Positions 1-64,000 of a stretch of DNA of 64,000 bases are shown here, in pieces (within the stretch, counting starts at the first letter, position 1; each line of letters starts with the position of its first letter). Location of the stretch: positions 59,570 through 123,569 of the forward strand of contig DATDPG010000019.1 in assembly GCA_035292885.1 (NCBI GenBank). Direction: 5' to 3'. Below the pieces are notes generated by a model. The model ran no database searches. It saw only the letters and a program-made list of their open reading frames with translations, and was not told the origin of the DNA. This stretch comes from Bdellovibrionota bacterium (GTDB lineage Bacteria > Bdellovibrionota_G > JALEGL01 > DATDPG01). Made by a program: the position numbers and the translations under genes.

Positions 1-503
1 TAGGGAAGGGAAGAGGCCATGATCGTCGTGTTGATCTGCAGCGGGATGCCGAACTCGTGCGCCCAGTGTGTCGCCTCGATGGTTCGGTCGAAAGCTCCCG
101 GGACCCCGCGGAACTCGTCATGCAGTTCGGCCCTCGGAAAATCGAGACTGAACGCTACCTGATCCAGGCCAGTTTTTTTAAGGTTTCGGATGAGTTCGCG
201 AGTAAGCGTGGGTGCCGCTGCCGGAATCGTTCCCATGCGCAGATCGCGCTTTTTCCCGTGGGCGATCAGCTCGAACAGGTCGGGACGCTTGACCGGATCG
301 CCGCCGCTCAACACCATGATCCGTGTTCCCATATCCGCCACTTGGTCCAGGAGATTTTTCCCTTCATCCGTGGTCAGTTCGTTTCGGGATCGGAGCGGCT
401 GCGCCATCGCCCGGCAATGTTTGCAGACGAGATCGCACGCCTGCGTGGTTTCCCAAATGGCGAGAAACGGAGCGACCGAAAAATCGAGCGGTGCGGGCAT
501 CAT
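1..503 (-). CDS. radical SAM protein, N-terminal part (runs off window start)
   Basis: Minus-strand translation from ATG at 503-501 reads MMPAPLDFSVAPFLAIWETTQACDLVCKHCRA..., containing the canonical CxxxCxxC radical SAM motif. The plus-strand ORF 57..527 is a shadow of this gene. An ATGA start/stop overlap links it to the upstream gene. Confidence 0.6.
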   Translation of the reverse strand, partial: MMPAPLDFSVAPFLAIWETTQACDLVCKHCRAMAQPLRSRNELTTDEGKNLLDQVADMGTRIMVLSGGDPVKRPDLFELIAHGKKRDLRMGTIPAAAPTLTRELIRNLKKTGLDQVAFSLDFPRAELHDEFRGVPGAFDRTIEATHWAHEFGIPLQINTTIMASSLP

Positions 504-1861
504 AAGCTGAACTTCACCTGCGTGTAGGCAAAGTAGGCCAGATCAAGGCCGATCACATGATCCATATAGGCTCCGGGGAAGAAGAGGCCGCCCAGAGCTT
601 CGAGATGAACATGATCGTTCACTTTCAGCGCCACGAGGAGATCGAGCTCTTCGCCCGCGTGAAGCCCGGTCTCGGTAGGGGGCGAGGCCTGACCGGCCAG
701 GGGCAATTCCGTCGCAATCGAGTAAAGCACGTCGTTCTGATCCACACGCCAAAACGTATGGAGATCCGATGTGAACGTCCATGCGGCGGTTGGTTTCCAA
801 GAGAGGCGAAAGACGCCGGATTGAACGTTTTGTCTTCCGAGAATATCCATGTACCCGAGCCATCGATGTGCGGTCGGGAAAAGTTGATGGAAGCGGGTGA
901 ACGTCGACGTCGACGAGTCGTCTCCGGAGGCGCGATTGTATTCCAAACCGACACGAAGCCCTTCGCGCACGGCGAACGTATAGCCGGTCTCAAGGTCCAA
1001 CATATACGCCCGCATGTCCTCGCCGCGGTGTTCGCCCACCTGGAACGCTCCTTCAAAGCGGCCGTCGACCAGGCCTACAACAAATTTTGTCCGCGCTCCC
1101 AGCGTGGCGAAGTTAAATGTGGTGGGGGAGCCTGCACGATCGTCACGGAGCCAGAGGGTGTAGAAATCCAGAGCCTTCATCGGCTCGGGAAGCCCGATGC
1201 CGGCGTACGCACCCGCGAAGTCCGAGCCGCCACCGATTCCCGAATCCGCAACATCGCTCTCTCCCAGTTTTGAATAAAATGCGTCGATCCAGTGAGCGTT
1301 CCGGTGAAAGCGAACCAGCGCCGCATCGAACGAGCGACCGACGTTCGAAAAGTCGACGTTTCCGATCACCACGGCATCGCCGTAGTTCATCTCTTGCCGG
1401 CCGACTTTAAGGAGGAGCTCGGGATTCATATCCCACTTCACGTAGGCTTGGTGAAGTGAGAGGTCCCGATCCTTTAAGGCGCCACTGGTCGACGTTCCGC
1501 CTGTGATCGTTCCGCCCCCGCCGATGCCGGCTTCCGTCTGTCCCCAAAAGCCTGAGAATTGCGGTTGGATGAATCCCTCAAGGGTGGCCATGGGGCGCAA
1601 CGTTACGTTCATTCGGATTCGCGATCCGATGAAACGTGATCCGTCATCGGTCGTGTTTGAAAAATCGGAATTCTCCCGGCCTTCATATCGAAAACGCGCT
1701 TCCCCGCCGAGTTCCCACTTGGGCGGTGCCGCGGGTTGCGGAGAAGGAGTGGGCGTCGGAGCCGCAACTTCCTCCAGTGGTTTCGTTTCTTGAGCGTGAA
1801 GACGTGCAGCGATGAACAGGAAAGCAACGAACACTGCGCTGTTGTTCATTCGACATCCCAA
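500..1861 (-). CDS. putative outer-membrane beta-barrel protein (porin-like), secreted
   Basis: N-terminal signal peptide (MNNSAVFVAFLFIAARLHA). Gly/Ser/Thr-rich segment and alternating amphipathic beta-strand pattern. C-terminal QVKFSL. Confidence 0.4.
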   Translation of the reverse strand: MGCRMNNSAVFVAFLFIAARLHAQETKPLEEVAAPTPTPSPQPAAPPKWELGGEARFRYEGRENSDFSNTTDDGSRFIGSRIRMNVTLRPMATLEGFIQPQFSGFWGQTEAGIGGGGTITGGTSTSGALKDRDLSLHQAYVKWDMNPELLLKVGRQEMNYGDAVVIGNVDFSNVGRSFDAALVRFHRNAHWIDAFYSKLGESDVADSGIGGGSDFAGAYAGIGLPEPMKALDFYTLWLRDDRAGSPTTFNFATLGARTKFVVGLVDGRFEGAFQVGEHRGEDMRAYMLDLETGYTFAVREGLRVGLEYNRASGDDSSTSTFTRFHQLFPTAHRWLGYMDILGRQNVQSGVFRLSWKPTAAWTFTSDLHTFWRVDQNDVLYSIATELPLAGQASPPTETGLHAGEELDLLVALKVNDHVHLEALGGLFFPGAYMDHVIGLDLAYFAYTQVKFSL

Positions 1862-2259
1862 GACAACGTGAGGAAATCGGCTTCCGTGACAATCCCGACC
1901 AAGCGTTTTTCGTGATTGATGACCGGCAGACAGCCGACTTTGGTGTCGAGCATCAAAGCGGCCACTTCACGCAGATCGGTCTCCGGTGTCGTGGTCAACA
2001 CTTTCTTCCGCATGATCTCTTTCACGATGACATGCGCAAAAATTTCCTCTTGCCGGTTCTTTGGAAGACGGGCCAAACTGGAAACGGCGGCTTTTAGAAG
2101 GTCCCGATGCGTGAGCATTCCGACGACGTGTCTGGACTGATCCACGACCGGAACATGGCGGATCCGCTGCCAGCGCATGAGGTCTTCGGCCAGATCGAGC
2201 TTGTCGTCCGGATGGACGAAGAAAACTTCGGAAGTCATGATGTCTTTGACTTTCTTCAT
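1846..2259 (-). CDS. CBS domain pair protein
   Basis: 137 aa with two CBS-type motifs (...VGMLTHRDLL..., ...LVGIVTEADFL...). Confidence 0.75.
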   Translation of the reverse strand: MKKVKDIMTSEVFFVHPDDKLDLAEDLMRWQRIRHVPVVDQSRHVVGMLTHRDLLKAAVSSLARLPKNRQEEIFAHVIVKEIMRKKVLTTTPETDLREVAALMLDTKVGCLPVINHEKRLVGIVTEADFLTLSWDVE

Positions 2260-2356
2260 ACGAGTTCCCCGGTATCATGATGTCTCGAGGGTCGGTGCGA
2301 AAGTATGACTTGGATCATGTTGAGAAGAGTGAATCGGACCGCGGAGACACAGGCGA

Positions 2357-3553
2357 ATGAAGCCCATACCCATTACTGAGACCCACGGGACACCGGCTTC
2401 AGAGCACGCCATTGATCCGTACCGCGTCTTTTTCCCATTGGGCGTGGTGGCCGGCCTGGTCGGAGTCGGAATCTGGCCCCTTTATGCGGTCGGGTGGATT
2501 TCGACGATTCCATCGTCCATCCACGTGGAGCTTCAGCTGCAGGGCTTCCTATTCGCGTTCGTGCTGGGTTTCTTGATGACCGCGCTTCCGAGATTTTCGC
2601 TCACGTGGCACGCGACGTGGCCGGAGCTCGCCTGGTTTTCCGGCCTGTTCTTGATCGGAAATGTGGCCACCGCGTTTGGATATTTTCCCATCGGCCGAGC
2701 GGCATATCTGATCAATATGATTTCGCTGGCGATCTACGCCATTCGCCGTTTTCGGAAACGGAAATCGGATCCGCCTCCTGAATTTGTATTTGTAGGCGCG
2801 GCTCTTTTGATCGGTTTGTTCGCCGCGACTCTTCGCGTGGCGGGACTGTTCGGCTTCATGGAGTCCGGCGCCGAAGTTTTCGGGCGCAGATTGATGTCCG
2901 AAGGCATGATGTTGATGCTCGTCCTGGGAATCGGAGGCAAGCTCGCTCCGATGTTTTTCGGTTTCGACGCCACCTCTCCGCTCATTTCGAAGATGGGGGA
3001 GGGCGTCCGTTTTACGCGGAAACATCTTGCCTATCTTGGGATCGCGCTGGTTCTTCTTTTTTCTTTTGTCGCGGAATACGCGGTCTCCGAAAAGATCGGC
3101 CTCTGGCTCCGGGCGATCGCGGCGACACTGATTTTCTTGGGAACCATGAAGCTCCATCGCCGGACAAAAACCAAAGGGGTCCTGGTGGGAGTGCTGAAAT
3201 TTTCGTCCTGGGCGGTCTGCTTGTCGCTCTGGGGTTCCGCCATTCATCCGCGATATCGCGTGGAGGTCTTGCACGTCATGTTTATCGGCGGATTTGGAAT
3301 GATGATTTTGGCGATCGCCACGCGCGTGATCCTGTCCCACGGAAATTATCCTCTGGATCTAGAGCGACGATCGAAGTCTTTGTTCTTCGCCGCGTTTCTT
3401 CTGTTCGGCGCGCTGATTTGTCGTGCGATCGCGCCGCTATTTGTGGACGCGTATTTCCCCCTCCTCGGATTGGCCGGAACCTTCTGGCTTTTCGGCCTCC
3501 TCCTTTGGGGCGCACTCTTTTCGACCCGCACGATCGTCGTTCGGAAAAAATAA
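2357..3553 (+). CDS. NnrS-family polytopic membrane protein
   Basis: 398 aa with about 12 predicted TM helices. N-terminal pattern RVFFPLGVV...IWPLY...HVELQLQGFLFAFVLGFLMTALPRF resembles the NnrS signature (H.HE..FGF...GFLLTA). Confidence 0.55.
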   Translation: MKPIPITETHGTPASEHAIDPYRVFFPLGVVAGLVGVGIWPLYAVGWISTIPSSIHVELQLQGFLFAFVLGFLMTALPRFSLTWHATWPELAWFSGLFLIGNVATAFGYFPIGRAAYLINMISLAIYAIRRFRKRKSDPPPEFVFVGAALLIGLFAATLRVAGLFGFMESGAEVFGRRLMSEGMMLMLVLGIGGKLAPMFFGFDATSPLISKMGEGVRFTRKHLAYLGIALVLLFSFVAEYAVSEKIGLWLRAIAATLIFLGTMKLHRRTKTKGVLVGVLKFSSWAVCLSLWGSAIHPRYRVEVLHVMFIGGFGMMILAIATRVILSHGNYPLDLERRSKSLFFAAFLLFGALICRAIAPLFVDAYFPLLGLAGTFWLFGLLLWGALFSTRTIVVRKK

Positions 3554-3556
3554 AAG

Positions 3557-3590
3557 GGAGGAAGAGGTTTCCCTCTCCCTCCCTTCGGAG
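3557..3590. terminator. bidirectional intrinsic terminator hairpin between convergent genes
   Basis: aagggaggaagagg-tttc-cctctccctccctt forms a 14-bp stem with one mismatch between the NnrS and hsp20 stops. Confidence 0.45.
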
Positions 3591-3605
3591 CATCAGTCAG
3601 TCAAG

Positions 3606-4115
3606 TTACTCAGCGGTTTTCAGATGGATGGTCTTCCGCTCAGTTTTGGCCGCGTCAGTCTTGGGGAGAAGAACCGACAAAACTCCTTTCTTAAATACGG
3701 CTTCCGCTTTATCGGCTTTCACCTCACAGGGAAGCGGAATCGAACGATAGAAAGATCCATAGGCTCTTTCAGCCCAGTAATAATCTTTCCGTTTCTCCTC
3801 GACCTCGGATTTCTTCTCGCCTTTGATGGTCAGCGTTTCGTTGGTGAGAGAAATCTCGATGTCCTTCTCGTCCACTCCCGGAAGTTCAGCCAACACCTGG
3901 ATATCCTTTTCGGTATCCTTGACGTCGATCTTCGGCGTGTAAGCCTCCACGCTCTCCGTCATGTAGCGGAATTGAGTTGGCATGAAGTCGCGATATAACT
4001 CGTCGAACATGCGGCTCATCAGGCGCGGCATAGCGAAGAACGGAGACTCTTCACCGAATCTCTTTCGAGGCGCTTGCGACTCTCGAAGAATCGGGATGAC
4101 ATTGGGTAGTGCCAT
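3606..4115 (-). CDS. Hsp20/alpha-crystallin small heat-shock protein
   Basis: 169 aa. Alpha-crystallin domain features (YTPKIDVKDTEKDIQVLAELPGVDEKDIEISL...GVLSVLLPK). Confidence 0.85.
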   Translation of the reverse strand: MALPNVIPILRESQAPRKRFGEESPFFAMPRLMSRMFDELYRDFMPTQFRYMTESVEAYTPKIDVKDTEKDIQVLAELPGVDEKDIEISLTNETLTIKGEKKSEVEEKRKDYYWAERAYGSFYRSIPLPCEVKADKAEAVFKKGVLSVLLPKTDAAKTERKTIHLKTAE

Positions 4116-4392
4116 TCAAGTCTCCTTTCTTTTCTTTGGTTGACGTTTGACAGCCCGTTACAACCCGCAAACTTTTTCTACGTCCGAAAAGAGAAAATTC
4201 ACTGACATGTGTCATGGTTTTTGATAAATATTAACATCAAATATGTGCCGTAATTTCAACGACGGCGGGCCGAATCGCAGGTAGCTGCACGAATCGCCAC
4301 GTCCTCCGTCCCTAGAACCGAAAAACCGTGAGACAAATCAGTTTTGTTTCTGGCGGGATGCGCAGAATGACTTCAATTACAAGGGAGGTCGT
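4116..4392. promoter_or_regulatory. AT-rich divergent promoter region (hsp20 / CBS gene)
   Basis: Local GC drop. Contains the imperfect inverted repeat ttgataaatattaacatcaa. No CIRCE element seen. An RBS (aagggagg) precedes the ATG at 4393. Confidence 0.3.
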
Positions 4393-4863
4393 ATGTCGAC
4401 GTATCGAGCTCGGGATATAATGAAGCGCGACGTCATGACCGTGCCGGAAGATATGACCGTTCGCGAACTCGCCACTTTTCTGATCGAAAACCAAATCAGC
4501 GGCGCCCCCGTGACCAATAAGAGGGGGAGGATCGTCGGCGTCGTATCGATGCGCGATATCGTTGGCGTGGACGTCGACCGGCCCGACTCGGTGTCCGGCT
4601 CGCGCAACCGCCCGGAATTTTACGACATGTCATGGGACAACATGAATTTGATCGACGAGGTTCCGCAGATGCACATTGAGCGGCAGGGCATGCTGGTCGG
4701 AGACGTCATGAATTCCGCGGTTTACAAGGTTCACCCCGACGCTCCGGTTCGAGACATCGCACAGACGATGCTCCAGGCGAAGATTCATCGGGTGATGGTC
4801 ATGAACGGCGGAGACCGTCTAGAGGGTATCGTCACGACGATGGATCTCCTACCTCTGATCTAG
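4393..4863 (+). CDS. CBS domain pair protein
   Basis: 156 aa with two CBS motifs (IVGVVSMRDIV, LEGIVTTMDLL). Confidence 0.75.
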   Translation: MSTYRARDIMKRDVMTVPEDMTVRELATFLIENQISGAPVTNKRGRIVGVVSMRDIVGVDVDRPDSVSGSRNRPEFYDMSWDNMNLIDEVPQMHIERQGMLVGDVMNSAVYKVHPDAPVRDIAQTMLQAKIHRVMVMNGGDRLEGIVTTMDLLPLI

Positions 4864-4953
4864 TTGATCACGCAAAAATAGCCTTGGGCTCCTGCCACCC
4901 AAGGCTATTTTTGTGTCAGCTTAGCCCGACTAGTTCCCCCTTGTATTACCGGA

Positions 4954-5430
4954 CTAGGCCGCTTCTTTTTCGGCGTTGTGGACCTGGAACTTATGCCACC
5001 GGACCGTGAGCACCGGGCACAGGGCGTTTCGCACCACCCTTTCGGCTACGCTGCCCATCACAAAGCGGTCGATTCCCGTTCGTCCGTGCGTTGACATCAC
5101 GATCCAGTCGGCTCCGGAGTCGTCCGCTTCGTCACAAATCATCTGCGGAACCGAACGATTCGTGGATACGACCACCGACGTCACCTTTACGGGCGCCTTT
5201 AACTCCTGAATGTACTTGTCCATTTCTTTCCGCGCCGTATCGTTTGTCTTTTGTTCCAGATTTCGTCCCGGCCAGAGCGAATCCTCGCCGTAGATCACCA
5301 AACCGCTCAAATCCCGGACGTGAACCAGGCGCAATTCGGCGTTAAAGGCTTTACATAACTCCATCGCTTGTTCGGCCGCTTCTTTTGAAGCATCGGAAAA
5401 ATCAATGGGTACCAAAATTTTCTGGATCAT
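4954..5430 (-). CDS. universal stress protein (UspA family)
   Basis: N-terminus KILVPIDFSDAS, ...DWIVMSTHGRTG...GSVAERVVRNALCPVLTV typical of USP. Confidence 0.8.
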   Translation of the reverse strand: MIQKILVPIDFSDASKEAAEQAMELCKAFNAELRLVHVRDLSGLVIYGEDSLWPGRNLEQKTNDTARKEMDKYIQELKAPVKVTSVVVSTNRSVPQMICDEADDSGADWIVMSTHGRTGIDRFVMGSVAERVVRNALCPVLTVRWHKFQVHNAEKEAA

Positions 5431-5875
5431 GGTCATGGGAGGCTCCTTTCTGTAGATTAAGTTTCTTTCCGAGCGCCGCCTGAACGAGGGCTACAAAATC
5501 GACCTCAGTGACGATTCCCACGAGCTTCCCGTTCTCAATTACCGGAAGGCAACCCACCTTCTCCTTAGCGATCAGTTCCGCGGCCATCTCGAGCGGCATA
5601 TCCGGACTTGCGGTTACGACATGGCTTCGCATCAGATCACGAACAGGAATGTGCGCGTTTAGATTCTTTTGATGATCGGGATGGGGATTCGCAAAACAAG
5701 AAATGGCCCCCCGCAATAGGTCCCGGTGAGTGACCAGGCCGACCAACCGACGATTGTCGTCGATGACGGGAATGTGGCGGATTCGATGCCATTTCATAAT
5801 CTCCTCCGCCATGTCGAGCGTTTGATTCTCGAGCAGTGTAAAGAGATTCGTGGTCATGATGTCGGAAACTTGCAT
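5402..5875 (-). CDS. CBS domain pair protein
   Basis: 157 aa with CBS motifs. Its 3' end overlaps the USP gene start. Confidence 0.75.
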   Translation of the reverse strand: MQVSDIMTTNLFTLLENQTLDMAEEIMKWHRIRHIPVIDDNRRLVGLVTHRDLLRGAISCFANPHPDHQKNLNAHIPVRDLMRSHVVTASPDMPLEMAAELIAKEKVGCLPVIENGKLVGIVTEVDFVALVQAALGKKLNLQKGASHDHDPENFGTH

Positions 5876-5983
5876 CGTATACCCAGAGATAGAATCCCGC
5901 TTCGGGCTCGGTATACTATGATCCCCATCATAGACGGATGACTGCAGCGCGTTAGAAAGAGAAATTCCTATAGGAGGTGTGAA

Positions 5984-6427
5984 ATGAGATGCAAAGATCT
6001 CATGAACGGCAACGTTCGTTTCTGCCGAGAATTAGACCCCATTCATCTCTGCGCAAAGCTGATGCGCGATCATAATATCGGTTTTGTCCCGGTTCTGGAT
6101 GTGAACGATCGGGCGGTTGGAGTGGTCACCGATCGGGACATTACGTGCCGCGTTGTGGCCGTACAAAAATCGTTCGCACTTCCGGTGCGCGAGATCATGA
6201 CGCGACATCTGTTATCGTGCGGCGCGGAAGACGAACTCGGGTACGCCGAGGCCAAGATGAGCCAGCAAAGAAAGTCGAGAATCCTCGTCATGAACGAGGA
6301 AGGCAAAGCGGTGGGCGTGATCAGTCTGTCCGATATCGCCCGTGCGGAGCCTCATCGGCGTTCCGGGCGCGTGCTGGAAGAAGTCACGCGCCGAGAGGGC
6401 AGTTCGCGCCCGGTCGTCGTGATCTGA
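5984..6427 (+). CDS. CBS domain pair protein
   Basis: 147 aa with CBS motifs (AVGVVTDRDI, AVGVISLSDIA). Confidence 0.75.
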   Translation: MRCKDLMNGNVRFCRELDPIHLCAKLMRDHNIGFVPVLDVNDRAVGVVTDRDITCRVVAVQKSFALPVREIMTRHLLSCGAEDELGYAEAKMSQQRKSRILVMNEEGKAVGVISLSDIARAEPHRRSGRVLEEVTRREGSSRPVVVI

Positions 6428-6489
6428 CAAGGCTATTGCGGCATCCCTTCGACATGGGCCCAAGCGCCCTTGCCGAGGGGATATCGATA

Positions 6490-8175
6490 TCAAGAAGGAC
6501 CCGAAAACTGGCTGACGAGCGTTTCTAGTTGCTCTGGTTTCATCTCGAGATGCAAGCTGACGCTATGTTTCCGCTGGTCGACGGGCTGGCAGACGACAAC
6601 TTTTCCTTTCAATAGAATCCGCTGAAACGTGTGAGGAAGGTGGATTCGAACGAAAACCGTTTCACCGGTCTCTACGAAACGTTCCGACTCTATGAACATT
6701 CCGCCATGTTTCATGTTCCTTTCGAATTCCACCCGAAGCGCGTCGGCGGTCATAAAAAAAACATCCAGGACAACAAGATCAGGTTCATTTCGTTCCTGTT
6801 GTTCGGACGGGTCGTGGTCTTGAAGGTGGTTTTGGATGTAATGATTCAGAGCGGCAATGCCGGATTGTGGAATCTCCGTGAACCGGAGCGCGGCGAATGT
6901 TTTTTTGTCTTTCGAGACCTCATAAAGAAGCCGGCCGACGCCACGAACCTGGGCGTATCCGGCGCCCAGGTGAACGACGACGGGATATTCCTGCCCACGC
7001 CGGGGGACCAACCCTTCCCACTTTACGAGCATTCCGCCGCAACTTAGCTCGCGAACTTCGAATTGAACCTTTGCCCGCTGGACCGTGTCGATGAGGTCCG
7101 TTTGGATCGCCGCCGTTTCCGTGGAAATGCGCGGATGCTTTCGGCGGTCGGCTTGGGCGAGCAAAGATTCCAGATTGGAAGAAGCGTTGGCGGCAGCCCT
7201 ATCGGCTTTGTCCGAAGTTCGAAACTCATTCAATTTAGCCGTCCATTCTGCATCCAGGACTCGTAAGCGATTTGTAAAACGCTCATGAAAATAACCGGTT
7301 ACTTCCGTAAGTTCCGTCAACGGCTGCTGGGAAAAGTGAACGTGAAATAAATGCCGCTCAAACTCGTCCACGGTTTTGAAACGCATCTCCAGTTCTTTGC
7401 CCAATGCACGATTGAAAAAGATCCGAAGAACGTTTTCATCATTTGAGCTTCGAACCAGATCTTTGCAGGGAAGGCGAGGGATCGAACCCTCCTCGATCGC
7501 GCGCGTTAGGTCAATTTTGCTGGTCCCTTCGAAGGGGCGTTGACCGAAGAAGAGATAGAACGCCAAGACGCCAAGCGAGTAGATGTCCGTTCCGGTGCTG
7601 GGTGCCGCACCTTTGAAAACCTCAGGGGGAAGAAAAGCGAGCTTTCCAAAGTGTCGGTGTGTGGCATCGGCAAAGCTTTCCTGCCCGGCGCTTCCAAAAT
7701 CGACGATGCGGATCGTGCCGTCCTGAGCGATCATCACGTTGTCCGACGATAAATCGCCATGGAACAGAACGGAATTCGAGTTCTCAAAGATGGACGTTCG
7801 GTGAAGATAACGGAGGGCCTGGCAACAATCTCGGATCAAATAAAGGGAAAGCGGCAGGGGCACTTTTTGTCCCGCCTGCTGATAATCGTCGATCAGTTGC
7901 TGAACGCTTCCGCCAAGCAAAAGCTCCATGACCAGGAAGTACGTGTCGTTTATCCGTCCTTGATCGAGAATGGGAAGGATGTTGGGATGGCGCAATTTCG
8001 AACCGATCCGAACTTCACGAATAAAGTCCGCCACGGCCTGAGGTTCATGAACTCGTTCGGCTTTCAGGCATTTAACCGCATACGGCTGTTGATCCTTTAC
8101 TCCAAGGTAAACATTGGAGAGCCCCCCTTCGCCGATCTTGTGGATTAGATGGTATCTGCCGAGACGAGGGGGCAT
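6490..8175 (-). CDS. Ser/Thr-kinase-like domain fused to two C-terminal PilZ-like domains
   Basis: N-terminal kinase fold (GEGGLSNVY, AVKCLK, VDFGSA) with an atypical catalytic loop HGDLSSDN. C-terminal RKHPRISTE...ELSCGGMLV and ERNMKHGGMFIE PilZ-type motifs. Confidence 0.65.
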   Translation of the reverse strand: MPPRLGRYHLIHKIGEGGLSNVYLGVKDQQPYAVKCLKAERVHEPQAVADFIREVRIGSKLRHPNILPILDQGRINDTYFLVMELLLGGSVQQLIDDYQQAGQKVPLPLSLYLIRDCCQALRYLHRTSIFENSNSVLFHGDLSSDNVMIAQDGTIRIVDFGSAGQESFADATHRHFGKLAFLPPEVFKGAAPSTGTDIYSLGVLAFYLFFGQRPFEGTSKIDLTRAIEEGSIPRLPCKDLVRSSNDENVLRIFFNRALGKELEMRFKTVDEFERHLFHVHFSQQPLTELTEVTGYFHERFTNRLRVLDAEWTAKLNEFRTSDKADRAAANASSNLESLLAQADRRKHPRISTETAAIQTDLIDTVQRAKVQFEVRELSCGGMLVKWEGLVPRRGQEYPVVVHLGAGYAQVRGVGRLLYEVSKDKKTFAALRFTEIPQSGIAALNHYIQNHLQDHDPSEQQERNEPDLVVLDVFFMTADALRVEFERNMKHGGMFIESERFVETGETVFVRIHLPHTFQRILLKGKVVVCQPVDQRKHSVSLHLEMKPEQLETLVSQFSGPS

Positions 8176-8220
8176 CTTCGATGCATTATACCCCCGCTTA
8201 AGACGGAGAGGATATCGTAC

Positions 8221-9888
8221 TTAAACGTAGTTCAGATACGTCGGCCGGTACTGTTTGGCCTGAACGAAGCTCGGAATATCGGACGGCTTCGGTTCTCGCG
8301 CAAGCTCCCGCCGATGAGCGATCTCCATAACGGCCCCTGCAATAGCCGCCGAGACTTCCCGGATTTTCGATAGAGGCGGATAAATCGATCCACGCTCCAG
8401 GTCCTCCTTCGATACGTGCTGCGCCAACGTCTTCGCCGAGGCGAAAAACATTTCATCCGTCACGAATCTTGCTCCGCTAAGAACGACGCCCAAGCCGACG
8501 CCGGGGAAAATGTACGCGTTGTTTCCCTGGCCGGGAGCGAAACGCTTGCCTTCGTACGTCACCGGATCGAACGGACTGCCGCTGGCGAAGATCGCCCTCC
8601 CTCGGGTGTGAACGTATGCTTCTTCGGCCGTACATTCCGCCTGGGAGGTCGGATTCGACAGAGCAAATACGACCGGCCGCTCGTTGAGCTTGGCCATTTC
8701 TTCCAATATCTCCTTGGTAAACTGCTTCGGATGACCCGATACGCCCACAAGCGCCGTCGGTCGCAATGAACGAACGGCCTGGAAAAGATCCGCCATCGGC
8801 GCGTGGGAATGTGCGTACGGACGTTTATGTTCCTGAAGATCTTTGCGAGAGCTTTCTACGAGTCCCTTGGAGTCGACGAACCAGCATCGTGATATCGCTT
8901 CCGGTTTGGCTAACCCGCCCTCCATAATCGCGCTGACGATCAAGTCGCCGATCCCGATGGCGGCTTCACCCGCTCCATGCATCAAAATTGTCTGGTCCGT
9001 CAGCTTTTTCTGCGTGATCTTCATGGCCGAATAAATTCCCGCCACGGTTACGGCGGCGGTTCCCTGAATGTCGTCGTTGAAGCAGCAAACCCGCTCCCGG
9101 TATTTGTTCAAAAGCCGGAAAGCGTTGTGATTGGCGAAGTCCTCGAATTGAAGAAGGGCCTTCGGGAAGATATCCTGGACCGCACTGACGAACTCTTCTA
9201 TGAGATCGTCGTATTCCTTCCCTTTCAATCTTGGCGCTTGCGTTCCCAAATAGAGCGGATCTTTCAAGAGTTCCTGATTGTTCGTGCCGACGTCCAGCGT
9301 GATCGGCAGCGATTGCCTGGGGTGGACGCCCGCGCACGCGGTGTAGAGGGCCAGTTTTCCCACCGGAATCCCCATGCCGTTGGCGCCCAGATCACCCAAA
9401 CCGAGGATTCGCTCGCCGTCCGTCACGACGATGACGCGAACATCCTTCTCCGGCCAATTTTTGAGAACTTGGCGGAAGCGGCTGCGTTCATGGCGGGTGA
9501 GGAACATGCCGCGCGACCGCCGGAAGATATGGCCGTACAGCTGGCAAGCCTTTCCCACGACGGGCGTGTAAATAACCGGCATCATCTCTTCGATGTGATC
9601 TTGAATGACGCGGTAGAAAAGGGTCTCGTTCCGGTCTTGGAGACCTCCCATATGAATGAATTTCTCGAGTTCATTCGGTTTTTTTCGGTAGTTTTCCAAG
9701 ACTCGAGCCACCTGTTCGTCTTGCGAACAGATCCGGGGAGGTAGAAGCCCCTCCAGGCCGAGTCTTCGCCGTTCATCGGCGGTGAATGCCGTGCCTTTGT
9801 TCAACCCCGGGTCGTGAAGCAGTTCGTCACCCGTATAGGCGACGCGAAGCGTGTGCTCATCCAGGGATCGATGTTTGCTCGATGACAT
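8221..9888 (-). CDS. NAD(P)-dependent malic enzyme
   Basis: 555 aa. Malic enzyme signatures (FNDDIQGTAAV, GAGEAAIGI, VFALSNPT). Confidence 0.9.
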   Translation of the reverse strand: MSSSKHRSLDEHTLRVAYTGDELLHDPGLNKGTAFTADERRRLGLEGLLPPRICSQDEQVARVLENYRKKPNELEKFIHMGGLQDRNETLFYRVIQDHIEEMMPVIYTPVVGKACQLYGHIFRRSRGMFLTRHERSRFRQVLKNWPEKDVRVIVVTDGERILGLGDLGANGMGIPVGKLALYTACAGVHPRQSLPITLDVGTNNQELLKDPLYLGTQAPRLKGKEYDDLIEEFVSAVQDIFPKALLQFEDFANHNAFRLLNKYRERVCCFNDDIQGTAAVTVAGIYSAMKITQKKLTDQTILMHGAGEAAIGIGDLIVSAIMEGGLAKPEAISRCWFVDSKGLVESSRKDLQEHKRPYAHSHAPMADLFQAVRSLRPTALVGVSGHPKQFTKEILEEMAKLNERPVVFALSNPTSQAECTAEEAYVHTRGRAIFASGSPFDPVTYEGKRFAPGQGNNAYIFPGVGLGVVLSGARFVTDEMFFASAKTLAQHVSKEDLERGSIYPPLSKIREVSAAIAGAVMEIAHRRELAREPKPSDIPSFVQAKQYRPTYLNYV

Positions 9889-9974
9889 GATTTTCTCCTT
9901 TTCCGGCGCGGCTTTAAGCGGCGCGATTCAGGGCATTTTCTACCGCGATTCGGCGCATGACAAGATGATTCGGA

Positions 9975-10421
9975 TCAGCGATTCGGAACGAGAAGAATCT
10001 CACCCGCGACATCGGAATCCAGCGCTAACGTCGTCTCGTCAATCTGTATAACGACGGACGGCCTGAGCTGTTTCAGTCGGAGTCGGGTCCCCGGAAGAAT
10101 GCCTAGGGAAGAGAGTTCATTGAGTCGCGTGGGATGACTCACTTGAAGCGCCGCGACTTCACCACATTGTCCGGGTTGCAGATCCAACAAGCGGGTCATG
10201 CCTCCTTCGCCGTTGATTCTTGGATGTTGGTGCGTTCCGAAAATGCGGCTCAGCCATCGCGCGGCGATCGATCGAGAGGGATCCGGAAATTCATAACCGC
10301 ACGTAGGACAGCGGATCAAGCCGCATTTTCCGGCAAACGGGCAGGCACACGTTTCCGCTTGCGGCGAGAACGCTTTGTTGCATAGAGGACAGCGAAGGGA
10401 AACTTCCGGTGTCAGAGCCAT
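9975..10421 (-). CDS. FeoA-domain protein with N-terminal Cys-rich zinc-ribbon-like segment
   Basis: C-terminal FeoA-like SH3 motif (MTRLLDLQPGQCGEVAALQ...GILPGTRLRLKQ). N-terminal CPLCNKAF...CACPFAGKCGLIRCPTCGYEF. Start chosen at MALTPEV to limit overlap with feoB; an upstream ATG at 10493 is possible. Confidence 0.55.
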   Translation of the reverse strand: MALTPEVSLRCPLCNKAFSPQAETCACPFAGKCGLIRCPTCGYEFPDPSRSIAARWLSRIFGTHQHPRINGEGGMTRLLDLQPGQCGEVAALQVSHPTRLNELSSLGILPGTRLRLKQLRPSVVIQIDETTLALDSDVAGEILLVPNR

Positions 10422-12463
10422 GCGGACCTCATGGCGAGATTGACCATTCCACCCACGAAAAACGCGAGAGGAAAAATCAGGGCCGTCATCCAAGCCGCTG
10501 TTTTGAGGCCATGTTCTTTAATCACCACAAAGAAGTTGGCGATACATGGAATGAAAAGCGTCATTGTCACCATCGCAACCACCACTTGAATCTCCGTTTC
10601 CGGCGCCACGCGCCCGGCCGCCAATCCCGGCCGGAATAGATCGTAAAGGCCGGCGGCGCCGTAATCCCGGCGGAGAAACCCGATCAAAAAAGCGTCCGTG
10701 GCTTTCGCCGGGAGATCGAGCCACCCGGTCACTAAGGGAGAAGCTGCTTGCTGCAGCCAACGAAGCGCGGAAAGGCGGTCCAGAAACCACAATATAAATG
10801 TGCCCAGAAAAAAGAGCGGGACGGCTTCGCGCAGATACCACTCGATTCGAGCGGCTGTTTTAATCAAGACGTTTGAGCCCAACGGTTTGCGCAAGGGGGG
10901 TATTTCGAGGATGAAATCGCTCCCGCGTCCCGGATAGAGTTTCCCGGCTAAAAAACCCACGACCATCATGACGGCGACGACGGTTCCCACCCACCAGAGC
11001 GTGGCCGCCAGGCTCAGCTGAGCGAGGAGCCCGAGGATGACGCCGAGCTGGGCCGAGCACGGAATGGCGAGCGCCAGGAGCAGCGTGACGATGATCCGTT
11101 CTTTTCGGCTGGTGAGCGTTCGTGTAGTGATCGTGGCCATGGTGTCGCATCCCAGGCCGAGAACCATCGGCATCACGGCTTGGCCGTTGAGGCCGAACAG
11201 ACGGAAAAATCGATGCAACAGAATTGCGAGCCTCGGCAGGTAGCCGCTGTCCTCCAAAATCGAAAACGCGATGAAGAAAAAACCGACGATCGGAAGGACG
11301 ATGGCGACAGAGTAGGAAAGCGCCATGGAAAAGAGGCCGTAGTCGCCGATCAAAAGGCCGGGACCCGTCCCGATCTCCACGCCTTTCGCGCCGATGAAAA
11401 AGGGTTCCCACGATGCCGGCAGAAGTACTCGGAGCGTCCAATCGAAAGCCGGCGTCAGAAATTTTGCGAAGACGGTGTTTTCAAGGAAATCCACCGCTTT
11501 TCCGGCTCCCAATACGCCGACGAATAGATAGATGCCATAAAGCACGGCGAGAGCCAGAGGGAAACCCCAAACCGAGTGTGTCGTTATTTCGCCCAATCGC
11601 GTGAGCCACGTCTGCGACTGTGTGATCTTTTGGCGACGGACGACGCTCAAGACGCGATCGACCCATTCAAACCGGCAACGTGCGACTTCCGCTAAAAGCC
11701 CGGGGCCGAGTTCTTCTCGCAATTGATTCGCGGTAGTCTCGGCCTCCCTCGCCCGGTCGTGGAGCCACGATTTCGCGCGGCCGGGCAACGAACCGTTTCC
11801 AATCAAAAGCAGCAGCGCTCGCCCCCGGCGCCCCGGCATTTCAGCCGGCATCAAGGACGCGATCCGGTGGAGCGCGGATTCAATCGCCGGCGGATACGAA
11901 AGACGGATTCGTCCGCGCTGGTAGCGAAGCTTGAGGTCCAATAGCTCTTCAAGTCCCTTATTCTGAGTAGCCACGGTACCCAGTACGTGAACGCCGAGTT
12001 CCTCGCGGAAAGCCTTGAAGTCGATTTCAAATCCGGCTGCGAGCGCCTCGTCCATCATGTTACATACAAGGACGGTGGGTGCCTCCAATTCAAGCAACTG
12101 AATCGTCAGGAAAAGAGCCCGCCGAAGGTTTTTAGCGTCGCAGACCTGAATGACTTCCAGGCCGGGGTGGTCCAATCGGTCGAGGAGCGCATCCCGAGCG
12201 ACGCGATCCGCGTCGGAAACGGCGAATAGACTGTTCGTTCCCGGCAGATCGAGGATTTTGGTATTCCGGCCTTTGAAAATACCCTGGAGAATTTCGACGG
12301 TCGTCCCCGGGTAATTCGACACATGGGCGTAATGGCCGGTCAGATGCCCGAATATCGCGCTCTTCCCTACGTTGGGATTTCCGACCAAGAGCGTCGAGGT
12401 CGTGGGCGTGGGCGCCGGTGCCTCCGCTATCGCGGCCCCGGCGCATTGCGAGTGGGCAATCAC
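10412..12463 (-). CDS. feoB: ferrous iron transporter FeoB
   Basis: 683 aa. N-terminal G-domain (LVGNPNVGKS, DLPGT) followed by a polytopic membrane domain. Confidence 0.9.
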   Translation of the reverse strand: MIAHSQCAGAAIAEAPAPTPTTSTLLVGNPNVGKSAIFGHLTGHYAHVSNYPGTTVEILQGIFKGRNTKILDLPGTNSLFAVSDADRVARDALLDRLDHPGLEVIQVCDAKNLRRALFLTIQLLELEAPTVLVCNMMDEALAAGFEIDFKAFREELGVHVLGTVATQNKGLEELLDLKLRYQRGRIRLSYPPAIESALHRIASLMPAEMPGRRGRALLLLIGNGSLPGRAKSWLHDRAREAETTANQLREELGPGLLAEVARCRFEWVDRVLSVVRRQKITQSQTWLTRLGEITTHSVWGFPLALAVLYGIYLFVGVLGAGKAVDFLENTVFAKFLTPAFDWTLRVLLPASWEPFFIGAKGVEIGTGPGLLIGDYGLFSMALSYSVAIVLPIVGFFFIAFSILEDSGYLPRLAILLHRFFRLFGLNGQAVMPMVLGLGCDTMATITTRTLTSRKERIIVTLLLALAIPCSAQLGVILGLLAQLSLAATLWWVGTVVAVMMVVGFLAGKLYPGRGSDFILEIPPLRKPLGSNVLIKTAARIEWYLREAVPLFFLGTFILWFLDRLSALRWLQQAASPLVTGWLDLPAKATDAFLIGFLRRDYGAAGLYDLFRPGLAAGRVAPETEIQVVVAMVTMTLFIPCIANFFVVIKEHGLKTAAWMTALIFPLAFFVGGMVNLAMRSAWL

Positions 12464-12624
12464 CTTTTGAATTCTGCTCGGGTTGGCTTAAGCAAAACAT
12501 GATATGGAACAGGGTCGGGCTTAGGGGTCGGGCGAATCTTTCGCGAAACGGCGGAGTCATGTAAAAGACTGCGCGCTAAGATCGTGAGGTTGTTGTCGTC
12601 AGAAATTCAATCAGGAGGATCAGA

Positions 12625-12975
12625 ATGAAATCGCTTGTTGTGGTTTTGGGTGTTCTTTTCGCGTCGAGTGCCATGGCGCAAGACAAACTCGCCTCGCAGA
12701 AGGCGTTGTTCGATAAGTATTGCAAGAAATGTCATGCCGAGGATGGGAGTGGGAAAAAGCCCACCGGTGAATGGCTGCCGGTCGTAAAGACGCTTAAATT
12801 GGAAAAGCCGGAAATGTTGAGCATCATCTCGGATGAAGCCAAGAAGAAGACGGACGACGACATCAAGAAAATGATCCTGGAAGGAAAAGACAAGATGAAG
12901 GCGACCAAAGCGACGCCGGAAGAGGCGATTGAACTGGTCGCATACGTTCGTCATTTGCAGGGCGGCACGAAGTAA
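12625..12975 (+). CDS. periplasmic monoheme class I cytochrome c
   Basis: Signal peptide, a single CKKCH motif, and an RBS (caggagg) upstream. Paralog of the gene at 45214..45588. Confidence 0.8.
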   Translation: MKSLVVVLGVLFASSAMAQDKLASQKALFDKYCKKCHAEDGSGKKPTGEWLPVVKTLKLEKPEMLSIISDEAKKKTDDDIKKMILEGKDKMKATKATPEEAIELVAYVRHLQGGTK

Positions 12976-13011
12976 CAAAGACCGTTTTTAGGCTGTTCAA
13001 AGCCGGTCAGT

Positions 13012-13374
13012 TTAGAGGCCGTTTGTGCCGTGGCAACCGGCGCAGGCGGCCTCGCCCTGTGTGCGGACGATTTCCTGTATCGCGTCCAGATCGATCCCGG
13101 CAAGCGAACTCTGATTACTCTGGTGGATGTTCTTCGGAAGGTGGCACCCGAAGCAATCTGAACGCTGCCACCCCGGCTGATGCTCTTCTTCCGTGAGAAT
13201 CAACGACTGCGGCGAGTTAATAATGTCTCCATAATTTTCGCCCGGACTGTCATGACCGCAGCCGCTCATGAGGACCGCGAGGAAGAAAAGGATGTACGTT
13301 GGGCGGGTCAAAAGGAGATTCCTTTCTTCGTATGGCAATCCCGGCAAAACTGAATCTGATGGCACGAACCGCAC
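13012..13374 (-). CDS. small diheme c-type cytochrome, probable lipoprotein
   Basis: Two CxxCH motifs (CFGCH, CAGCH) and a hydrophobic segment ending LMSGC (lipobox-like). Start uncertain; it overlaps the 3' end of the upstream heptaheme gene. Confidence 0.5.
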   Translation of the reverse strand: MRFVPSDSVLPGLPYEERNLLLTRPTYILFFLAVLMSGCGHDSPGENYGDIINSPQSLILTEEEHQPGWQRSDCFGCHLPKNIHQSNQSSLAGIDLDAIQEIVRTQGEAACAGCHGTNGL

Positions 13375-13937
13375 GAATGAGGATTCGCCCGCGCTTCGAC
13401 GGAATGGACGTAAAGGAACGTGCGCGGATGGACGGTCTGAAGGATCGAATCACGCTGCATGTGGCAATCGACACAGCTCGATCGATCGTGGCACGTGGCG
13501 CAGGAAAACTCGTCCAATCGGGCGAAGACGGCGTGCCGCTGCGTCCAATCGAGACGATGGTCCGCCGGGATTAGCGGCCGGACATCCTTGTGACAGAGAA
13601 AACATCTTTGGGTGGCCTGCGCGGCCATCTCCGGTTTGCGATGACAGTCATGGCACTTCCATACCGGGCCGGCTTCGCTCGTTATTACGAGCGGTTTTAG
13701 GGCGTCGCGCTGCGGATGACAGCTCAAGCAATGGAGATTCTTCTCCTGAATTACAGGCGCATGAACGGCGTGGTTAAACAAAATGGATGGATGAACGGTT
13801 TGCTTGGGTGTGACCTGGCGCCAGTCCCCGGTGCGGACGCATCCGCCGATGATCGTAACGGCGATCGGCGCGATCCAGAAAAAATGTTGGCGTAGTTTAG
13901 AAATAAACATAACGAGCCGAGACTCCCACGCGAACAT
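13308..13937 (-). CDS. heptaheme c-type cytochrome, probable periplasmic lipoprotein (OmaB-like)
   Basis: Seven CxxCH motifs in about 200 aa. Signal with IIGGC lipobox. Repeated SCxxCH..SSCxxCH pattern shared with the nonaheme gene at 49190..49849. Confidence 0.75.
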   Translation of the reverse strand: MFAWESRLVMFISKLRQHFFWIAPIAVTIIGGCVRTGDWRQVTPKQTVHPSILFNHAVHAPVIQEKNLHCLSCHPQRDALKPLVITSEAGPVWKCHDCHRKPEMAAQATQRCFLCHKDVRPLIPADHRLDWTQRHAVFARLDEFSCATCHDRSSCVDCHMQRDSILQTVHPRTFLYVHSVEARANPHSCGSCHQIQFCRDCHTKKGISF

Positions 13938-15126
13938 CCGCCGTTTGATCGATGTTCGAATTGATTTCGCCGTTTACGCCGAGCTCAAGTCCCCATCGCC
14001 ATGCGTACAAGCATCCCAGGCCGGTGTGAAGAGCGTAATCTTCCGACCCGGTCACCTTGTCATATCGAGCGACGGCGAAAGATCCTCTGGCCCGCCATCC
14101 GAGCGAGATCTGTTTTTCGAGCGAGCTCGTGAATCCTCCGGATCGTCCGCCGTAACTATCCTGAAAGAATGCTCGGACGGAGGCGATCCAGGGGCGAACC
14201 CCCTCGATCCATTGAAACCCGCCATCCACCATATGGCCGTCCTCGGATCGGGTGGTCAGAACTTCATAACGTTGAAAACTGTACCCCGCCTGAACCGAAA
14301 GTTTCGAAGAGACTCGGTACGCCGCTGCACCTCTCCCTTGCCATTCCTCCCCCTGGGAAAAGAGCGTAAAAATCCGGTCCTGCCATTCGAAATTATCGCG
14401 GGATTCGTTGTATCGGGCGAACTCTCCGGAGAGGAGCAAGGCATCCATGGGGAAGAGTTCAAGTCCTGCACGACCTGATCCGAAAAGGGTTTTGTCCGCC
14501 AGGTAATCGATCGAACCATATAATAGAGGCGTCCAAAAAAACGGGAGCGCTTGTTTGGCTCCGGCCACGATCCATTGCCGGTGGACTGTCTCCAGATCGT
14601 CTTCATACCGATACCCCATCGTCAGTGTGGTCGAGGAGAACGGTTGCAGCGTCAGGTCGGCGCCGATCAACGTGGATTCTTCGTCGAAATCGGAAATTTC
14701 AGGATGCCTTCGCAAGCCGCCGAAGAGACGTCCCGATATTCGTCTCCGGGTACCCAGAGAAACTTGCGCGCCGTCGAGAAGGATCAGCGACTCGAACGGG
14801 TTCGCCAGAAATCTCCCCGCCTGGGCGTTCATTCCCCATTCGGGCCGATTCCACGAAACACTCGCTTGGTAAAGATCGGCCTTGTTGTCCGGATTTATCA
14901 GATTGGACAAAATCTGGCCGTCCATTGAAAATTCCCCTTGCAGCGGGGAAATTGGGGCGCTCAGGCGAAGGCGATTCACCCACGGGAGTTCCCGGTCTCC
15001 GATCAGATTTTCCCGGATCTGATTATACGATCTGAGTTCGACGGTCGGACCGGCCCAAGAGAGTGTTGGAGCAAGAATGACCATCCATCCCAGCGTCCGA
15101 TACACCCCTCGAAAAAGAAATGGCAT
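13897..15126 (-). CDS. outer-membrane beta-barrel protein, candidate porin of a porin-cytochrome conduit
   Basis: 409 aa. Signal peptide. Alternating beta-strand pattern. C-terminal aromatic YVYF. Located immediately upstream of the heptaheme cytochrome gene. Confidence 0.55.
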   Translation of the reverse strand: MPFLFRGVYRTLGWMVILAPTLSWAGPTVELRSYNQIRENLIGDRELPWVNRLRLSAPISPLQGEFSMDGQILSNLINPDNKADLYQASVSWNRPEWGMNAQAGRFLANPFESLILLDGAQVSLGTRRRISGRLFGGLRRHPEISDFDEESTLIGADLTLQPFSSTTLTMGYRYEDDLETVHRQWIVAGAKQALPFFWTPLLYGSIDYLADKTLFGSGRAGLELFPMDALLLSGEFARYNESRDNFEWQDRIFTLFSQGEEWQGRGAAAYRVSSKLSVQAGYSFQRYEVLTTRSEDGHMVDGGFQWIEGVRPWIASVRAFFQDSYGGRSGGFTSSLEKQISLGWRARGSFAVARYDKVTGSEDYALHTGLGCLYAWRWGLELGVNGEINSNIDQTADVRVGVSARYVYF

Positions 15127-15215
15127 ATGGATATTTTAGTGTTCGTCTCCCGAAGAATAAGAACCATGATATGCATCATGCCGGGATAATTCCCGTCAAG
15201 GGCATGATCAAAGAA

Positions 15216-16301
15216 ATGCGCGCTCGGCATCCATTGGGGTTGTGGAGTCTTATTTTCACGTTGCTGAGTGTTTCCCCGGCGCTGGCGGAAAAGGAGAAAC
15301 CTAAGAGCGGCTGTATCGCCGAGGGATGCCATGCCGTTCTCATGAACGCGAAAGTCGTGCATTCGGCGATCGAGGATGGCGCATGCGACGGATGCCATAC
15401 ACCTTCGGAGGGGAGCAGTCCCGACCAGGCGGGTGCCAAACATAAATTCGAGAAGATCGACGTCGGCCAGGCCTGCGGAGATTGCCATGAGGCCGCGAAA
15501 GACAAATCGATTCACAAGCCGTACGGCGAAGCGAAGTGCACCGCTTGCCACAATCCGCACTCGTCCGACCAGCCGGCTTTGTTGCGGGAAGAGTCGCCGG
15601 CACTTTGCCAGCCATGCCACGAAAAGATCGCCGCAATTTCCTCGCGAGGTTCGAGCGATCATCTGGTGGCCGACGGAAAACTCGCCTGCCTGAGCTGTCA
15701 CGAAGGTCACCTGTCGAAAATACCGAAACTTCTCCGAAAATCGCCGAAAGAACTCTGCTTGGGATGTCACAACAAGGAAATCTCGACACCTCAGGGAACT
15801 CTGGTCGATATCGCCGGTAAGCTCACCGACAAAAAAGCGACCGTCCATGACCCCGTCGCCGATGGGTGCGTCTCTTGCCATAATCCGCATGGGAGCGAAC
15901 TCCCGCGGCTCCTCGTCCGTTCGTATCCGACGGCCTGGTACGGCAATCCATCGATTTCTGCGTACGGCCTCTGTTTTGAGTGCCATGAAGCGGCCGGTTT
16001 TGAAGCCAAGGAGACCGAGGAGGGGACGGCGTTTCGAAACGGCAAGAAAAATCTCCATGCGGTCCACATCTTGAACGATCCGCTGGGCCGCTCCTGTTCC
16101 GCCTGCCACGACGTGCATGCGGCGGCGGGAGAGCACCTCATTCCGTCGCAAGTTCCCTTTTTCGGTTTCTTGGTTCCCACGAATTTCAAGACGGCGGAGA
16201 ACGGCGGCAGCTGTTTCCCGGGTTGCCATGAAGCGAGAGCCTACGATCGCTTGGAGGCTGTGCCTCTATCTAAGCCGGACTCGGGACACCCGAAACCTTA
16301 A
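15216..16301 (+). CDS. secreted multiheme c-type cytochrome (9 CxxCH plus CX3CH and CX4CH variants)
   Basis: Signal peptide MRARHPLGLWSLIFTLLSVSPALA. Nine canonical CxxCH motifs plus CFPGCH and CIAEGCH. Divergent from the porin gene. Confidence 0.75.
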   Translation: MRARHPLGLWSLIFTLLSVSPALAEKEKPKSGCIAEGCHAVLMNAKVVHSAIEDGACDGCHTPSEGSSPDQAGAKHKFEKIDVGQACGDCHEAAKDKSIHKPYGEAKCTACHNPHSSDQPALLREESPALCQPCHEKIAAISSRGSSDHLVADGKLACLSCHEGHLSKIPKLLRKSPKELCLGCHNKEISTPQGTLVDIAGKLTDKKATVHDPVADGCVSCHNPHGSELPRLLVRSYPTAWYGNPSISAYGLCFECHEAAGFEAKETEEGTAFRNGKKNLHAVHILNDPLGRSCSACHDVHAAAGEHLIPSQVPFFGFLVPTNFKTAENGGSCFPGCHEARAYDRLEAVPLSKPDSGHPKP

Positions 16302-16406
16302 GAACCAAACGGCATCCGGTCAAAATAGTTTCCGTACGAGAACTGATACAAATCATGGTTCACAAGGAGGCGTTCTGTTCTCCTAATTCTAGTAACCGGA
16401 ATTCAT

Positions 16407-16910
16407 TTGGAACCGAACGGAAGATGGCTTTTGTATGCGTGTTGTTGCGTAGGGTCGGCACTGATCGTCTCCGGATGTCAGAGCGGGAGCGGTCAGCCGA
16501 TTCAATACAATCATAAAGTTCACGTGGAAGAGGCGGGAATGGATTGCGTGTCGTGCCACGTCAACGTCCAGAGCGGCGCCCGCGCCACGATTCCGAACAT
16601 CGACGTATGCCAGGATTGCCATTCCGAGGAGCCTTCGGCGGATAAAACGGAACTGAAGAAGTTATTCTCTTATACTTCGTCGAATAAAAAGATTCCTTGG
16701 CGGAAGGTTTACCGTGTGGACGCGCATATCTTTTTTTCGCATCGAAGGCACGCGGTTCTCGGGAACATTTTGTGTGAAACATGTCACGGAAAGGTTGGGG
16801 AGAAAATGACTCCGGTGACCGGACGGGCCGTGGCCATCACGATGAAAGGTTGCATGGATTGCCATGAGAAGAGGGGGGTAGCTAATGACTGCCTTCTTTG
16901 TCACCGGTGA
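16407..16910 (+). CDS. pentaheme c-type cytochrome lipoprotein (ActA/QrcA/NrfB-like)
   Basis: Five CxxCH motifs. Lipobox IVSGC. TTG start inferred. First gene of the CISM-type module. Confidence 0.7.
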   Translation: MEPNGRWLLYACCCVGSALIVSGCQSGSGQPIQYNHKVHVEEAGMDCVSCHVNVQSGARATIPNIDVCQDCHSEEPSADKTELKKLFSYTSSNKKIPWRKVYRVDAHIFFSHRRHAVLGNILCETCHGKVGEKMTPVTGRAVAITMKGCMDCHEKRGVANDCLLCHR

Positions 16911-16939
16911 GGCGGAGCGGACAGGAGACCTGAAACGAC

Positions 16940-19444
16940 ATGGCGAATATTGACCGAAGAAAATTCCTGAAGATCCTCGGCGCGAGCGCGACTGGAACGG
17001 CGCTGGGGGGTACGGCAACGGGCGCCATGGCCTGGCTTTGGAAGGTCCCGGACCACCTAATTGAAGAAGCGTTGCGTGGACCCGGGTTCGAGACGTTCAA
17101 GAATTCCGTCTGTCAATTGTGCCCGGCGGGTTGCGGCATACGGGTCCGACTGATCGATAACATCCCCGTCCGGATCGACGGGAATCCGACACACCCGATC
17201 AATCGTGGAGGCATCTGCCCGCAGGGCGCGGCCGGCCTCGATTTTCTGTTCCATCCCGATCGGATTCAGACGCCGCTCATCCGTGTGGGGCCGAGGGGGA
17301 AGGGGGAATTCAAAGCGATCGGTTGGGACGAGGCGCTGGGCAAATTGGCTGAACGTTTGGGAACCCTACGACAGAAAAGAACCCCCGAGCAGCTGGCCTG
17401 CTTCGTTTACGAAAAACGCGGGTTGATGCACGAAACGATCGGTCGATTCATGGACGGATTCGGATCGCGAAATTTGATCGCAACGGACGACGGGGAGCAC
17501 GATTATCTGCCCTATCAGCTCCTCTTCGGCTGGAAGAACCTGCCGGCGTACGACATCGAGAATGCGCGCTACCTGCTGAGTTTCGGCGCGAACATTCTGG
17601 ACGACGGCGTTTCTCCGCTGCACGCGATTCACGGATACCGGAAAATGAGGGAAGGCGCCGCCGGGGAACGGGGAAAGTTTGTTTTCGTGGATTCCCGGCA
17701 TTCCGTGACCGCCGCCAGCGCGGATGTTTATCTGCCGATCCTGCCCGGAACCCACGGAGCGTTTGCGCTTGCCGTGGCGTATGTGTTGATCAAAGAACGG
17801 CATCTCGATACGGCGTTTCTCCGCGACCACGTCGACGGCTTTGAGTCCTGGACCGACGACCGGGGGAATCGTCACGCGGGCTTCAAGGACTATGTCCTCG
17901 CGGACTTCTATCCCGAACGCGCCGCGAAGATCACCGGAGTTCCCGCGGAGAGAATCATCGACGTGGCCCGGAACTTCGGAAGAACGCGCCTGTCGTTGGC
18001 AGTCGTGGGAAATTTGGGCACCGATACGACCAACGGCCTCTGGAACGCGCTCGCGGTTCTCTCGCTGAACGTTCTCGTCGGGAATATCGAAACCAAGGGG
18101 GGCCTTCTTGTTCCGCGGGCGGCACCGTTTTCAAAACTCCCGGTCGTTCGTCCGGATGAAATCGCGAAGCGAGGGCTGAACAAACCTCTCCTCTTCGAAG
18201 CCGAGAATCGCCAGGCTCCCTTGGTTTCCGACTCCATGGGCCTCGCGTGCGAACGGATGGCCAAAGGCGAACCGTATTCCATCGATACGCTCTTGGTCTA
18301 TGGCACCAACCCTGCGTTTGACCACCCGTACGCGAAGAGTGTTCGCAAAGCGCTCGAGAAGATTCCGTTCATCGTCTCGTTTTCGGGAATTCGGGACGAG
18401 ACTGCGGAATATGCCGATCTGATCCTCCCCGATCATGCGTTTCTCGAAAAATGGTTCGATAGTGCCGACACGCCCGGCATCAAGTTCGCTCACGCGTCGG
18501 TCGGTTCCCCGGTAGTGAATCCCCTTTATCAAACCCGGCACACGGGAGATGTCCTGACGGAAGTTGCGGCGAAGCTGGGAGGGAGTGTGGCCCAGGCATT
18601 TCCACAATCGGATTTCCTTTCGGCCTTGCAGCAAAAGTTCAAGGGGATTTTCGCTTCCGGCGAGGGAACCGTCGTATCGGGCTCGTTCGAGGAATCGTGG
18701 GCGCAGTTCCTTAAAGAGCGGGGCTGGCAGAACCTCGTCTACGAGTCCTTCGAAGGTTTCTGGAAGGTATTGGCGGAGCGCGGCGGGTGGTGGGATCCGA
18801 CGCAGGATGTGATGTCTATCAAAGAAGCGATTCAGACGCGCACGGGGAAAATTATGCTCCGGCTCGACGAGCTTCAATCCAAAGCAAGTGAAGCGGCACG
18901 ATCCGTGGGTAAGGAAAATACCTCCCCTGAAGCCGCAAGCCGGATACTGGCTGCCTGGGGAATTCGAGAAACCGCTGACGCCGCCTTTCTTCCACACTAC
19001 GAGGAGCCCACGTTCACGGGCGAAGTAAAAGAGTTCCCGTACGTGTTGGTCACGTTCGGCTTGCTTTCAAATCGCAGAGGTTTCGGCTCATTTTCGCCGT
19101 TGCTCCAGGAAATGTTTGGTTATCCCGAGCGGATTTACTGGGATTCTTGGGTGGAATTGAATCCCCATACGGCGCACGAGCATCATCTTGTTTCGGAAGA
19201 CTGGGTGAAAATCTCGTCGCCGGCGGGGTCGCTTCGCGCGCGGGTTGTTTTCAATGAAGCGTTGGAGCCCCATACGGTGGCCGTACCGTTCGGCATGGGT
19301 CATACGTCCGGCGGGCGTTACGCCAAGGGCGTGGGTGTGAATCCCTATGAGATTCTGACGGAAGTGAGCGACGTCTTGCGGGGAAAGCCGGCGAAAGTCG
19401 CGACGCGCGTGAAAATTGAGAAATCCGAAAGGAAGGTCCGCTAA
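16940..19444 (+). CDS. TAT-exported molybdopterin-oxidoreductase-family large subunit (PsrA/ActB1/QrcB-like)
   Basis: Twin-arginine signal DRRKFLKILGASATG. N-terminal CQLCPAGCGI...GGICPQG [4Fe-4S] motif. 834 aa of MopB fold. RBS acaggag. Confidence 0.85.
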   Translation: MANIDRRKFLKILGASATGTALGGTATGAMAWLWKVPDHLIEEALRGPGFETFKNSVCQLCPAGCGIRVRLIDNIPVRIDGNPTHPINRGGICPQGAAGLDFLFHPDRIQTPLIRVGPRGKGEFKAIGWDEALGKLAERLGTLRQKRTPEQLACFVYEKRGLMHETIGRFMDGFGSRNLIATDDGEHDYLPYQLLFGWKNLPAYDIENARYLLSFGANILDDGVSPLHAIHGYRKMREGAAGERGKFVFVDSRHSVTAASADVYLPILPGTHGAFALAVAYVLIKERHLDTAFLRDHVDGFESWTDDRGNRHAGFKDYVLADFYPERAAKITGVPAERIIDVARNFGRTRLSLAVVGNLGTDTTNGLWNALAVLSLNVLVGNIETKGGLLVPRAAPFSKLPVVRPDEIAKRGLNKPLLFEAENRQAPLVSDSMGLACERMAKGEPYSIDTLLVYGTNPAFDHPYAKSVRKALEKIPFIVSFSGIRDETAEYADLILPDHAFLEKWFDSADTPGIKFAHASVGSPVVNPLYQTRHTGDVLTEVAAKLGGSVAQAFPQSDFLSALQQKFKGIFASGEGTVVSGSFEESWAQFLKERGWQNLVYESFEGFWKVLAERGGWWDPTQDVMSIKEAIQTRTGKIMLRLDELQSKASEAARSVGKENTSPEAASRILAAWGIRETADAAFLPHYEEPTFTGEVKEFPYVLVTFGLLSNRRGFGSFSPLLQEMFGYPERIYWDSWVELNPHTAHEHHLVSEDWVKISSPAGSLRARVVFNEALEPHTVAVPFGMGHTSGGRYAKGVGVNPYEILTEVSDVLRGKPAKVATRVKIEKSERKVR

Positions 19445-20131
19445 ATGCCGCGATGGGGAATGGTGATCGATCTCGATAAGTGCACCGGCTGCGGCGCTTG
19501 CGTGGCCGGGTGCAAAGTGGAGAACAATGTCGCCGTCGGCTCGGCTGAACTCGGGCGGGAAAACCGAGCCATGTTCTGGATGGAGATGGTGAAGTTCGTG
19601 GAAGGGGAACACTATCCCGATGTGCGGATTCGGTACGTGCCGCGGCCTTGCTTTCAATGCGACAACCCACCGTGCACCCGTGTTTGTCCCGTCCGCGCGA
19701 CGTATCTCTCCGATGAGGGGATTGTGGCCCAAATCTACGCCCGCTGCATCGGATGTCGCTATTGCCAAGCGGCCTGCCCGTACACCGTCAAGTCTTTCAA
19801 CTGGTACGAGCCGAAGTGGAGCCAAGAACGGTCCAGTTGCTTGAATCCCGATGTGTCTCAGCGGCCGAAAGGGGTCGTGGAGAAGTGCACGTTTTGTCAC
19901 CACCGCCTGCAGGTGGCGCGGGAGAAAGCACGGGCCGAAAACCGATCTCTCCGCGAGGAGGATTACAAAGTGGCTTGCCAGGACGCCTGTCCGGCCGGAG
20001 CGATATTGTTCGGAGACTTGGAAGACAAGTCGACGCAGGTGTTCAAGCTCAGCAAGAGTCCGCGTGCCCAACGTCTCATGGAAGATCTCGGAACCGAGCC
20101 GAAGGTCTTCTACCTTTCGAGGGGAGGATGA
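19445..20131 (+). CDS. 4x[4Fe-4S] ferredoxin-type electron-transfer subunit (PsrB/NrfC/ActB2-like)
   Basis: Four Cys clusters (CTGCGACVAGC, CFQCDNPPC, CIGCRYCQAAC, CTFCHHR). The start abuts the MopB stop. Confidence 0.85.
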   Translation: MPRWGMVIDLDKCTGCGACVAGCKVENNVAVGSAELGRENRAMFWMEMVKFVEGEHYPDVRIRYVPRPCFQCDNPPCTRVCPVRATYLSDEGIVAQIYARCIGCRYCQAACPYTVKSFNWYEPKWSQERSSCLNPDVSQRPKGVVEKCTFCHHRLQVAREKARAENRSLREEDYKVACQDACPAGAILFGDLEDKSTQVFKLSKSPRAQRLMEDLGTEPKVFYLSRGG

Positions 20132-20132
20132 C

Positions 20133-21485
20133 ATGAAAGCCCGGCCGGAAGATCTGGGAGCGGAGGAACATCTCCTCAAACCGCTTCATCGGGTTTCCCC
20201 GAAGCTTCTCGTTCTTTGCGGCCTGCTTTTCCTGGCGGTTCTCAACATGCTCTTCGCCTTCGCGGGACAGGTTTGGTTCGGTCTCGGTGTCACCGGAATG
20301 AATCAGCCGGTGACGTGGGGTTTCTATATCGTCAACTTCGTCTTCTTCATCGGGATCAGCCACGCGGGGACGCTCATTTCCGCGATCCTGCGCTTGTCAC
20401 AGGCTGAATGGAGGCGGCCCATCACGCGAATGGCGGAAGTCATTACGGCCCTCGTTCTTGCGATCGGCGGTATCCAGCCGATCATCGATCTGGGAAGGCC
20501 GGACCGGGTCTTCAATATCTTTACGTCGGGCAGACTCCAGTCGCCGCTTTTGTGGGATGTGACGTCGATATCGGCCTATTTTATGGCCAGCACGGTCTTT
20601 CTCTATTTGCCCCTCATTCCGGATATCGCGCTTCTTCGGGACCGGGGAGGAAAGCTTCGCTGGGCCTACGACCTGATGTCCTGGGGATATCGCGGGACGG
20701 AACGCCAGAAGCACGTGCTGGAACGAGCCATGACGATCATGATGATCATTGTCATCCCGATCGCCGTATCCGTTCATACGGTGATCTCCTACATCTTCGC
20801 CATGACGATTCAGCCGGGGTGGCACAGCACGATCTTCGGCCCTTATTTCGTGTGCGGGGCGATCTTTTCCGGAATCGCGGCGCTCTTGATCGTCATGATC
20901 GCCTTTCGGAAGGCCTATCACCTGGAGGACTACTTAAAACCCATTCACTTCTCCTACCTGGGACAACTTCTTTTGATCATGTCGCTCCTCTGGTTTTACT
21001 TCACGTTTTCGGAATACCTTACGGCCTTCTTCGGGAACGAACCGCAGGAACTTCGTGTCGTGAATTATAAATTTACGGGGGCATACTGGCCGCTCTTCTG
21101 GGGGATGATCGTCGCGAACTTCGTCATTCCGGTGGCTCTTTTGAGTTCACCCAAAATCCGAACCATCCCGAACATCTTGGTGGCGTCGATCTGCGTGGTG
21201 ATCGGAATGTGGCTGGAGCGATTAAACATCGTGGTTCCGTCGCTCGCGAATCCGAGGCTCCCATACGCGACGGGCTTCTATATTCCCTCGTACACCGAAT
21301 GGTCCCTTTTCTTAGGGATGGCGGCGCTTTTCGTCTTGATGTTCATCGGCTTCTCCAAGTTTTTCCCGCTCATCTCGGTTTGGGAAATTCAGGAAGGGAG
21401 GACGCACGGCGTGAAAGAGGTGACCGAAAGGGTCGAGAGCTACCTTCCTCCGATGGCGCTCGAAGGAAAGGGGCGGGATTCATGA
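20133..21485 (+). CDS. NrfD/PsrC-family polytopic membrane quinol-interacting subunit (ActC-like)
   Basis: 450 aa with about 10 TM helices. NrfD-like. RBS gaggggagg. Start placed 2 nt after the FeS-subunit stop; ORF 19851..21485 is an upstream extension of this gene. Confidence 0.85.
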   Translation: MKARPEDLGAEEHLLKPLHRVSPKLLVLCGLLFLAVLNMLFAFAGQVWFGLGVTGMNQPVTWGFYIVNFVFFIGISHAGTLISAILRLSQAEWRRPITRMAEVITALVLAIGGIQPIIDLGRPDRVFNIFTSGRLQSPLLWDVTSISAYFMASTVFLYLPLIPDIALLRDRGGKLRWAYDLMSWGYRGTERQKHVLERAMTIMMIIVIPIAVSVHTVISYIFAMTIQPGWHSTIFGPYFVCGAIFSGIAALLIVMIAFRKAYHLEDYLKPIHFSYLGQLLLIMSLLWFYFTFSEYLTAFFGNEPQELRVVNYKFTGAYWPLFWGMIVANFVIPVALLSSPKIRTIPNILVASICVVIGMWLERLNIVVPSLANPRLPYATGFYIPSYTEWSLFLGMAALFVLMFIGFSKFFPLISVWEIQEGRTHGVKEVTERVESYLPPMALEGKGRDS

Positions 21486-21715
21486 CGAAAAAGAAAATTC
21501 TTTTTTTCAGCCAGCTCGTCTCTCTGGCGGGGATCTGGGTCTTCGTCTTGGGAATCAGCGTCTGGATTCTCCATCTCATCCGGATGGCCAACAAGCTTCA
21601 TGACGCTCCGACGGCGTCCGTATCGATCAGCCTGGTGGCCATTCCCGTCTTTCTCACAGGCGCGAGCGTGCTGACATATGTCTTCGTCGGCATACAGAGA
21701 GGTGGAAAGGAATAA
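21482..21715 (+). CDS. small two-TM membrane protein, translationally coupled (ActD-like position)
   Basis: ATGA overlap with the NrfD stop. 77 aa with two hydrophobic helices. Confidence 0.45.
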   Translation: MTKKKILFFSQLVSLAGIWVFVLGISVWILHLIRMANKLHDAPTASVSISLVAIPVFLTGASVLTYVFVGIQRGGKE

Positions 21716-21719
21716 TGCG

Positions 21720-22931
21720 ATGAACGGGCGGATTCCGATGGCCGTGTTCACCGTCGTTTTGGGCGCATCCTTCATGCTCGGCGGCTTCGCTCGGAGTGAG
21801 GAGGAGAATTGGCTTCCATCGGAGCCGCTCAAGGGGCGAGTTGTCTTCGAGCAAAAGCACTGCCCGCAGTGCCATTCGATCGGAGGCGCGAAAGGCGGGG
21901 TCGGTCCCGATTTAGCCGAAGCGGGAACGTATTTTCACGGGAGCTTTCTCCAGCTCTCATCCATTTTATGGAACCACATTCCGGACATGCTGGTGGAATA
22001 CAAAACGCGAAATCTTTCTTGGCCGAGTTTCTCCGAGGACGAGGTCGGCTATCTGATTTCCTATCTGTACTATCTGCGATACTTGGGAAGCCCGGGCGAT
22101 GTCGCCAACGGCCAGCGCCTCCTCCAGACGAAAGGGTGCGTCGCCTGTCATGCCGTCGGGAAACAAAAAAAGGCGGGGGACGCGCCTCCGCTGGATCAGC
22201 TCAAGAAATATGTTTCGCCGCTCTACCTGGTGCAGGCGGTTTGGAATCACGGGCCCCGGATGCAGCGGATGATCGAACAAAAGGGAATCAAGCGGCCGAC
22301 ATTCGACGGTCAGGAAATCAGCGACATGAGCGCGTACATCCGCAACGTAAGCCGCTGGAACACCGAGGAGAAAGTGTATCTCTCCCCGGGCGATCCGAAG
22401 AACGGAGAACGGGTGTTTGAAAGCAAGGGGTGCGTCAAGTGTCACTCCGAACAAAGGGGGAGGAAGCGGGCGCCGTCGCTGGAGAAGTCGAGCCTGAATG
22501 AGAGCGCGGCGGGCATCGCGGCGCTGATGTGGAACCATGCGGATGTCATGATGAGTTCGATGAAAGAGGAGAAAATCAGCTGGCCGACGTTCGAAGGGCG
22601 CGAGATGCCCGATCTGGTCGCATACCTGTTCTTTCTGGATTTTCTGGAACCGCCGGGAAACGCCGCAAAGGGCAAGGAGCTATTCGGCCAGAAACAATGT
22701 TCCTACTGTCATTCGATCCACGGAGCCGGGGGTACCATCGGACCCGATCTCGCGGTCGTCGGTTCTCTTTCCTCCACCCGGTCGATCCTCCGGATGATGG
22801 TGAATCACGCGGAAAACATGTCGGAAGCCGTCCTGGGCGCCGGGAAAGCCTGGCCGGTTCTGGGCGGTGACGAGATGAATAACATCTTCGCGTACTTAAA
22901 AAGCGTCGAACGGAAAGAAAAAAAGAAATAG
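21720..22931 (+). CDS. tetraheme cytochrome c built of four class-I cytochrome c domains
   Basis: Signal peptide. Four CxxCH motifs, each followed by GPDL and a distal MWNH motif (candidate Met ligand). RBS ggaaagg. Paralog of the gene at 37130..38365. Confidence 0.75.
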   Translation: MNGRIPMAVFTVVLGASFMLGGFARSEEENWLPSEPLKGRVVFEQKHCPQCHSIGGAKGGVGPDLAEAGTYFHGSFLQLSSILWNHIPDMLVEYKTRNLSWPSFSEDEVGYLISYLYYLRYLGSPGDVANGQRLLQTKGCVACHAVGKQKKAGDAPPLDQLKKYVSPLYLVQAVWNHGPRMQRMIEQKGIKRPTFDGQEISDMSAYIRNVSRWNTEEKVYLSPGDPKNGERVFESKGCVKCHSEQRGRKRAPSLEKSSLNESAAGIAALMWNHADVMMSSMKEEKISWPTFEGREMPDLVAYLFFLDFLEPPGNAAKGKELFGQKQCSYCHSIHGAGGTIGPDLAVVGSLSSTRSILRMMVNHAENMSEAVLGAGKAWPVLGGDEMNNIFAYLKSVERKEKKK

Positions 22932-22945
22932 CCCCTATTAAATGG

Positions 22946-23512
22946 CTACCTTCGCAATTTAGACAGAAGGGAGGCCAGTGTTCGAGCTTCCCCGGCGCCA
23001 TACCGGCGGGTCAATTTCTTCAGGAGCGGGAGATCCAGCTTTTCACGCGAGACCTCCAATACCCCTCGCACGTCATCCATATCTTTAGGTCCCCCGGCGA
23101 AGATTTTCATCGCAATAAAATCCTCCGCCCCAATGATCCGTATGTGGCCTCCCATAAAGGCGGCCTCCAGAGCTCTGGACAGAGCTCCCGCTTCCATCCC
23201 TCGAATTCCCAACAACAAATCCACTCGGTTTTCGTAGGCATCCGCAAGCATGAGTACCGCCGTCACCGGGTCATCGACATCTCCTTTACTCAATTCCACA
23301 AGAAAACCCGCCCGATGCATCTCCTTTTCAAGTTCAGGCAAGTCGCCTGATGGCAGCGAAATGACTACATCCGCGTCTTGGCTGGCGCGAACCAGACCAT
23401 GGAAAGCGGCAGCAATCGCACCCACCACGGCATACGGAATCTTCAAATGATTCAAGATGTCGACCGCGTCCAAGAGGAGCAGCGTGGATTGTCCAGGTCC
23501 CGTTGTCTTCAT
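22946..23512 (-). CDS. pol-beta-superfamily nucleotidyltransferase-fold protein (uncharacterised)
   Basis: AVVGAIAAAFHGLVRASQDADVVI fits the G[SG]...DxD NTase motif. 188 aa. Confidence 0.4.
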   Translation of the reverse strand: MKTTGPGQSTLLLLDAVDILNHLKIPYAVVGAIAAAFHGLVRASQDADVVISLPSGDLPELEKEMHRAGFLVELSKGDVDDPVTAVLMLADAYENRVDLLLGIRGMEAGALSRALEAAFMGGHIRIIGAEDFIAMKIFAGGPKDMDDVRGVLEVSREKLDLPLLKKLTRRYGAGEARTLASLLSKLRR

Positions 23513-23691
23513 GGAAATCGATCTCGCTCTGCCTTTCGGTTAGAGCGAAAGGACTTCCCGATCCTGTGGATCTCCATCACAAGACGGGAATGTTCCGCAT
23601 AGGCGATCAGGCGCTGCTCCGGCGACATACGCCGGGCACTTTCGATAAGCTTTCGCCGCATCCGTTCGCCGAGTCTGGATCTCTTTTTCAC
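23509..23691 (-). CDS. small basic hypothetical protein upstream of the NTase gene
   Basis: 60-aa ORF abutting the NTase start. No recognisable motif. Confidence 0.2.
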   Translation of the reverse strand: MKKRSRLGERMRRKLIESARRMSPEQRLIAYAEHSRLVMEIHRIGKSFRSNRKAERDRFP

Positions 23692-23835
23692 ACGATGAGC
23701 ATATATCCAATTCGGAAAGGGCGGATAACTTTTCAGCGTAATTCTAGTCCTGGAACTACCTGAGTTCTGAAATCACGAGATCGGCGTCGTATACGGCGCC
23801 GGAGGAGATGGCGGAGGGACTTCCGCCGGGGTATG

Positions 23836-25218
23836 TCAGTCGCCGACCTCGCACTCCTGGAGGCTCCATGCGGGAAGCGAAGAATTACTTTCCTTGCCGA
23901 TCGACCGAAGCCTATAAAGGACGTCGCTCACCTGGACGACCTCGTATCCCCTGTAGTCCCAGCCCATCCGGCAGCGGGAATCTCCCGGGCATGTCATCCA
24001 TTCGGCGCAGCCGCCTTCGGGATCTCTCCTGTAGCATTCCGGGTGAGGACGCATCAACGGACATTGGTAGTCTCCGCTCAAACCGACCTTGGTCTCGAGG
24101 CATCCGTCCCAATTGGGATCGCCACCAAAAGCCTGAGTATCGTACGTTGGGGAAGAGGAGTAGTTGTTCGTATACGTCCCCGGGTTGAATGTGACTTTCG
24201 CGGTGTAACCCAACGCGTGGGTGGTTTGGCATTCAACGACGTCCGGTTTGCAGTTCTTGTCCATGCCATTGCCAAAAACATCCGGAGCCGTGGAATAGAC
24301 CGTCGGATCGTCGTCCTTGCAGTCGGTTCCCCCCGAAGTCATGTTCGCCTCTCCGTCTCCATCGTTATCCGCGTTGGTCGGATCGGTCAGCGGCTGCGTT
24401 GTCACCTCCTCGTAATCGGTCCGGCCGTCGCGATCCGTGTCTTTCGCCAAAGGGTCGGTCCTATAGGTGTGGACTTCCACGCCGTCATGAAGTCCGTCCC
24501 CATCCGTGTCGACGGACGCCGGGTCGGTTCCATAGGTCGACTCTTCGGGATCGCTCAGACCGTCGCCGTCCGAATCCGGGGGGCCGTACAAAAATCCACC
24601 TTCGAGGACGGACGAGCAACCGTCGGGATTTGCAGCCACAACATCCACCTTGCACGTGCCGGCACAGACGTGGTCTAGGCTTGGGACCGCTACGCCGATC
24701 GTCGAGTGGCTTACGGTCCCCTCGTACCTTGCTCGTTCGCCGCCGATGGAAACGATGGCCGAACCAGCTAAATCGACCACAAAATTTTCCCCCGATACAT
24801 CGACGTGCGTGTCCATCCTTCCGGAATTTGGAGTTAATGCCGTAATTTTCGGACGGGTCGTGCAGAGGGTCGCTCGCGTGTATGTGAAAGCATCAAAAAA
24901 ATCAGCCTTCCGCCCCTGAGCGTCGACCAAGGACACATCGACGGCTCCGACACTGTCACCGGCCGGCACCTGGACTTCAATCGCCGAGTCTTCGGCATGC
25001 AGGATCGCCGCCTCTCTTGAGGCGAAAAGAACCTTGCGAACCTCCCCGAAGCCCTTCCCGAGGATGGTGACCACCGATCCGCCTTCCCCCGAACCGGGCT
25101 CAATTCCAAGAAACGTCACGCTTTGCTGGAAGGACGTTGTTTCGCCATCGGGAGATGAACAGAAACAAAGCAAGAGACAGAGGGGGGCTACCCCAGCGAT
25201 CAGGTTCGGCTTCCGCAT
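23836..25218 (-). CDS. cell-surface lipoprotein with IPT/TIG-like domains, TSP3-type Ca-binding repeats and a Cys-rich metal-binding-like motif
   Basis: Signal plus Cys lipobox. Repeated DxDxDGxxDxxE motifs (DSDGDGLSDPEE, DTDGDGLHDGVE, DTDRDGRTDYEE, DNDGDGEANMTS). GTDCKDDDPTVY...NGMDKNC. Confidence 0.6.
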   Translation of the reverse strand: MRKPNLIAGVAPLCLLLCFCSSPDGETTSFQQSVTFLGIEPGSGEGGSVVTILGKGFGEVRKVLFASREAAILHAEDSAIEVQVPAGDSVGAVDVSLVDAQGRKADFFDAFTYTRATLCTTRPKITALTPNSGRMDTHVDVSGENFVVDLAGSAIVSIGGERARYEGTVSHSTIGVAVPSLDHVCAGTCKVDVVAANPDGCSSVLEGGFLYGPPDSDGDGLSDPEESTYGTDPASVDTDGDGLHDGVEVHTYRTDPLAKDTDRDGRTDYEEVTTQPLTDPTNADNDGDGEANMTSGGTDCKDDDPTVYSTAPDVFGNGMDKNCKPDVVECQTTHALGYTAKVTFNPGTYTNNYSSSPTYDTQAFGGDPNWDGCLETKVGLSGDYQCPLMRPHPECYRRDPEGGCAEWMTCPGDSRCRMGWDYRGYEVVQVSDVLYRLRSIGKESNSSLPAWSLQECEVGD

Positions 25219-25497
25219 GTCAGTCTTTGCTTAAAGGGAACCCCCTTTGTTTCAGCTGCTACGATCCACCGACGACAGGTTTGTTGTATCCCCATACCTT
25301 CTCCGGGGGCCAATGCAGCAACCGGTGTGCCAGGTATATATTATGTTGGAAGTTTAAGAAGTTACGTAAAATCGTTCGTCAAAAGGCCGCAAAGTTTGAA
25401 TGAAGTTCTGCGCTGCTTGGGCAGAATGTCGGCGACGAACGTTGCGTTATCCAAGGCACGTAGCAATCGGCTTCACACACTCTTATAGTTCACGACG

Positions 25498-26397
25498 GTG
25501 TTGATCGTTTCGATACTGACTGGGGTAGCGATATCGGCTGCCGCCCCCGCTTCCACCAAGGTCGCGTTTTTGGCCGATCATGGGTACAGCGAAACAACCG
25601 ATGCCGTTTTCCGGATGGTTCGAAACGAAGGCGCTTCCCTGCTCGTGATTCAAGGCGATCTCGACTACAAGAGCGACGCCCAACAATGGGAGGAAATGAT
25701 CAACAGGACGTTGGGAGAGAATTTTCCGGTCCTCGTGGCTCCCGGCGACGAGGAATTTAAGCGCTGGAAAGACTACCAAACTGTCTTCCGCCGCCGCCTC
25801 GAACGAGCCAAAGAAGTTTCATGCGAGGGTGACCCTGGAATCCGTTCCACGTGCACGTTCCGCAATCTTCGGGTTCTGTTGCTCGGGGTGGGGTTGACCG
25901 GCGACGACTATTCTTCCTACATCCGCAATCCGGCTATCCATGGGAAGGAACCGTGGAAAATCTGCTCCTGGCATCTTAACCAGCGCCTCCTTCAGATCGA
26001 GAAGAAACCGGACGAAGCCGGATGGGACGCCTATGAAGCCTGCCGTGAGATCGGCGCGATCGTGGCAAACGGCCACGCGCACGTCTATGCCCGGACACAT
26101 CTATTGTCGAAAATGAATCCGCCGACCATCCTCTCGAAGGAACCGGTTCTTACGATCGCGCCCGGTCAGACGTTTCTCTTCATCAGCGGCATCGGCGGAA
26201 AATCAATCCGAAAGCAAAAGGACACCCTGGCCGCCAACCCCTGGTGGGCTACTGTTTATACCCGAAAACAACATGCCGATTTCGGTGCGCTCTTTTGTTC
26301 GTTCGGCGCCCAAGAGAAAAAGCCCAAAGGAGACTGCTACTTCAAAGACATTCAAGGCCGAGTCGTAGACCGTTTCGAGCTTCTCAGTCTTTTGTAG
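25498..26397 (+). CDS. calcineurin-like metallophosphoesterase
   Basis: GDLDY, GDEE and ANGHAHVY motifs. GTG start inferred. Confidence 0.5.
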   Translation: MLIVSILTGVAISAAAPASTKVAFLADHGYSETTDAVFRMVRNEGASLLVIQGDLDYKSDAQQWEEMINRTLGENFPVLVAPGDEEFKRWKDYQTVFRRRLERAKEVSCEGDPGIRSTCTFRNLRVLLLGVGLTGDDYSSYIRNPAIHGKEPWKICSWHLNQRLLQIEKKPDEAGWDAYEACREIGAIVANGHAHVYARTHLLSKMNPPTILSKEPVLTIAPGQTFLFISGIGGKSIRKQKDTLAANPWWATVYTRKQHADFGALFCSFGAQEKKPKGDCYFKDIQGRVVDRFELLSLL

Positions 26398-26427
26398 CGT
26401 AGCTCCGGGTCGGATACGATCCCAGGC

Positions 26428-28017
26428 GTGAAGCGTTCGGCCCAGGTCGTTCAACCGGTACCGCCTTCTGGGGAGGTGGGGCGGGAGTATCCGGGCTTAT
26501 ACGAAGAACTCGACCAGCTGCGACGAAAGCGGTTGACGCTGGTGGCTACCGTCGGCGCGTTGATGTGCCTCACGATTCAAGTGATCAACTTCTGGACCCA
26601 AGCCGGCCCGCGGATCTATCCGCGGATGGAACCGGAGATCCTCGATCGGGCCACACTGCTCTTTCACGCCGCTTCGTTTCTTTCAGCCGCTTTCCTGTTT
26701 CGAATTCGTTCGCTTCAGACACAGACGGTTCTCGCTCTCGATCTCCTCTTGTTTGGGTTGAACATTCTCGCTCGATCCCTTGCGACGATCTGCATCGTTG
26801 AAACGGGCGATCATTTTCCGGGAATCGAGGGTATTTCCCTTGCGGTGATTTTGCATGGGGTATTCGTTCCGACCGGTATCACGATACCGATTGTGCTCGG
26901 CGCCTTGGCCACGATCTCCTTCCCGTTGGCCCAAATCGCGGGTTTACACTGGTTCGACTCGATCGCCGCACATTGGCAACAAGTAAGTGGGGCGGAGCCG
27001 TTTGCGTTCTTGCTTACTTTGAACACGCTTACGATCGCCTTTTTCGCCTTTCTCGGCGTTCTGGCCAACCGCGTTTTTTACGGCCTCGCCCGGGACGCCT
27101 ACCGCGCCAAACAGCTTGGGAATTATCTCATTGAAGGGGAACTCGGTTCGGGCGGGATGGGAAAAATTTTGATCGGACGGCATCGTCTGATGCGCCGGCC
27201 GACGGCGATCAAAGTTTTGCGGGCCGAGTTTTTGGGCGGGCCGGAAGCCTTGGCTCGTTTCGAGCGCGAAGTCGAACTGGCGTCAAAGCTTACGCATCCC
27301 AACACAATCGCCATATATGATTTCGGACGTTCGGCCGACGGAACCTTTTACTACGCCATGGAAATGCTCAAGGGGTTAAACCTCCAGGAACTCGTGGATC
27401 AATACGGTCCTCTTCCCTCGCCGCGGGCCGTGCATATCGTAAAGCAAATTTGCGGATCGCTGGCGGAAGCGCATTCGATGGGTGTCGTCCATCGCGACAT
27501 TAAACCGAGCAATATTTTTCTCACGCAGCGCGGAGGTCTGGACGACTTCGTCAAAGTCATCGATTTCGGTTTGGCCAAACAGGTCGCCACGCCCGACGTG
27601 CCGGGTGAGGGCCTTACGGAGGCCGGGCGTCTGTTCGGCACGCCGCATTTTATGGCGCCGGAGACGGCATACGGAGCCGATCGAGCGAGTCCTCAGTCCG
27701 ATATCTACAGCCTGGGCGCGGTCGCTTATTGGCTTGTAACCGGAAAGCGGCTCTTCGACGGCACTCCGGCGGAAATATTGGCCGCGCATGTGAAGACGGT
27801 ACCGAAGCCGCCTTCAAAAGTTTCAGAGGTTCAGATTCCGGCCTCACTCGAACAGACGATACTTACCTGCCTAAAGAAAAAACCGGAGGAGCGACACAAA
27901 TCGGCGATGGAAATCTTCACCGCGCTGGACGGCATCGAAGGGACATCACGTTGGTCAAACGCACAAGCGAGAGAGTGGTGGGAGATCCACCATCCGGGTC
28001 TGTTCACGCATCTTTGA
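26428..28017 (+). CDS. Ser/Thr protein kinase with N-terminal polytopic membrane domain
   Basis: About 230 aa of N-terminal TM helices, then a canonical Hanks kinase (GSGGMGKI, AIKVL, HRDIKPSN, DFGLAK, GTPHFMAPE). GTG start. Confidence 0.8.
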   Translation: MKRSAQVVQPVPPSGEVGREYPGLYEELDQLRRKRLTLVATVGALMCLTIQVINFWTQAGPRIYPRMEPEILDRATLLFHAASFLSAAFLFRIRSLQTQTVLALDLLLFGLNILARSLATICIVETGDHFPGIEGISLAVILHGVFVPTGITIPIVLGALATISFPLAQIAGLHWFDSIAAHWQQVSGAEPFAFLLTLNTLTIAFFAFLGVLANRVFYGLARDAYRAKQLGNYLIEGELGSGGMGKILIGRHRLMRRPTAIKVLRAEFLGGPEALARFEREVELASKLTHPNTIAIYDFGRSADGTFYYAMEMLKGLNLQELVDQYGPLPSPRAVHIVKQICGSLAEAHSMGVVHRDIKPSNIFLTQRGGLDDFVKVIDFGLAKQVATPDVPGEGLTEAGRLFGTPHFMAPETAYGADRASPQSDIYSLGAVAYWLVTGKRLFDGTPAEILAAHVKTVPKPPSKVSEVQIPASLEQTILTCLKKKPEERHKSAMEIFTALDGIEGTSRWSNAQAREWWEIHHPGLFTHL

Positions 28018-30256
28018 GTAATTCTTTGAGAGCAGATCGTTCTTCGTCCGAGGCAAAGAGCGTGGCTCCGGTCTTTAGAAGGTCGGAAACGACATGGTCG
28101 ATCGGTCGAACGGTTTTTCGCTTTTGTTCATCGCTCAGATCGCCGATAAACGGCCACAGTCCCTTTTTCAGATCGGCGGGAAGGACCTGCTCCAGATATT
28201 CGAGGGCGAAGCTCCTGAGCTTTTCGTTCTCGAGAAGAATTCCATAATAGGCCGCCCGAACCGCCTCGGGCTCCAGCACCAGCGCCAACATACGGAAGGT
28301 ATGCTCGATCCCGAGCTCCCCTCGGCGTCCCACCCGTTCGGACACGAGATCATCCTCTTCCGGCTCGGTTTCATCCAAAAGCCGGTGCAGTTCCCAGACC
28401 GGCTTTCCACGGCTGACTTCCCCTTTCAAGGCTTCCCACACACCCGTCTTCCAATTTGTCTCCGACACCGGAAGGCCATGCTTTCGGCGGTTGGCTAAAG
28501 CGATCGCCGAACGATATCGAACTTCGAACCGTGAGTCTCCCAGAGCCACGACAAGCGCCTCATCCGCTTTGGCGATCGGAACTTTCGCCAGGACACGGGG
28601 GATTCTCCTGCGGATGACGAAATCGTTGTTTTCGTCCCGGAGAATCCCCGCCAACACGTGGAATCCGCCAGCCCCGACTCGAACCAAAGCGTGCGTGACA
28701 AGATCCTGAAGATCTTTTTGTGCCAGGAGACGGACGAGAGTCTCCGCATGGCTTTCATTCCAGTCCGTTTTCTCCATCAGCGCTTTTCGAACCTCGGTGG
28801 GATTTTTGGATTGAATCCGTTCCAATGTCGTGCTCTTCGTTGGCGTGACCGGCGCTTGAGAGACTTTGGCTGCACCCGAGGGTGGAAGGAGACCTCGGGC
28901 CTCCAAGTCGGCGGCTATACCCAGCCGGCTGAAGGTCGCCGTCAAAAGCCCTCTCCCCTCAAATCGGGCATCCGCCAGCATTCGTTCCGGTTCCGCCTTA
29001 TCCCGCAGCTGTTGAACGAGCGTCTCAAAATACTTCCTTCCGATTTGCCGGCTCAGCCCCAAGAAACCGAGGGCTGAGACTCCCACAAGAATCGAAAGGT
29101 ATTTGGAGGGAAGGCCTCCCAAGGTGATGCATAGAAAAATGAGTCCCGATCCGGCCCCTTCGGCAGCCGCGTCGACCAAAGAATCAATGAAGGTCTTCGT
29201 TTTTCGCCGGACCTGCGTGGGAAGAGGGATGTACACAACTTCGACGGCCGACCGAAAAATGGATTTCCGGATCGAATTGTCCGCGCCGCGCGCCAACGTG
29301 GCCGCTATTAATCCGGGCAAGAGAAAAAGCCCGGTGGAGCCGGCCAGCAAAACCATCGGCAGAACTGCGAACGTGGTCCCGACACCCGTCCTCGCCAAAA
29401 GCGGCGCTGTAACAACGACCTGAAGAAGAAGAGAAATAAGGCCGGTCCAACCGTAGAAGCTCCCGAAAAACCCGGCCAGCTGTTCCCTCGACTGCAAGGA
29501 AGCTCGAACTTGTTCCTTGAATTGATAGTCGAGGAGCGTGCTCGCTAACGTTGCCGCGAAAACGATTGAAGCCAACGTCCGCAGATGCTCGTTCCGCCAT
29601 ACGAGATGCAAGCTCTCACGCGTACTGGTCCGTTCGCCCTCCTTTTCCTTAGGGTCCATGTCCTTTCGCGCCGGAAGCAGGACTTGCAGAAGCAAAAAGA
29701 GGCCGACAAGCCCAATTAACGCCGGGATCATTTGAACGAGGCCGATCTGTTTGATCAGCGGCTTGATGGACGTACCCAGAGTGAGGGCGCCGATGGTCCC
29801 TCCGGCGCTGATTAACGCAAACAAACGCTTGGCGCGGCGAATCGGAAAAAATTCCGCCGTGACCACCCAGAAGCCGGAGGTCAAGACGAATGCGCCCAGC
29901 GCCGTCCAGAGGTAAAAGACAACCACGGCGGAAGCATTTTGCGTCGCAACCGGCCAAAGTGCGAGAAGGCCCATCGCGAATAGAAACACCGCGTAACGAA
30001 GGACACGTTGAGCTCCGTACCGGGCCATAAGTTTGGAAAACGTCCCAATCGTTGGCAACGCCAGAACCACGACGGCGGTCGTGATATACGGGAGCGTCTT
30101 GACGTCGAATGTGCCAAGGTAGAGGGCCTCACGAAGGGAGCGCCCGAGAATCATCATTCCGACGACGAAAAACGCGCCGAGAAAACAGAGAGCAACCGTA
30201 GGGAACTCGCCCGGCCTTATGTCAAGCCAACTTGTGAGCCGCTGGGCGGGTTTCAT
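28004..30256 (-). CDS. TLC/MFS-like 12-TM transporter fused to C-terminal HEAT-repeat domain
   Basis: N-terminal 430 aa polytopic domain (GRSLREALYLGTFDVKTLPYITTAVVV resembles ATP:ADP antiporter-family openings). C-terminal 300 aa of repeated alpha-helical HEAT-like units (ALVRVGAGG...LAKVP...ALVVALGDSRFEVRYRSAIALAN). Confidence 0.55.
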   Translation of the reverse strand: MKPAQRLTSWLDIRPGEFPTVALCFLGAFFVVGMMILGRSLREALYLGTFDVKTLPYITTAVVVLALPTIGTFSKLMARYGAQRVLRYAVFLFAMGLLALWPVATQNASAVVVFYLWTALGAFVLTSGFWVVTAEFFPIRRAKRLFALISAGGTIGALTLGTSIKPLIKQIGLVQMIPALIGLVGLFLLLQVLLPARKDMDPKEKEGERTSTRESLHLVWRNEHLRTLASIVFAATLASTLLDYQFKEQVRASLQSREQLAGFFGSFYGWTGLISLLLQVVVTAPLLARTGVGTTFAVLPMVLLAGSTGLFLLPGLIAATLARGADNSIRKSIFRSAVEVVYIPLPTQVRRKTKTFIDSLVDAAAEGAGSGLIFLCITLGGLPSKYLSILVGVSALGFLGLSRQIGRKYFETLVQQLRDKAEPERMLADARFEGRGLLTATFSRLGIAADLEARGLLPPSGAAKVSQAPVTPTKSTTLERIQSKNPTEVRKALMEKTDWNESHAETLVRLLAQKDLQDLVTHALVRVGAGGFHVLAGILRDENNDFVIRRRIPRVLAKVPIAKADEALVVALGDSRFEVRYRSAIALANRRKHGLPVSETNWKTGVWEALKGEVSRGKPVWELHRLLDETEPEEDDLVSERVGRRGELGIEHTFRMLALVLEPEAVRAAYYGILLENEKLRSFALEYLEQVLPADLKKGLWPFIGDLSDEQKRKTVRPIDHVVSDLLKTGATLFASDEERSALKELLKDA

Positions 30257-30269
30257 TCAGAGGTGTTTA

Positions 30270-31850
30270 CTACGCCGCCTCGGCGAAGTCGACCGGCTGG
30301 CGATGAAGCGACCACCACTCCCTCGCCTGATTCTGCGTCCAGAGTCTGTTGGGTTCACAGGTTTCAAGCGCACCGAGGAACTCGTCCATATTTTGAAAGC
30401 GATCTTCGGGCTTCTTGGCCAGACACCGAAGAACGAACCGGTCCAACGCTTCGGGAATGGCGATCTCGGAGAGTTCGGAAGGTGGTTTAGGGTCGGTCTT
30501 GGCGTGATCGACGAGAAGCTCGACGTTGGACGACGCGGCAAAAAGCGGCTGTCCCGTGAGCAACCAGAAGGTCACCGCTCCCAGATTATAGATATCGGCA
30601 CGATGATCCACTTTCGATGAGCCGTACACCATCTCCGGCGCGATGTACCGAGGGGTCCCGAAAATCACTCCGGTCTTCGTCAAGTGGGAGGCTCCGTCAA
30701 TTTTCATCTCTTTGGCCAGACCGAAATCCAGAACCTTTACGAAATCGTAAATGCCACCCCGTTCCGTCAGAAAAATATTCGCCGGCTTGATATCGCGGTG
30801 AATGATGTCCTTGTTGTGAGCTTCACCGAGCGAGCCGGCGACCTGACGGAGAATATGAATGGTACGAGCGGCCGGCAGGGGACCGTATTTCTCGACGATC
30901 TCCTGAAGGTTTAGGCCGTCCAGGAACTCCATCACGTAAAAAAATTTGTTGTCGTCCGTCCGTCCGAAATCATAAATTGAAATCGTATTGGGATGACTGA
31001 GTGTCGAGGCCAGTTGAACCTCCCGTTCGAAACGTTGGATCGCCGCTCCGGAATCGTCGTCGCCCGGCACAAGCATCTTTAATGCGGTCGGCCGGTGCAT
31101 CATGGCGTGATGGGCGATATAGACCTTTCCCATGCCGCCGCTCCCGATCTCTTTTTCCAGGATGTAATTGCCGACTTGCTTCGCTTGATGGAGGTCCTTT
31201 CGCATGTTGTAAAGCGTCTTTGTGACCAGAGCCGAGACAAGACCATATATCGCGATTTGAATCGCTTGCGCCGGTGTGGCTCCGACCATCGCGTCGTATC
31301 CTCCACGCGTCTCCCAAAAGGTTTGGACGGAAGGGAACCAGAGATAGGACAAGAATCGCATGACGACGAAACCGAGTGTTGCCCAAACGCCCATGCTGAT
31401 CTGGCAACTCAAGAGACAGGGAACAAATGCCGCGTGTACGAAAAGTATCAATGAAATCGGAAAAAGTGGAGCCTCGGCCGGAAATGCGATGGCCCCAACC
31501 CACGTAGCCAGCAAAAGGTTGAAATGGAATACAACGTTATCGATCGTGCGGAGGGTCCCCGCTCGCCAATCCTTCAAGGAACGTAGAAAAAGCAGTGCTC
31601 CGGCAAAAGAAGCGGCATGAATCCATTTGGAAATCAGAACCCAATTCGGCGCGATCACACTTTCCCATTGAACCGGGCCCCACAAGTATTTTGTAATAAC
31701 CCAGCCGATCACACTGAGCGTCAGGCCCAAATAGGAGACGAGAATCAGGCGCTGATGAAGAAGCCCGCACCTCTCCTTCTGAAACGAGTCGCTCGTCTGG
31801 GCGGGCGACGGTTCCTTTTTCTTACAGCAAAGGGGCATCGTGATCGGCAT
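30270..31850 (-). CDS. Ser/Thr protein kinase with N-terminal polytopic membrane domain (paralog of 26428..28017)
   Basis: Same architecture and extensive identity with the other kinase (GSGGMGKVY, HRDIKPANIFL, DFGLAKE, GTPRYIAPE, and an AQAREWW C-terminus shared by both). Confidence 0.8.
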   Translation of the reverse strand: MPITMPLCCKKKEPSPAQTSDSFQKERCGLLHQRLILVSYLGLTLSVIGWVITKYLWGPVQWESVIAPNWVLISKWIHAASFAGALLFLRSLKDWRAGTLRTIDNVVFHFNLLLATWVGAIAFPAEAPLFPISLILFVHAAFVPCLLSCQISMGVWATLGFVVMRFLSYLWFPSVQTFWETRGGYDAMVGATPAQAIQIAIYGLVSALVTKTLYNMRKDLHQAKQVGNYILEKEIGSGGMGKVYIAHHAMMHRPTALKMLVPGDDDSGAAIQRFEREVQLASTLSHPNTISIYDFGRTDDNKFFYVMEFLDGLNLQEIVEKYGPLPAARTIHILRQVAGSLGEAHNKDIIHRDIKPANIFLTERGGIYDFVKVLDFGLAKEMKIDGASHLTKTGVIFGTPRYIAPEMVYGSSKVDHRADIYNLGAVTFWLLTGQPLFAASSNVELLVDHAKTDPKPPSELSEIAIPEALDRFVLRCLAKKPEDRFQNMDEFLGALETCEPNRLWTQNQAREWWSLHRQPVDFAEAA

Positions 31851-31927
31851 ACGCTCGCATCTCCCGGTGGGGCCTATCTAGCGATGATAATGATCATTGT
31901 CCAGGAGGTCCCCGTATCTCCTTTATA

Positions 31928-33238
31928 TTGATTCAGTCCGGAGGAAGGTCTAAAAATTACAAATTGATTCCAAGGGCTTACACGGTTCTTTTGGGGATCC
32001 TCTGCACGATGACGCCTGCGGTCGCGGAAACCGTACCCGCGCCGATCTCCGGAACAGAACCGGAAACCCCGGTCGTCATCCAGGAAAAGGAACCTCGCTG
32101 GCCCAAAATCCTCGCTTTTCCCTTGGATCTTCCACCGACGGTTGTTCGCGGCGTCGGTCTCCCTTTCTCCATGTTCGCGAATTGGGCCGAGGAGACGAAC
32201 CTGCCCCTTCGGGCGCTGGAGTTTTTTTCCAACGATGACCGAACGGCGTATTGGTACCCGACCTTTCGAATCGGCGGTAAGGGAGGCGCATTTTTCGGCG
32301 CCGGAGGAAAGCACCGAGACCTTTTCGGGAGGGGATACAGCGGTTCGGCGCTCGCGAATGTTTCGTTAGGCCTCGATCTCGATGCCAAACTTTCCTTCAC
32401 GCATCCTCATCTCGGAAACAGCGATGTCGCCGGAGGTTTGGCCGCAACGTATTACCGGCGGCAACTGGAGGAATACTACGGCATCGGCAACGATTCCCGG
32501 GCGGAAGATTCCCGGAAATTCGAAGGGCGTCTTTTATATTTGTCCGCGCCGCTTGGCGGACAATGGGGTCGTCATTTCAATTGGGACGCGGCGGCGAAGT
32601 ACGCGGTTCTTGAGCAAGATGAGGCTTTCCCTGGAGATTTAAGCGGCAATTTTCCGTCCAACGAACTCTTCGGATTGGGCGAGTCGATCTCGGGGGGAGA
32701 CTTCGGCTTTGGTCTTCGTTGGGACGACCGGGATTTTAAAGGAGCGCCCGGGAAAGGGACGGTGATCAAGGGTTCGTTCAACGGCTTTGTTGGAGAGAAC
32801 GATTTTCGTTTTATTCGGACCAAAGCGGCGTTCAGCCGTTTTCTGACGCTCCGAAAACGAGGGCGAACGCTCGGTTTCGGCGGACGGTTTGAGTGGGCGG
32901 CTACGCCCGGGGGCGGCGAAATTCCGTTCACTTTCGTTCCATACTTGGGCGGAAGCGGAAATTTTCGCGCCTACGACGATTTTCGGTTCCGAGACAACGC
33001 GCTGTTTATGCTGATTAGCGAGTACCGTTATCCGCTCTGGCGGTACGCCGACATGGCGCTCTTTTTTGAAAGCGGCCGTGTCGCGGGCAGCCCGAGAGAT
33101 CTAAGTTTCCACGATCTGCACTACTCGTACGGCGCTGAAATTCGTTTTCGGACGCTCGACATCGCCTTTTTTCAAATTCTCATCGCTCACGGGGAGGACG
33201 GGTTCCGCGCGACGATGTCTCTGAACCAAAGTCTATGA
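31928..33238 (+). CDS. Omp85/BamA-superfamily-like outer-membrane beta-barrel protein
   Basis: Signal peptide. C-terminal LGGSGNFRAYDDFRFRDNALFMLISEYRYPL...GAEIRFRT resembles Bac_surface_Ag barrel strands. Confidence 0.45.
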   Translation: MIQSGGRSKNYKLIPRAYTVLLGILCTMTPAVAETVPAPISGTEPETPVVIQEKEPRWPKILAFPLDLPPTVVRGVGLPFSMFANWAEETNLPLRALEFFSNDDRTAYWYPTFRIGGKGGAFFGAGGKHRDLFGRGYSGSALANVSLGLDLDAKLSFTHPHLGNSDVAGGLAATYYRRQLEEYYGIGNDSRAEDSRKFEGRLLYLSAPLGGQWGRHFNWDAAAKYAVLEQDEAFPGDLSGNFPSNELFGLGESISGGDFGFGLRWDDRDFKGAPGKGTVIKGSFNGFVGENDFRFIRTKAAFSRFLTLRKRGRTLGFGGRFEWAATPGGGEIPFTFVPYLGGSGNFRAYDDFRFRDNALFMLISEYRYPLWRYADMALFFESGRVAGSPRDLSFHDLHYSYGAEIRFRTLDIAFFQILIAHGEDGFRATMSLNQSL

Positions 33239-34989
33239 ACGCACCCTTTTTTCGCACGGTCCTGATCGTTTTATCCGTCACGGGTTGCACGCATCATTCG
33301 CCTGCGCCGATTCTCACGCAGCACCAAATCGCCGACGATCGGAAGCCGATCGCCCCGGTCAAGGAGCGAACCGACTTGAAATATGGCGAAGTCGCCGATC
33401 GAAACACGTTCGAGCGACTTGCACGGGTCGCGGACGTTCGAACCTACCTAACGGGCGTAGGAAATAGCCTGGGCGGTGACTGGGGCCCCGAAGCCCTCAA
33501 CGCGAACTCGTTCGACGAAGTCGCCGACTCCAGCTGGTTTACGAATCGGAATGCACGCCAGGAGGTCGCTCTCGATATTCTTCGAGACGGCCCGCCGCCG
33601 GCGATTCACCTGTCGACCGTAGGGCCACTCGCCATTATCAGCGGCAAGGGATCGGGGGATATTCCGGGATTCATCGTGGCGGACCCAAACAACCAGCGGT
33701 TCCTTCTGAAGTTCGATTCGAGCGAATATTGCGGCCTATCGACGTCGACCGACGTCATCTCCAGCCGTTTCTTGTATGCCGCCGGTTACAATACTCGGGA
33801 AACACGGATCGAGCATATCGATCCGGCTCGATTCGTTCTCGATCCGAAAGCAAAAACCAAAGACCGCTTCGGGAAGAAGGTTCCGATGGATCAGGAGGCG
33901 TTTGCTCGCCTGATCGCCCGGCTTCCCGGCTGCCGGAAAGACGGAAAAGTTCGAACGATGGCCAGTCGCTTTTTGGAAGGGAAACCTGCCGGCCCGTTCT
34001 CCTATCAGGGTCGACGCGCCGACGACCCCAATGACAGGCTTCCCCATCAACACCGGCGGGAGTTGCGCGGTCTCGTGGTTCTGGCGTCATGGATCAACAA
34101 CACCGACTTTCAGGATTACAACACGCTCGACATGTTCAAGGAGGCGGGCGATGGGAATGGGCATCTCGTCCATTACTTGCTCGACTTCGGCGGATCCTTC
34201 GGCCACGGGACGCTCCACCCGAAACAAAATTACCAGGGCCATATTCATTTTATTGATTTCGAGGAAGCAGGATTAAATCTTCTGACGTTCGGACTTCGCG
34301 ATCCCGTCTGGGCGCAAGATTTCCCAATTCGGTATCGGTCGATCGGAAACTTTCGGGCCGACAACTTCGACCCATCGGAGTGGCGGCCGAGCAATCCCCA
34401 TCCGGCCCAGCAACAAATGACCGAACGAGACGGATTCTGGGGGGCGAAGCTGGTGGCCTCTTTTTCCGATGAACAGATCCGCACCGCCGTCCGGGCCGCC
34501 GAGCTTCCCGAAGATGGGGCCGAAGAGGAGATGGTTCGAATTCTAAAAAGTCGGAGGGACACGATCGCGAAGTACTGGTTTTCAAAGGTCGGAGCTCTCG
34601 ATCGTTTTGTCATCGAAGGGGACGTCCCCACCGTCCGATTTGTAGACTGGAACCAGGCGGGGCTCTGGCGGCCGACGCAGGCTGTGTCGTATCGCTGGCA
34701 TCTTCGAGGGAGGAAAATCTATCGTAGCGGTACGACACTCAAACCTCGGATCGAATTATTCGCAACGAAGGAGGCATTCGAAACTTGGCAGAAACAGATC
34801 CGTAAGAGCGCCGATCGTTACCTGCGACTGAACATCACGCCGATGATCGAAGATCCCGTCAGCCTGCCGTACGAGAAAGTTGCAACAACCGCTCGCGCGG
34901 CGGGCCACTCGACCGAGGCGAGCATTTTCCTCCATGATGACGGTCGATTCTATTGGGTTGGAACCGATCGAAAGCGATCGTCGAACTAA
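33235..34989 (+). CDS. large lipoprotein of unknown function, translationally coupled to the Omp85-like gene
   Basis: ATGA overlap. Signal ending VTGC. 584 aa. Contains WINNTDFQDYN and LLDFGGSFG segments. Confidence 0.45.
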   Translation: MNAPFFRTVLIVLSVTGCTHHSPAPILTQHQIADDRKPIAPVKERTDLKYGEVADRNTFERLARVADVRTYLTGVGNSLGGDWGPEALNANSFDEVADSSWFTNRNARQEVALDILRDGPPPAIHLSTVGPLAIISGKGSGDIPGFIVADPNNQRFLLKFDSSEYCGLSTSTDVISSRFLYAAGYNTRETRIEHIDPARFVLDPKAKTKDRFGKKVPMDQEAFARLIARLPGCRKDGKVRTMASRFLEGKPAGPFSYQGRRADDPNDRLPHQHRRELRGLVVLASWINNTDFQDYNTLDMFKEAGDGNGHLVHYLLDFGGSFGHGTLHPKQNYQGHIHFIDFEEAGLNLLTFGLRDPVWAQDFPIRYRSIGNFRADNFDPSEWRPSNPHPAQQQMTERDGFWGAKLVASFSDEQIRTAVRAAELPEDGAEEEMVRILKSRRDTIAKYWFSKVGALDRFVIEGDVPTVRFVDWNQAGLWRPTQAVSYRWHLRGRKIYRSGTTLKPRIELFATKEAFETWQKQIRKSADRYLRLNITPMIEDPVSLPYEKVATTARAAGHSTEASIFLHDDGRFYWVGTDRKRSSN

Positions 34990-35075
34990 GTCAGGCGCCA
35001 CGTAAGCTGCTGGAATTACTTACGATTTAAATACCTTAAAAGTCAGCCGCATAAATCGTAAAATAGAAATACTCC

Positions 35076-35861
35076 TTGTTCCGCCATTCCAATACGGGTC
35101 GTATTCTGCTGTTTTTGACAGTCCTGATCTCCATCACTTCGGCGCAGGCGGCGGAAGATTTTTCACCGGGATCCTTTGAACTGCCGCCCCATCCTCGTTT
35201 TACGGCATTCAGACAGAGCCTATTGGCCGAACAAGCAGCCCTCATCGCCGGAACAACCTTCGCCGCATCGTTTCTGGCGTATCGCCTGGTGGATACACCG
35301 CTCGGGGTCGACGGAAGCGCCGGCGCTTTAGGACCCGCCAGTCAATGGATCTCGGATATCGGCAACTATCTTCCGTTTGCGCTGCCGGTCGGGTTTTTTG
35401 CCGCGGGCCAGTTTTTCGAAAAGGGAAGTCTGGAGAGGTCCGAGGCATTTAAGACGGCCCAGGAGTTGGCCGAAGCGATCGCCCTAACCTACGGAACGAC
35501 GATAGGACTCAAGTACGCCGTGGGCCGAACGAGACCGAACGGTCAGGATGATGCATCGTTCCCCTCCGGTCACGCGTCGATGGCCTTTGCTGCGGCCGGC
35601 GTCCTCGCGCAACGATTTCCTTGGTACGTTGGCGTCCCCTCCGTGGCGTTCGCCAGCGCAGTTGGGTTCACCCGGTTGGACCTGGGCAAACACTACCTCT
35701 CCGATGTCGCTGTCGGAGCAGGATTGGGTCTCTTCTTCGCCACCACGGTTCACCTCTACCATTCCAATTTGTCTTTTATGGCCCATAAGCCATCGCAGCA
35801 GACGGTTGTCCCGATGGTGGCAAAAAACATTTTAGGTCTCAGCTTCACGGGGACCTTTTAG
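35076..35861 (+). CDS. PAP2-superfamily phosphatase, secreted/membrane
   Basis: KYAVGRTRP, PSGH and HYLSDV motifs (the KxxxxxxRP / PSGH / SRxxxxxHxxxD tripartite PAP2 signature). Confidence 0.75.
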   Translation: MFRHSNTGRILLFLTVLISITSAQAAEDFSPGSFELPPHPRFTAFRQSLLAEQAALIAGTTFAASFLAYRLVDTPLGVDGSAGALGPASQWISDIGNYLPFALPVGFFAAGQFFEKGSLERSEAFKTAQELAEAIALTYGTTIGLKYAVGRTRPNGQDDASFPSGHASMAFAAAGVLAQRFPWYVGVPSVAFASAVGFTRLDLGKHYLSDVAVGAGLGLFFATTVHLYHSNLSFMAHKPSQQTVVPMVAKNILGLSFTGTF

Positions 35862-35955
35862 TCTTCGATTTGGAAATCGGCCGACGTCGCTGCTGACTCA
35901 GGTGATCAAGTAAACCCGCTTGATTTTAGCGGTTTATGTGGTATAACGCCTTGCG

Positions 35956-37113
35956 TTGGTATCCACAAAAAAAATCATCTTTTTCTTATTCGCTTTGATA
36001 ACCTTTGCACCCCCCTCCCAGGCGGAGGGGCCGGTCCTGGGTATCGGCGATGTCTTAAATCTTCTTACCGAGCTGCGTAGGTTCCATCAGAATTGCATTC
36101 CGGACGATGGCAGAGAGGTTTCCGAGGATACCCACGCGTTTTTAAATGAATGGAACAACCTCTCCACTCTGCCGTTCAACGCAATCGACTACCCGGCTCT
36201 GGCCGCAAAGATGGGGCCGAGTCTCTTACGAATGGGGAAGCTTCTCCACAGATACACCTATGGCGGGTCCTATGACGAACTGAATCCCGGTCATTCACGG
36301 GAGTTCGGCAACGGTACAAGGAGTCGCAATTTCAGGGGACGCCGCAATCATGAACTCAGAGATCCGGAGAATTGCGGCCCGCCGGTCGTCGACAGAATTC
36401 TCGCTGAGAAACAATGGGACAGAGTCCCCGGTTTCGACCCCAGCGTTTGGCGGCAACGTAATTCATTGGTAACGCAAGCCAGATCGCTCCTTCAACCGAG
36501 TCTAATCGTAACGGCGACGACAGCAGCGGCTGTCGCTGCGCTCTCTAGTCTCGCTTTACGTCAACCATCCGCTCTCCTCTCTCAAGCGAGTTCACCAATA
36601 ATTATGCCCAGGCTAACGGACCAGATCGTTCCAGACGCCGAGATACGACGTGACCCACCAGAAGTGTTCCTCGCTCTTTGCAGCGCTATCACATCGAATG
36701 GCCGGTGCGAACCGGAGCTCGATATAAACTGGCAAAAGCTTTACGTGTTGTATGCCTCGCGGGCGATCAACGACTTTTCCGAAGTGGTGACGAAGGAAAT
36801 CGAATTCCGGGAGAAAATCCTACAAGGTTACCGACCGACTCTCGCCCAACTGCTGGAGATGTACGCGCGCCGAGATGTTCTGGGTCAGATCAAGATCTGC
36901 GACGGAAACATCGAGAGCTGTTTGCCTCCTGAAAAGGGTTTTCATTATCAAAAGGCCGCACAGATTCTTCAATGTCTTGATAACGATGCGGAAGGCTGTC
37001 GTGAACTTCCGGAAGGCTTCGGGAAGCTCAGCCGGGGCTACGTTGATAAAGCGATCAAACGACAGTTCGGAATAAGACCTTTTCCATCTCGCCTTCCTCC
37101 GAAGTGGAGCTAA
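35956..37113 (+). CDS. hypothetical secreted protein
   Basis: TTG start in an AT-rich patch. Signal peptide. No recognisable domain. Confidence 0.4.
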   Translation: MVSTKKIIFFLFALITFAPPSQAEGPVLGIGDVLNLLTELRRFHQNCIPDDGREVSEDTHAFLNEWNNLSTLPFNAIDYPALAAKMGPSLLRMGKLLHRYTYGGSYDELNPGHSREFGNGTRSRNFRGRRNHELRDPENCGPPVVDRILAEKQWDRVPGFDPSVWRQRNSLVTQARSLLQPSLIVTATTAAAVAALSSLALRQPSALLSQASSPIIMPRLTDQIVPDAEIRRDPPEVFLALCSAITSNGRCEPELDINWQKLYVLYASRAINDFSEVVTKEIEFREKILQGYRPTLAQLLEMYARRDVLGQIKICDGNIESCLPPEKGFHYQKAAQILQCLDNDAEGCRELPEGFGKLSRGYVDKAIKRQFGIRPFPSRLPPKWS

Positions 37114-37129
37114 ACAACAGAATATGCGT

Positions 37130-38365
37130 CTACGGTAAGTGCTTCGCATTCGGACTCGCCGGAGCCAGGCTCGTCAGAAACGCATAGAGATCCGCCATCT
37201 CCCGGCCCGTCAGTTTGGGCCACTTCAAGTGTTGCTCGGTATGCTTCTCTTGCATCTCGGTGGAGTGGTTCCACATCGCCGCGACCATGCCCATGGGGGA
37301 GTTCAATTTGCTGATGGCGGCGAAATCTTTCGCCGCGTTTCGTCCCTTGCCGTTTAAGGAGTGGCACGTCAGGCATTCTCGGTCCCTAACGAGATTCTCC
37401 CCTGTGGCGGGGCTCCCCGGTGCGTCCTCCAGTTTCATGCTGTAGAGATACGCGATGACGTGCGCCATCTCCCCCTCCTTGAAATCCGGGAACGTGAGTT
37501 TCTTTTCTTTCATCATCTCCCACATGGCGGGGCCGTGATTCCACATCTTGGCCGCGATCTCGGTCACGGGATAGTTGAAATCGACCTCAGCGAAATCGGG
37601 CGCCGTGGTTGGTGGTTTGGCACGGAACGAATGGCAATGCATGCACCCTTTTTCGGTCAAGAGTTCCTTCCCCTTTGAGGGATCGCCGAGGTCATAGTCG
37701 CTGGCCGGGAAGACGGTCGGGGCCATATACGAACGGATTCCGGCGGCCAGGGCGTCCATCTCGTCCTCTTCGATGACGGGCCGATCGATCTTGTACTTCT
37801 CAAAAAGCGCCAGCATTTTCGGGCCATGGTTCCACATCGCTTCCGCCAGTCGGATGGGGGAGATGTATTCCTTTTTCGCGCTGATGTCGGGAGCGATTCG
37901 GGCGCCTTCCCCTCCAAATTGATGACAAGAGAAGCATCCCTTTTCCTTCAGCACCTTTCTTCCCATCGATTCCCTCACCGGTTCCGCCATGTACCGGATG
38001 AAAGAGAGATAGCGAACCAGCTCGGACATCTCCTTCGGCGTGAACTTCGGAAAGGCATACCCTTTGGTCTCGATCTTCTTCGCCATTCTCGGAAGGTGAT
38101 TCCACATGACGGAAGAAAGCTCGAGGTATGTACCGTAAAACTTGCGGTTGCCCAGGTCGGGACCGCCGCGGCCCCCCCTCCCGTACACGGAATGGCACTG
38201 CGCGCATCCCTTCTGATGGAAGACTTCCCGACCCGGCCACGGTGAGGCCGAAGTGGCTGCTTCCTGCGCCCGAAGGGCGAAAATGGAGCCGGATGACATC
38301 AGGAGATACGCGAGAATGAATTGCAGGAGGCGGATGCAGTTTCTCCGGGTAGTGGACATAGTCAC
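37130..38365 (-). CDS. tetraheme cytochrome c of four class-I domains (paralog of 21720..22931)
   Basis: Signal peptide. Four CxxCH motifs, each with a GPD and a downstream MWNH motif. Confidence 0.75.
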   Translation of the reverse strand: MTMSTTRRNCIRLLQFILAYLLMSSGSIFALRAQEAATSASPWPGREVFHQKGCAQCHSVYGRGGRGGPDLGNRKFYGTYLELSSVMWNHLPRMAKKIETKGYAFPKFTPKEMSELVRYLSFIRYMAEPVRESMGRKVLKEKGCFSCHQFGGEGARIAPDISAKKEYISPIRLAEAMWNHGPKMLALFEKYKIDRPVIEEDEMDALAAGIRSYMAPTVFPASDYDLGDPSKGKELLTEKGCMHCHSFRAKPPTTAPDFAEVDFNYPVTEIAAKMWNHGPAMWEMMKEKKLTFPDFKEGEMAHVIAYLYSMKLEDAPGSPATGENLVRDRECLTCHSLNGKGRNAAKDFAAISKLNSPMGMVAAMWNHSTEMQEKHTEQHLKWPKLTGREMADLYAFLTSLAPASPNAKHLP

Positions 38366-38516
38366 CTCGTCGTTTCTTGTGAGATTAAAGCCCTGCTCCG
38401 TTTATCTCATGCATGACAAGAGGGTGAACGGCTGTATATGATTTAGATCAGCTGCCGGCGGACAACCGTCTGGAGAGCAATCGACGTTGCGCTCGTGGGG
38501 TCGGCCACGAGACAAG

Positions 38517-38768
38517 CTACTTTGCGGTGCCTTTCTTCCGAAAGATTCGAATAGGAGTTCCCAGCTTGTATAGCTCGCCCACTTTGCAGATGTCTTCGCA
38601 TTGGACGGAGATGCTCGCGCCCACGACTTTTTCGACGTCCGGGATTTCCTCCCATTCCTCCTCCAGGCCGCTGATTTCGGTCGCGACGCGGTCGAGTGTT
38701 GCGTCCGGAACGAGCTTTCCGAAGTGTTTCGTCAAAACCGTTCGGATTTTATCGGCGTCCCGGGGCAT
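38517..38768 (-). CDS. small hypothetical protein
   Basis: 83-aa ORF between the cytochrome and vapC genes. No motif. Confidence 0.2.
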   Translation of the reverse strand: MPRDADKIRTVLTKHFGKLVPDATLDRVATEISGLEEEWEEIPDVEKVVGASISVQCEDICKVGELYKLGTPIRIFRKKGTAK

Positions 38769-38828
38769 AGAATCTCTCCTTCGCTTTCCATTCTCACCGT
38801 TGTTTGCGTATTTTAAATATGACCAGGA

Positions 38829-39257
38829 TCATTCTTTGAAGGGATTGAGGATTCGCAAGTCCTCTACGTGAAAACCATGCTGCAGGTCTTCGGTATAGAG
38901 CGCGTCACAATTCGAGGCCAGTGCCTGAGCCACAATGGCCGCATCCCAGAAAGACCAGCGATAACGATGCCGAAGGCGACACGCGTGGACGAAGATTTCC
39001 TGAGTTGTCACGACCGGGTCCCATGAAAAGTAACTACGACAGACATCGACGGCATCCTCGAAGGAAAGAGGTTTCGGGATCTTGGTCGCGACCGTGACGA
39101 GAAATTCCTGCAACACCTGCAGGCTCGTCGCAGCCGATTGGTTTTCCCAATGGGCCTTTACGAGATCCGAAGATCGATTTGATTTACCGGAATCACTTCG
39201 ATCATACGCATAGACGAGAATATTCGTGTCAAAGAAAGCGCGCCTATTTTCGGACAT
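38829..39257 (-). CDS. vapC: PIN-domain toxin (VapC)
   Basis: FFDTNILVY N-terminus and conserved acidic residues of the PIN fold. 142 aa. Confidence 0.7.
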   Translation of the reverse strand: MSENRRAFFDTNILVYAYDRSDSGKSNRSSDLVKAHWENQSAATSLQVLQEFLVTVATKIPKPLSFEDAVDVCRSYFSWDPVVTTQEIFVHACRLRHRYRWSFWDAAIVAQALASNCDALYTEDLQHGFHVEDLRILNPFKE

Positions 39258-39489
39258 GCAGGGCGTCCCTCGACCAGGTCACCTTTCCCACTTCATACAG
39301 GCCCTTCGCCATTCTTCGCATTTCCTTGCGAAACGCACGTTGATGAAGCGATTTCCGCGAAATGAGTTCGTGGGCGTATTTGGCAAGAAGCCTGGAGACA
39401 GACTGGTTGGCTTCGGCCGCGGCGATTCGGAGCTTTCGCAACAACGGGCGGGGGAGGGTCAACGTGATGTTTTCGAGATCTCTCTTCAT
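39244..39489 (-). CDS. vapB: ribbon-helix-helix antitoxin (VapB/CopG-like)
   Basis: MKRDLENITLTLPRPLLRKLRIAAAEANQSVSRLL RHH pattern. Overlaps the vapC start. Confidence 0.55.
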   Translation of the reverse strand: MKRDLENITLTLPRPLLRKLRIAAAEANQSVSRLLAKYAHELISRKSLHQRAFRKEMRRMAKGLYEVGKVTWSRDALHVRK

Positions 39490-39551
39490 TACACTATTAT
39501 CGTGTAACACGATTATCGTGTCAATGCCTCGACCGGGTGGTGCCAAGACAG

Positions 39552-40793
39552 TTACTTGCGCGGCGGAGGAAGCGAACGGATTTTGAGAGCCAGAGCGATG
39601 ACCAACAACGTGAGGAATATTGTGCTGATTCCGAGGCCGACTCGGCGGGTTTTGTTTTCGCGGAGAGCGGCTTTCCCCAAAGCGATGGCTTGATCCACAG
39701 CTTTTCGTCCCTCCGTGATCTTCGCCTCCACCCCCGGCATGGAAAAGGAGTGAATCTCGGTTCGTGCCTGAATCAACGCCTGCCGGGCATTTTGCATGCT
39801 GTCCTCGGCTTCGGTGACGTCCATTCCCTTGTCCCTCGCTTCTTCGATAATCTTCGAAGCTTCGGCCGAATAATTCTTCAAAGAGCCGATCATCTTGGAG
39901 AACGCCATGGCCACGGCGGCGCCTTTATCCCCCTCTTTGTGGCACTTGGCGCAGATCGCGCCTTGCTGCGTCCCGATCCGGTCATCTGAGATGTGAACGA
40001 TCAGATGATTGCCGTGGCAGGAAATGCATTCGCCGTAGGGATCCTTCTGCAGGGCTTTCGCCATGGGACTCTTGAGAAACAGCTCGGCGTTGTGGACGTG
40101 GCAGGAGCCGCAAATATGGGCGATGGATTTCAGTCCCGGCGGTGTGGCGCCGTGGTTGCCGTGACAATCGTTGCAGGCGGGAGCGCCCCGGACATCTCCT
40201 TTTTCAAGCAGAGCTTTCCCATGCACACTTTTCGCGTACTCGGCATAGACGGTCGTCGAGATCTTGTACGGCTTCATATATTCGGGGTCGGCGTGGCAAT
40301 GGGCGCACATCGTCGGCAGGTTCACCGCGTAAACCGGAGACTTCGCGTCGTTGACTTTCCGGATGTTGTGCACGCTGTGGCAGCTGACGCATTCGGCGAC
40401 TTTGGTGTCCCCCTGTTTCAGTTTCTTGCCGTGCTGGCTGGTCAGGTAGAGCTCATACTGATCGACCCGAAGCATCGGGTTGTATTTCTTCATGAAGACC
40501 GGGTTGCTGTGGCATTTCGCGCAAAGTTTCGGAATGTCCGCCCTCTTCGGCGCCCCTTTGAAGCCTTTCTTCGGGTCCATTGAGATATCTTGGTCGTCCG
40601 AGGTCGGATCTCCGCCGTGGCATTCGTTGCACCCGATTCCCGCCGTGGCGTGCACGTCATCCTTCCAGCGGGTGGAGGGCTCATCTTCCATCGACTGATG
40701 GCAGATAAGGCATTGGCCGCCGGGCAGCGCAGCAGCTTCTTCGGCGTATGCCGACGAAAGTACGTTCAGCAGAATGAATAAAATCCAACTCAT
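39552..40793 (-). CDS. membrane-anchored nonaheme c-type cytochrome (cytochrome c subunit of bc-type complex)
   Basis: Signal MSWILFILLNVLSSAYA. Nine CxxCH motifs. C-terminal TM helix (GLGISTIFLTLLVIALAL). The start overlaps the cytochrome b stop. Confidence 0.75.
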   Translation of the reverse strand: MSWILFILLNVLSSAYAEEAAALPGGQCLICHQSMEDEPSTRWKDDVHATAGIGCNECHGGDPTSDDQDISMDPKKGFKGAPKRADIPKLCAKCHSNPVFMKKYNPMLRVDQYELYLTSQHGKKLKQGDTKVAECVSCHSVHNIRKVNDAKSPVYAVNLPTMCAHCHADPEYMKPYKISTTVYAEYAKSVHGKALLEKGDVRGAPACNDCHGNHGATPPGLKSIAHICGSCHVHNAELFLKSPMAKALQKDPYGECISCHGNHLIVHISDDRIGTQQGAICAKCHKEGDKGAAVAMAFSKMIGSLKNYSAEASKIIEEARDKGMDVTEAEDSMQNARQALIQARTEIHSFSMPGVEAKITEGRKAVDQAIALGKAALRENKTRRVGLGISTIFLTLLVIALALKIRSLPPPRK

Positions 40794-41881
40794 GCGAGTA
40801 CGTGTCCGGCGATGGTCATTCCTATAAAAAAAAGCAATAGCGCCATCCCGATGCCGCGGAGAATCTTTGTGGTCGATTTCTTTTTTCCGCAGTCGATCCA
40901 TGGAATAAGCAGCCAAAACACGCCGATCCCGCCGAAGATCATGTGTCCGACCAGCTCCCCGTCAATCGGCCCCACCTTGGCGGGCAAGAACTTGAGCGTC
41001 TGGAACATGAAAAGGAAATACCACTCCGGTTTGATTCCGGCCGGGGCGGAGGCGAAAGGATCGGCTTTCCTTCCCAGTTCCCAGGGGAAGAAGACCGCCA
41101 GGATCGCCAAAATATCGAGAATGATAAACCAAAGTAAAACGTCCCGGAGAAAGAAGTGCGGGAAAAACGGGATACTCTTCCGGTTTTCCGGGTGGCGTTT
41201 CCAATCTTCGGGCTCGTGCATTCCCTGGATCTGCACGAACAGCAAATGAATACCCAGAACGGAAGTGAAGATCGCCGGGAGGAGGGCGACATGCAAAGCG
41301 AAGAAGCGGGTCAGCGTAGAGCCGGTGACTTCTTCTCCGCCGCGGAGAACATGCATGAGGGTTTTCCCGATGTACGGCACGACGCCGATCATGTCGGTGC
41401 CGACCTTGGTGGCGAAGAAGGAAAGTTCGTTCCACGGCAGCAGGTAACCCGAAAACCCGAACGTCATGACGATTCCCAGAAGGGCGAGCCCCGTGACCCA
41501 GCTGAGTTCGCGGGGTTTCCTGTAAGCTCCCATGAAAAAGACGCTGAACATGTGGATGATGACGGCCAGGACCATCAAATTGGCCGACCAGCTGTGGATC
41601 GACCGGATCAGCCAGCCGAAAGGCACTTTCGATGTGATAAATTGAACGCTCTCGAAGGCCGCGTCGGCGCTCGCCTTGTAATAGAACATCAGGAGAATGC
41701 CGGTGGAGAGTTGGACGATGAAGAGAAAGAGGGAAACTCCGCCGAAGTAATACCAGATCGCGGTCTTTCCCATCGGCACTTCTTTGTGCCGCCCCCACTC
41801 AATCAGCTGTGCGATGGGATATCGGTCGGACAGCCATTCGATCGCGAGAGCGGCCCTACGCTTTAAGTGAGATGTAAACAT
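40790..41881 (-). CDS. cytochrome b (fused b6/subunit IV type)
   Basis: Conserved His-containing helices (WSANLMVLAVIIHMF, FFALHVALLPA). PEWYFL motif. Confidence 0.8.
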   Translation of the reverse strand: MFTSHLKRRAALAIEWLSDRYPIAQLIEWGRHKEVPMGKTAIWYYFGGVSLFLFIVQLSTGILLMFYYKASADAAFESVQFITSKVPFGWLIRSIHSWSANLMVLAVIIHMFSVFFMGAYRKPRELSWVTGLALLGIVMTFGFSGYLLPWNELSFFATKVGTDMIGVVPYIGKTLMHVLRGGEEVTGSTLTRFFALHVALLPAIFTSVLGIHLLFVQIQGMHEPEDWKRHPENRKSIPFFPHFFLRDVLLWFIILDILAILAVFFPWELGRKADPFASAPAGIKPEWYFLFMFQTLKFLPAKVGPIDGELVGHMIFGGIGVFWLLIPWIDCGKKKSTTKILRGIGMALLLFFIGMTIAGHVLA

Positions 41882-42308
41882 CTTCTCCCTGAACGTGGAC
41901 TTCGTACGTGTCGAGCGGGTGAGGCGGCGGGCCGGCCACATTGTTTCCGTTCAAATCGTATTGACCGTTGTGACAAGCGCACCAAATGCGCTCCATGTCG
42001 GGCCGGTACTGGACGATGCAGTCGAGGTGCGTGCATTTTCCCGTGAACGCGGCGAAACTGCCGTCCTTCTTGCGGACCAGCAGCGCCGGTTTGTTTCCGA
42101 ACTTGCAGATTTTCCCGCTGTTCGGGGGAATCTCGGAGACCGCAGCGACTTTCGCCGAAGAGACTTTGGCTTCGGTCTCCGCGACAGGAGTGAGGTAGCG
42201 AACGATCGGATAAAAGACGGACCCCACCCAGGCGAAACCGCTGGCCCCTAAAAGGGTGTTCAAGAATCCGCGTCGGGAGGTTTCGGTCGAGCTTCGAATC
42301 GGTTTCAT
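41856..42308 (-). CDS. Rieske [2Fe-2S] protein, TAT-exported
   Basis: SRRGFLNTLLGA twin-arginine signal. CTHLDC and CACHNGQY Rieske boxes. Confidence 0.85.
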   Translation of the reverse strand: MKPIRSSTETSRRGFLNTLLGASGFAWVGSVFYPIVRYLTPVAETEAKVSSAKVAAVSEIPPNSGKICKFGNKPALLVRKKDGSFAAFTGKCTHLDCIVQYRPDMERIWCACHNGQYDLNGNNVAGPPPHPLDTYEVHVQGEDVYISLKA

Positions 42309-42596
42309 TGAATTACAGTAACGAGATTTCGCCCCAAGAAAATGGAGGAGATTTTAGAGTGTTCCCTTGCTTCAATCCAGTTTTGAGGTCGACGAAGCGG
42401 AGTTTCGCAGGATCGGAAAGGTCGACCATGATCCAAATCAGCTTGAAATTACGACGAACGGTTGATTTTTAACCACCGGTCTCGGAGCGCGGGGTTATTT
42501 CTCCAGACCTCAAAGATCATCCTTCGGTATCCTTCGAGCCAAAGAATAATCTGTTCAGGCGTGAGTTTGGGTGTTCGTCCCCAGTCATGAGTTGTT

Positions 42597-43094
42597 TTAG
42601 GCACTTTCTTGCCCTGTAAGTTTTCTCAATTCCGCTGCGTCGAAAAGGTCCTTGTCTCTGCCGGCTCTGTCCTTCATTTCAATCAGGTCCATTTTGCCGA
42701 TCACTCTAATTTTAATTCCAAAGGCATCGACCAACAATTGCCTGCCCGCAAGTTCCTGAAATGGCTTGGGTTCTTGTGAAAAGACATCGATGACTTCAAA
42801 TGGATTTCCCGGGTGAATGAAAGAGAAAACCATCATTCCCTTTTCCTCTATCCATTCTTTGCGTTTATGCGCATCGGCGAAATCTTTTGCATCAACCGGC
42901 AGGCGGGGCTTGAAACCAAGATGCGAGACCATTTCTACAAATGCCAGGACATTTTTGCGCTCAAGGTGCACGATGAGATCAAGATCCACGGTCGCTCGTT
43001 GGACCTGATGAAAATTCACGGCGAATCCGCCTGCGACGAGATACTCGATTTTTCTTCGGTCAAGCTCAATGAAAAGTTCTTTGTACGGAACCAT
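42597..43094 (-). CDS. nucleotidyltransferase-fold protein (uncharacterised), inserted inside respiratory gene cluster
   Basis: YLVAGGFAVNFHQVQRATVDLDLIV NTase-type motif. 165 aa. Confidence 0.4.
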   Translation of the reverse strand: MVPYKELFIELDRRKIEYLVAGGFAVNFHQVQRATVDLDLIVHLERKNVLAFVEMVSHLGFKPRLPVDAKDFADAHKRKEWIEEKGMMVFSFIHPGNPFEVIDVFSQEPKPFQELAGRQLLVDAFGIKIRVIGKMDLIEMKDRAGRDKDLFDAAELRKLTGQESA

Positions 43095-43236
43095 CGTTCG
43101 ATACTGTAACGAATCTGGGTAGAAATTCCCATTCGTCGCCTTGGGAGGATGGCGAAGGCCTCATCGGCGTGTAAAACCGATCGGACGGCGTCCCGCGGAA
43201 TCAAAGACTTTCCAAGATTCTCTCTCTAAGTATGGG

Positions 43237-45168
43237 TTAAGGGTTGGGGCGATCGAGTTCGCGCGGATGATCCCGTTCCATTTCATGGCGGGTCACTTTG
43301 CCCGTGAGCCACGTTACGTTCATCGGATATTCATCCGGATGGAATATCACGAAGAAGAGGTGCCACACGAGAATGGCCAGCGTCGCCAGCCACGCCTCAA
43401 AATAGTGAATCAACTCCGCCAGCGGGATGCCCCAAACGGGAAGGAATCTTGAAAACAGTTCTGGAAACCAGAGCGCAAAGCCCGTGACCGACATCACGAT
43501 CGTTCCCCAAATGAGCGCCCAATATTCCGCCTTGTGAATGTACGTGTACCGGCCGAGCTTCGGTGCCGTGGCTGCGCGCGCCCGGACGAGTTTAACGTAA
43601 TAAAAGATGTTGGCCGATAAATCCCGGACATCCGTGAGACGCGGAAGAAGCTCCCGAATCTCCTTTCGGCCCTGACGTGTGAAGATCGAATGGAAAATGT
43701 GAAGGACTCCCGCGCTTAACATGATCACCGCGCTGGTACGATGGATGACGCCGCGAGCGTGTTCACCCAAATGAACCCAATCCAAAATCACCGTCCAGCC
43801 GGCGCGAGAAAAATGAAGCGCGAAGCCGGTGATGACAAGCGTCGTAAAGCTCACCAGGAGCAGGCCGTGAGCCACGAGCTGAATCGTTGTGAATCGGGTG
43901 TAGACGACTTCTTCCCGGTGTGAGCGGATCTTTTTCACGACGGCCGCTGCATAAATGAGCAAGTTATGAAGAAGCATCAGGCCGATCGTGCTGACAATCA
44001 TCCAGAGATAGAGAATGCGAACCCAGTAGAGAATGGGGCTGGCTGTCGGAGAGGTGTCCAAGTGCACGGGAACGCGGCTGAACGCCTGCGTTGCATCGGG
44101 GTGGCACTTGCCGCAGGTCTTGGCCAGGTTGTCCGGATGAATCGAGGAGCGGGTATCGGAAGAGGGGAGAATCCGGTGCGTTTCATGGCAGCTGGAACAG
44201 TTTGCGACGGTGACCGAGCCGCGCCGGACGGCCATGCCATGATAACTCTGCATGTACGTTGAAAGCCGTTGAATTGAAAATCCGTATCGCTGGGCCAGAG
44301 TAAGATCGGAATGACAGTGGCCGCACGTCTTCGTTGTCAGCTGTGCAGGCGACACAGGCGATTCAGGCGATTTCGTGTCGACGATGGCGTGTTCGCCGTG
44401 GCAGTCCGTGCAGGCGGGGGCGTCCGTAATCCCGCGAGCGACGGCCTGTCCGTGCACGGAGACCTTATAATCTTCTAAGATATCGCTGTGGCATCTTCCA
44501 CATGTTGCGGGAATTTGTTTCTTCGAAACCGCGGACATCATTTCACGTCCCGGCTGGATCGTGTGATAGCCGTGACAGTCGGTACAGACGGCGGCTTTCA
44601 GATTACCAGCCGCAATGGCACGACCGTGGACGCTGTTTTTATACGCGCCGACAGGGTCGGACACGGGGATGTCGTATTTCTTGGCGAGTTTGATGTCGGC
44701 GTGACACTTGGCGCACAAAGCGGGGACGTTGGCTTTGCTGTGTCTCGCGGTTTCGCTGGTGAACGGCTGAATCAAATGCGCGTCGCCGTGGCAATCGACA
44801 CAAGAAGGCGCATCTGAAATCCCATTGTTCTTTGCAGTGCCGTGCGTGCTGCCGCGGTACTCCTTTTCGGCATCTTCATGACAGCTTCCGCAATTTACTT
44901 TTTGTGGAGCTTCCTCATGCTCGCCGAAGGGCCCGCCGGCGTGGCAGTCGGTGCAGGCTAGTTCGCCGTGGACGGAAGCCTTGAAAACTTTGGGATCCAC
45001 GACGTCATGGCAATCAACACACTTTTTCGGATCGATTCGGTTCGCGGCAAAAACCGACGAAATCGCAAACATTGCGCAGCCGACGAATGCCAAGCCCGAT
45101 TTTGTAAAGGGAACCCCGGTCGGTTTCAAAAATTGGACACTCATCCGATGAAAACGCCCGCCAAGCAT
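43237..45168 (-). CDS. 11-heme c-type cytochrome fused to a C-terminal b-type di-heme membrane domain (CbcL-like quinol oxidoreductase)
   Basis: Eleven CxxCH motifs in the N-terminal 380 aa. C-terminal 260 aa with about 5 TM helices and conserved His (HydC/FdnI-like). A possible alternative start at 45144 (MSVQFLK) gives a signal peptide. Confidence 0.75.
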   Translation of the reverse strand: MLGGRFHRMSVQFLKPTGVPFTKSGLAFVGCAMFAISSVFAANRIDPKKCVDCHDVVDPKVFKASVHGELACTDCHAGGPFGEHEEAPQKVNCGSCHEDAEKEYRGSTHGTAKNNGISDAPSCVDCHGDAHLIQPFTSETARHSKANVPALCAKCHADIKLAKKYDIPVSDPVGAYKNSVHGRAIAAGNLKAAVCTDCHGYHTIQPGREMMSAVSKKQIPATCGRCHSDILEDYKVSVHGQAVARGITDAPACTDCHGEHAIVDTKSPESPVSPAQLTTKTCGHCHSDLTLAQRYGFSIQRLSTYMQSYHGMAVRRGSVTVANCSSCHETHRILPSSDTRSSIHPDNLAKTCGKCHPDATQAFSRVPVHLDTSPTASPILYWVRILYLWMIVSTIGLMLLHNLLIYAAAVVKKIRSHREEVVYTRFTTIQLVAHGLLLVSFTTLVITGFALHFSRAGWTVILDWVHLGEHARGVIHRTSAVIMLSAGVLHIFHSIFTRQGRKEIRELLPRLTDVRDLSANIFYYVKLVRARAATAPKLGRYTYIHKAEYWALIWGTIVMSVTGFALWFPELFSRFLPVWGIPLAELIHYFEAWLATLAILVWHLFFVIFHPDEYPMNVTWLTGKVTRHEMERDHPRELDRPNP

Positions 45169-45213
45169 ATCTCAGCTTGGCGGGCGCCGAAACATGAACT
45201 CATTCTGAGCCTG

Positions 45214-45588
45214 TTATTTCGCCTTTGACTGCAGGTCTCGCGTGTATTCCGTCAACGCCGTAATGTCGGCGTCCGACAGTCCTTCCAACTTCTTCATCTT
45301 CCCTTTGCCCTCTTTCATCGACTTCTTAATGTCGTCGTCGGTGATTTTCTTGGCTTCGGGGGAAAGGATGCTGAGCCCTTCCGGCTTTTCGAGCTTCAGG
45401 GTTTTAGCTACCGGCATCCAGGAGCCGTCCGCCTTCTTTCCGCCGCCGTCTTCCGCGTGGCATTTCTTGCAATGCTTGTCGTACAGCGCCTTTTTCGCGG
45501 CGTCATCCGCCGCGAATGCGGACGCGGCAAACATCAAAGCGGGCACAACCAGGATTCCGATCAGTCCAATCAACGTCTTCTTCAACAT
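45214..45588 (-). CDS. periplasmic monoheme class I cytochrome c (paralog of 12625..12975)
   Basis: RBS ggagg 7 nt upstream of the ATG at 45588. Signal peptide. CKKCH. Near-identical core (LYDKHCKKCHAEDG.GKK...KTLKLEKPE) with the first copy. Confidence 0.8.
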   Translation of the reverse strand: MLKKTLIGLIGILVVPALMFAASAFAADDAAKKALYDKHCKKCHAEDGGGKKADGSWMPVAKTLKLEKPEGLSILSPEAKKITDDDIKKSMKEGKGKMKKLEGLSDADITALTEYTRDLQSKAK

Positions 45589-45644
45589 AGGCTTCCTCCA
45601 GTGTTTCTTTTTAGATGATGCCAAATTTACGAACATGATTCGGA

Positions 45645-45686
45645 TCAATGAAATGAAAAGAGGGCCGGCCCGTATGGGCCGGCCCC
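45645..45686 (-). terminator. intrinsic terminator after the outer-membrane cytochrome gene
   Basis: gggccggccc-gtat-gggccggccc GC hairpin followed on the minus strand by a T-rich run. Confidence 0.5.
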
Positions 45687-45719
45687 GTCAATCGCTCTGG
45701 ACGGTTCAAACTCTCGCGC

Positions 45720-48700
45720 TTAACGCAACGTCGCGTTCGGAACCGCCACGCCGGTGATTACCTTATACGTCCCTTGGAGGACGCCGACCTCGTATCCGGC
45801 GTTATGGACGCCCATGCTGCCGTCTCGAACCACCAGATTGTGGTTCCAGATCGCCCGGCGGATCTTGTCGGATCGGGCCCACTTGAAGGCCCCGCCGGCG
45901 GGATAGACGCTAACGCCGGGGTTGCAGTCCGCGGCGTTCGTGCAGGCCGTAGTAAGGTCGTTGTCGCACTTGCCGGCAATGTACGCCCCGCACGTGCTGA
46001 GGCACTTGTCGTGCGTCGGCGTCGGATCCAAAGGATCGACCGTACCACACGAGATGGTCGTATCTTCTTTGCACCGGTTCTTGCTCGAACCCGAGGTATT
46101 GCACGGACGCGCATCCGCGCCTGCACCGTTGAAGTTCGAGTAACCCAGAGCGTCCGGAACGATGCAGTCGTTGTCCGTGGAACACTCGATCTCATCCGTA
46201 CTCCCGGCGGTGGACCTCGGTTTTGCGATGGTGCACTTGTTGGTCGCAGTGACACAGGGGCCGAAGTACATCGTCCCCGTCGTCGCAATTTTGCAGTCCT
46301 CGTCCTTGGAGCAACTATAGGCCGAACGTTGATCACACTTTCCGGCTGTGATCGTCCCGCACGGTCCGTAGTTCGTCGCTGATACGGTCGTCACATTCAC
46401 CTTCTTCAGGTTGCATCCGGCATCCGAAGTGCAGAATTGAGCGTCGGCCACAATCGTAGTACTTGCTGCCGAGCAAGTCTTGACCGCGTCGCAACTCGTG
46501 TCACCAGCCGCCGTGCAACTGATGTAGGGCGCCAGCGTACACTTCTTGTTTGCGTTGCAGTCACCCGCGTCCAGTGTAGTGACACTGCACGTTCCCAGGT
46601 TCACGTCGTCGTACGCTTTGATGGCGTCCGACAAGAGGAGCGCAAGCCCCGTGACTTCGTCCTGGATCCCCTCGATCGTCCCATCGCCGTCGTAATCGCC
46701 GCGAGCCTCACGGTTAATCTCCGTGAGATCCGTGTGACATGGCGTGCACGCGCTGATGTTCGCGAGCTCACCCGCTTCACCGGCTACGGTCTCCTCTTCC
46801 TCGGCACCGACTAGATGGCCGACGCCGTGACCGCTCATAATGTTGAAAGAGTGACCGCCCAAGTGGCGGAACCCATCCTCCGTCGCATCCGGCCCCTCGG
46901 CCATGTGGCACGTGAGGCACTTCCGGTTCTCCGTCGGCAATGTCGGGTCACCCGAAACATCCGCCAGAATAAATCCCGGCTCGGAATGGAACGAATTCCC
47001 CGTTGTGAAGACATCGTCGATTCCGTTTTTGTCGAGGTCGAGAAGAGCCCCCTTTCCTTCGAGAACGGGAGCCTGCGGATTGTAGTGGACCTGTCGCGTG
47101 TAATAGTCCGCGTTTTGCTCCAACGTCTCGCAGAGCGTATCTGAAACGCCGTCGCGATTCGTGTCGCACGAAAACTCTCCGAAACTGTAGAGGCCGTCGT
47201 GGCACTTGTAACAAACGGCCGCCTTCCCGGCATCCACTGTCGATTCGTCGATGATCATCTCGAGCTCTCCGTGCATTCGAAGCTGGTCCTCGTTTGTCGC
47301 GTCGTGCGGGTCATGACACCCAGCGCACCCGATACCGACGAAAGCCTCCTGTTCCGTGATCGGCGTGAGGGCTTCCTCGCCCCCCTCCACATAATTGATG
47401 AAGCCCTTGGAGGTATGGCAGCGTGTACAGGCTGCGTTCGTGAGCCATGAAACCTGATAGCTGGCGGAGCCGTGCGAGACGCCGGTCATGTTGTGCGAGG
47501 AGTTGATCCATTCGGCCTCTTGCGTATGACACTGGCCGCAGATACCGGTCTGAGAAGCGGAGACACCGATCTTCGTGGCGTCGCCGTTGTGTCCCGAACC
47601 CGGGCCATGGCAATTCTCACACTGAACACCGCTTAGAGCGGCCACGGAAGGCGCATCCGCCAAGAAATCGGCGTATGTGCCCGGCTGGGTGGAAACGTCA
47701 AAGCCGGTCGAGGCCACGGCCTCGTCAAATCCGCCGTTTGCGGCGGACGTATTGTAACCGACCGTTTCAAAGCCCCACAGATAGGGCTCGGGTGCCAGCG
47801 ATGACATGGCCAGATACGAATTTTCGTAGAGCTTTGAGTGATTTGTTCCCTGCCACTCGCCGACTTTGTCCGGCATCGCCGAACCGTCATGGCATCCGGC
47901 GCACTCGGGCCTCGCCGCGTCGCCGGTGATACTTCCGATGCCTACATACGTCCCGGCATACATCCGGAACGAACCCACGATCGTGCAATGATCCACGCCG
48001 CCGTCCGAGGTGTATTTACAATTGGGCGCGACACGGCCGCACGCCCGTACACCATCCGCATCGGGTCCCACAGCCGATTCATCGACCGTCGCCGTGTAGG
48101 CCACCGTGTAATACCCCTCGACATCCGGCGTGAACTTGGGGAGCTGAAGCGCTGAGGCTACGGTTCCGGAATCGGCAAAAACGGCTGCAGATCCATCCGG
48201 GGGTGTCAGCGTCCAAGACCAGTCATCGTTGATGGGCTTGGCGCGCCTCGTGGTCGGCGTGCTCGTCGAAGGCAACGAACCGTTACACGCTGTCGAAGTG
48301 GATGTGTACTCCAATATGACCGAACTGTTCGGTCCCTGCAGGTAGAGGGGAACATTCAGCGGAACGGTCCAAAGACCGCTCGACCGCTGAATCTCGGCAC
48401 CGGCGTCCTGAACATAGACCACCTGTGTCGTGCTGTCGCTGTTCCCGGCACCGTCGTCCACCGTCAACCTGAAATAGAGTTTCGTATCTTCGATCGAAAC
48501 AGGGAGCGGTTGCCACTTGTACTCATCACTTTGTCCGCCGTGCGCGGCGTTCTCCTCAGCTTCCCTCAAACCGACGGTCAGAAAATCCTTAAGCGCGGGA
48601 GCGGTGAACGGAAGAGTTGAGGACGTGCTCCCGGCCGTCGCGGTCGCGAAGGGGCCGGAGACCTGCTGCCAGCTGTAGTTCACGACACTTCCGCGGCTGT

Positions 48701-49163
48701 TTTCGCCGGAGAGAATTCCACCCGCGTCTTCCAAATCGATGGCCAGTTCATCCGTTCCGAATCGTGTGCGTGTGGTGATGGTGGAACCGGAACCGTTCGT
48801 GATGACCGCAAGAATCGTCTTGGCCGTGACGCTGACCGTGTCGGTGCTTTCGGCATCGTGGAGAGAGAGTTTCAACACGTACGTGCCGGCCGCGTCCGCG
48901 ACAAAGCTGGTCGCGATTTCGGAACCGCCCGTCAGAGCGGCGGAAGAACCGTCGGGTTTCGATTCAAGCGTCCATATAATATTGCCGACGACCGTGCTTC
49001 CGGAACCGTCCAAATTCACGGTGTCGCCGATCAGGACCTTCTGGTCCTCGCCTGCGTTAGCGGCGGCGGTCCCTTCCGGATCGTCGTCGCATGCCGAAAC
49101 ACTGATCGCCACGGCGGCAGCCGCGAGAAGATTGATCATCCAAAGTCCCTTCGTGCTTTTCAT
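45720..49163 (-). CDS. 1147-aa cell-surface multiheme (8 CxxCH) lipoprotein cytochrome with PKD/Ig-like N-terminal domains and Cys-rich C-terminal region (OmcB-like position)
   Basis: RBS gagggagag. Signal with lipobox ISVSAC. Eight CxxCH motifs between roughly residues 420 and 830. C-terminal region with dozens of Cys. Last gene of the porin-cytochrome operon. Confidence 0.7.
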   Translation of the reverse strand: MKSTKGLWMINLLAAAAVAISVSACDDDPEGTAAANAGEDQKVLIGDTVNLDGSGSTVVGNIIWTLESKPDGSSAALTGGSEIATSFVADAAGTYVLKLSLHDAESTDTVSVTAKTILAVITNGSGSTITTRTRFGTDELAIDLEDAGGILSGENSRGSVVNYSWQQVSGPFATATAGSTSSTLPFTAPALKDFLTVGLREAEENAAHGGQSDEYKWQPLPVSIEDTKLYFRLTVDDGAGNSDSTTQVVYVQDAGAEIQRSSGLWTVPLNVPLYLQGPNSSVILEYTSTSTACNGSLPSTSTPTTRRAKPINDDWSWTLTPPDGSAAVFADSGTVASALQLPKFTPDVEGYYTVAYTATVDESAVGPDADGVRACGRVAPNCKYTSDGGVDHCTIVGSFRMYAGTYVGIGSITGDAARPECAGCHDGSAMPDKVGEWQGTNHSKLYENSYLAMSSLAPEPYLWGFETVGYNTSAANGGFDEAVASTGFDVSTQPGTYADFLADAPSVAALSGVQCENCHGPGSGHNGDATKIGVSASQTGICGQCHTQEAEWINSSHNMTGVSHGSASYQVSWLTNAACTRCHTSKGFINYVEGGEEALTPITEQEAFVGIGCAGCHDPHDATNEDQLRMHGELEMIIDESTVDAGKAAVCYKCHDGLYSFGEFSCDTNRDGVSDTLCETLEQNADYYTRQVHYNPQAPVLEGKGALLDLDKNGIDDVFTTGNSFHSEPGFILADVSGDPTLPTENRKCLTCHMAEGPDATEDGFRHLGGHSFNIMSGHGVGHLVGAEEEETVAGEAGELANISACTPCHTDLTEINREARGDYDGDGTIEGIQDEVTGLALLLSDAIKAYDDVNLGTCSVTTLDAGDCNANKKCTLAPYISCTAAGDTSCDAVKTCSAASTTIVADAQFCTSDAGCNLKKVNVTTVSATNYGPCGTITAGKCDQRSAYSCSKDEDCKIATTGTMYFGPCVTATNKCTIAKPRSTAGSTDEIECSTDNDCIVPDALGYSNFNGAGADARPCNTSGSSKNRCKEDTTISCGTVDPLDPTPTHDKCLSTCGAYIAGKCDNDLTTACTNAADCNPGVSVYPAGGAFKWARSDKIRRAIWNHNLVVRDGSMGVHNAGYEVGVLQGTYKVITGVAVPNATLR

Positions 49164-49189
49164 GTTTTCTCTCCCTCTCATGAAAGTTC

Positions 49190-49849
49190 TTACTGCGTAT
49201 GACATATGATGCAAGCCTGTCCATTGTCCGGATGCCGAAGCGGCGTATGGCAGCCCCGGCAATCCGCGTTAGGTAGATGGTTGACGTTGCTCGGTCGCCT
49301 CGGCGTGGCCATGTGAGCCGAGCTCGTTTGGTGGCACACCACGCACCTCTGTGCCCCATACGATTCCAGCGGGTAATGACAGTTCAGGCAGTGCCGATTT
49401 TGGGACGCCCCGAACCCGGCCATGTGATCGATCGGCTTCGTTTCCATATGGCACCGCTGGCAGAAGTCGGTCCGGTGGCACGTCATGCACTGCGATCGGT
49501 CGAAGCCCACCTGGAGCGCATGGCCGCGGAGGCGGAAGAATTGGTTGTGATTCGCCGGCGGCGTGATCTGGTGGCATTCCGAGCAGCTGGACTGCGTGTG
49601 GCAGAGGTTGCAGCTGTTCTTCGTGTCGAACCTAAACCGCTGCACCAGCGCGCCGTGCTCATGCTTGAACGTCAAATCGTGCCAGGCCGGTTTCGTGTCT
49701 TTGGTCATCCCGCCTTCGTGACATTCCGAACAGTCGCTGTCTCGCGCAACATCCGGGTGCTCCCACGTTGTGCCTTCGTCGCACCCTTTGTTGCCGAGAA
49801 AAAATGGGACCGCGAGCATTATTGTTAAAACAGACAACGATCGTCTGAT
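49190..49849 (-). CDS. nonaheme periplasmic c-type cytochrome (OmaB-like; paralog of the heptaheme 13308..13937)
   Basis: Nine CxxCH motifs. Shares the SCxxCH..SSCxxCH and FCxRCH patterns with the heptaheme gene. The 5' end is uncertain because the ORF extension runs into the 119-bp palindrome. Confidence 0.7.
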   Translation of the reverse strand: MRRSLSVLTIMLAVPFFLGNKGCDEGTTWEHPDVARDSDCSECHEGGMTKDTKPAWHDLTFKHEHGALVQRFRFDTKNSCNLCHTQSSCSECHQITPPANHNQFFRLRGHALQVGFDRSQCMTCHRTDFCQRCHMETKPIDHMAGFGASQNRHCLNCHYPLESYGAQRCVVCHQTSSAHMATPRRPSNVNHLPNADCRGCHTPLRHPDNGQACIICHTQ

Positions 49850-49851
49850 GG

Positions 49852-49970
49852 GGTGCCAAGAAAATACGTTCGGGCTCCGGTCCCGACGGTACCCCCCAAG
49901 TCCATGCTCGAGACTGCGCGTGGACTTGGGTGTCCCCGTCGGGCCACCCGAACGTATTTTCTTGGCACCC
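49852..49970. repeat. 119-bp near-perfect palindrome between porin and nonaheme cytochrome genes
   Basis: Arms gggtgccaagaaaatacgttcggg (49852-49875) and cccgaacgtattttcttggcaccc (49947-49970) are exact reverse complements. Nested inner arms cccgacgg/ccgtcggg and aagtcca/tggactt. Starts 1 nt after the porin stop. Confidence 0.7.
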
Positions 49971-49971
49971 T

Positions 49972-51312
49972 TCAAAAGTTCCAAGCGACCCTCACATCCA
50001 ACGTATGGAAATTGTCCAGGTCACTGGTTTCAAATTCGTACCCGAGCCGCCCCTCAAAGTCTTTGAGAAACTTCACGGTTCCCCGCGCATAGTACGTTTG
50101 GACGTTGTCCGATTCGTTCCCGGCTAAAAGGTTATATCGATAGAGGTAGAAAGCTGTTCCGGCCGTCAGCCGCAGCTTCCGCTTCAACAGGTCTTGGGCG
50201 ATGGAGAAAGATGTCCCGTACGTATCGTTCTGAAGTTCGTTGTCCTGTCCCAAATAGTAATCGCCGGTTAACGAAAGGCTCATGCCGTCGAGCGGCCATT
50301 CGATCGTTGACCCCGTCAAAAAGAACCGCTGAAAACCGTGATTGAACGCACTGGCGACCTGCTCTTCAATCAAAATACGGAATGCATACCCCGCATCCAG
50401 GGCAAAATGCTCGCCGATCCCCTTCATCCCGGTGAAGGCCATTTCGTAATACGGTTTGTATTCCCCGGCGAACGAATACGGATCCAGATCGATCACGCGG
50501 ACACCGTACGACTCGAGGAGACTGAAGAAGTGAAACTGGAGAGAAAGGTTCTGTTCGATGAATCGGTACCGGGTGTCGAGGGCCAAGTCCCGGACTTGAT
50601 CCAAGAACGATGTAAACCTCGAGGAAATCATGAGCCCCGGCTGGGCGTCCCACCAAACGCTCAGGCCGAAGAGATCATCTTCGATGTCACCGACGTTCGC
50701 CCGGAAGCCGGTGAAGTCATCCTTCAAATGAACGTAATCGAAACGGGCCCGAACCACCTTGACCGGATCGATCTCAAACGCTCCGCCGGCGACAAAATCG
50801 CCGCTGTCGGAACCGGTTTCCGTTTCGTAGAAATGGACCGGAACGCCGCCGTACGACATCAGCTTGAACCCTTTGGCTTCCCGCCACTGAAGGGAGAGGC
50901 CGTCGAAGTACAGCGACTCGAATTCCTGCCGGAACTGCCGTCCCGCGCGAAGCCGATCGAATACGCCGAGGTTGTTGGCGTCGAGGTAGGCGTGGTAGAT
51001 CCGCCCCGCGGCGCCGGTGTTGAAGGAGTCGTACACGCCATTGAACGTGGAATCCGAACTGTCGCCGTCCAGGTCGAAAATCCCGCCGGCCTGCAGGGAA
51101 ACCGCCACGCGGTCGTTCAAAGGCTCGCCCATGTTGAGCGAAAGAAGCGTTTCAAGATCCTGATCGCTGGTATCGGCGGTGGCGCGCAGTTTGTAACGGG
51201 TGCTGATGGAACCGAAAATATTGGAGTCTTCCGCGATCGCCGCATCGCAATAGACATACGCCCCAAAAAGGAGAAGCGTACATCCCAACCGACGGCGGCG
51301 AGAGGCGAGCAT
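49972..51312 (-). CDS. outer-membrane beta-barrel protein, candidate porin of the second porin-cytochrome conduit
   Basis: Signal MLASRRRRLGCTLLLFGAYVYCDAAIA. 446 aa. Amphipathic beta pattern. C-terminal VRVAWNF. Confidence 0.55.
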   Translation of the reverse strand: MLASRRRRLGCTLLLFGAYVYCDAAIAEDSNIFGSISTRYKLRATADTSDQDLETLLSLNMGEPLNDRVAVSLQAGGIFDLDGDSSDSTFNGVYDSFNTGAAGRIYHAYLDANNLGVFDRLRAGRQFRQEFESLYFDGLSLQWREAKGFKLMSYGGVPVHFYETETGSDSGDFVAGGAFEIDPVKVVRARFDYVHLKDDFTGFRANVGDIEDDLFGLSVWWDAQPGLMISSRFTSFLDQVRDLALDTRYRFIEQNLSLQFHFFSLLESYGVRVIDLDPYSFAGEYKPYYEMAFTGMKGIGEHFALDAGYAFRILIEEQVASAFNHGFQRFFLTGSTIEWPLDGMSLSLTGDYYLGQDNELQNDTYGTSFSIAQDLLKRKLRLTAGTAFYLYRYNLLAGNESDNVQTYYARGTVKFLKDFEGRLGYEFETSDLDNFHTLDVRVAWNF

Positions 51313-51973
51313 GATAAATCAACCTACAATGTGAATCGTCCCCATACGGATTCCATGACGTAAATCAAGTTGCTGAATATTTCTCAACTTCTTGATGATT
51401 CCAAGAATAATCTCACAATCAACGCGGGCAGCCGCAAAGGATCCAGAATTTCCTCTCTTGGCGGTTTCGACGAAATCCCGCGTGATGGCGGCAGGGAGCG
51501 GGTGGATTTTCGATACAGGCGGGCGAACCGCCGAGCGGGCAATCTTCGCGCAAAGCTGTGGAAAAAGGGTCTTCCGGCCGCATCAGCTGAAGAACGCCGT
51601 TGAAGGCGAAACCGTGCGTCGCCAAAACAACGACCTTTCCTTCTTTTTCGGCCATGCGGGTTCCCGGTTTCTCGAAAACTCATTATCACCGATCATCACG
51701 CCGAAGAATAGGACTGAAATCAGGATTGGAACGCTTGGACCGCCGACCAAAGGGCGAACCCGAAAAAAAGCGCCGCGGCCACCCATCGGACCCACTTCAT
51801 TTTGATCTTTTCGGCCATTCGGTCGCCCAAATAGACGGCCAGACCGCCAGCTCCGACGACCGGGCGGAATTCGTGCGTAGGAACGTCAACTCGTCCGATT
51901 TTCTCAAATCCGTACTCATTTGAGAGGCGTCGAAGGCTCTCATTGTGCTACTCTCCACTCGACGACGAATCCC

Positions 51974-52660
51974 ATGGGCCAGAACGAACGACGAATCCAC
52001 ACACGGCTTCAGCTGAGCGAGGAGGTCCGGGCCTCCACTCCCAAAGGCTTTCTGACAGGCTACCTCCGAGATGTCTCCAAAGGGGGCGCGGGAGTCGTCT
52101 TCGAAGAGAGCGTCGGGGATGTCGGGGAAACGATCGAGATTTTTCTCCCCTTCCCCGGCGGCGTGGAGATCGCCGTGATGGCGGAGATTGTCCGAATCCA
52201 AGAAACCCAGGGCGGTCTCTTGCACGGCCTCTGCTTCAGCCTCGTTGAACCTTCGATGCAGGAAAAACTTCTGACGCTCGTCGAGACCCTCCTCGCCGGA
52301 TCGGGGGGAAAGCGACGGGAGCACCCGCGCGTCTCCAAGAGAATTCCGATCCGCTACGGGAACCAGGCGGAGTTTCAAGCCGGCCTCCAAACGATCTCCA
52401 TGGGTGGGTTGTCGATGATGATCGACACTCCCGTGGTTCTCTTCCAAGAGGTCGAAGTCTCCATTCCGGACGTCAGCGGTCGCGAACTTCTCATCCTCCC
52501 CGCCCGGGTGATCTACCAGCACAACCTCGAGAAAAGTGGAAAGAAGCAGTATGAGGTCGGTCTTCAGTTCCGTGAACTGACGGGTCCGCAGAAGGCCTGC
52601 CTCGCCGAACTCCTCCGCTACGTGATGGATACACCGGCCGACGCCACAGGTTCCAAGTGA
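51974..52660 (+). CDS. tandem PilZ-domain protein (putative c-di-GMP receptor)
   Basis: RRIHTRLQL...DVSKGGAGV and RREHPRVSKRIP...TISMGGLSM motifs. Confidence 0.6.
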   Translation: MGQNERRIHTRLQLSEEVRASTPKGFLTGYLRDVSKGGAGVVFEESVGDVGETIEIFLPFPGGVEIAVMAEIVRIQETQGGLLHGLCFSLVEPSMQEKLLTLVETLLAGSGGKRREHPRVSKRIPIRYGNQAEFQAGLQTISMGGLSMMIDTPVVLFQEVEVSIPDVSGRELLILPARVIYQHNLEKSGKKQYEVGLQFRELTGPQKACLAELLRYVMDTPADATGSK

Positions 52661-52960
52661 CTCCGTAAGCCATTTTGCGACGGCGTCCGCCTGGCCTCAC
52701 CGGGCCAAGCTTCGAACTCGGGAATTTCTAACGACCCTATACATGATGAAGATCATGTACAGACTCTCCCGACGAGAGTGTTATTGCGCGCAGGTTTAGT
52801 AGCTTCGGAGGCGTACGTCGGCTTGGGAGAAGCTGATCCACAAGATTGACTTTGAGACCCAAGAGGCATACGCCTTCGCGCGATCCGTGTGGAACGCCGA
52901 TGGCGGCCCGCACGATATTTTTCAATAAAACTCAATATTTGATTTTGGAGGAACGTACAA

Positions 52961-54211
52961 ATGCCAGAGCTCAATCCGTTTAAAATTGCTCAGCAACAGT
53001 TCGATGAGGCGGCCGAAAAGCTCGGCCTCGACAGCGCTACGCGAGAACTTCTCCGGTGGCCGATGACCGAAACGATCGTCAGCATCCCCGTCCGGATGGA
53101 CGACGGAACGACGAAAGTGTTTCGGGGGTATCGCGTTCAATACAACGGGTCCCGTGGGCCGACAAAAGGCGGCCTTCGGTGGCATCCGGAAGAGACGATC
53201 GACACCGTGCGAGCCCTGGCGGCATGGATGACCTGGAAGACCGCGTGCGTCGATATTCCTCTCGGCGGCGCAAAAGGCGGCGTTACCTGCAATCCGAAGG
53301 CGATGTCGACGAATGAAAAAGAGCGTCTGGCGCGCGGCTATATCCGCGCCGTCTCTCGTCAGCTGGGCGTCATGAAGGATGTTCCGGCGCCCGACGTCTA
53401 CACGACGCCGCAAATCATGGGTTGGATGATGGATGAGTTCGAGACGATCGTCGGCGAGCATCATCCGGGCGTCATCACCGGGAAACCGTTGCCGTTAGGC
53501 GGCTCCGAAGGTCGCGGCGATGCAACGGCTCGCGGCGGAATTTATTGCGTCCGCGAAGCGGCCAAGAAAATCGGCCTCGATCCAGCCAAGGCGACTTACG
53601 CCATCCAGGGATTCGGCAACGCCGGCCAATTTGCGGCGACGTTGCATAAGGAAGTCCTCGGCGGCGGCCGGCTGCTCGCGGCCAGCGACTCCCGCGGCGG
53701 CGTCACGAGCCCGGACGGCATGAATCCGGAGGCTCTGGTGAAGTTCAAGAATGAAACCGGCAGTGTCGTCGGATTCCCGAATACGAAGCCGATTTCGAAC
53801 GAGGAACTTCTGGTCATGAAATGCGATGTCCTCTATCCGTCGGCGCTGGAGAATGTCATCACGAGTCAAAACGCCGCGAACATCAAGGCGAAGATCGTTT
53901 GCGAGCTGGCGAACGGCCCGACGACGCCGGAAGCGGACACGATTCTGTTCAAGAATAATGTGTTCGTTCTCCCGGACTTCATGGCCAATGCCGGAGGCGT
54001 GACGGTCTCTTATTTTGAGCAGGTCCAGAATACGTACAACTATTACTGGCCGATCCAAGACGTCCATCAGCAGTTGGATCGAAAGATGACCGACGCGTTC
54101 AACGCGGTGTACGAGACCTCGCAGAAGAAAAAAGTCCACATGAGGCTGGCTGCATATATGGTGGCCGTGGCGCGCGTGGCGGAGGCCTGCAAGCTGCGCG
54201 GCTGGGTCTAA
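52961..54211 (+). CDS. gdhA: glutamate dehydrogenase (Glu/Leu/Phe/Val dehydrogenase family)
   Basis: KGGLRWHP, DIPLGGAKGG and GFGNAG signatures. RBS ggagg. Confidence 0.9.
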   Translation: MPELNPFKIAQQQFDEAAEKLGLDSATRELLRWPMTETIVSIPVRMDDGTTKVFRGYRVQYNGSRGPTKGGLRWHPEETIDTVRALAAWMTWKTACVDIPLGGAKGGVTCNPKAMSTNEKERLARGYIRAVSRQLGVMKDVPAPDVYTTPQIMGWMMDEFETIVGEHHPGVITGKPLPLGGSEGRGDATARGGIYCVREAAKKIGLDPAKATYAIQGFGNAGQFAATLHKEVLGGGRLLAASDSRGGVTSPDGMNPEALVKFKNETGSVVGFPNTKPISNEELLVMKCDVLYPSALENVITSQNAANIKAKIVCELANGPTTPEADTILFKNNVFVLPDFMANAGGVTVSYFEQVQNTYNYYWPIQDVHQQLDRKMTDAFNAVYETSQKKKVHMRLAAYMVAVARVAEACKLRGWV

Positions 54212-54214
54212 TTA

Positions 54215-54381
54215 AGCGTCCCGAGCCCGACATATCTTGATAGTCGGCCGCCGCTGCATCCCGGTTGGCTGCGTTGCTCCCCCTCGACGTACAGCTTTGC
54301 AAGTACGCCGTCGTCGTCGCGCCTTGCCAACCGGGCGCATCGGCGTCCTTTGTTATCAATCTATCTCGGGCTCGGGACGCT
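54215..54381. mobile_element. 167-bp MITE-like palindromic element, copy A
   Basis: Terminal inverted repeats agcgtcccgagcccga / tcgggctcgggacgct. Internally an imperfect long hairpin. About 94% identical to the reverse complement of the element at 63140..63306. Begins 3 nt after the gdhA stop. Confidence 0.6.
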
Positions 54382-54442
54382 AGCGTTCCATAAGGGAACA
54401 CGGCGTTCTTTGCGGCGCCGGGTGGAATGTTATCATGCCGAT

Positions 54443-56827
54443 ATGCCCACCCGGCGCCGTCGTTTATCTCCTTCGAAATCGGCTCGTAAACGGCCTCCTC
54501 AGACTGAATCGAGTCGAGTCATTCAGCGCTATCTGCGCCGGTATCCGGGGCTCCGCGCCCGAATCATTCAGAATTTTCTCGTCCGCCTTCATTCCCAAGG
54601 GATCGTTTCGGTGGACGAAGTCTACCGGATTGCACTCGGGAAATCGGCGCTTCGGCAGCAGATCAAACACCGAGTCGCCATGAACATCGATACGGCCGTT
54701 CAATGGACGCGGACGGAACGGAACGCCGTATGGAAAACCGTTTTGTCGTACGCCGAGCGGCACTTTTCTCCGGAAGAAATTCACGATCTGGTCGGCGTGA
54801 CGGTCAAACGGGAAGAAGCGCAGAATCTTCAAGACATCGCCGGTCTTCCGGGAATTTCCTTCGAAATTCTTAAACGCAGGGTCGCGGATTTCTGCAAGCT
54901 TCCGCGGACCATCATTTCCCTGCCGCCTTCCGATCTGGTGGCGACCCGCGTCGCCCTCATGCGGCAGTTTGTCAGCGATCACATTGATTTTCTTACGGTC
55001 GCACGAAACTACGTCCAGGTGCGGGACCTGGACGTCGTCGCCCAGCGAATCATCGGTCCGAGGGAAGGAATGGGGCGGATCGGCGGGAAAGCGGCCGGCC
55101 TGCTTCTGGCCGACAAGATTTTACGCCAGCATTACCAGAACGCGGGAAGAGAGCCTCTGATGCCGCTCAAGACACCCGACTCATATTATTTGCGGTCCGA
55201 TTTGAACGACGAGTTCGTCCGCCGGAACGGCCTCATGGAATACGCGAGCCAGAAATACAAATCGCAGGAGGCGATCGAAGCCGATTACCCCCTGCTCCGG
55301 GAGCTTTTTCACGCCGGTTCATTCCCTCCCGAAGTCGTCTCCCGCATTCGAAAATTGCTGGAGAAACTCGGACCCACGCCGTTGATCGTCCGTTCCTCCA
55401 GTTTGTTGGAAGACAGCCTCGGCGCCGCGTTTTCCGGGAAATACCGGAGCATCTTTCTGGCGAATCAGGGCTCCCTTTCCAATCGACTGATTCGCTTTTT
55501 GAGCGCCGTAAAGGAGGTTTACGCGGGCGTGCTCTCGGCCGATCCACTGGTCTACCGGCGGGAGCGGGATCTAATCGACTACGACGAATTCATGGCGATT
55601 CTGATTCAACCGGTCGTGGGAAGGACGTATCGGCACTATTATTTTCCACTTTTCGCCGGCGTGGCGTTTTCGCGAAACGATTACTACCGGTGGGACCGCC
55701 GAATTCGCCGCGAGGACGGCTTGGTCCGCCTCGTCGCGGGGCTCGGCACACGCGCCGTGGACCGTGTCAGCGCGGAGTATCCGAGAATGATCGCCCTCAC
55801 GGTCCCGTCGCTCCGTCCCCAAGGGGACGTGGACGAGATCTGTCGCCAGTCTCAGCGCCGCGTGGATGTCGTGAATCTTAGAACGAACAGATTTGAAACA
55901 CTCAATTTTACCGACGCGATCGAGGCGGAACCCCCGCCGAATTTCGATCTGGTGGCTTCCATTGTAGAAGAGGAAGCCTTGCGACCGATCGTCGGAAATT
56001 TCGTGGATACCTCCCGACAATCGATCTGCCTGACGTTTGACAAATTGATTGAATCGACGCCGTTCGCGCCTCACATGCGTGAGGTGTTAAGCGTCTTGGA
56101 AAAGGGCTACGGATGCCCGGTGGACATCGAGTTCGCCAGCGATGGAAAAGATTTTTATCTGCTTCAATGCCGGCCGTTGGCGCAGAAAATCGAAGCTAGC
56201 CGTGTGCGCGTTCCGACGGACGTCGAGCCGAAGCGGGTTCTGTTCAACGCCCAGCGTGACGTGATGAACGGCATCGTGCGAAATATTGAATACATTGTTT
56301 ATGTTCCGGCCGAAGCGTACGACGACGTCTCTGATCTGACGACGAAACAGATGATCGGCCGCGTGGTGGGGCAGCTGAACCAGAAACTGCACGGCTCCAG
56401 ATTCATCTTGCTCGGTCCGGGACGCTGGGGATCCAACGACATCAATCTGGGCGTGCGCGTGAATTACGCCGACATTCGAAACAGCCGCGCTCTCATCGAG
56501 GTGGCTCATGAGAAGGACGGTTACGTTCCCGAAGTTTCGTTCGGCACACACTTCTTTCAAGATCTTGTGGAATCCGGAATCAGTTACCTGCCGCTCTATC
56601 CGGATGAGCCGGGCGGAATCTTCAATGCGGATTTTCTTCTGAATTCACCGAACCGCTTGCCGAAACTGTTGCCCAACCACAAGAGTTTTGCCCCGATAGT
56701 GCGGGCCATTCATGTCCCTGAAGTGGCGGAAGGCGAGTACGCCCATTTGCTGATGGACGGCGAGAATGAATTGGCGCTCTGTTATCTGGGCCCGATGCAG
56801 AGGGAAGAGGCGTCGACGCAGGCGTAG
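54443..56827 (+). CDS. PEP/pyruvate-binding (PPDK_N / PpsA N-terminal ATP-grasp-like) domain protein with N-terminal unknown domain
   Basis: GGKAAGLLLAD...LIVRSSSLLEDSLGAAFSGKYRSIFL matches the nucleotide-binding domain of PEP synthase/PPDK. No phospho-His swivel domain seen. Start set at the first ATG downstream of the MITE. Confidence 0.6.
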   Translation: MPTRRRRLSPSKSARKRPPQTESSRVIQRYLRRYPGLRARIIQNFLVRLHSQGIVSVDEVYRIALGKSALRQQIKHRVAMNIDTAVQWTRTERNAVWKTVLSYAERHFSPEEIHDLVGVTVKREEAQNLQDIAGLPGISFEILKRRVADFCKLPRTIISLPPSDLVATRVALMRQFVSDHIDFLTVARNYVQVRDLDVVAQRIIGPREGMGRIGGKAAGLLLADKILRQHYQNAGREPLMPLKTPDSYYLRSDLNDEFVRRNGLMEYASQKYKSQEAIEADYPLLRELFHAGSFPPEVVSRIRKLLEKLGPTPLIVRSSSLLEDSLGAAFSGKYRSIFLANQGSLSNRLIRFLSAVKEVYAGVLSADPLVYRRERDLIDYDEFMAILIQPVVGRTYRHYYFPLFAGVAFSRNDYYRWDRRIRREDGLVRLVAGLGTRAVDRVSAEYPRMIALTVPSLRPQGDVDEICRQSQRRVDVVNLRTNRFETLNFTDAIEAEPPPNFDLVASIVEEEALRPIVGNFVDTSRQSICLTFDKLIESTPFAPHMREVLSVLEKGYGCPVDIEFASDGKDFYLLQCRPLAQKIEASRVRVPTDVEPKRVLFNAQRDVMNGIVRNIEYIVYVPAEAYDDVSDLTTKQMIGRVVGQLNQKLHGSRFILLGPGRWGSNDINLGVRVNYADIRNSRALIEVAHEKDGYVPEVSFGTHFFQDLVESGISYLPLYPDEPGGIFNADFLLNSPNRLPKLLPNHKSFAPIVRAIHVPEVAEGEYAHLLMDGENELALCYLGPMQREEASTQA

Positions 56828-56836
56828 CGGCAAGCG
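56732..56836. repeat. direct repeat copy 1 (3' end of the PEP-binding-domain gene)
   Basis: About 105 bp (ggcgagtacgcccatttgctgatggacggcgagaatgaattggcgctctg...) repeated at 57486..57590 with about 7 mismatches. Confidence 0.7.
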
Positions 56837-56861
56837 TGGAGTTCGCGATCGGGAAACCCGG

Positions 56862-57143
56862 TCAGCTGATTTTTTCTTTCTCCGCCATCCGCCCGCTTAC
56901 AAACTTGTAAAGTACGCTTGAAATCAGCGTCTGATAAGGTATCCCTTCTTCCGCCGCCTTCACCCGAAGCCGCTCCAGCACCTGAGACGGAATTCTTATA
57001 TTCACCCTCTTGTCTTTGGCGAGCGTAGCGCGGGCGTATTTTTGGTATTTAGATTTTTCCCTTCTCAGTGAACGAACGGAACGCCATTCGTCTCGATCAT
57101 AAGAATCAAGAATCTCCTTCTCCTCTATATTTGGATGCTTCAT
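56862..57143 (-). CDS. brnA: BrnA-like RHH antitoxin
   Basis: ...RVNIRIPSQVLERLRVKAAEEGIPYQTLISSVLYKFV typical of BrnA/CopG antitoxins. Confidence 0.65.
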   Translation of the reverse strand: MKHPNIEEKEILDSYDRDEWRSVRSLRREKSKYQKYARATLAKDKRVNIRIPSQVLERLRVKAAEEGIPYQTLISSVLYKFVSGRMAEKEKIS

Positions 57144-57421
57144 TTGCGTCCCTTTCGTATATATATTCGGGTAGCCTTACGACTCGGAATGATGGTTTTA
57201 AACACGATTTCTGCGCCCTTTTCTTCAAAGGGGACCAAACATGCGTAACCGTTGATATCGAGGACGAAAATTCGCTGAAAAGGGTACTTCGCCTTATTGG
57301 GATGTTCCAAGATATCGAGAACACCTCCTCTTTCAATGACCAAAACCGCTTCCTCGAAGGAAATTTCTCGTTGGCTCTTAAGGCTCGCATTCTTCCCCGG
57401 ATCCCACGTAAAAACCTTCAC
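57140..57421 (-). CDS. brnT: BrnT-like (DUF497) ribonuclease toxin
   Basis: MKVFTWDPGKNASLKSQREISFEEA matches the BrnT N-terminal signature. GTG start. 4-nt overlap with brnA. Confidence 0.65.
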   Translation of the reverse strand: MKVFTWDPGKNASLKSQREISFEEAVLVIERGGVLDILEHPNKAKYPFQRIFVLDINGYACLVPFEEKGAEIVFKTIIPSRKATRIYIRKGRK

Positions 57422-57485
57422 TGTTGCTAATTGTAAGACAATGTGTGCCTAACGTCAACAACACTCTGGGCTAGTCGTCGCAGCC

Positions 57486-57590
57486 GGCGAGTACGCCCAT
57501 TTGCTGATGGACGGCGAGAATGAATTGGCGCTCTGATATCTGGGCCCTGTGCAGAGGGAAGAGACGTCGACGCAGGCCTAGCTGCAGGCT
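57486..57590. repeat. direct repeat copy 2 (degenerate duplicate of gene 3' end, downstream of brnTA)
   Basis: See copy 1. Reading frame broken by a stop (gcgctctgatat). Confidence 0.7.
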
Positions 57591-57651
57591 TGGACTGATT
57601 CAGATCATAGTAATTGTGCGTGCCGGCAATCATGATCCAGAATAGGAAATT

Positions 57652-58734
57652 ATGACCCAAATCCGAGCCTGGAAGTTCCAAAAAGCGGGGGAGCCGTTTT
57701 CGTTTGCGGAATCCGCCATGCCCAAACCGGCGCCGGGAGAAGTGTTGGTGCGAGTCGCGGGTTGCGGGGTTTGCCACACGGATCTCGGATACGTCTACGA
57801 CTCCGTTCGGACCGTCAAACCCCTTCCGCTGACGCTCGGTCACGAAATCAGCGGATTCGTGGAGGAGGTCGGCGCCGGGGCAAAAGAATGGATGGGAAAA
57901 GCGGTGATTATTCCGGCCATCCTTCCCTGCGGCGAATGTGATCTTTGCAAGAAGGGGAGACGATCGATCTGTCGGCGGCAGAAAATGCCTGGGAACCATA
58001 TCGACGGTGGTTTCGCAAGTCACATTGTTGTTCCCTCCCGTTTTCTGTGCGCCGTGCACGTTCGAAACGAAAATGAACATTTCGGCGATTCCGGCGTCAC
58101 GCTGAAGGAGCTCTCCGTCGTGGCGGATGCCGTTACCACGCCGTACATGGCGATTAAAAGGAGCGGCTTGGCAAAGGGCGATTTGGCGATCTTCGTCGGT
58201 GTCGGCGGAATTGGGGGTTTTGGTGTTCAGCTCGCCGCCGCTTTGGGCGCAACGGTTGTGGCCGTCGACATCTCGGACAAACGTCTTCAATTCATGAAGG
58301 AACATGGCGCCGAGGCCATTTTCAATTCGAAAGAGATCAACGGAAAGGAACTCCGAAGGGCGATCGGCGCGTTCGCGGCCGAACGAAAACTTCCGTCGTA
58401 CGAATGGAAGATTTTTGAAACCTCGGGGAGCGCCGCCGGGCAAGAACTAGCGTTTGGGCTCTTGACCTTCGGCGCTCATTTGGCCGTCGTCGGTTATACG
58501 ATGGAACAACCCGCCCTGCGCTTAAGCAATTTGATGGCGTATGACGCCCAAGCTTCGGGAAATTGGGGATGTGATCCGGTCTATTACCGGGAGGTGCTGG
58601 ATCTGGTAAAGAGCGGAAAGATCAAGCTTGCGCCGTTCGTGGAGCTGCACCCATTGAACCAGATCAACGAGATTTTCAACTGGGCGCACCACAAGAAACT
58701 GGAACGGCGCGCCGTTCTGATACCGGAAAAATAA
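57652..58734 (+). CDS. had: Zn-dependent MDR alcohol dehydrogenase, candidate 6-hydroxycyclohex-1-ene-1-carbonyl-CoA dehydrogenase
   Basis: GCGVCHTDLGY zinc-ADH motif. GVGGIGGFGVQ Rossmann fold. 360 aa. Gene order matches the Thauera had-oah-dch-bcrCBAD cluster. Confidence 0.55.
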   Translation: MTQIRAWKFQKAGEPFSFAESAMPKPAPGEVLVRVAGCGVCHTDLGYVYDSVRTVKPLPLTLGHEISGFVEEVGAGAKEWMGKAVIIPAILPCGECDLCKKGRRSICRRQKMPGNHIDGGFASHIVVPSRFLCAVHVRNENEHFGDSGVTLKELSVVADAVTTPYMAIKRSGLAKGDLAIFVGVGGIGGFGVQLAAALGATVVAVDISDKRLQFMKEHGAEAIFNSKEINGKELRRAIGAFAAERKLPSYEWKIFETSGSAAGQELAFGLLTFGAHLAVVGYTMEQPALRLSNLMAYDAQASGNWGCDPVYYREVLDLVKSGKIKLAPFVELHPLNQINEIFNWAHHKKLERRAVLIPEK

Positions 58735-58744
58735 AGGAGGACCG

Positions 58745-59845
58745 ATGTCGCCGTTTAAAGATCATGATTTGGTTCCGAATCCGAAGTTCACGCAGATCCT
58801 TTACGAATTAAAGCCGTGTCGGAACCCGAAAGGGTCGTCCGTTGCCGACCTTTTCAACGCGTGGATCACGCTGAACAATCCGGAGCAGTTCAATTCGTAC
58901 ACGACGCAGATGGTGAAAGAGACCATTTTGGCGTTTCGGACCGCGTCGAATCAGCGCAATGTGGTCGCGGTCGTCTTGACGGGCGCGGGCGAAAAAGCCT
59001 TCTGTACGGGGGGGAACACGAAGGAATACGCGGAGTACTACGCGGGCCAGCCGGACGAATATCGCCAATACATGAGGCTGTTCAACGACATGGTGACGAC
59101 GATTCTCCAGTGCGACAAGCCGGTGATCTGCCGGGTCAACGGCATGCGGATCGCCGGAGGCCAGGAAGTCGGCATGGCGTGTGACTTCTCGATCGCGAGC
59201 GACCGCGCAGTTTTCGGACAGGCCGGACCGAAGCACGGCTCCGTTCCGGACGGCGGCTCGACGGATTTCTTGCCTCTTTTCGTCGGCGTGGAGCGGGCGA
59301 TGGAAAGTTGCACGCTCTGCGAGACCTGGAGCGCCTATCAGGCGTATCGGCTCGGATTGATCACCGACGTCGTTCCGGTGCTGAAACGGAATGGAACGTT
59401 TATTTCGAACCCGGCGGTCATTACGGGCCGCTGGATCGATGAGGCCGGAAAGATCGTCTACGGCCAATTCAAGACGGGAGAGGACCGATCGAGCGCCGAA
59501 AAGATCGTTCGCGAATGCAAGGTGGATCTGTCGGCGCTCGATCGTGCGGTCGAAAGTATGTGCACGTCCCTTCTAATGACGATGCCGGGGTGCCTCTCCA
59601 AGACGCTCAGCTCCGTTCGAAAGCATAAGCTGGAACATTGGGACCGGAACCGAGAGACCAACCGCGACTGGCTCGGCCTGAACATGATGACCGAAGCGAA
59701 GGTCGGGTTCCGGGCGTTCAACGAAGGAACGAAGGAAAACCGCGAGGCCGATTTTATCGAGCTGCGCCGGAGACTTGCCCGCGGCGAGCGATGGAGCGAC
59801 ACGTTGGTCGAGGCGGTCCTCCCGTCGAAGAAGGAGAAGATTTAG
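58745..59845 (+). CDS. oah: crotonase-fold enzyme, candidate 6-oxocyclohex-1-ene-1-carbonyl-CoA hydrolase
   Basis: 366-aa enoyl-CoA hydratase/MenB-like (VLTGAGEKAFCTGGN, GGQEVGMACD), the size expected for Oah. Confidence 0.45.
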   Translation: MSPFKDHDLVPNPKFTQILYELKPCRNPKGSSVADLFNAWITLNNPEQFNSYTTQMVKETILAFRTASNQRNVVAVVLTGAGEKAFCTGGNTKEYAEYYAGQPDEYRQYMRLFNDMVTTILQCDKPVICRVNGMRIAGGQEVGMACDFSIASDRAVFGQAGPKHGSVPDGGSTDFLPLFVGVERAMESCTLCETWSAYQAYRLGLITDVVPVLKRNGTFISNPAVITGRWIDEAGKIVYGQFKTGEDRSSAEKIVRECKVDLSALDRAVESMCTSLLMTMPGCLSKTLSSVRKHKLEHWDRNRETNRDWLGLNMMTEAKVGFRAFNEGTKENREADFIELRRRLARGERWSDTLVEAVLPSKKEKI

Positions 59846-60616
59846 ATGGTCCCCTTCAAGAAGATCAAAGTCGACAAACTCTACGACGGCCAGGTTTGGT
59901 GGATTACGTTGAATGTTCCCAAGGGTAACGTTCTGGACCGGGAGATGATGTTGGAGATCGAAGACTCCGCGAGATCGGCCCGCATTCCGTCGGTGAAGGC
60001 GCTTGTTTTCGAGGGGGCGGGGGATCATTTCTCGTTCGGCGCCAGCGTGGCCGAACACACCAAAGAAGCGGCGCCGAGCATGCTGGCGGCGTTCCATCAA
60101 CTCTTCCGAACGTTGATCGATTCATCGAAACCTCTGGTTGCCGTCGTACGGGGTCAATGTCTCGGAGGAGGAATGGAATTGGCGACGTTTTGCCACTGGG
60201 TGTTCGCTTCCGAAAACGCCATGTTCGGCCAGCCCGAGATTCAGCTCGGCGTTTTTCCGCCGGTCGCATCGATCGTGCTTCCAGCCAAGGTCGGCCAGGC
60301 GGCCGCGGACGATCTCATCCTGACGGGTCGGTCGATTCCGGCGCGCGAAGCCAAGGAAATCGGCCTCATCACTTCCGTTTCCGGCGATCCAAAGGCGGAA
60401 GCGACGAACCTGCTCGACAAACAGATTCTCCCCAAGAGCGGTGCGGCGCTGGAATTCACCGTAAAAGCGAGCCGGTATGAATTTCATGAAGCCTTCCGCC
60501 GTGGAATCGAGCGGCTGGAGAAGACGTATGTTCGTGAATTGATGGAAACCGCCGACGCCAACGAGGGAATCGCATCCTTCCTGGAGAAACGGAAACCGGC
60601 CTGGAAAAATCGATGA
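59846..60616 (+). CDS. dch: enoyl-CoA hydratase, candidate cyclohexa-1,5-diene-1-carbonyl-CoA hydratase
   Basis: 256-aa crotonase (FEGAGDHFSFGA, GGGMELA). Confidence 0.5.
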   Translation: MVPFKKIKVDKLYDGQVWWITLNVPKGNVLDREMMLEIEDSARSARIPSVKALVFEGAGDHFSFGASVAEHTKEAAPSMLAAFHQLFRTLIDSSKPLVAVVRGQCLGGGMELATFCHWVFASENAMFGQPEIQLGVFPPVASIVLPAKVGQAAADDLILTGRSIPAREAKEIGLITSVSGDPKAEATNLLDKQILPKSGAALEFTVKASRYEFHEAFRRGIERLEKTYVRELMETADANEGIASFLEKRKPAWKNR

Positions 60617-60623
60617 GGAATTC

Positions 60624-60695
60624 GGGGGACACACGACTGGACCCAAACTCCAATTGCTTCTCAAGAAGCCAATTCGGGTCCATACATGTGTCCCC
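60624..60695. repeat. 72-bp imperfect nested palindrome between dch and bcrC
   Basis: gggggacacac...gtgtcccc outer stem with an inner ccaattg...caattcgg stem. Confidence 0.4.
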
Positions 60696-60706
60696 TTAAT
60701 TAAGAG

Positions 60707-61870
60707 ATGACCGTCGAGCAGATCATCGGGCGCTGTCAGGTGCTCTACGACGATCTGGAATTCAAATACGTCCGAGAATGGAAATCGAAAAAAGCCGGGC
60801 GCAAAGCGGTGGGTTACATGCCGATCTATATCCCCCGGGAGCTGGTGCGGGCGGCCGGTATTCTTCCCGTCGGCCTGATGGGCGGGGGGGACCAGCTGGA
60901 AATCATCCGCGGAGATTCGTACTTTCAGTCATACATCTGCCACATTCCGCGAAGCACGATCGAACTGGGTCTCCTCAAGAGATTCGATGACCTCGATGGT
61001 TTGATCTTTCCGAGCACGTGCGACGTCATCCGAAACCTGTCGGGGATGTGGAAGCTTCTGTTTCCCGACCGGTACGTGAAATATTTTGATGTTCCGCAGA
61101 ATTTCGACCGAAATACGGCGGGAACGTATTACCGCCACGAGCTTCAGACGCTGCAAACGGATTTCGAACGGTTGTCCGGACAAGAGATTTCGGCGGAAGG
61201 ACTTCGAAAGGCGATCCGGCTCTATAACGAGAACCGGCGCTTGATTCGGGAGCTGTACGATCTTCGCTGCGAGCGGCCCTGGCTCGTTCCAACGACCGAG
61301 AGCTACCTGCTCCTTCGAGCGGGAAATCTCCTGGACGTCGAAGAGCACAATCGAATGCTGGCGGACTACCTCCGAGCCGTCATTCGCGTCGACCGCCGTC
61401 CTCTGGACAACAGCCGGGTCGTGATCCGGGGCGTTTTCTGCGAGCAGCCGCCGCTCAACCTGATCAAGACCTTGGAACGTTCGGGCTGTTACATCGTGGA
61501 AGACGATTTCGTCCTGGTCTCCCGCTGGATTCGAGGAGACATCCCCACCGAGGGGGACCCGCTCGAGAATCTGGTTCGCGCCTTTTTGGAGGACAGCGTG
61601 GAAACCGCCGTTCGGTACGACAGCGCGGACGAAAAAGGAACCCGATTGATCGAAATCGTCCGAAAGCGAAAAGCGGACGGCGTGATTTTTTGTGCGCCCA
61701 GTTTCTGCGATCCGGCACTTCTGGACCAGCCGATGTTGACGGCGGCTCTGGAAAAAGAGGAGATTCCTTATACGCACTTCAAGTTCGCCGAGAACACCGG
61801 GCAGTTTCAGGTCATCCGGGAGCAGGCCGGAACCTTTTCGGACTCCGTGAAACTTTGGGGGACCCTATGA
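60707..61870 (+). CDS. bcrC: benzoyl-CoA reductase / 2-hydroxyacyl-CoA dehydratase family subunit (BcrC/BadD-like)
   Basis: 387-aa HGD-D family. Positioned before the BcrB-like and activase-type genes. Confidence 0.6.
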   Translation: MTVEQIIGRCQVLYDDLEFKYVREWKSKKAGRKAVGYMPIYIPRELVRAAGILPVGLMGGGDQLEIIRGDSYFQSYICHIPRSTIELGLLKRFDDLDGLIFPSTCDVIRNLSGMWKLLFPDRYVKYFDVPQNFDRNTAGTYYRHELQTLQTDFERLSGQEISAEGLRKAIRLYNENRRLIRELYDLRCERPWLVPTTESYLLLRAGNLLDVEEHNRMLADYLRAVIRVDRRPLDNSRVVIRGVFCEQPPLNLIKTLERSGCYIVEDDFVLVSRWIRGDIPTEGDPLENLVRAFLEDSVETAVRYDSADEKGTRLIEIVRKRKADGVIFCAPSFCDPALLDQPMLTAALEKEEIPYTHFKFAENTGQFQVIREQAGTFSDSVKLWGTL

Positions 61871-63141
61871 GCGGAAAAATTCAAAAAGAACAGAGCATGG
61901 TCGTTCAAAAAGAAATGATCGCCGACTATTACAGCCGTCTTTCCCGGGCGCACGACGAAGGGAAGAAGGTCGTCTACACGTTTGTCCCCGGAAATTTGAT
62001 TGAATTGATCGACGCGCTCGGATTTTTGCCCGGTCTACCCGAGATCAACGCTCTTCAATCGGGGATGCGCGGCAAGTCGGCGGGGTACATCGCCGAGGCG
62101 GAAAAGGCGGGACATTCGGAAGATGTCTGCACGTACGTCAAGTGCGACATCGGGATGAAAAAATCGGGAAACATCGGTCCGACCGGCGAGAAAATTCCCG
62201 AACCGGATCTGTTGCTCCTGTCGTACACCGGCTGCTTCACCTTCATGAAATGGTTCGAGCTTCTCCGGAAGGAATACAACTGCCCGGTGGCGATGCTCCA
62301 CGTTCCCTACCAAGCGGACGGCGTCATCACCGACAACATGCGCAACTACGTCGTCGACCAGTTAAAAAACAACATTATCCCGACCATGGAAAAGGTGGTC
62401 GGTCGAAAGCTCGATCTGGACGAATTGTCGGCCCGCATGGCTCGCTCGGCGAAGGCGGAAGACGATTTGGTAAGCGTGTTCCAGTCGGCCAAGAAACGGC
62501 CGTCGCCGATCGACGCGTATTTCGGGGGCGTCTATTATATCGGGCCGATCTTCACGGCGTTCCGGGGCAGCGAAGCGTGCCAGACCTATTACCGCGTTCT
62601 CCGCGGTGAAGTGGAAGAGCGGATCGAGGAGCACAAAGGGCCGGTGACGCCCGAAGGGGACATTTCGCAGGAAAAATACCGTCTCGTCGTAGAGGGGCCT
62701 CCCAATTGGACCAACTTCCGGGAGTTCTGGAAGATGTTTTACGATGAGGGGGCGGTCGTTGTCGCCTCGACCTATACGAAAGTCGGGGGCGTCTACGACC
62801 GAGGCTTCCGGCACGATCCGAATCGTCCGCTCGAATCGCTCGCCGAGTACTGTCTCGGCTGTTACACGAACTTGAATCTCCCGTCGCGGATTTCGATGCT
62901 GGAAAAATATGTGAAGGAGTACGACGCGGACGGCTTTCTCATCAATTCGGTCAAGAGCTGCAATTCCTTCTCGGCCGGACAGCTTTTGATTTTGAGGGAA
63001 CTCGAAGCCCGCACGGGAAAGGCGGGAGCGTTCATCGAGACGGACCTCGTCGACCCCCGGTACTTCTCGGCGTCGAACGTGAAGACTCGACTTGAGTCGT
63101 ACTTTCGAATGATCGACATGAAAAGGGCAAGGGCAGCCTAG
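61867..63141 (+). CDS. bcrB: benzoyl-CoA reductase / 2-hydroxyacyl-CoA dehydratase family subunit (BcrB/BadE-like)
   Basis: 424 aa. ATGA overlap with the preceding gene. Confidence 0.6.
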   Translation: MSGKIQKEQSMVVQKEMIADYYSRLSRAHDEGKKVVYTFVPGNLIELIDALGFLPGLPEINALQSGMRGKSAGYIAEAEKAGHSEDVCTYVKCDIGMKKSGNIGPTGEKIPEPDLLLLSYTGCFTFMKWFELLRKEYNCPVAMLHVPYQADGVITDNMRNYVVDQLKNNIIPTMEKVVGRKLDLDELSARMARSAKAEDDLVSVFQSAKKRPSPIDAYFGGVYYIGPIFTAFRGSEACQTYYRVLRGEVEERIEEHKGPVTPEGDISQEKYRLVVEGPPNWTNFREFWKMFYDEGAVVVASTYTKVGGVYDRGFRHDPNRPLESLAEYCLGCYTNLNLPSRISMLEKYVKEYDADGFLINSVKSCNSFSAGQLLILRELEARTGKAGAFIETDLVDPRYFSASNVKTRLESYFRMIDMKRARAA

Positions 63142-63306
63142 TGTCCCGAGCCCGAAATAGATTGATAACAAAGGTCGCCGATGCGCCCGGATGGCAAGGC
63201 GCGACGACGAAGGCGTACTTGCAAAGCTGTACGTCGAGGAGGAGCAACGCAGCCAGCCGGGATGCAGCGGAGGCCGTCTATCAAGATATGTCGGGCTCGG
63301 GGCACT
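63140..63306. mobile_element. 167-bp MITE-like palindromic element, copy B (inverted relative to copy A), inserted between bcrB and bcrA
   Basis: TIRs gtgtcccgagcccga / tcgggctcggggcac. Internal sequence about 94% identical to the reverse complement of 54215..54381. Confidence 0.6.
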
Positions 63307-63308
63307 AA

Positions 63309-64000
63309 GGTGGAGTGCTTTATCGGAATTGACTTGGGATCGACCACCACAAAAGCGGTCATCATCGATCGAAACCGGAATATTTTGGGCAGTGGAATTA
63401 CGAACAGCCGGAGTAATTATGACGTCGCCTGCAAGATCGCCCGCGAGGAGGCGTTCACAAACGCCCGCTTCTCTCTGATTCGCGGTAAGGCAAAGCAGCG
63501 GGGCTTGCTGAATTCGGAGGGAGAGAAGGCCCTGGTCCGACTCGGAAACGAATTTTTCGTCCAAGACTTTTTGATCCAGTTGTGGAACCTTCGCGATTTA
63601 GCCACGGAACGGCTTCGGAACGAGCGCTATGCAACTTCCCGATTGACACTGCAAAAAATTCTCAGAGAAATATTTGAAGATATTGAAGAAAAGGCGATGA
63701 AAGACGTCGGGGGAGGGGGGAGACGAAAATCGGACTTTTTCCGAGATCTGGCCGGAGCCTATTATCAAGAATCGGCGGAACGTTACGCCCGGGAGGGAAA
63801 AATCCCCTTCGAGCTGCTGATGAGCGTGTTCGACGGCGTGATTTTTCTTGTCGAGAATTCGATGGAGGAAAAAGGATTCGCTGAAATCATGAAAGGTCTC
63901 TTCGACCGGGTCGGCTTCGGCATCTTCCCGAAGGAACGGGAAACCGATTGGCGGGAGTTGATCGAGGCAACGGCCTCCACGCCTTTCAATGAAGCGGGAA
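63309..64000 (+). CDS. bcrA: BadF/BadG/BcrA/BcrD-type ATPase (benzoyl-CoA reductase alpha-like / activase), partial
   Basis: GTG start. VECFIGIDLGSTTTKAVIID acetate/sugar-kinase-fold ATPase signature of the BcrA/HgdC family. Runs off the window end. Confidence 0.6.

Follow-up and report, generated by a model that had tools for sequence, protein, structure and literature searches.

A POTRA-less Omp85-family barrel and an exported kinase-fold protein: a proposed envelope module conserved across diderm phyla and linked to NTT transporters

The Omp85 barrels of BamA, TamA and FhaC act as insertases or translocases rather than as solute porins, and the family is marked by two signature motifs, (V/I)RG(Y/F) in loop 6 and (F/G)xDxG in β13. 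The periplasm is generally held to lack ATP, and the energy for envelope processes is taken to come indirectly, via the proton-motive force, TonB or Lpt bridges. In eukaryotes, the kinases of the secretory pathway rely on the import of ATP into the lumen. Fusions of NTT transporters to HEAT repeats (NTT-HEAT) occur in cyanobacteria, chlamydiae and oomycetes as well as in the loci considered below. A class of Omp85 proteins called noNterm has been described (Heinz and Lithgow 2014, PMC4104836). As far as the available text of Major, Embley and Williams (2017, PMC5381601) goes, the NTT-HEAT fusions are widespread, monophyletic and uncharacterised, and are at times followed by a cNMP-binding protein; according to the same text, all characterised NTTs import nucleotides, into parasites or plastids.

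The window, the whole 64,000-nucleotide stretch of DNA from a Bdellovibrionota bacterium that was analysed, contains an Omp85-family barrel gene followed by the gene for a 584-aa protein, and the two products are proposed to form a conserved envelope module. Literature searches found no published description of this barrel-kinase pair, and nothing relevant on a periplasmic or Omp85-linked kinase or on the function of NTT-HEAT. The pair (from the ORF listing) and its neighbours are as follows:

25498..26397, plus strand: candidate secreted calcineurin-like phosphoesterase, 299 aa (Pfam Metallophos 7.9e-4, just under the cut-off)
26428..28017, plus strand: polytopic-membrane Hanks-type Ser/Thr kinase, 529 aa (Pfam Pkinase 7e-43)
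28004..30256, minus strand: NTT-HEAT, 750 aa, in which HEAT repeats are fused to an ATP/ADP-translocase-like transporter of the TLC/NTT family
30270..31850, minus strand: polytopic-membrane Hanks-type Ser/Thr kinase, 526 aa (Pfam Pkinase 3e-46)
31928..33238, plus strand: Omp85-family barrel gene, 436 aa, TTG start
33235..34989, plus strand: kinase-fold lipoprotein gene, 584 aa, ATG start
35076..35861, plus strand: PAP2-family membrane phosphatase with a signal peptide (Pfam PAP2 8.4e-14)

The TGA of the barrel gene and the ATG of the kinase gene share four nucleotides at 33235-33238 (ctATGAac), confirming the ATGA overlap reported in the first-pass annotation, and 4-nt overlaps of this kind are seen repeatedly among the loci. 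Under a strict rule (same strand, immediately 5'), the barrel gene precedes the kinase gene in 72 of 82 loci. After allowing for ORF-start artefacts, single inserted genes and contig edges, it lies immediately 5' in 78 of the 80 evaluable loci, which span more than 12 diderm phyla, and the expected conservation of the pair elsewhere is borne out. Pairs have also been duplicated as pairs. The pairing is far beyond chance, and chance adjacency is ruled out by these comparative locus data. A promoter and terminator scan of 31500-37400 gave counts not above those of shuffled sequence.

The signal peptide of the barrel protein ends …LLGILCTMTPAVA, directly before E. The AF2 model has 16 strands (residues 112-432), preceded by an N-terminal segment (about residues 45-110) of two low-confidence helices; it was built from an 11-sequence alignment and is of moderate confidence (pLDDT 70), with the N-terminal 110 residues poorly modelled. 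A word-indexed homologue search returned just 9-11 relatives, even when a 40-sequence alignment served as the query. In Foldseek comparisons the model matched the BamA barrel (6qgx; E 6e-12, TMt 0.66) and TamA (4n74; TMt 0.73), and structures of the BAM complex (BamA-RcsF 6t1w, BamABCDE) were among the top matches. At the sequence level, the window protein had no match in Pfam and matched two NCBIfam models below their curated cut-offs: Omp85_fam (4e-11, 43 bits, against a cut-off of 200 bits) and the BamA barrel (6e-9). Among 40 homologues, PF01103 (Pfam) was matched by 35 and NF047779 by 39 (E<=1e-3, best 4.3e-28). Taken by itself the window protein is weakly Omp85-like, but across the family the likeness is firm, and the Omp85-like barrel of the earlier reading is upheld.

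The window barrel departs from both signature motifs. The window protein reads FRAY in loop 6 and FFESG in β13, where the family consensus is LRGY and LFxDxG; position and context are kept, and one key residue is replaced in each. In an alignment, (F/L)RAY and F(F/L)E(S/G)G describe the window protein together with P0122, the homologue nearest to it. POTRA domains, which the first-pass annotation had considered worth looking for, were found in none of the 40 family members (PF07244). Because POTRA is absent, the 436-aa protein is placed in the noNterm class (PMC4104836); judging from its model, it is a POTRA-less Omp85 barrel nearest to those of BamA and TamA.

The partner was correctly described as a lipoprotein, and its AlphaFold model (pLDDT 90.8) shows a bilobal atypical kinase followed by an FN3-like domain. 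Its main features, all on the plus strand, are:

33277..33288: lipobox V-T-G-C (residues 15-18, with Cys18), followed at +2 by Thr and not by Asp
33709..33711: β3 lysine K159 (RFLLKFD), a predicted ligand of the ATP α/β-phosphates
34096..34122: catalytic loop NNTDFQDYN, with catalytic Asp D291 and metal-binding Asn N296
34183..34191: DFG motif, with metal-binding Asp D317
34597..34986: C-terminal FN3-like β-sandwich (residues about 455-584) of the AlphaFold model

Structure comparison places the model closest to CtkA/HipA, PI4K-IIα, Fam20 and CotH, with CtkA the best match. The kinase fold is recognized by structure comparison only: neither the single sequence nor a 56-sequence profile gave anything usable in Pfam, NCBIfam or the PDB. 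Below the Pfam threshold, HipA_C was matched in 7 of 56 family members (best E 0.026) and HipA_2 in 6 of 56 (best E 0.0046); no member reached the threshold for the HipA family (PF07804 / PF20613). The earlier statement that the protein has no recognisable domain therefore holds for sequence and fails for structure, where a kinase fold and an FN3-like domain are found.

The kinase-like fold had been hinted at by 'DFG-like' and 'D..N-like' segments, and both are real. Chance does not account for them: all 202 of 202 homologues keep D291, N296 and D317, and K159 as well. The segment around DFG reads HYLLDFGGSF (34171-34200). The other DFG positions are F318 in 143 of the 202 and G319 in 170. K159 lies in model strand 155-160, and the catalytic residues fall in the expected secondary-structure elements. 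On account of the invariant catalytic residues, a pseudokinase is rejected. From its model, the 584-aa protein falls in the HipA/CtkA/PI4K-II/Fam20 structural clade as an atypical kinase, and it is proposed to be catalytically competent. The fold and the intact residues suggest phosphotransfer with ATP as its putative activity; such a fold with intact residues can also carry out other reactions, AMPylation and glutamylation among them.

With 4,323 clusters at 50% identity, the kinase family is a large one, and its members come from free-living phyla of soil, sediment and sea rather than from pathogens or predators. It has an invariant segment of its own, R-x-DD-x-ND-xxx-H-xx-RR-xx-R. Every member carries a signal peptide and only about half are lipoproteins (a lipobox of the pattern [LVI][ASTVI][GAS]C in 49 of 104 homologues); Asp follows the lipobox Cys at +2 in none of the lipobox-bearing homologues. 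The suggestion of a surface-lipoprotein translocation pair is hard to square with this lack of a conserved lipid anchor.

A third component of the module is the linked NTT-HEAT. The 750-aa window protein matches Pfam TLC (PF03219) at 7.6e-17 (61.7 bits, cut-off 21) and also matches MFS_1. NTT homologues lie near the kinase gene in 42 of 82 loci overall. Among the 44 loci with full flanks, 26 (59%) have an NTT/TLC gene within 8 kb of the kinase gene, frequently an NTT-HEAT fusion, and about 40% have no NTT gene within that distance. In addition, 33 of 117 kinase genes have nothing but the barrel gene nearby; both figures count against the NTT-supplied kinase proposed below. The linkage is also seen from the NTT side, in 16 of 27 cases of a reciprocal test that is partly circular, having been seeded with NTT-HEAT sequences from kinase loci. 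In locus L001, a cNMP-binding protein follows NTT-HEAT.

The PAP2 gene lies 86 bp 3' of the kinase gene on the same strand, and PAP2 adjoins the barrel-kinase pair in 10-13 other loci. The two Ser/Thr kinases of the window are paralogues; the one at 30270..31850 is divergent from the barrel gene and 5' of NTT-HEAT on the minus strand, and a Ser/Thr kinase (STK) cluster is present in 11 loci. Two Acidobacteriota loci (L072, L078) have the same stk/NTT-HEAT/omp/KIN/pap2 layout as the window. The product of 25498..26397 has a hydrophobic N-terminus, and a phmmer comparison of 25498-26397 with all retrieved loci found no relatives. The contig of a 51%-identical homologue (P0002) has a weak 299-aa Metallophos gene at the same position 5' of a Ser/Thr kinase, and this synteny is what ties the window gene to the module, of which it is an uncertain member. 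Another Metallophos subfamily, made up mostly of lipoproteins, is present in 17 loci. PhoD-like and purple-acid-phosphatase-like lipoproteins are among the linked metallophosphoesterases.

Taken together, the pair, the transporters and the phosphatases suggest an undescribed extracytoplasmic phosphorylation system. It is quite possible, if somewhat short of an even chance, that the 584-aa protein is an envelope kinase docked to its dedicated Omp85 barrel, with ATP provided by the linked NTT and phosphatases opposing it. The protein would be exported by Sec and lipidated in this bacterium, with signal-peptide cleavage alone in about half of its relatives, and would act extracytoplasmically, on the side of the outer membrane that faces the periplasm; we infer this periplasmic location in preference to a surface one. 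A one-to-one complex of each kinase with its own barrel would fit the genetics, which is the basis for proposing it. An NTT(-HEAT) antiporter would supply the nucleotide by moving ATP out to the periplasm and ADP in, both the direction and the substrate of transport being assumptions. The PAP2 enzymes and metallophosphoesterases would remove the phosphoryl groups again or keep them turning over. It counts against such a supply that ATP in the periplasm could escape via porins or be broken down by those same phosphatases encoded nearby.

Candidate substrates of such a kinase are an envelope protein (possibly the clients of the barrel or the barrel itself) and a lipid or glycolipid head-group. 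Similarity to CtkA, HipA and Fam20C would favour a protein. The PAP2 linkage and the similarity to PI4K-II and MavQ may slightly favour a lipid, a purely conjectural substrate, and we know of no phosphoinositide metabolism in these phyla. With these elements, the module would be a bacterial counterpart of the eukaryotic secretory-pathway kinases.

The strongest competing explanation, which is unlikely on balance, is a dedicated export pair (two-partner-secretion-like or 'type V-like') in which the barrel moves the kinase to the surface or the medium, there to phosphorylate extracellular, prey or neighbour-cell targets. This is the idea of the first-pass annotation widened past lipoproteins. 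The barrel-then-cargo order and the translational coupling follow TpsB/TpsA logic, but POTRA domains are missing from the family and the partner has no TPS domain. Duplication of pairs as pairs suggests one barrel per cargo; the cargo, on the other hand, would have to be a globular enzyme of 60 kDa with two domains. CtkA of Helicobacter, which the model matches best, is a secreted kinase, and in Leptospira a noNterm Omp85 and the lipoprotein genes following it have been proposed as export pairs (PMC11358297). However, an extracellular enzyme would have no nucleotide source and the recurrent NTT genes would be left unexplained; the free-living habitats of the family also count against this explanation.

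It is improbable that the module serves nutrient uptake by nucleotide or phosphate scavenging instead of signalling or modification, with the barrel as a conduit, the kinase-fold protein handling periplasmic nucleotides, NTT importing them and the phosphatases trimming esters. Omp85 barrels are not solute porins, the invariance of D291 and the metal ligands points to catalysis more than to mere binding, and a kinase would still require a phosphoryl donor in the periplasm. In addition, a shuttle binding protein would not be expected to be a lipoprotein anchored in the membrane, as half of the members are. On the other side stand the linked PhoD-like and purple-acid-phosphatase-like lipoproteins, which are typical of phosphate scavenging, the existence of periplasmic acid phosphatases among PAP2 enzymes, and the importer role of all characterised NTTs as given in the available text of PMC5381601.

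No better is the prospect that the 584-aa protein is an accessory subunit, structural or regulatory like BamB-E or TamB, of a specialised Omp85 insertase for particular outer-membrane proteins, with nucleotide chemistry marginal or regulatory. Omp85 proteins often have dedicated lipoprotein partners, and the BAM structures among the top Foldseek matches are in keeping with this; yet the retention of all catalytic residues in 202 sequences from more than 12 phyla would be unexpected for a purely structural subunit, and the NTT and phosphatase linkage would go unexplained. Heinz and Lithgow (PMC4104836) allow that noNterm Omp85s may still serve membrane-protein biogenesis. Finally, the notion that the adjacency is incidental and the barrel and kinase functions unrelated can be dismissed: gene order and strand are kept across more than 12 phyla (78 of 80 evaluable loci), 4-nt overlaps recur and the genes duplicate in pairs.

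The barrel-docked envelope kinase supplied by an NTT transporter has a broader form, which is put forward more tentatively: many diderms may run ATP-dependent phosphorylation at the periplasm or outer membrane, with ATP exported by NTT or NTT-HEAT and secreted phosphatases in opposition. If true, this contradicts the textbook view that no ATP-driven chemistry takes place in the periplasm, and gives two orphan families, NTT-HEAT and the noNterm Omp85s, a function. Whether bacteria carry out ATP-dependent chemistry beyond the cytoplasm becomes directly testable, because the kinase family is large, its active site is conserved, it is paired with a barrel and NTT genes are frequent neighbours. The module provides first functional hypotheses for POTRA-less Omp85s, for a kinase-like family without a Pfam or NCBIfam model and for the NTT-HEAT fusions, the NTT link suggesting a testable function in nucleotide supply to an envelope kinase.

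Among known systems, the noNterm Omp85 proteins (BamK of Klebsiella and the Leptospira paralogues; PMC4104836, PMC11358297) have the same BamA/TamA-like 16-stranded, POTRA-less barrel. In Leptospira a lipoprotein gene comes next, as here, but the partner there is adhesin-like and here is a kinase-fold enzyme. The window pair also differs in its linkage to NTT transporters and phosphatases, and its barrel has RAY and FFESG in place of RGY and FxDxG. In TpsB/TpsA and Slam systems the barrel gene likewise lies just before the gene for its exported partner, one-to-one. However, TpsB has two POTRA domains and TpsA a TPS β-helix domain, whereas the window pair lacks both; the 584-aa partner has no Pfam match to a TPS domain, and it folds into a bilobal kinase and an FN3 domain. 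In Slam the barrel belongs to DUF560, has 14 strands and is joined to a periplasmic domain of TPR repeats, whereas the window barrel is of the Omp85 type with 16 strands and has no Pfam match to DUF560 or TPR. TPS or Slam membership is ruled out by the absence of the defining domains; of the resemblance to two-partner and surface-lipoprotein export pairs first remarked on, gene order and coupling are what survives.

The 750-aa transporter has the same architecture as the NTT-HEAT proteins of PMC5381601, and is by this architecture a candidate member of that clade. In the available text of that paper no Omp85/kinase pair is reported as a genomic neighbour; the linkage is seen here.

The 584-aa protein is a structural match to the HipA/CtkA Ser/Thr kinases (PDB 3akj, 4pu3, 7wcf), to which it adds an N-terminal region, the invariant family segment and the C-terminal FN3-like domain. 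HipA acts in the cytoplasm, as the toxin in toxin-antitoxin modules, whereas members of this family carry a signal peptide or lipobox. The likeness to the lipid kinases PI4K type IIα and Legionella MavQ (PDB 4pla, 7m7a) is one of fold, without sequence homology, and the same is true of Fam20C/Fam20B and CotH (PDB 4kqa, 5yh0, 5xom, 5jda), for which no sequence relationship is detectable. Unlike Fam20 and CotH, the 584-aa protein is bacterial, putatively outer-membrane associated and paired with an Omp85 barrel. It would offer a bacterial parallel to eukaryotic secretory-pathway kinases such as Fam20C, with ATP delivered by an SLC35-type carrier for the Fam20 kinases and, as proposed here, by an NTT/TLC carrier.

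We are at least highly confident that the window encodes an ancient, tightly coupled pair, in which an Omp85 barrel lacking POTRA domains is joined by a secreted atypical kinase with an intact catalytic site, and that this pair is linked genetically to nucleotide-carrier and extracytoplasmic phosphatase genes. The ORF listing gives the pair, with the lipobox of the second gene, as follows.

31928 to 33238, forward strand: barrel gene, 436 aa, TTG start
33235 to 34989, forward strand: kinase gene, 584 aa, ATG start
33277 to 33288, forward strand: lipobox V-T-G-C, within the kinase gene

The ATGA overlap described in the first-pass annotation is present as ctATGAac at 33233-33240, a 4-nt start/stop overlap, and 4-nt overlaps are found repeatedly across many loci with the pair. 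The kinase N-terminus reads MNAPFFRTVLIVLSVTGC, and the identical database record is a hypothetical protein from a Bdellovibrionota MAG. The public call of the barrel gene (P0121; 409 aa, ATG at 32009) has no signal peptide. Starting instead at one of the in-frame TTG codons, 31928 or 31964, gives back a plausible Sec signal (…LLGILCTMTPAVA|E), so the database start probably lies too far into the gene; a well-spaced Shine-Dalgarno sequence is absent at both TTGs.

Assignment of the 436-aa product to the Omp85-like barrels, also proposed in the first pass, is borne out by its family. The window protein has zero Pfam matches, and its NCBIfam matches, to an Omp85 subfamily (4e-11) and the BamA barrel (6e-9, BamA positions 407-708), are both sub-threshold. 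Among 40 aligned orthologues, mostly genes upstream of kinase homologues, 35 match Pfam Omp85 (PF01103) and 39 match NCBIfam Omp85_fam at E<=1e-3 (best 4.3e-28). An AF2 model of moderate confidence, built on an 11-sequence alignment (pLDDT 70 overall, 70-93 within the barrel), has 16 strands between residues 112 and 432, with a long loop and short helix (residues 326-357) at the expected site of loop 6. Foldseek comparison of this model with the PDB returned BamA barrels (E 6e-12, TMt 0.66) and TamA (TMt 0.73). A check for POTRA domains found none: 0/40 orthologues match POTRA in Pfam, and the N-terminal 110 residues, a low-confidence region with two helices in the model, contain no β-α-α-β-β unit. 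Together, the family matches, the 16-strand model, the structural matches and the absence of POTRA argue that the protein belongs to the 'noNterm' Omp85 class, which is already known, without assigned function (PMC4104836; PMC11358297).

The barrel-family consensus carries both Omp85 signatures, LRGY (loop 6) and FxDxG; in the alignment, the window protein and P0122, the homologue nearest to it, depart from both, with (F/L)RAY at the first and F(F/L)E(S/G)G at the second. These substitutions, of RGY by RAY and of the β13 FxDxG by F(F/L)E(S/G)G, fall within 32960-33100 (barrel residues about 345-385), and other family members are canonical. They may reflect a lineage-specific change in barrel mechanics.

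The 584-aa product was said to have no recognisable domain, and searches of Pfam, NCBIfam and PDB sequences, with the single sequence and a 56-sequence profile, were indeed empty; in individual scans of the 56 homologues, HipA_C appeared in 7 and HipA_2 in 6, all sub-threshold. The suspected kinase-like fold emerged from a very confident AF2 model based on the 56-sequence alignment (pLDDT 90.8, pTM 0.91), for which the top Foldseek matches in the PDB were the Golgi casein kinase Fam20C (E 4e-5), CtkA and Rio2. The two segments that had prompted the suspicion both hold active-site residues: the 'D..N' segment is NNTDFQDYN (34096-34122), with catalytic-loop D291 and N296, and the 'DFG' segment is HYLLDFGGSF (34171-34200), with D317. 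These three residues, together with the β3 lysine K159 and H313, are conserved in 202/202 aligned sequences, K138 and G141 of the Gly-rich loop in 199 and an αC acidic residue in 186. Such conservation appears to be the signature of an active phosphotransferase, and the invariant active-site residues argue against a pseudokinase. Also essentially invariant are W101, R105, D399, W402, R440 and a family-specific segment, R261-x-D-D-x-N-D-xxx-H271-xx-R-R-xx-R278 (34015-34068), which to our knowledge is not a motif of the structurally similar kinases and probably serves to bind substrate or metal.

The 'lipoprotein' label holds for the window kinase, with its VTGC lipobox, but not for the family. 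Because a hydrophobic N-terminal segment is nearly universal among the full-length homologues (101 of 104) and a lipobox is limited to 49 of them, the family is better described, judging from these signals, as 'secreted'. Whatever the barrel recognises, it is presumably not the lipid anchor. In E. coli, a non-Asp +2 residue predicts outer-membrane sorting of lipoproteins; the +2 residue is never Asp among the lipobox-bearing homologues, which predicts the same destination for them.

A full hmmsearch of 1.84 billion representatives found 4,323 kinase clusters at E<=1e-3 (1,606 at 1e-30), and 561 relatives were confirmed when GTDB was scanned at one genome per species. The best 80 of these 561 come from Latescibacterota, Nitrospirota, Zixibacteria, Calditrichota, KSB1, Gemmatimonadota, Acidobacteriota, Bacteroidota, Rhodothermales, Balneolaceae, Myxococcota, Marinimicrobia, Krumholzibacteriota, Ignavibacteria and others, all diderm lineages. 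When iterated HMMs seeded with the window proteins were run over every ORF of 82 kinase loci, the barrel was immediately upstream on the same strand in 72 under a strict rule. The ten exceptions comprise artefacts of over-long ORF starts (L035, L053, L068), one inserted gene (L036, L038 and, with a metallophosphoesterase, L003), a missing upstream flank (L054, L071) and true absence of the barrel (L009, L014). The pair is thus kept in 78 of 80 evaluable loci, and blind clustering of all ORFs places Omp85 in 80/83, so that conservation elsewhere, on which the first-pass proposal hung, is well established. The pair is duplicated as a unit in L132 and L146, and independent gene calls include it in the contig of a 51%-identical homologue (P0002) and in a Nitrospira chromosome (34% identity).

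The next most frequent neighbours are TLC/NTT (ATP/ADP-translocase-like) transporters, with a domain match in 42/82 loci and in 26 of the 44 that have 7 kb or more of flank to either side; 29 carry a HEAT-repeat fusion (NTT-HEAT), and 14 come immediately downstream in the same orientation. Where the gene order extends further, it is most often barrel-kinase-NTT (about 450 aa)-NTT-HEAT (about 930 aa), the tandem transporters following the kinase in L003, L006, L029, L069, L088, L129, L142, L146 and L149; in L001 a cNMP-binding protein follows NTT-HEAT. A reverse metagenome scan with an NTT-HEAT alignment, partly circular because its seeds came from kinase loci, gave 80 loci, 25 with the kinase (16/27 among those of at least 15 kb), and the barrel adjoins wherever the flank permits. 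NTT-HEAT fusions are reported as widespread, monophyletic and functionally uncharacterised (PMC5381601). Near the pair there are also metallophosphoesterases (17 loci; a lipobox or signal peptide in most), immediately flanking PAP2 phosphatases (10-13 loci), histidine kinases (19) and polytopic Hanks kinases (11). The corresponding window genes are these.

25498 to 26397: secreted Metallophos candidate (weak match)
26428 to 28017, forward strand: membrane Ser/Thr kinase flanking NTT-HEAT
28004 to 30256, reverse strand: NTT-HEAT, 750 aa, Pfam TLC 61.7 bits
30270 to 31850, reverse strand: membrane Ser/Thr kinase flanking NTT-HEAT, paralogous to the first
35076 to 35861: PAP2 phosphatase, 86 bp downstream of the kinase gene

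The layout Ser/Thr kinase and NTT-HEAT (both leftward), then barrel, kinase and PAP2 (rightward), is common to the window and Acidobacteriota loci L072 and L078. Similar Ser/Thr kinases adjoin NTT-HEAT in L004, L061, L072 and L078. The long polytopic N-terminal membrane domain of both window Hanks-type kinases has no Pfam match; these kinases may regulate the cytoplasmic HEAT domain. Across 31500-37400, a scan for promoters and terminators gave counts that did not exceed those of shuffled sequence, which sets no operon limits.

Elsewhere in the window, downstream of PAP2 and likewise on the forward strand, is a 385-aa protein with a signal peptide (35956-37113), with zero Pfam or NCBIfam matches and zero homologues in all kinase loci examined. 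A PIN-domain toxin gene (38829-39257, reverse strand; Pfam PIN 4.7e-9) and a small overlapping upstream gene with a weak ribbon-helix-helix match (39244-39546, reverse strand) look like a VapBC-type toxin-antitoxin pair. The module sits among respiratory genes (16940-22931, 37130-38365, 39552-40916) for a molybdopterin oxidoreductase, an NrfD-type membrane subunit and several cytochromes (multihaem or c-type), one of which has a match to an MtrC/MtrF-like domain. On the reverse strand are an IPT/TIG-domain protein that also has bacterial TSP3 calcium-binding repeats (23836-25218) and a DUF6036 nucleotidyltransferase-like protein (22946-23512).

Of the other ways to read the pair, a TPS-like export pair, close to the surface-lipoprotein translocation first proposed, is unlikely; actual TPS or Slam membership is ruled out because tests for the domains that define these systems were negative. 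The carrier and phosphatase genes might instead serve a nucleotide- or phosphate-scavenging route, which we consider improbable, and it is equally improbable that the kinase-fold protein, with its invariant active site, is a structural accessory of a specialised insertase. Coincidental pairing is scarcely credible.

The preferred reading, an envelope kinase docked to a barrel, supplied with ATP by NTT carriers and opposed by phosphatases, is plausible as a whole, if somewhat short of an even chance. The kinase would act at the periplasmic face of the outer membrane, docked to its own barrel; in lipidated members, an anchor whose +2 residue is not Asp fits this placement, and in kinases without an anchor the barrel could be the tether. 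The linked phosphatases would reverse the phosphorylation. From the strongly basic character of the invariant residues, the acceptor may be acidic or carry phosphate already; PAP2 linkage and similarity to PI4K-II/MavQ point to a lipid or glycolipid substrate, and similarity to CtkA, HipA and Fam20C points to a protein. No Pfam or NCBIfam model covers the kinase family, the PDB offers it no relative by sequence, and in the literature we found neither a description of an Omp85-linked or periplasmic kinase nor a function for NTT-HEAT. That the pair represents a new type of envelope system is a tentative proposal, and each part is a member of a known superfamily (Omp85, protein-kinase-like, NTT). 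The NTT carriers, as antiporters, would supply ATP to the kinase and remove ADP, a role that we liken to the lumenal ATP import serving Fam20C in eukaryotes.

Follow-up and report, generated by a model that had tools for sequence, protein, structure and literature searches.

The window analysed here is a stretch of 64,000 nucleotides from a Bdellovibrionota bacterium, and on its minus strand, between positions 39552 and 42308, open reading frames (ORFs) for a Rieske protein, a cytochrome b and a nine-heme c-type cytochrome follow one another, just where the original prediction had placed them. The Rieske [2Fe-2S] subunit (150 aa, 41856..42308, identified by ORF, Pfam and motifs) is followed by a cytochrome b of 363 aa (40790..41881), and the third gene (39552..40793) encodes a 413-aa cytochrome that is the putative c-subunit. 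Gene calls on public contigs with identical sequence agree with these three lengths, and an NCBI entry from a Bdellovibrionota MAG has the same sequence as the nine-heme protein. The cytochrome b ATG at 41881, a start chosen to match the public gene calls, lies 26 nt inside the end of the Rieske gene (overlap 41856..41881), and the cytochrome b TGA and the nonaheme ATG share the sequence ATGA (40793..40790), a junction that is, judging from its sequence, one of translational coupling. The three-gene operon contains no other gene for a c-type subunit that would take electrons from the Rieske head, and no c1 domain is present in any ORF scanned around it.

The Rieske protein (Pfam Rieske, E 7e-14) carries a Tat motif, SRRGFL, at residues 11-16, followed by a hydrophobic anchor stretch that matches the PetC-type anchor of Pfam (TM_PetC, E 8e-6) below the cutoff; the nearest NCBIfam models are b6f PetC types, also below cutoff. 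An RRxF motif is found in 60 of 70 module homologues, and the protein is predicted to be exported by the Tat pathway and held in the membrane by its N-terminal helix. Box I reads CTHLDC (residues 92-97, C92-T-H94-L-D-C97) and box II CACHNGQY (residues 110-117, C110-A-C112-H113), so that none of the four cluster ligands and neither of the two disulfide cysteines is missing. Incomplete Rieske motifs, or a nonaheme gene not co-transcribed with its two neighbours, would have refuted the original prediction of a bc-type complex with a nonaheme c subunit; neither is seen here, the boxes being intact and both gene junctions overlapping. The Tat-type Rieske protein, too, is as predicted. Box II nevertheless differs from the canonical CPCHGSxY, and its type, CACHNGx[YF], recurs across the Rieske proteins of the module family. 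Gly115 occupies the position of the potential-raising serine, and Tyr117 is kept. Without the hydrogen bond of that serine, the high-potential chain probably works at a lower potential than that of bc1, b6f or anammox complexes.

The cytochrome b combines a b6-like and a subunit-IV-like part in one polypeptide, the fusion that the original prediction had described. It matches Pfam Cytochrome_B (E 3e-52) and Cytochrom_B_C, the subunit IV part (E 1e-9), and, among PDB sequences, cytochrome b6 over residues 14-224 (E 1e-53) and subunit IV over residues 254-352 (E 2e-6). Seven hydrophobic transmembrane helices are predicted by hydropathy. The heme-ligand pairs are H96/H110, with 13 residues between them, and H197/H212 on helix D, with 14, the latter being the b6-type spacing that is found in 66 of the 74 module homologues. 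The Qo-site motif PEWY, the conservation of which had been proposed as a check, is present at residues 285-288 (PEWYFL from residue 285); this motif is uninformative on the type of quinone used (PMC4122944). Near the start of helix A, where the segment reads GGVSLFLFIVQ, there is no cysteine for a heme ci/cN, the sole cysteine of the protein being C331.

The third protein contains nine CXXCH motifs (at residues 28, 55, 91, 135, 163, 207, 228, 256 and 281), against 0.04 expected from its own composition, and all nine are invariant in 114 homologues. It starts with a Sec-type signal peptide read from the sequence, MSWILFILLNVLSSAYA, followed by EE (residues 1-17, AYA before EE; 40743..40793, minus strand), and every aligned homologue has an N-terminal hydrophobic segment. 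The heme domain (residues 28-285; 39939..40712, minus strand) includes two copies of a di-heme module, CxxCH-x5-MKxY...SxHG...CxxCHxxH, of which 11-heme relatives have three. Secondary structure in the AF2 model (pLDDT 88.9 for the whole protein) and conservation delimit a helical stalk (residues 290-384; 39642..39926, minus strand), consisting of helices 290-321, 327-349 and 352-384 (pLDDT 91-98) with a conserved K322-G-M324 loop and an invariant H348. The C-terminal transmembrane anchor (residues 385-407; 39573..39641, minus strand) is supported by hydropathy, with a hydrophobic helix at 385-403 (value 2.53), and by the model, in which helix 352-407 is continuous; it is preceded by an invariant RRxGL, and a hydrophobic tail ends all 114 homologues. 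The nine-heme cytochrome with a C-terminal anchor that had been predicted is thus found as described.

Several multiheme families of Pfam match this protein, and neither cytochrome f nor the NrfA family (PF02335) is among its Pfam matches. Its predicted fold nonetheless resembles the HAO/NrfA multiheme superfamily, with which it shares a heme core followed by long C-terminal helices. The closest solved folds (HAO, NrfA) are those of enzymes and not of wires, and the protein might be an HAO/NrfA-like reductase with one five-coordinate heme, and the complex a proton-motive quinol:nitrite, quinol:hydroxylamine or quinol:sulfur-oxyanion oxidoreductase, comparable to anammox Kuste4569-4574 with its HAO-like subunit or to Caldithrix abyssi, where an epsilon-Hao gene lies beside Rieske/cytochrome b genes. 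We consider this improbable. Identity to HAO, NrfA, ONR and OcwA/OmhA is only 10-17%, and, differently from these, the nonaheme protein is membrane-anchored and encoded by the third gene of a bc operon. It has no CXXCK motif, and across the 114 homologues seven invariant additional histidines and two to three conserved methionines provide as many ligand candidates as there are hemes, which fits nine six-coordinate hemes. The number of hemes varies from 9 to 11, and no nap, nir or nrf gene is found close to the operon in the window or at a Caldithrix MAG locus, the neighbours being mostly other multiheme cytochromes. The same fold also serves plain electron transfer in OcwA (PMC9250108), and the homologous domain of the Geobacter CbcL type consists entirely of bis-His hemes (PMC9129911). 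A role as a pure wire would fit the variation between 9 and 11 hemes, in which a di-heme module is gained or lost, and the homology of the heme domain to that of the CbcL-like protein encoded nearby (26% identity, E 1e-27).

The nonaheme protein belongs to a large family, the members of which have 9 or 11 hemes. At E<=1e-30 this family numbers 1,079 clusters (50% identity), and a relative occurs in at least 580 species genomes. Among the 72 species genome loci with enough upstream DNA, the Rieske, cytochrome b and multiheme genes are contiguous in 63 (88%), under at least 10 phylum-level labels, and in six further loci the triplet is present in rearranged or interrupted form; it also occurs in Ignavibacterium and Myxococcales contigs. 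In addition, cytochrome b and the multiheme protein are naturally fused into single polypeptides, of which two (P0248 and P0182) are topologically coherent and one (P0155) is ambiguous. Operons of this type occur widely among uncultured bacteria; we found no study of them in the literature.

The overlapping genes, the gene order in 63 of 72 loci and the natural fusions support the proposal that a multiheme cytochrome stands in place of c1 and couples quinol oxidation to a chain of multihemes. We infer that the three products assemble into one Rieske/cytochrome b "complex III", in which the nine-heme anchored cytochrome would replace c1 or f and pass Q-cycle electrons to periplasmic and outer-membrane cytochromes, a reading to which we give a probability of roughly 60%. 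The protein could instead be a free-standing, membrane-tethered hub that is co-expressed with the operon and picks up electrons by collision from several quinol oxidases, being no stoichiometric subunit of any of them. In three loci (L021, L036, L040) the nonaheme gene indeed lies behind a Qrc/ACIII-like MopB-FeS-NrfD cluster, with no Rieske/cytochrome b genes, and the protein is therefore not exclusive to Rieske/cytochrome b; in two others (L045, L077) it adjoins both types of cluster, and the window itself has, 15 kb away, a Qrc-like cluster with a paralogous four-domain cytochrome c. However, the start of the nonaheme gene overlaps the cytochrome b stop codon, synteny and fusions tie the two proteins together, and the operon offers the Rieske head no other c-type acceptor, so that a hub of this kind seems to us a poor prospect.

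The surroundings of the operon are rich in cytochromes. The other neighbours are toxin-antitoxin genes, and a gene for an NAD(P) oxidoreductase is absent from the immediate vicinity. Downstream, past an inserted toxin-antitoxin pair, lies a gene for a cytochrome c with four class-I domains (37130..38365, minus strand; four stretches matching Pfam Cytochrom_C, four CXXCH and a repeated MWNH motif). Its product is 37% identical over its full length (E 4e-106) to that of the gene just before the nonaheme homologue in L036, and of 80 genome loci there are 7 in which such a cytochrome adjoins the nonaheme gene; it is a probable partner of the operon. Directly upstream are genes for a CbcL-like protein, a monoheme cytochrome c and a barrel flanked by two multiheme proteins. 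The CbcL-like quinol oxidoreductase (43237..45168, minus strand; 643 aa, gene 930 bp upstream of the Rieske gene) combines 11 CXXCH with a HydC/FdnI-type b-cytochrome membrane domain (Pfam Ni_hydr_CYTB and multiheme families), and in about 15 of the 80 loci a homologue is encoded no more than 5 kb from the module. The triad resembling a porin-cytochrome conduit (45720..51312, minus strand), recognised by AF2, Foldseek, heme counts and a lipobox, consists of a predicted outer-membrane beta-barrel of 446 aa (51312..49972), a small 9-heme cytochrome (49984..49190) and an 8-heme lipoprotein with PKD domains (49262..45720). The barrel model (about 24 beta-strands, pLDDT 86) matches outer-membrane barrels of the AlgE and OprD types (E 1e-10), a similarity that is generically porin-like and not specific to MtrB. 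The triad is kept in another MAG and is also found elsewhere in the absence of the bc operon. More generally, further multiheme genes occur within 5 kb of the module in 63 of the 80 loci.

With this gene content we infer the following electron path, forward direction of flow and final acceptor. Quinol would be oxidised at a Qo site made by cytochrome b, with its PEWY motif, and the Rieske head. One electron would reach the Qi site by way of hemes bL and bH, in a proton-motive Q cycle, and the other would pass to the [2Fe-2S] cluster and, with the mobile head, on to the membrane-proximal heme of the nonaheme protein, the nine closely packed hemes of which may act as both wire and reservoir. From there the four-domain class-I cytochrome c and the monoheme c, both periplasmic, would receive the electrons, which would go on through the barrel-plus-multiheme triad to an extracellular or high-potential periplasmic acceptor. 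Typical bis-His hemes have potentials much below that of a Rieske cluster, and the step from the Rieske protein to the nonaheme protein could consequently be uphill unless some of the hemes are His/Met-ligated.

Rieske/cytochrome b complexes are reversible in principle, and acidophilic iron oxidisers reduce quinone uphill via such complexes. An extracellular donor such as Fe(II) might therefore feed the nonaheme protein through the conduit, part of the electrons going uphill to quinone at the expense of the proton-motive force and part downhill via class-I cytochromes to a terminal oxidase. The class-I cytochromes of the cluster (monoheme c and four-domain c), usually His/Met and of high potential, would suit this direction. 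A PetAB complex within an MtrAB/multiheme cluster was described in the Zixibacteria RBG-1 genome by Castelle et al., who favoured iron oxidation (PMC3903129), and in that genome we find a nonaheme-family gene beside Rieske/cytochrome b genes, with a 19-CXXCH cytochrome gene downstream, at a locus (L067) that may be the same as theirs; this neighbourhood also speaks for the main reading given above. Yet among the window ORFs scanned there is neither a known marker of iron oxidation, such as Cyc2 or MtoA, nor a terminal oxidase, a Rieske protein lacking the potential-raising serine suits a lower-potential, anaerobic chain, and the adjacent CbcL-like type is known from metal reduction (PMC9129911, PMC6295460). 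Reverse flow is in our estimation unlikely.

Read as a quinol-oxidising complex with a nonaheme c-subunit, the operon encodes a real, uncharacterised variant of known Rieske/cytochrome b complexes. With b6f and bc1 it shares a Rieske protein of the Tat type in which the cluster motifs are complete, the four heme-ligand histidines and PEWY of cytochrome b, and, with c1 and f, a signal peptide, a periplasmic heme domain and a C-terminal transmembrane helix. The 14-residue helix D spacing and the seven helices point to b6f, in which, however, cytochrome b6 and subunit IV are separate (4 + 3 helices) and not fused in 363 aa; the heme ci cysteine is missing and the third subunit is not cytochrome f. 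From bc1, with its eight-helix cytochrome b and monoheme c1, the operon differs by its seven-helix cytochrome b and by the absence of a c1 domain from the ORFs scanned around it. The third subunit, unrelated to c1 and f, has nine hemes and a three-helix stalk, and its fold is like that of HAO and NrfA.

The original prediction had equated the arrangement with that of anammox and Geobacter Cbc-type complexes, which holds for the principle of multihemes replacing c1 and not for the details of the subunits. In the Kuenenia complexes Kuste4569-4574 and Kustd1480-1485, b6f-like cores carry membrane-anchored hexa- or octaheme cytochromes instead of cytochrome f, Kustd1485 has long helices and one of the two complexes contains an HAO-like protein (PMC12954380). 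In these complexes b6 and subunit IV are split, a heme cN and subunits of an NAD(P) oxidoreductase are present, and the Rieske proteins, which carry the potential-raising serine, stand at +303 and +335 mV (PMC12954380), whereas the operon has a fused cytochrome b, Gly115 in the Rieske protein, and neither a heme cN cysteine nor an adjacent NAD(P) oxidoreductase gene. The Geobacter cluster GSU2930-2937 (ExtKLMNOPQS, "Cbc6") similarly joins a Rieske protein and a b6-like cytochrome b to multihemes in place of c1, beside an outer-membrane porin-like gene (PMC2825233, PMC5877670). Its cytochrome b is split (ExtP, 23 kDa, and ExtQ), and its four separate cytochromes, one of them a selenoprotein, have 5, 12 and 10 hemes and, for ExtS, 2 (PMC2825233) or 4 (PMC5877670). 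The fused cytochrome b of the window, which has no separate ExtQ, matches the ExtP model with its N-terminal half at E 5e-64 and 216 bits, below the equivalog cutoff of 290, and no NCBIfam model named ExtN or ExtM is among the matches.

The closer Geobacter parallel is, by sequence homology, CbcL, the comparison being made with the window's own protein of CbcL architecture. In this architecture a multiheme c domain is joined to a HydC/FdnI-type diheme b cytochrome (PMC6295460), and the nine hemes of Geobacter CbcL feed periplasmic cytochromes (PMC9129911, PMC6295460). The nonaheme protein, by contrast, has no b-type membrane domain, having instead a stalk and a single anchor helix and being coupled to Rieske/cytochrome b, and its conserved methionine in [FY]MKxY is alanine in the CbcL-like paralogue.

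A wider proposal, which we regard as possible and rather doubtful, is that these operons encode a distinct, very widespread and unnamed class of proton-motive complex III, with a 9/11-heme anchored c-subunit of HAO/NrfA fold and helical stalk and a lower-potential CACHNG Rieske protein, acting as an energy-conserving inner-membrane gate for extracellular or multiheme respiration in many uncultured phyla, the heme module being also a plug-in for HydC/FdnI-type b cytochromes and Qrc/ACIII-type NrfD proteins. Surveys of the inner-membrane quinol oxidases of extracellular electron transfer (EET) name CymA, ImcH, CbcL and similar proteins. A genomic survey of 2018 makes no mention of Rieske/cytochrome b complexes among them (PMC6295460). 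If our reading is true, passing electrons from a Q-cycle complex into a multiheme wire would save more energy per electron than dehydrogenases of the CymA, ImcH and CbcL types, and energy-yield estimates would shift for metal-respiring or metal-oxidising Acidobacteriota, Ignavibacteriota, Calditrichota, Zixibacteria, Myxococcota, Gemmatimonadota and Bdellovibrionota. A further question, one of bioenergetics, is how a Rieske cluster reduces a multiheme cytochrome, for which the serine-less Rieske box and the conserved methionine pair, absent from the CbcL-like paralogue, offer two handles. The nonaheme family merits a name of its own in annotation, where its members now go under "cytochrome c3 family protein" or "hypothetical".

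Three minus-strand open reading frames (ORFs) lie at 39552-42308, encoding a Rieske [2Fe-2S] protein of 150 aa (42308..41856; Pfam Rieske E 7e-14, with a below-cutoff match to a PetC-like N-terminal anchor), a cytochrome b of 363 aa (41881..40790) in which one chain joins a b/b6 part (Pfam E 3e-52) to a subunit-IV part (E 1e-9), and a 413-aa protein (40793..39552) assigned by Pfam to the multiheme cytochromes c. Public metagenome contigs with identical DNA have gene calls of the same 150, 363 and 413 aa, and the 413-aa protein has an identical counterpart at NCBI, from a Bdellovibrionota metagenome-assembled genome. In the Rieske protein a hydrophobic stretch comes after S-R-R-G-F-L (residues 11-16), and both box I (CTHLDC, 92-97) and box II (CACHNGQY, 110-117) are present. 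Cytochrome b has the histidines H96/H110 and H197/H212, PEWYFL at position 285 and seven hydrophobic helices, and C331 is its only cysteine; PEWY is also present in its homologues wherever the alignment reaches. The cofactor motifs of both proteins are complete. The third protein contains nine CXXCH motifs, where its composition alone would predict 0.04, a signal peptide with its boundary between AYA and EE, and one C-terminal hydrophobic helix (385-403); signal peptide, periplasmic domain and C-terminal anchor form the topology of cytochromes c1 and f. The Rieske and cytochrome b genes overlap by 26 nt, and the cytochrome b stop overlaps the start of the nonaheme gene in ATGA. The cytochrome b start at ATG 41941, corresponding to the longest ORF, was ruled out, as homologues and public gene calls favour the ATG at 41881. 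By these Pfam assignments, motifs and gene overlaps, the original prediction of a Tat-type Rieske protein, a fused b6/IV cytochrome b and a C-terminally anchored nonaheme protein is borne out in every detail, and neither of the objections named with it applies.

The nonaheme protein belongs to a large unnamed family. A word-indexed search returned over 3,877 relatives sharing 40-64% identity, to which few names are attached ('cytochrome c3 family protein', 'hypothetical' and similar). A profile run against 1.84 billion cluster representatives yielded 5,690 matches at E<=1e-3, falling to 1,079 at E<=1e-30. In Pfam and NCBIfam only generic multiheme models are matched, none being specific to the family, and no solved structure matches by sequence better than NrfB (E 8e-5). 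The 114 aligned members, all with a C-terminal hydrophobic helix, contain either nine CXXCH motifs (48 members, 412-438 aa) or eleven (66 members, 471-525 aa). A di-heme module, CxxCH-x5-MKxY...SxHG...CxxCHxxH, occurs twice in the nine-heme form, and a third copy accounts for the two extra hemes. Invariant throughout this alignment are nine CXXCH motifs, H48, H121, H142, H191, H214, H263, H348, M173 and RRxGL before the anchor, while conservation is almost complete at M101 and K322-G-M324.

A confident AlphaFold2 model (pLDDT 88.9, pTM 0.77), for which the 114-sequence alignment served as input, predicts a heme-binding region at approximately 26-285, followed by long helices at 290-321, 327-349 and 352-407, the last of which would enter the membrane. 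The best Foldseek match of this model is the Kuenenia hydroxylamine oxidoreductase (TM 0.45), and the nonaheme subunit therefore resembles the HAO/NrfA/ONR/OcwA group, of which it would be a distant member with a membrane anchor. This group also includes the 9-heme/11-heme pair OcwA/OmhA, where the role of OcwA is electron transfer (PMC9250108). Independently, a relative is found in the window itself: at 26% identity (E 1e-27), the heme domain is homologous to that of a CbcL-like protein encoded at 43237-45168 on the minus strand, in which 11 CXXCH motifs are fused to a HydC/FdnI-type b cytochrome, an architecture described for Geobacter CbcL (PMC6295460). The nine hemes of Geobacter CbcL are all bis-His electron carriers (PMC9129911). 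The predicted fold could also suggest an HAO/NrfA-like enzyme, for which anammox bacteria and Caldithrix offer precedents (PMC12954380, PMC5317091); in Caldithrix abyssi, the 'epsilon-Hao' Cabys_2556 adjoins Rieske/cytochrome b (PMC5317091). However, the heme number varies within the family, the conserved His and Met residues are by count, an ambiguous guide to axial ligation, enough for all hemes, the heme domain has a CbcL-type homologue, and genes of the nitrogen or sulfur cycle are not found nearby, which makes an enzymatic role improbable. A locus from a Caldithrix metagenome-assembled genome (MAG) has the module and no nap genes.

A scan of one genome per species found a relative of the nonaheme protein in at least 580 genomes, of which the best 80, all metagenome-assembled, provided the genome loci. 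Their labels include Myxococcales/Polyangiales, Calditrichota, KSB1, Ignavibacteria/Melioribacteraceae, Acidobacteriota (Pyrinomonadaceae, Blastocatellia, Aminicenantes), Gemmatimonadota, Zixibacteria, Krumholzibacteriia, Rhodothermales and Marinimicrobia. Upstream DNA of 1.7 kb or more is available at 72 loci. The Rieske, cytochrome b and multiheme genes are contiguous and in that order in 63 of these; the triplet is rearranged or interrupted in six, and Rieske and cytochrome b are absent from three. Contiguous triplets also occur on Ignavibacterium and Myxococcales contigs; Ignavibacterium album itself is described in the literature as being without a Rieske/cytochrome b complex. The module carries a recognisable signature, with CTHL[D/E]C in box I and C[A]CHNGx[Y/F] in box II of the Rieske protein, and, in 66 of 74 module cytochromes b, a spacing of 14 residues separating the histidines of helix D. 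Moreover, three database cluster representatives (P0248, P0182 and P0155) are single polypeptides with cytochrome b at the N-terminus and the multiheme family at the C-terminus. In P0248, which has PPWY in place of PEWY, the last cytochrome b helix is also the signal anchor of the heme domain, and P0182 has additional helices between the two parts. P0155 was rejected as a clean fusion, as its junction retains a signal peptide after a lysine run, and it may be an artefact of a lost stop codon. Taken together, the overlapping genes, the conserved order and the fusions support a place for the multiheme protein among the subunits of the Rieske/cytochrome b complex.

Downstream of the operon, an insertion at 38829-39546 contains minus-strand genes for an antitoxin resembling VapB (39244-39489) and a VapC toxin with a PIN domain (38829-39257), an arrangement shared by the two sister contigs L002 and L003. 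The antitoxin gene is preceded by a strong promoter-like site, TTGACA-17-GATAAT (39524-39496), with 11 of 12 consensus matches; the promoter and terminator scans around the operon otherwise gave no more than chance. An 83-aa ORF follows the toxin-antitoxin pair, and then a gene for a cytochrome c with four class-I domains by Pfam (37130-38365). Along its full length the latter shares 37% identity with the protein whose gene directly precedes the nonaheme homologue at locus L036, and it is 35% identical to a paralogue at 21678-22931. This paralogue is the last gene of a plus-strand Qrc/ACIII-like cluster (16407-22931) that also encodes a QrcA-like multiheme protein, a QrcB-like molybdopterin protein, a QrcC-like FeS protein and an NrfD/DsrP-like membrane protein. 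The three loci without Rieske and cytochrome b (L036, L040 and L021, where the MopB gene runs off the locus start) have such a MopB-FeS-NrfD cluster, then a four-domain cytochrome c gene and then the nonaheme gene; in some Ignavibacteria genomes the Qrc/ACIII-like cluster replaces Rieske/cytochrome b directly before the nonaheme gene, and at two other loci (L045 and L077) both clusters stand side by side. Such Qrc-linked loci would fit a nonaheme protein acting as a free-standing, membrane-tethered hub rather than as a subunit, a reading that we consider improbable in view of the gene overlaps, the synteny and the fusions.

Often a gene for a small four-heme cytochrome of about 170-230 aa directly follows the nonaheme or undecaheme gene, as in L004 (7569-8108), L014 (4104-4685), L025 (3943-4584) and L026 (6468-6977); the window has none. 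The L004 copy matches Pfam Cytochrome_C554, the other copies being judged by size and CXXCH count only. By analogy with the HAO-c554 pair, this cytochrome may be a soluble partner of the nonaheme/undecaheme protein.

Upstream of the Rieske gene follow, in order, a 165-aa ORF with no family match (42597-43094, minus strand), the CbcL-like gene, a monoheme class-I cytochrome c, an 8-heme PKD-domain lipoprotein, a 9-heme small cytochrome and a 446-aa predicted barrel protein. The slot between the CbcL-like and Rieske genes, inside the respiratory cluster, is strain-variable, because the sister contigs L002 (1292-1534) and L003 (2564-2806) hold there an 80-aa gene on the opposite strand. CbcL-like homologues are found within 5 kb of the bc module at approximately 15 of the 80 genome loci. 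The last three genes (45720-51312, minus strand) form a triad that is conserved in a Deltaproteobacteria MAG (L088 10001-14807), where it adjoins ccm genes. The 446-aa protein, which is without a Pfam family, is predicted to be a beta-barrel of about 24 strands (pLDDT 86); its model matches outer-membrane barrels in Foldseek (E 1e-10), the best matches being generic 18-strand barrels, with no specific likeness to MtrB found. The triad of barrel, small multiheme and large multiheme protein has the predicted layout of a porin-cytochrome conduit. Further ORFs with at least three CXXCH motifs, often with 8-23 hemes, occur within 5 kb at 63 of the 80 genome loci. At L067, the one of these from Zixibacteria RBG-1, two ORFs come after the module, one with 5 CXXCH motifs and one of 926 aa with 19; Castelle et al. 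described a PetAB complex within an MtrAB/multiheme cluster of the Zixibacteria RBG-1 genome (PMC3903129), the tie to L067 being at the genome level.

We propose that quinol would be oxidized at the Qo site, with one electron passing through bL/bH to Qi and the other from the Rieske cluster to a membrane-proximal heme of the nonaheme subunit, whose heme wire would lead to class-I cytochromes and the outer-membrane conduit. The probability of this whole reading, a Q-cycle core feeding a nonaheme wire, class-I cytochromes and an outer-membrane conduit, is in our estimate roughly 0.6, its least certain step being the extracellular acceptor. The Rieske protein has a glycine at the position of the cluster-hydrogen-bonding serine of canonical and anammox proteins and keeps the tyrosine; loss of the serine in the yeast Rieske protein is cited in PMC12954380 as lowering the potential by ~130 mV. 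The substitution points to a high-potential chain of lower potential, which would be suited to multiheme acceptors. The [FY]MKxY methionines, conserved in the nonaheme family and replaced by alanine in the CbcL-like paralogue, could speculatively be candidate His/Met ligands raising the potential of the entry hemes. The same complex might run in reverse, oxidizing Fe(II) or another external donor, as in the interpretation of Castelle et al. and in keeping with the class-I cytochromes of the cluster; we regard this as unlikely, since a CbcL-like gene lies alongside and the ORFs scanned include no known marker of iron oxidation.

Rieske/cytochrome b cores with multiheme cytochromes have been reported for Geobacter by genome analysis (PMC2825233, PMC5877670) and for anammox bacteria (PMC12954380), and this kind of system is therefore already known. 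The parallel drawn in the original prediction with these two systems is sound in principle, but the module differs from both in several features: its cytochrome b is fused and lacks the heme ci/cN cysteine, it has one multiheme subunit, of a different family (their cytochromes being compared by description), it has no NAD(P) oxidoreductase, and its Rieske box is without the serine. Its cytochrome b matches the model of Geobacter ExtP only below cutoff. Compared with b6f, the module lacks split subunits, heme ci and cytochrome f and keeps the b6-type histidine spacing; compared with bc1, it lacks an 8-helix cytochrome b and c1. A reading of the quinone type from PEWY was rejected, as this motif occurs with both menaquinone and ubiquinone systems (PMC4122944). 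Full-text searches returned no paper on the nonaheme subunit family, the sole relevant passing mention being Zixibacteria RBG-1; subscription reviews on Rieske/cytochrome b diversity fell outside their scope. Although the family is large and broad, we found no paper, family model or structure for it. Only tentatively would we suggest that a plug-in heme module, common to CbcL-type and Qrc-type quinol oxidases, underlies a distinct and widespread class of proton-motive complex III.

Elsewhere in the window, genes for an NnrS-family protein (2357-3553, plus strand) and a FeoB ferrous-iron transporter (10412-12463, minus strand) are present, as is a pair of 2-hydroxyacyl-CoA dehydratase (HGD-D) genes adjoining enoyl-CoA hydratases (60707-63141, plus strand). 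Three eukaryote-type Ser/Thr protein kinases, one with a PilZ domain, are encoded at 6490-8175 (minus strand), 26428-28017 (plus strand) and 30270-31850 (minus strand). Note also that a 750-aa membrane protein (28004-30256, minus strand) matches the TLC ATP/ADP transporters (E 8e-17) as well as MFS; TLC ATP/ADP-type transporters are typical of energy parasites, which makes this gene notable for a Bdellovibrionota genome.

Follow-up and report, generated by a model that had tools for sequence, protein, structure and literature searches.

The locus raises the question of why a gene with a nucleotidyltransferase (NTase) fold, referred to below as NTase1 (42597..43094), is found among genes for respiratory cytochromes in a Bdellovibrionota MAG. 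In the window, the whole stretch of 64,000 nucleotides that was analysed, nine co-oriented minus-strand genes were present as a sequence-only reading had described them, with short gaps (measured at -127 to +142 nt) and with NTase1 between the CbcL-type and Rieske genes. That reading treated the array as a single supercluster, called the NTase an orphan and proposed that it may be a mobile or a defence insertion, or an uncharacterised regulator. On balance, we lean towards an inserted toxin-antitoxin cassette resembling MenAT1, located at the junction of two respiratory operons.

All the features discussed here are on the minus strand, and the respiratory genes fall into two units flanking NTase1. 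Unit A is headed by a 446-aa protein (49972..51312) which is porin-like by position only: it had zero Pfam and NCBIfam matches, and, as read from the sequence, its N-terminus is signal-peptide-like and its C-terminus ends in ...AWNF. It is followed by a 264-aa cytochrome with nine CxxCH motifs (49190..49984; motif count and Pfam), which would be the periplasmic part of a porin-cytochrome conduit, and by an 1180-aa putative cell-surface cytochrome with a PKD domain and eight CxxCH motifs (45720..49262; PF22352, PF09699 and PF14522). Then come a monohaem class I cytochrome c (45214..45648; PF00034 and PF13442) and a CbcL/MtrH/MtoC-type quinol oxidase/quinone reductase (43237..45168), which closes the unit. 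The latter matched PF01292 at 37.9 bits, above the cut-off, in addition to multihaem families; it carries 11 CxxCH motifs within the N-terminal half, plus a membrane domain of the HydC/FdnI-like b-cytochrome kind, and its homologues number in the thousands. Unit B opens with a Rieske [2Fe-2S] subunit (41856..42308; PF00355) and continues with a cytochrome b made of fused b6 and subunit-IV-like parts (40790..41941; PF00033, PF13631 and PF00032), whose listed start is the most upstream possible one, the true start being probably later. The third subunit is a cytochrome with nine CxxCH motifs and a C-terminal membrane anchor (39552..40916; Pfam and motif count). Unit A resembles the Geobacter EET modules (PMC6295460) in having a porin-like protein, periplasmic and large surface multihaem cytochromes c and a CbcL-type protein. 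It differs in that no known family matches its porin-like protein, the CbcL-type protein has 11 haem motifs compared to 9 in CbcL of G. sulfurreducens, and the host is a Bdellovibrionota MAG. Unit B is comparable to those Rieske/cytochrome b complexes that include a multihaem c subunit, here a membrane-anchored 9-haem c.

The two units recur as blocks in other lineages, and the comparison with related loci showed that the supposed supercluster is not one operon: at least three units can be separated in it. A total of 81 related respiratory loci were fetched (80 in the metagenome set), and about 45 of at least 6 kb were tabulated. The Rieske, cytochrome b and multihaem trio was kept in all of these approximately 45 metagenome loci, about 19 of which had a CbcL-type gene near the trio, and among the related loci that reach past cytochrome b, nearly all had a homologue of the third-subunit cytochrome directly downstream of that gene. 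The locus L025 has the five genes of unit A in identical arrangement, with a convergent gene after them, and homologues at equivalent positions of the porin-like protein (49% identity), the 9-CxxCH cytochrome (54%) and the 1180-aa protein (44% over 1200 aa). The pairing of a monohaem c with a CbcL-type gene was observed both in L025 and in the P0113 contig, with a convergent gene after the CbcL-type gene in each case. Inside unit A, the top-listed terminator-like site (45661..45686) lies in the gap that separates the 1180-aa gene from the monohaem c gene; it is a hairpin rich in G+C, with 10 G-C pairs among 11, and then a T-run. To judge from its sequence, it is a possible internal terminator or attenuator.

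Neither NTase of the region proved to be an orphan, as each has a conserved small partner ORF which had been missed. Partner 1 (42449..42604) has 51 aa, a GTG start and the core motif DWG..LTPEQIIxWLEGxRxLMFEVWxNNP; its gene and the stop codon of NTase1 overlap by 8 nt. Every one of the 20-21 distinct related loci, mostly from Bdellovibrionota MAGs, had it on the NTase strand, directly downstream (hmmsearch E 1e-10 to 1e-33; 18 distinct loci in L001-L022, 20 with L113 and L114, the window's own being counted separately). In the relatives, the start of the partner usually shares 4 nt (ATGA) with the end of the NTase gene, and such overlaps, 4 or 8 nt long, suggest that translation of the two genes is coupled. 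The family comprises 49 clusters in 1.84 billion representatives. Searches with partner 1 returned nothing at E <= 1 in Pfam and PADLOC and nothing better than E 0.5 in the PDB. Its AlphaFold model is a helix-kink-helix (residues 16-36 and 38-50, pLDDT 88). Partner 1 is not a HEPN protein; it is a putative antitoxin or regulatory subunit.

The two genes very probably constitute an autonomous inserted cassette unrelated to respiration. NTase cassettes were absent from the approximately 45 related loci of at least 6 kb containing the Rieske/cytochrome b/multihaem trio or the CbcL unit, and a BLAST search of the four cassette proteins against the ORFs of all 81 fetched loci gave no match. In these relatives, the NTase is not a conserved, co-evolving member of the cluster. 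The GC3 is 0.49 for NTase1 and 0.52 for partner 1 compared to 0.65-0.74 in nine respiratory genes, about 0.2 lower, a deviation which may be partly intrinsic to the family since the cassette G+C was lower than that of the flanks in 16 of 19 loci. The cassette recurs in unrelated neighbourhoods: LPS sugar genes with glycine cleavage, lgt with an AAA protein, aconitase with DAGK, ctaA/B with DUF420, and SprT with NUDIX. An all-against-all BLAST of the flanking ORFs found essentially zero genes in common, in distantly related genomes where synteny is low regardless. These observations favour the mobile-insertion option of the sequence-only reading. An anti-phage defence role found no support: the PADLOC search gave no significant match (only AbiEii at E 0.033, 11.5 bits), and the phage and viral-contig collections contained no copies of the NTase1 family. 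No support was found for a respiratory regulator.

The NTase fold of the 165-aa NTase1 was confirmed by an AlphaFold model with a pLDDT of 94. With Foldseek, MenAT1/MenT1 (8an5/8an4) came first (E 2e-6), followed by TM1012, LnuA and ANT(2'')-Ia with nearly equal scores, the TM with MenT1 being only about 0.6 and the rmsd high. The PDB profile search also pointed to MenT1, at E 1.7e-7, with a match spanning the N- and C-terminal motifs. The motifs GG(22-23), T35-x-D37-x-D39, D103, K141, D149 and D152 are invariant in 33 homologues, and T35, D37, K141 and D152 align respectively to T39, D41, K137 and D152 of MenT1, which are its catalytic residues (PMC10435456, PMC11375011). MenAT1 (Rv0078B-Rv0078A; PDB 8AN4, 8AN5, 8RR5) is the best PDB match of NTase1 by both sequence profile and fold, and the T-x-D, K and D catalytic/phospho-acceptor residues are at aligned positions. 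Each system is a tightly coupled operon of two genes, one for a minimal NTase (165-196 aa) and one for a very short partner without a DNA-binding domain, predicted here as a long and a short helix; the MenA1 antitoxin has 68 aa, with a long helix and a shorter one (PMC10435456). They differ in several respects. The identity is about 17-19%, and NTase1 is below the Pfam threshold for AbiEii/DUF1814 (14.4 bits against 22.5). No similarity of partner 1 to MenA1 was detectable in sequence or in fold, the two-helix shape being generic, and the gene order is reversed, with the NTase first, compared to menA1-menT1. NTase1 belongs to Bdellovibrionota, not to Actinobacteria. The toxin logic and the motifs I/II (G-G ... 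[ST]xDxD) and III/IV (K ... D) are shared as well with the AbiE and MenAT3-type DUF1814 systems, whose toxins (AbiEii or MenT3) have about 250-300 aa and whose winged-helix/COG5340 antitoxins have roughly 200-300 aa.

The second NTase gene, which the sequence-only reading placed after an ACIII-like module, is present at 22946..23512, on the strand opposite to that module and convergent with it, hence not part of it. NTase2 is a 188-aa DUF6036 nucleotidyltransferase (PF19502 at 26.7 bits, cut-off 23.6), 27% identical to NTase1, in which RASQDAD and MK..GGPKDMDD align to the MenT-type motifs. It has at least 1333 homologues across many phyla. NTase1 had no match to DUF6036 and reaches no threshold among these families, some of its homologues having weak precomputed matches to PF19502, PF09970 (DUF2204) or PF08843. 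In the literature search, DUF6036 drew no paper and DUF2204 a single irrelevant mention. The 60-aa partner 2 (23509..23691), with the core motif MSPEQRLIAYAEHSRLVMEI, lies upstream of NTase2, its stop overlapping the NTase2 start by 4 nt (ATGA), so that the small gene comes first, in the canonical order. Homologous ORFs of 57-63 aa directly precede the NTase2 homologues of L106, L107/L108 and L110-L112. Hhalign aligned the families of partner 2 and partner 1 on a single motif, over the expected 30 columns (P 1.9e-4, probability 47%); both are conserved small families not in Pfam.

We propose the following mechanism by analogy with MenT1 of M. tuberculosis, a toxin acting as a tRNA-nucleotidyltransferase at the tRNA 3' end (PMC10435456, PMC11375011). 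Free NTase1, with its minimal Pol-beta fold, would extend the 3' CCA ends of tRNAs by further nucleotides and thereby block aminoacylation and translation. The two-helix partner would bind NTase1 and keep it inactive, either by blocking access to the active site, by triggering auto-phosphorylation of the conserved Thr35, or by both. The cassette would have been acquired horizontally and would occupy the 928-bp junction between units A and B. We infer that NTase1 is toxic, that it targets tRNA and that its partner serves as the antitoxin, as well as the direction of the insertion and its timing; a MenT1-like toxin-antitoxin mechanism has, in our estimate, a nearly even chance.

NTase1 and partner 1 might instead form a module particular to the Bdellovibrionota lineage, non-toxic and with a housekeeping or regulatory role, its respiratory location being incidental. 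The NTase would then modify a cellular RNA, protein or small molecule, with the small protein as specificity or regulatory subunit. The homologues are 55-70% identical across families within one phylum, the window holds a single copy of the NTase1 type, and several partner residues are invariant (W22, L23, E32 and W34), an unusual conservation for an antitoxin. One partner homologue, fused to SH3-like repeats, hints at a scaffold or adaptor role. The copies are chromosomal and almost confined to Bdellovibrionota, the only plasmid-borne relative being 30% identical, and with none in the phage and viral collections a vertically inherited lineage-specific function also fits. However, a known toxin is the best match for the catalytic residues and the fold of NTase1, the overlapping two-gene layout in ever-changing neighbourhoods is a toxin-antitoxin signature, the GC3 deviates strongly in the source genome, and P0360, in which a remnant NTase N-terminus is fused to the partner, resembles a decayed copy, as in degenerating toxin-antitoxin loci. 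We consider this module unlikely.

It is improbable that NTase1 is an antibiotic or metabolite nucleotidyltransferase of the LnuA or ANT(2'')-Ia type, serving resistance or detoxification. LnuA (4fo1) and ANT(2'')-Ia (5cfu and others) rank high among the fold matches, with a TM of 0.6 and an rmsd below that of MenT1, and Pfam gave a weak match to Aminoglyc_resit (E 0.088). Yet the LnuA profile match is limited to the N-terminal core (E 0.18), whereas that of MenT1 also spans the C-terminal K...D..D, and the resistance NTases have no obligatory overlapping partner gene of 50 aa. Even less probable is an MNT-type system following the type VII, HEPN-MNT logic, where the NTase would be the antitoxin, nucleotidylating and inactivating a toxic small partner. 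NTase1 is small and first in its cassette, and the MNT antitoxins are minimal Pol-beta NTases, but the 51-aa, two-helix partner has neither the Rx4-6H motif nor a HEPN match, NTase1 has the MenT-specific C-terminal K/D motif, and in the sister DUF6036 cassette the small gene leads, in the usual antitoxin position. Finally, it is very hard to regard NTase1 as integral to the respiratory genes, co-evolving with them as an accessory or a regulator. The cassette is co-oriented with them and neither of its flanking intergenic regions contains a terminator-like site, making read-through possible. The closest NTase1 homologue is likewise situated after haem-a synthesis genes. Synteny already contradicted this reading by the lack of the cassette in all 81 fetched respiratory loci, about 45 of them at least 6 kb long; elsewhere it adjoins unrelated genes, and its codon composition is foreign to the cluster.

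The proposed MenAT1-like cassette has other cassettes near it in this region. Directly after unit B, a VapBC-type pair (38829..39546; GC3 0.57-0.62) consists of an RHH-like antitoxin (39244..39546; weak RHH matches) and a PIN toxin (38829..39257; PF01850 at E 4.7e-9), with a sigma-70-like promoter showing 11/12 matches at 39524..39496. Because the VapBC pair occupies the next junction downstream and the NTase2 cassette lies at the end of the ACIII-like module, selfish cassettes are present at several operon boundaries here, the NTase1 cassette being one of them.

The respiratory genes described in the sequence-only reading were recovered by Pfam scans and haem-motif counts, nine of them on the minus strand within 39552..51312. 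The gaps between consecutive genes of this interval ranged from -127 to +142 nt. Unit A, the upstream group, starts with a putative porin-like protein of 446 aa (49972..51312), classed as such only from a signal-like N-terminus, a Phe at the C-terminus and a position that was kept in the related locus L025. No family in Pfam or NCBIfam matched this protein. The following genes encode a cytochrome with nine CxxCH motifs (49190..49984), an 1180-aa protein combining a PKD domain and eight CxxCH (45720..49262), a monohaem class I cytochrome c (45214..45648) and a 643-aa CbcL-type protein (43237..45168). Multihaem cytochrome genes were confirmed in the segment 45720..51312; with the porin-like gene beside them, they may encode a porin-cytochrome conduit, which pairs an outer-membrane beta-barrel with periplasmic and extracellular multihaem cytochromes. 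The CbcL-type protein showed 11 CxxCH, a b-cytochrome membrane domain (PF01292, residues 425-611, 37.9 bits for a cut-off of 30.1) and a weak match to the FdnI-type model TIGR01583. The CbcL/MtrH/MtoC family associates an N-terminal multihaem c part (3-23 CX2CH) with a C-terminal HydC/FdnI-like dihaem b-cytochrome membrane domain (PMC6295460). Judged by its domain content, the product of 43237..45168 has this defining quinol oxidase/quinone reductase architecture. Unit B, the downstream group, is composed of a Rieske protein (41856..42308, PF00355), a cytochrome b (40790..41941, PF00033, PF13631 and PF00032) and a membrane-anchored cytochrome with nine CxxCH (39552..40916). The segment 39552..42308 therefore has the composition of a Rieske/cytochrome b complex, with adjacent Rieske, cytochrome b (N- and C-terminal parts) and c-type subunits.

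A strong G+C-rich hairpin of 11 pairs with a T-run was observed on the minus strand at 45686..45661, between the genes for the 1180-aa protein and the monohaem cytochrome c. In one relative (the contig of protein P0113) the monohaem c and CbcL-type genes occurred as a pair alone. Unit A may consequently comprise two transcription units, split by the hairpin and T-run.

The organisation of related loci was informative. In L025, whose CbcL-type protein was 61% identical to that of the window, the same five genes of unit A were present in the same order, followed by a convergent gene, with neither a Rieske gene nor a nucleotidyltransferase (NTase). Eighty metagenome loci carried a cytochrome b 52-63% identical to that of the window, and the Rieske/cytochrome b/multihaem trio was kept in all of the approximately 45 that reached at least 6 kb. 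A CbcL-type gene was co-oriented upstream in about 13 of these and downstream in about 6. This recurrent linkage of CbcL-type and Rieske/cytochrome b genes is probably functional. The gene directly upstream of Rieske was usually another cytochrome, with 4-8 haems, in the 10 loci inspected. A conserved membrane-anchored cytochrome of approximately 497-525 aa with 6-7 haem motifs was seen in L034, L057, L066, L088 and others, roughly 1.5 kb upstream of the Rieske gene; in these several distant lineages it lies between the CbcL-type and Rieske genes, at the position taken in the window by the NTase gene.

This gene, NTase1 (42597..43094, minus strand, 165 aa), had been described as an orphan. A 51-aa ORF with a GTG start (42449..42604, minus strand), named here partner 1, in fact overlaps its stop by 8 nt, and the two form what we call the cassette. 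Homologues of NTase1 fell into 109 clusters with 40-72% identity (one self-match at 99%), mostly from Bdellovibrionota MAGs. The set of distinct loci comprised 20 fetched ones (L001-L022, which include duplicates, with L113 and L114) and the window. A partner 1 homologue was found directly downstream of the NTase and on the same strand in all 21 (hmmsearch E-values 1e-10 to 1e-33), with an overlap usually of 4 nt (ATGA). The suggested search for an antitoxin-type companion thus yielded a candidate, and NTase1, like the MenT and AbiEii toxins, has an adjacent partner gene, in reversed order. The HEPN alternative fared less well, as partner 1 is a predicted two-helix protein with no HEPN match.

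The partner 1 family is small, with 49 clusters among 1.84 billion representatives. Its consensus is DWG..LTPEQIIxWLEGxRxLMFEVWxNNPxLRxxWExxN, in which W22, L23, E32 and W34 were invariant. AlphaFold predicted two successive helices, of 21 and 13 residues (pLDDT 88). Neither Pfam nor PADLOC matched partner 1 at E ≤ 1, no PDB entry matched it with an E-value below 0.5, and Foldseek gave no meaningful match either. Small partner genes were uncalled in L002 and L107-L109 and are often overlooked by gene predictors, so that automated annotation can make such NTases look like orphans. The top representative-library match, P0350 (1699 aa), was discarded as a low-complexity repeat artefact. P0370 and P0386, repeat proteins of the Planctomycete type, matched residues 8-28 of the partner only; they are long proteins with tandem repeats of about 70 aa starting PKLTPEQILAWADAH and resembling the first half of the partner. 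In P0385 the partner domain was fused to two SH3-like repeats. P0360 joins what is left of an NTase N-terminus to the partner in one reading frame and is probably the product of a decayed cassette.

Several features distinguished the cassette from the genes surrounding it. The GC3 (third-codon-position G+C) was 0.49 in NTase1 and 0.52 in partner 1 versus 0.65-0.74 in the nine respiratory genes. Neither of the two NTases of the window nor either of their small partners was present in the 81 fetched respiratory loci, and the cassette is peculiar to the genome of the window. Elsewhere it adjoined unrelated genes, the flanking ORFs being essentially unshared (19 loci). The synteny check and the foreign GC3 support the idea that the NTase is an insertion. 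It is very probable that 42449..43094 is an autonomous, horizontally acquired two-gene cassette that was inserted where two respiratory units meet. In L113 (2059-6649), the homologue closest to NTase1 (70% identical) directly follows ctaA/ctaB-like genes for haem-a synthesis, an ABC transporter gene and a DUF420 gene; this respiratory-assembly neighbourhood is probably a coincidence. A direct-repeat search revealed no convincing target duplication or insertion scar around the cassette. The only signal was a near-identical 11-nt motif, TCGTTAC[A/T]GTA, present on the minus strand a few nucleotides upstream of the ATG of both NTase1 (43098-43110) and Rieske (42313-42325), which could correspond to a target site duplicated by the insertion or to a -10-like promoter element. 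By eye, most other loci of the NTase1 type showed a -10-like hexamer approximately 7-15 nt before the NTase ATG and no obvious Shine-Dalgarno sequence, which could indicate that the cassette has a promoter of its own and a near-leaderless transcript.

The best PDB sequence-profile match to NTase1 was MenT1 (8an4, E 1.7e-7), the tRNA-nucleotidyltransferase toxin of M. tuberculosis, the alignment covering the N-terminal core as well as the C-terminal region. The functional residues of MenT1 are T39 (the phospho-acceptor), D41, K137 and D152 (PMC10435456, PMC11375011). In the profile alignment to 8an4 they corresponded to T35, D37, K141 and D152 of NTase1, all four invariant across 33 homologues. 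NTase1 thus possesses the catalytic residues typical of MenT proteins, i.e., the [ST]-x-D of motif I/II and the C-terminal K and D of motif III/IV. In Foldseek searches with the NTase1 model (pLDDT 94), MenAT1/MenT1 came top, but with a TM-score of only 0.59-0.60 and an rmsd above 8 Å, and TM1012, LnuA and ANT(2'')-Ia scored similarly (TM about 0.6); a bi-lobed MenT fold is thus possible for NTase1. Matches to PF08843 (DUF1814; E 0.036, 14.4 bits for a threshold of 22.5) and to the PADLOC AbiEii model (E 0.033) were insufficient, and PF19502 (DUF6036) did not match even at E ≤ 10; NTase1 was therefore filed neither in DUF1814/AbiEii nor in DUF6036, being below the Pfam thresholds. The MenT1 catalytic constellation and the best fold match make a MenT1-like activity the leading hypothesis. 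We propose that NTase1 would extend tRNA 3' ends, thereby blocking translation, and that binding of the helical partner, possibly together with an induced phosphorylation of Thr35, would neutralise it. That the cassette works like MenAT1 has, in our estimation, close to an even chance of being correct. The general two-helix shape predicted for partner 1 resembles that of the antitoxin MenA1, but such a shape is generic, and neither a PDB sequence search nor Foldseek detected homology between them. Partner 1 is likewise unrelated in sequence to the COG5340 antitoxin, and the gene order is the reverse of that in MenAT1.

The main competing explanation is a non-toxic, lineage-specific module. It is favoured by the unusually well conserved partner, by the near confinement of the family to Bdellovibrionota chromosomes and by the absence of copies from the phage records and viral contigs searched; plasmids yielded only a 30%-identical relative between IS6 copies. 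The retention of every MenT1 catalytic residue argues for the toxin instead. A small-molecule or antibiotic NTase is less likely despite the Foldseek scores of LnuA and ANT(2'')-Ia, since the profile match to LnuA was limited to the N-terminal NTase core (E 0.18) and resistance NTases have no obligatory overlapping gene for a partner of 50 aa. An MNT-type system, in which the NTase would be paired with a HEPN protein, is also less likely, since partner 1 has neither a HEPN nor any other Pfam match and shows no conserved Rx4-6H motif. The same holds for a regulator of respiration: the position among co-oriented respiratory genes would fit, but the cassette was not shared by the related loci. 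Toxin-antitoxin cassettes between operons are commonplace, and the original question has found an ordinary answer. What is modestly new is the family itself: its NTase is minimal and MenT1-like, its partner co-occurs strictly and had escaped annotation, and its gene order is reversed.

The second gene of this type, NTase2 (22946..23512, minus strand, 188 aa), had been noted as following the ACIII-like module. It lies on the opposite strand and hence outside that operon. NTase2 is, by its profile match, a member of DUF6036 (PF19502, 26.7 bits for a cut-off of 23.6). It was 27% identical to NTase1 and retained the MenT1-equivalent residues as S-x-D and K...D..D. A 60-aa ORF, partner 2 (23509..23691, minus strand), overlaps the NTase2 start by 4 nt with its stop. 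In Terriglobia and other metagenomic contigs, homologues of this ORF, called or uncalled, directly preceded those of NTase2. Nothing significant was obtained for either small partner in Pfam, NCBIfam and PADLOC scans, and BLASTP gave no alignment between the two. A motif was common to both partner families, LTPEQIILWLEGYRRMIFEVW in one versus MSPEQRLIAYAEHSRLVMEIH in the other, and hhalign aligned exactly those 30 columns (P 1.9e-4, probability 47%). This is suggestive of a common origin, although not conclusive. On the Acidisarcina polymorpha plasmid pACPOL4 (L115, 2323-2974), the 30%-identical NTase was located between two IS6 transposase genes and beside a recombinase; an unannotated 72-aa ORF upstream of it showed a comparable helix-start motif, ...SRPVHERLDAAGEL. 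The partner type thus seems to extend across the wider NTase clade. In the literature library searched, no paper mentioned DUF6036. A link of the NTase1 cassette to this thousands-strong, uncharacterised family with its own unannotated partner is probable.

The 9-haem gene of unit B is immediately followed by a third toxin-antitoxin-like pair, of the VapBC type (RHH-like antitoxin at 39244..39546, PIN toxin at 38829..39257, minus strand). This pair has an intermediate GC3 and its own strong, sigma-70-like promoter-like site (39524..39496, 11 of 12 positions matching). From the positions of NTase1, NTase2 and this pair, three such cassettes stand at operon boundaries within 64 kb. The next gene on the same strand encodes another cytochrome c (37130-38365, minus strand, 411 aa), a multi-domain class I protein with a 35%-identical paralogue of 417 aa at 21678-22931 on the plus strand. 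One of the two thus follows the VapBC pair and the other ends the ACIII-like module; no homologue was seen in the regions flanking related Rieske/cytochrome b genes. Also confirmed was the ACIII-like or Qrc-like module (15120-22931, plus strand), with multihaem cytochromes c of 393 and 167 aa, a molybdopterin-family subunit of 834 aa, a 4Fe-4S protein of 228 aa, an NrfD membrane subunit of 544 aa and the multi-domain cytochrome c. With units A and B it makes up a cytochrome-rich region, unusual for a Bdellovibrionota genome, the phylum of the MAG of the window (locus tags VI895_01450 and VI895_01535). A cluster of small stress-type genes was seen at 3606-6427, coding for HSP20, one universal stress protein and three proteins with CBS pairs.

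A better description of the 12-kb supercluster is a series of separable blocks, with selfish cassettes located where they adjoin: one porin-cytochrome trio, one pair of monohaem c and CbcL-type genes, and one Rieske/cytochrome b/9-haem trio. The NTase is best left out of both the components and the regulators of the electron-transfer machinery. More speculatively, and in our view rather doubtfully, the NTase1 and DUF6036 cassettes might together represent a superfamily, large and so far uncharacterised, whose members are minimal MenT-like NTase toxins. Helical partners of a new class, about 50-70 aa long and with a common [ST]P-x-[EQ]-[RQ]-[LI] helix-start motif, would control these toxins, the gene order having flipped between subfamilies; like MenA1, the partner would induce auto-phosphorylation of the toxin on the conserved Thr/Ser. 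If this were true, the MenT auto-phosphorylation paradigm would hold well outside DUF1814, in thousands of environmental bacteria. Toxin-antitoxin biology in any case gains a concrete, testable candidate family, in which a 160-aa NTase with every MenT1 catalytic residue is accompanied by a 50-aa partner.
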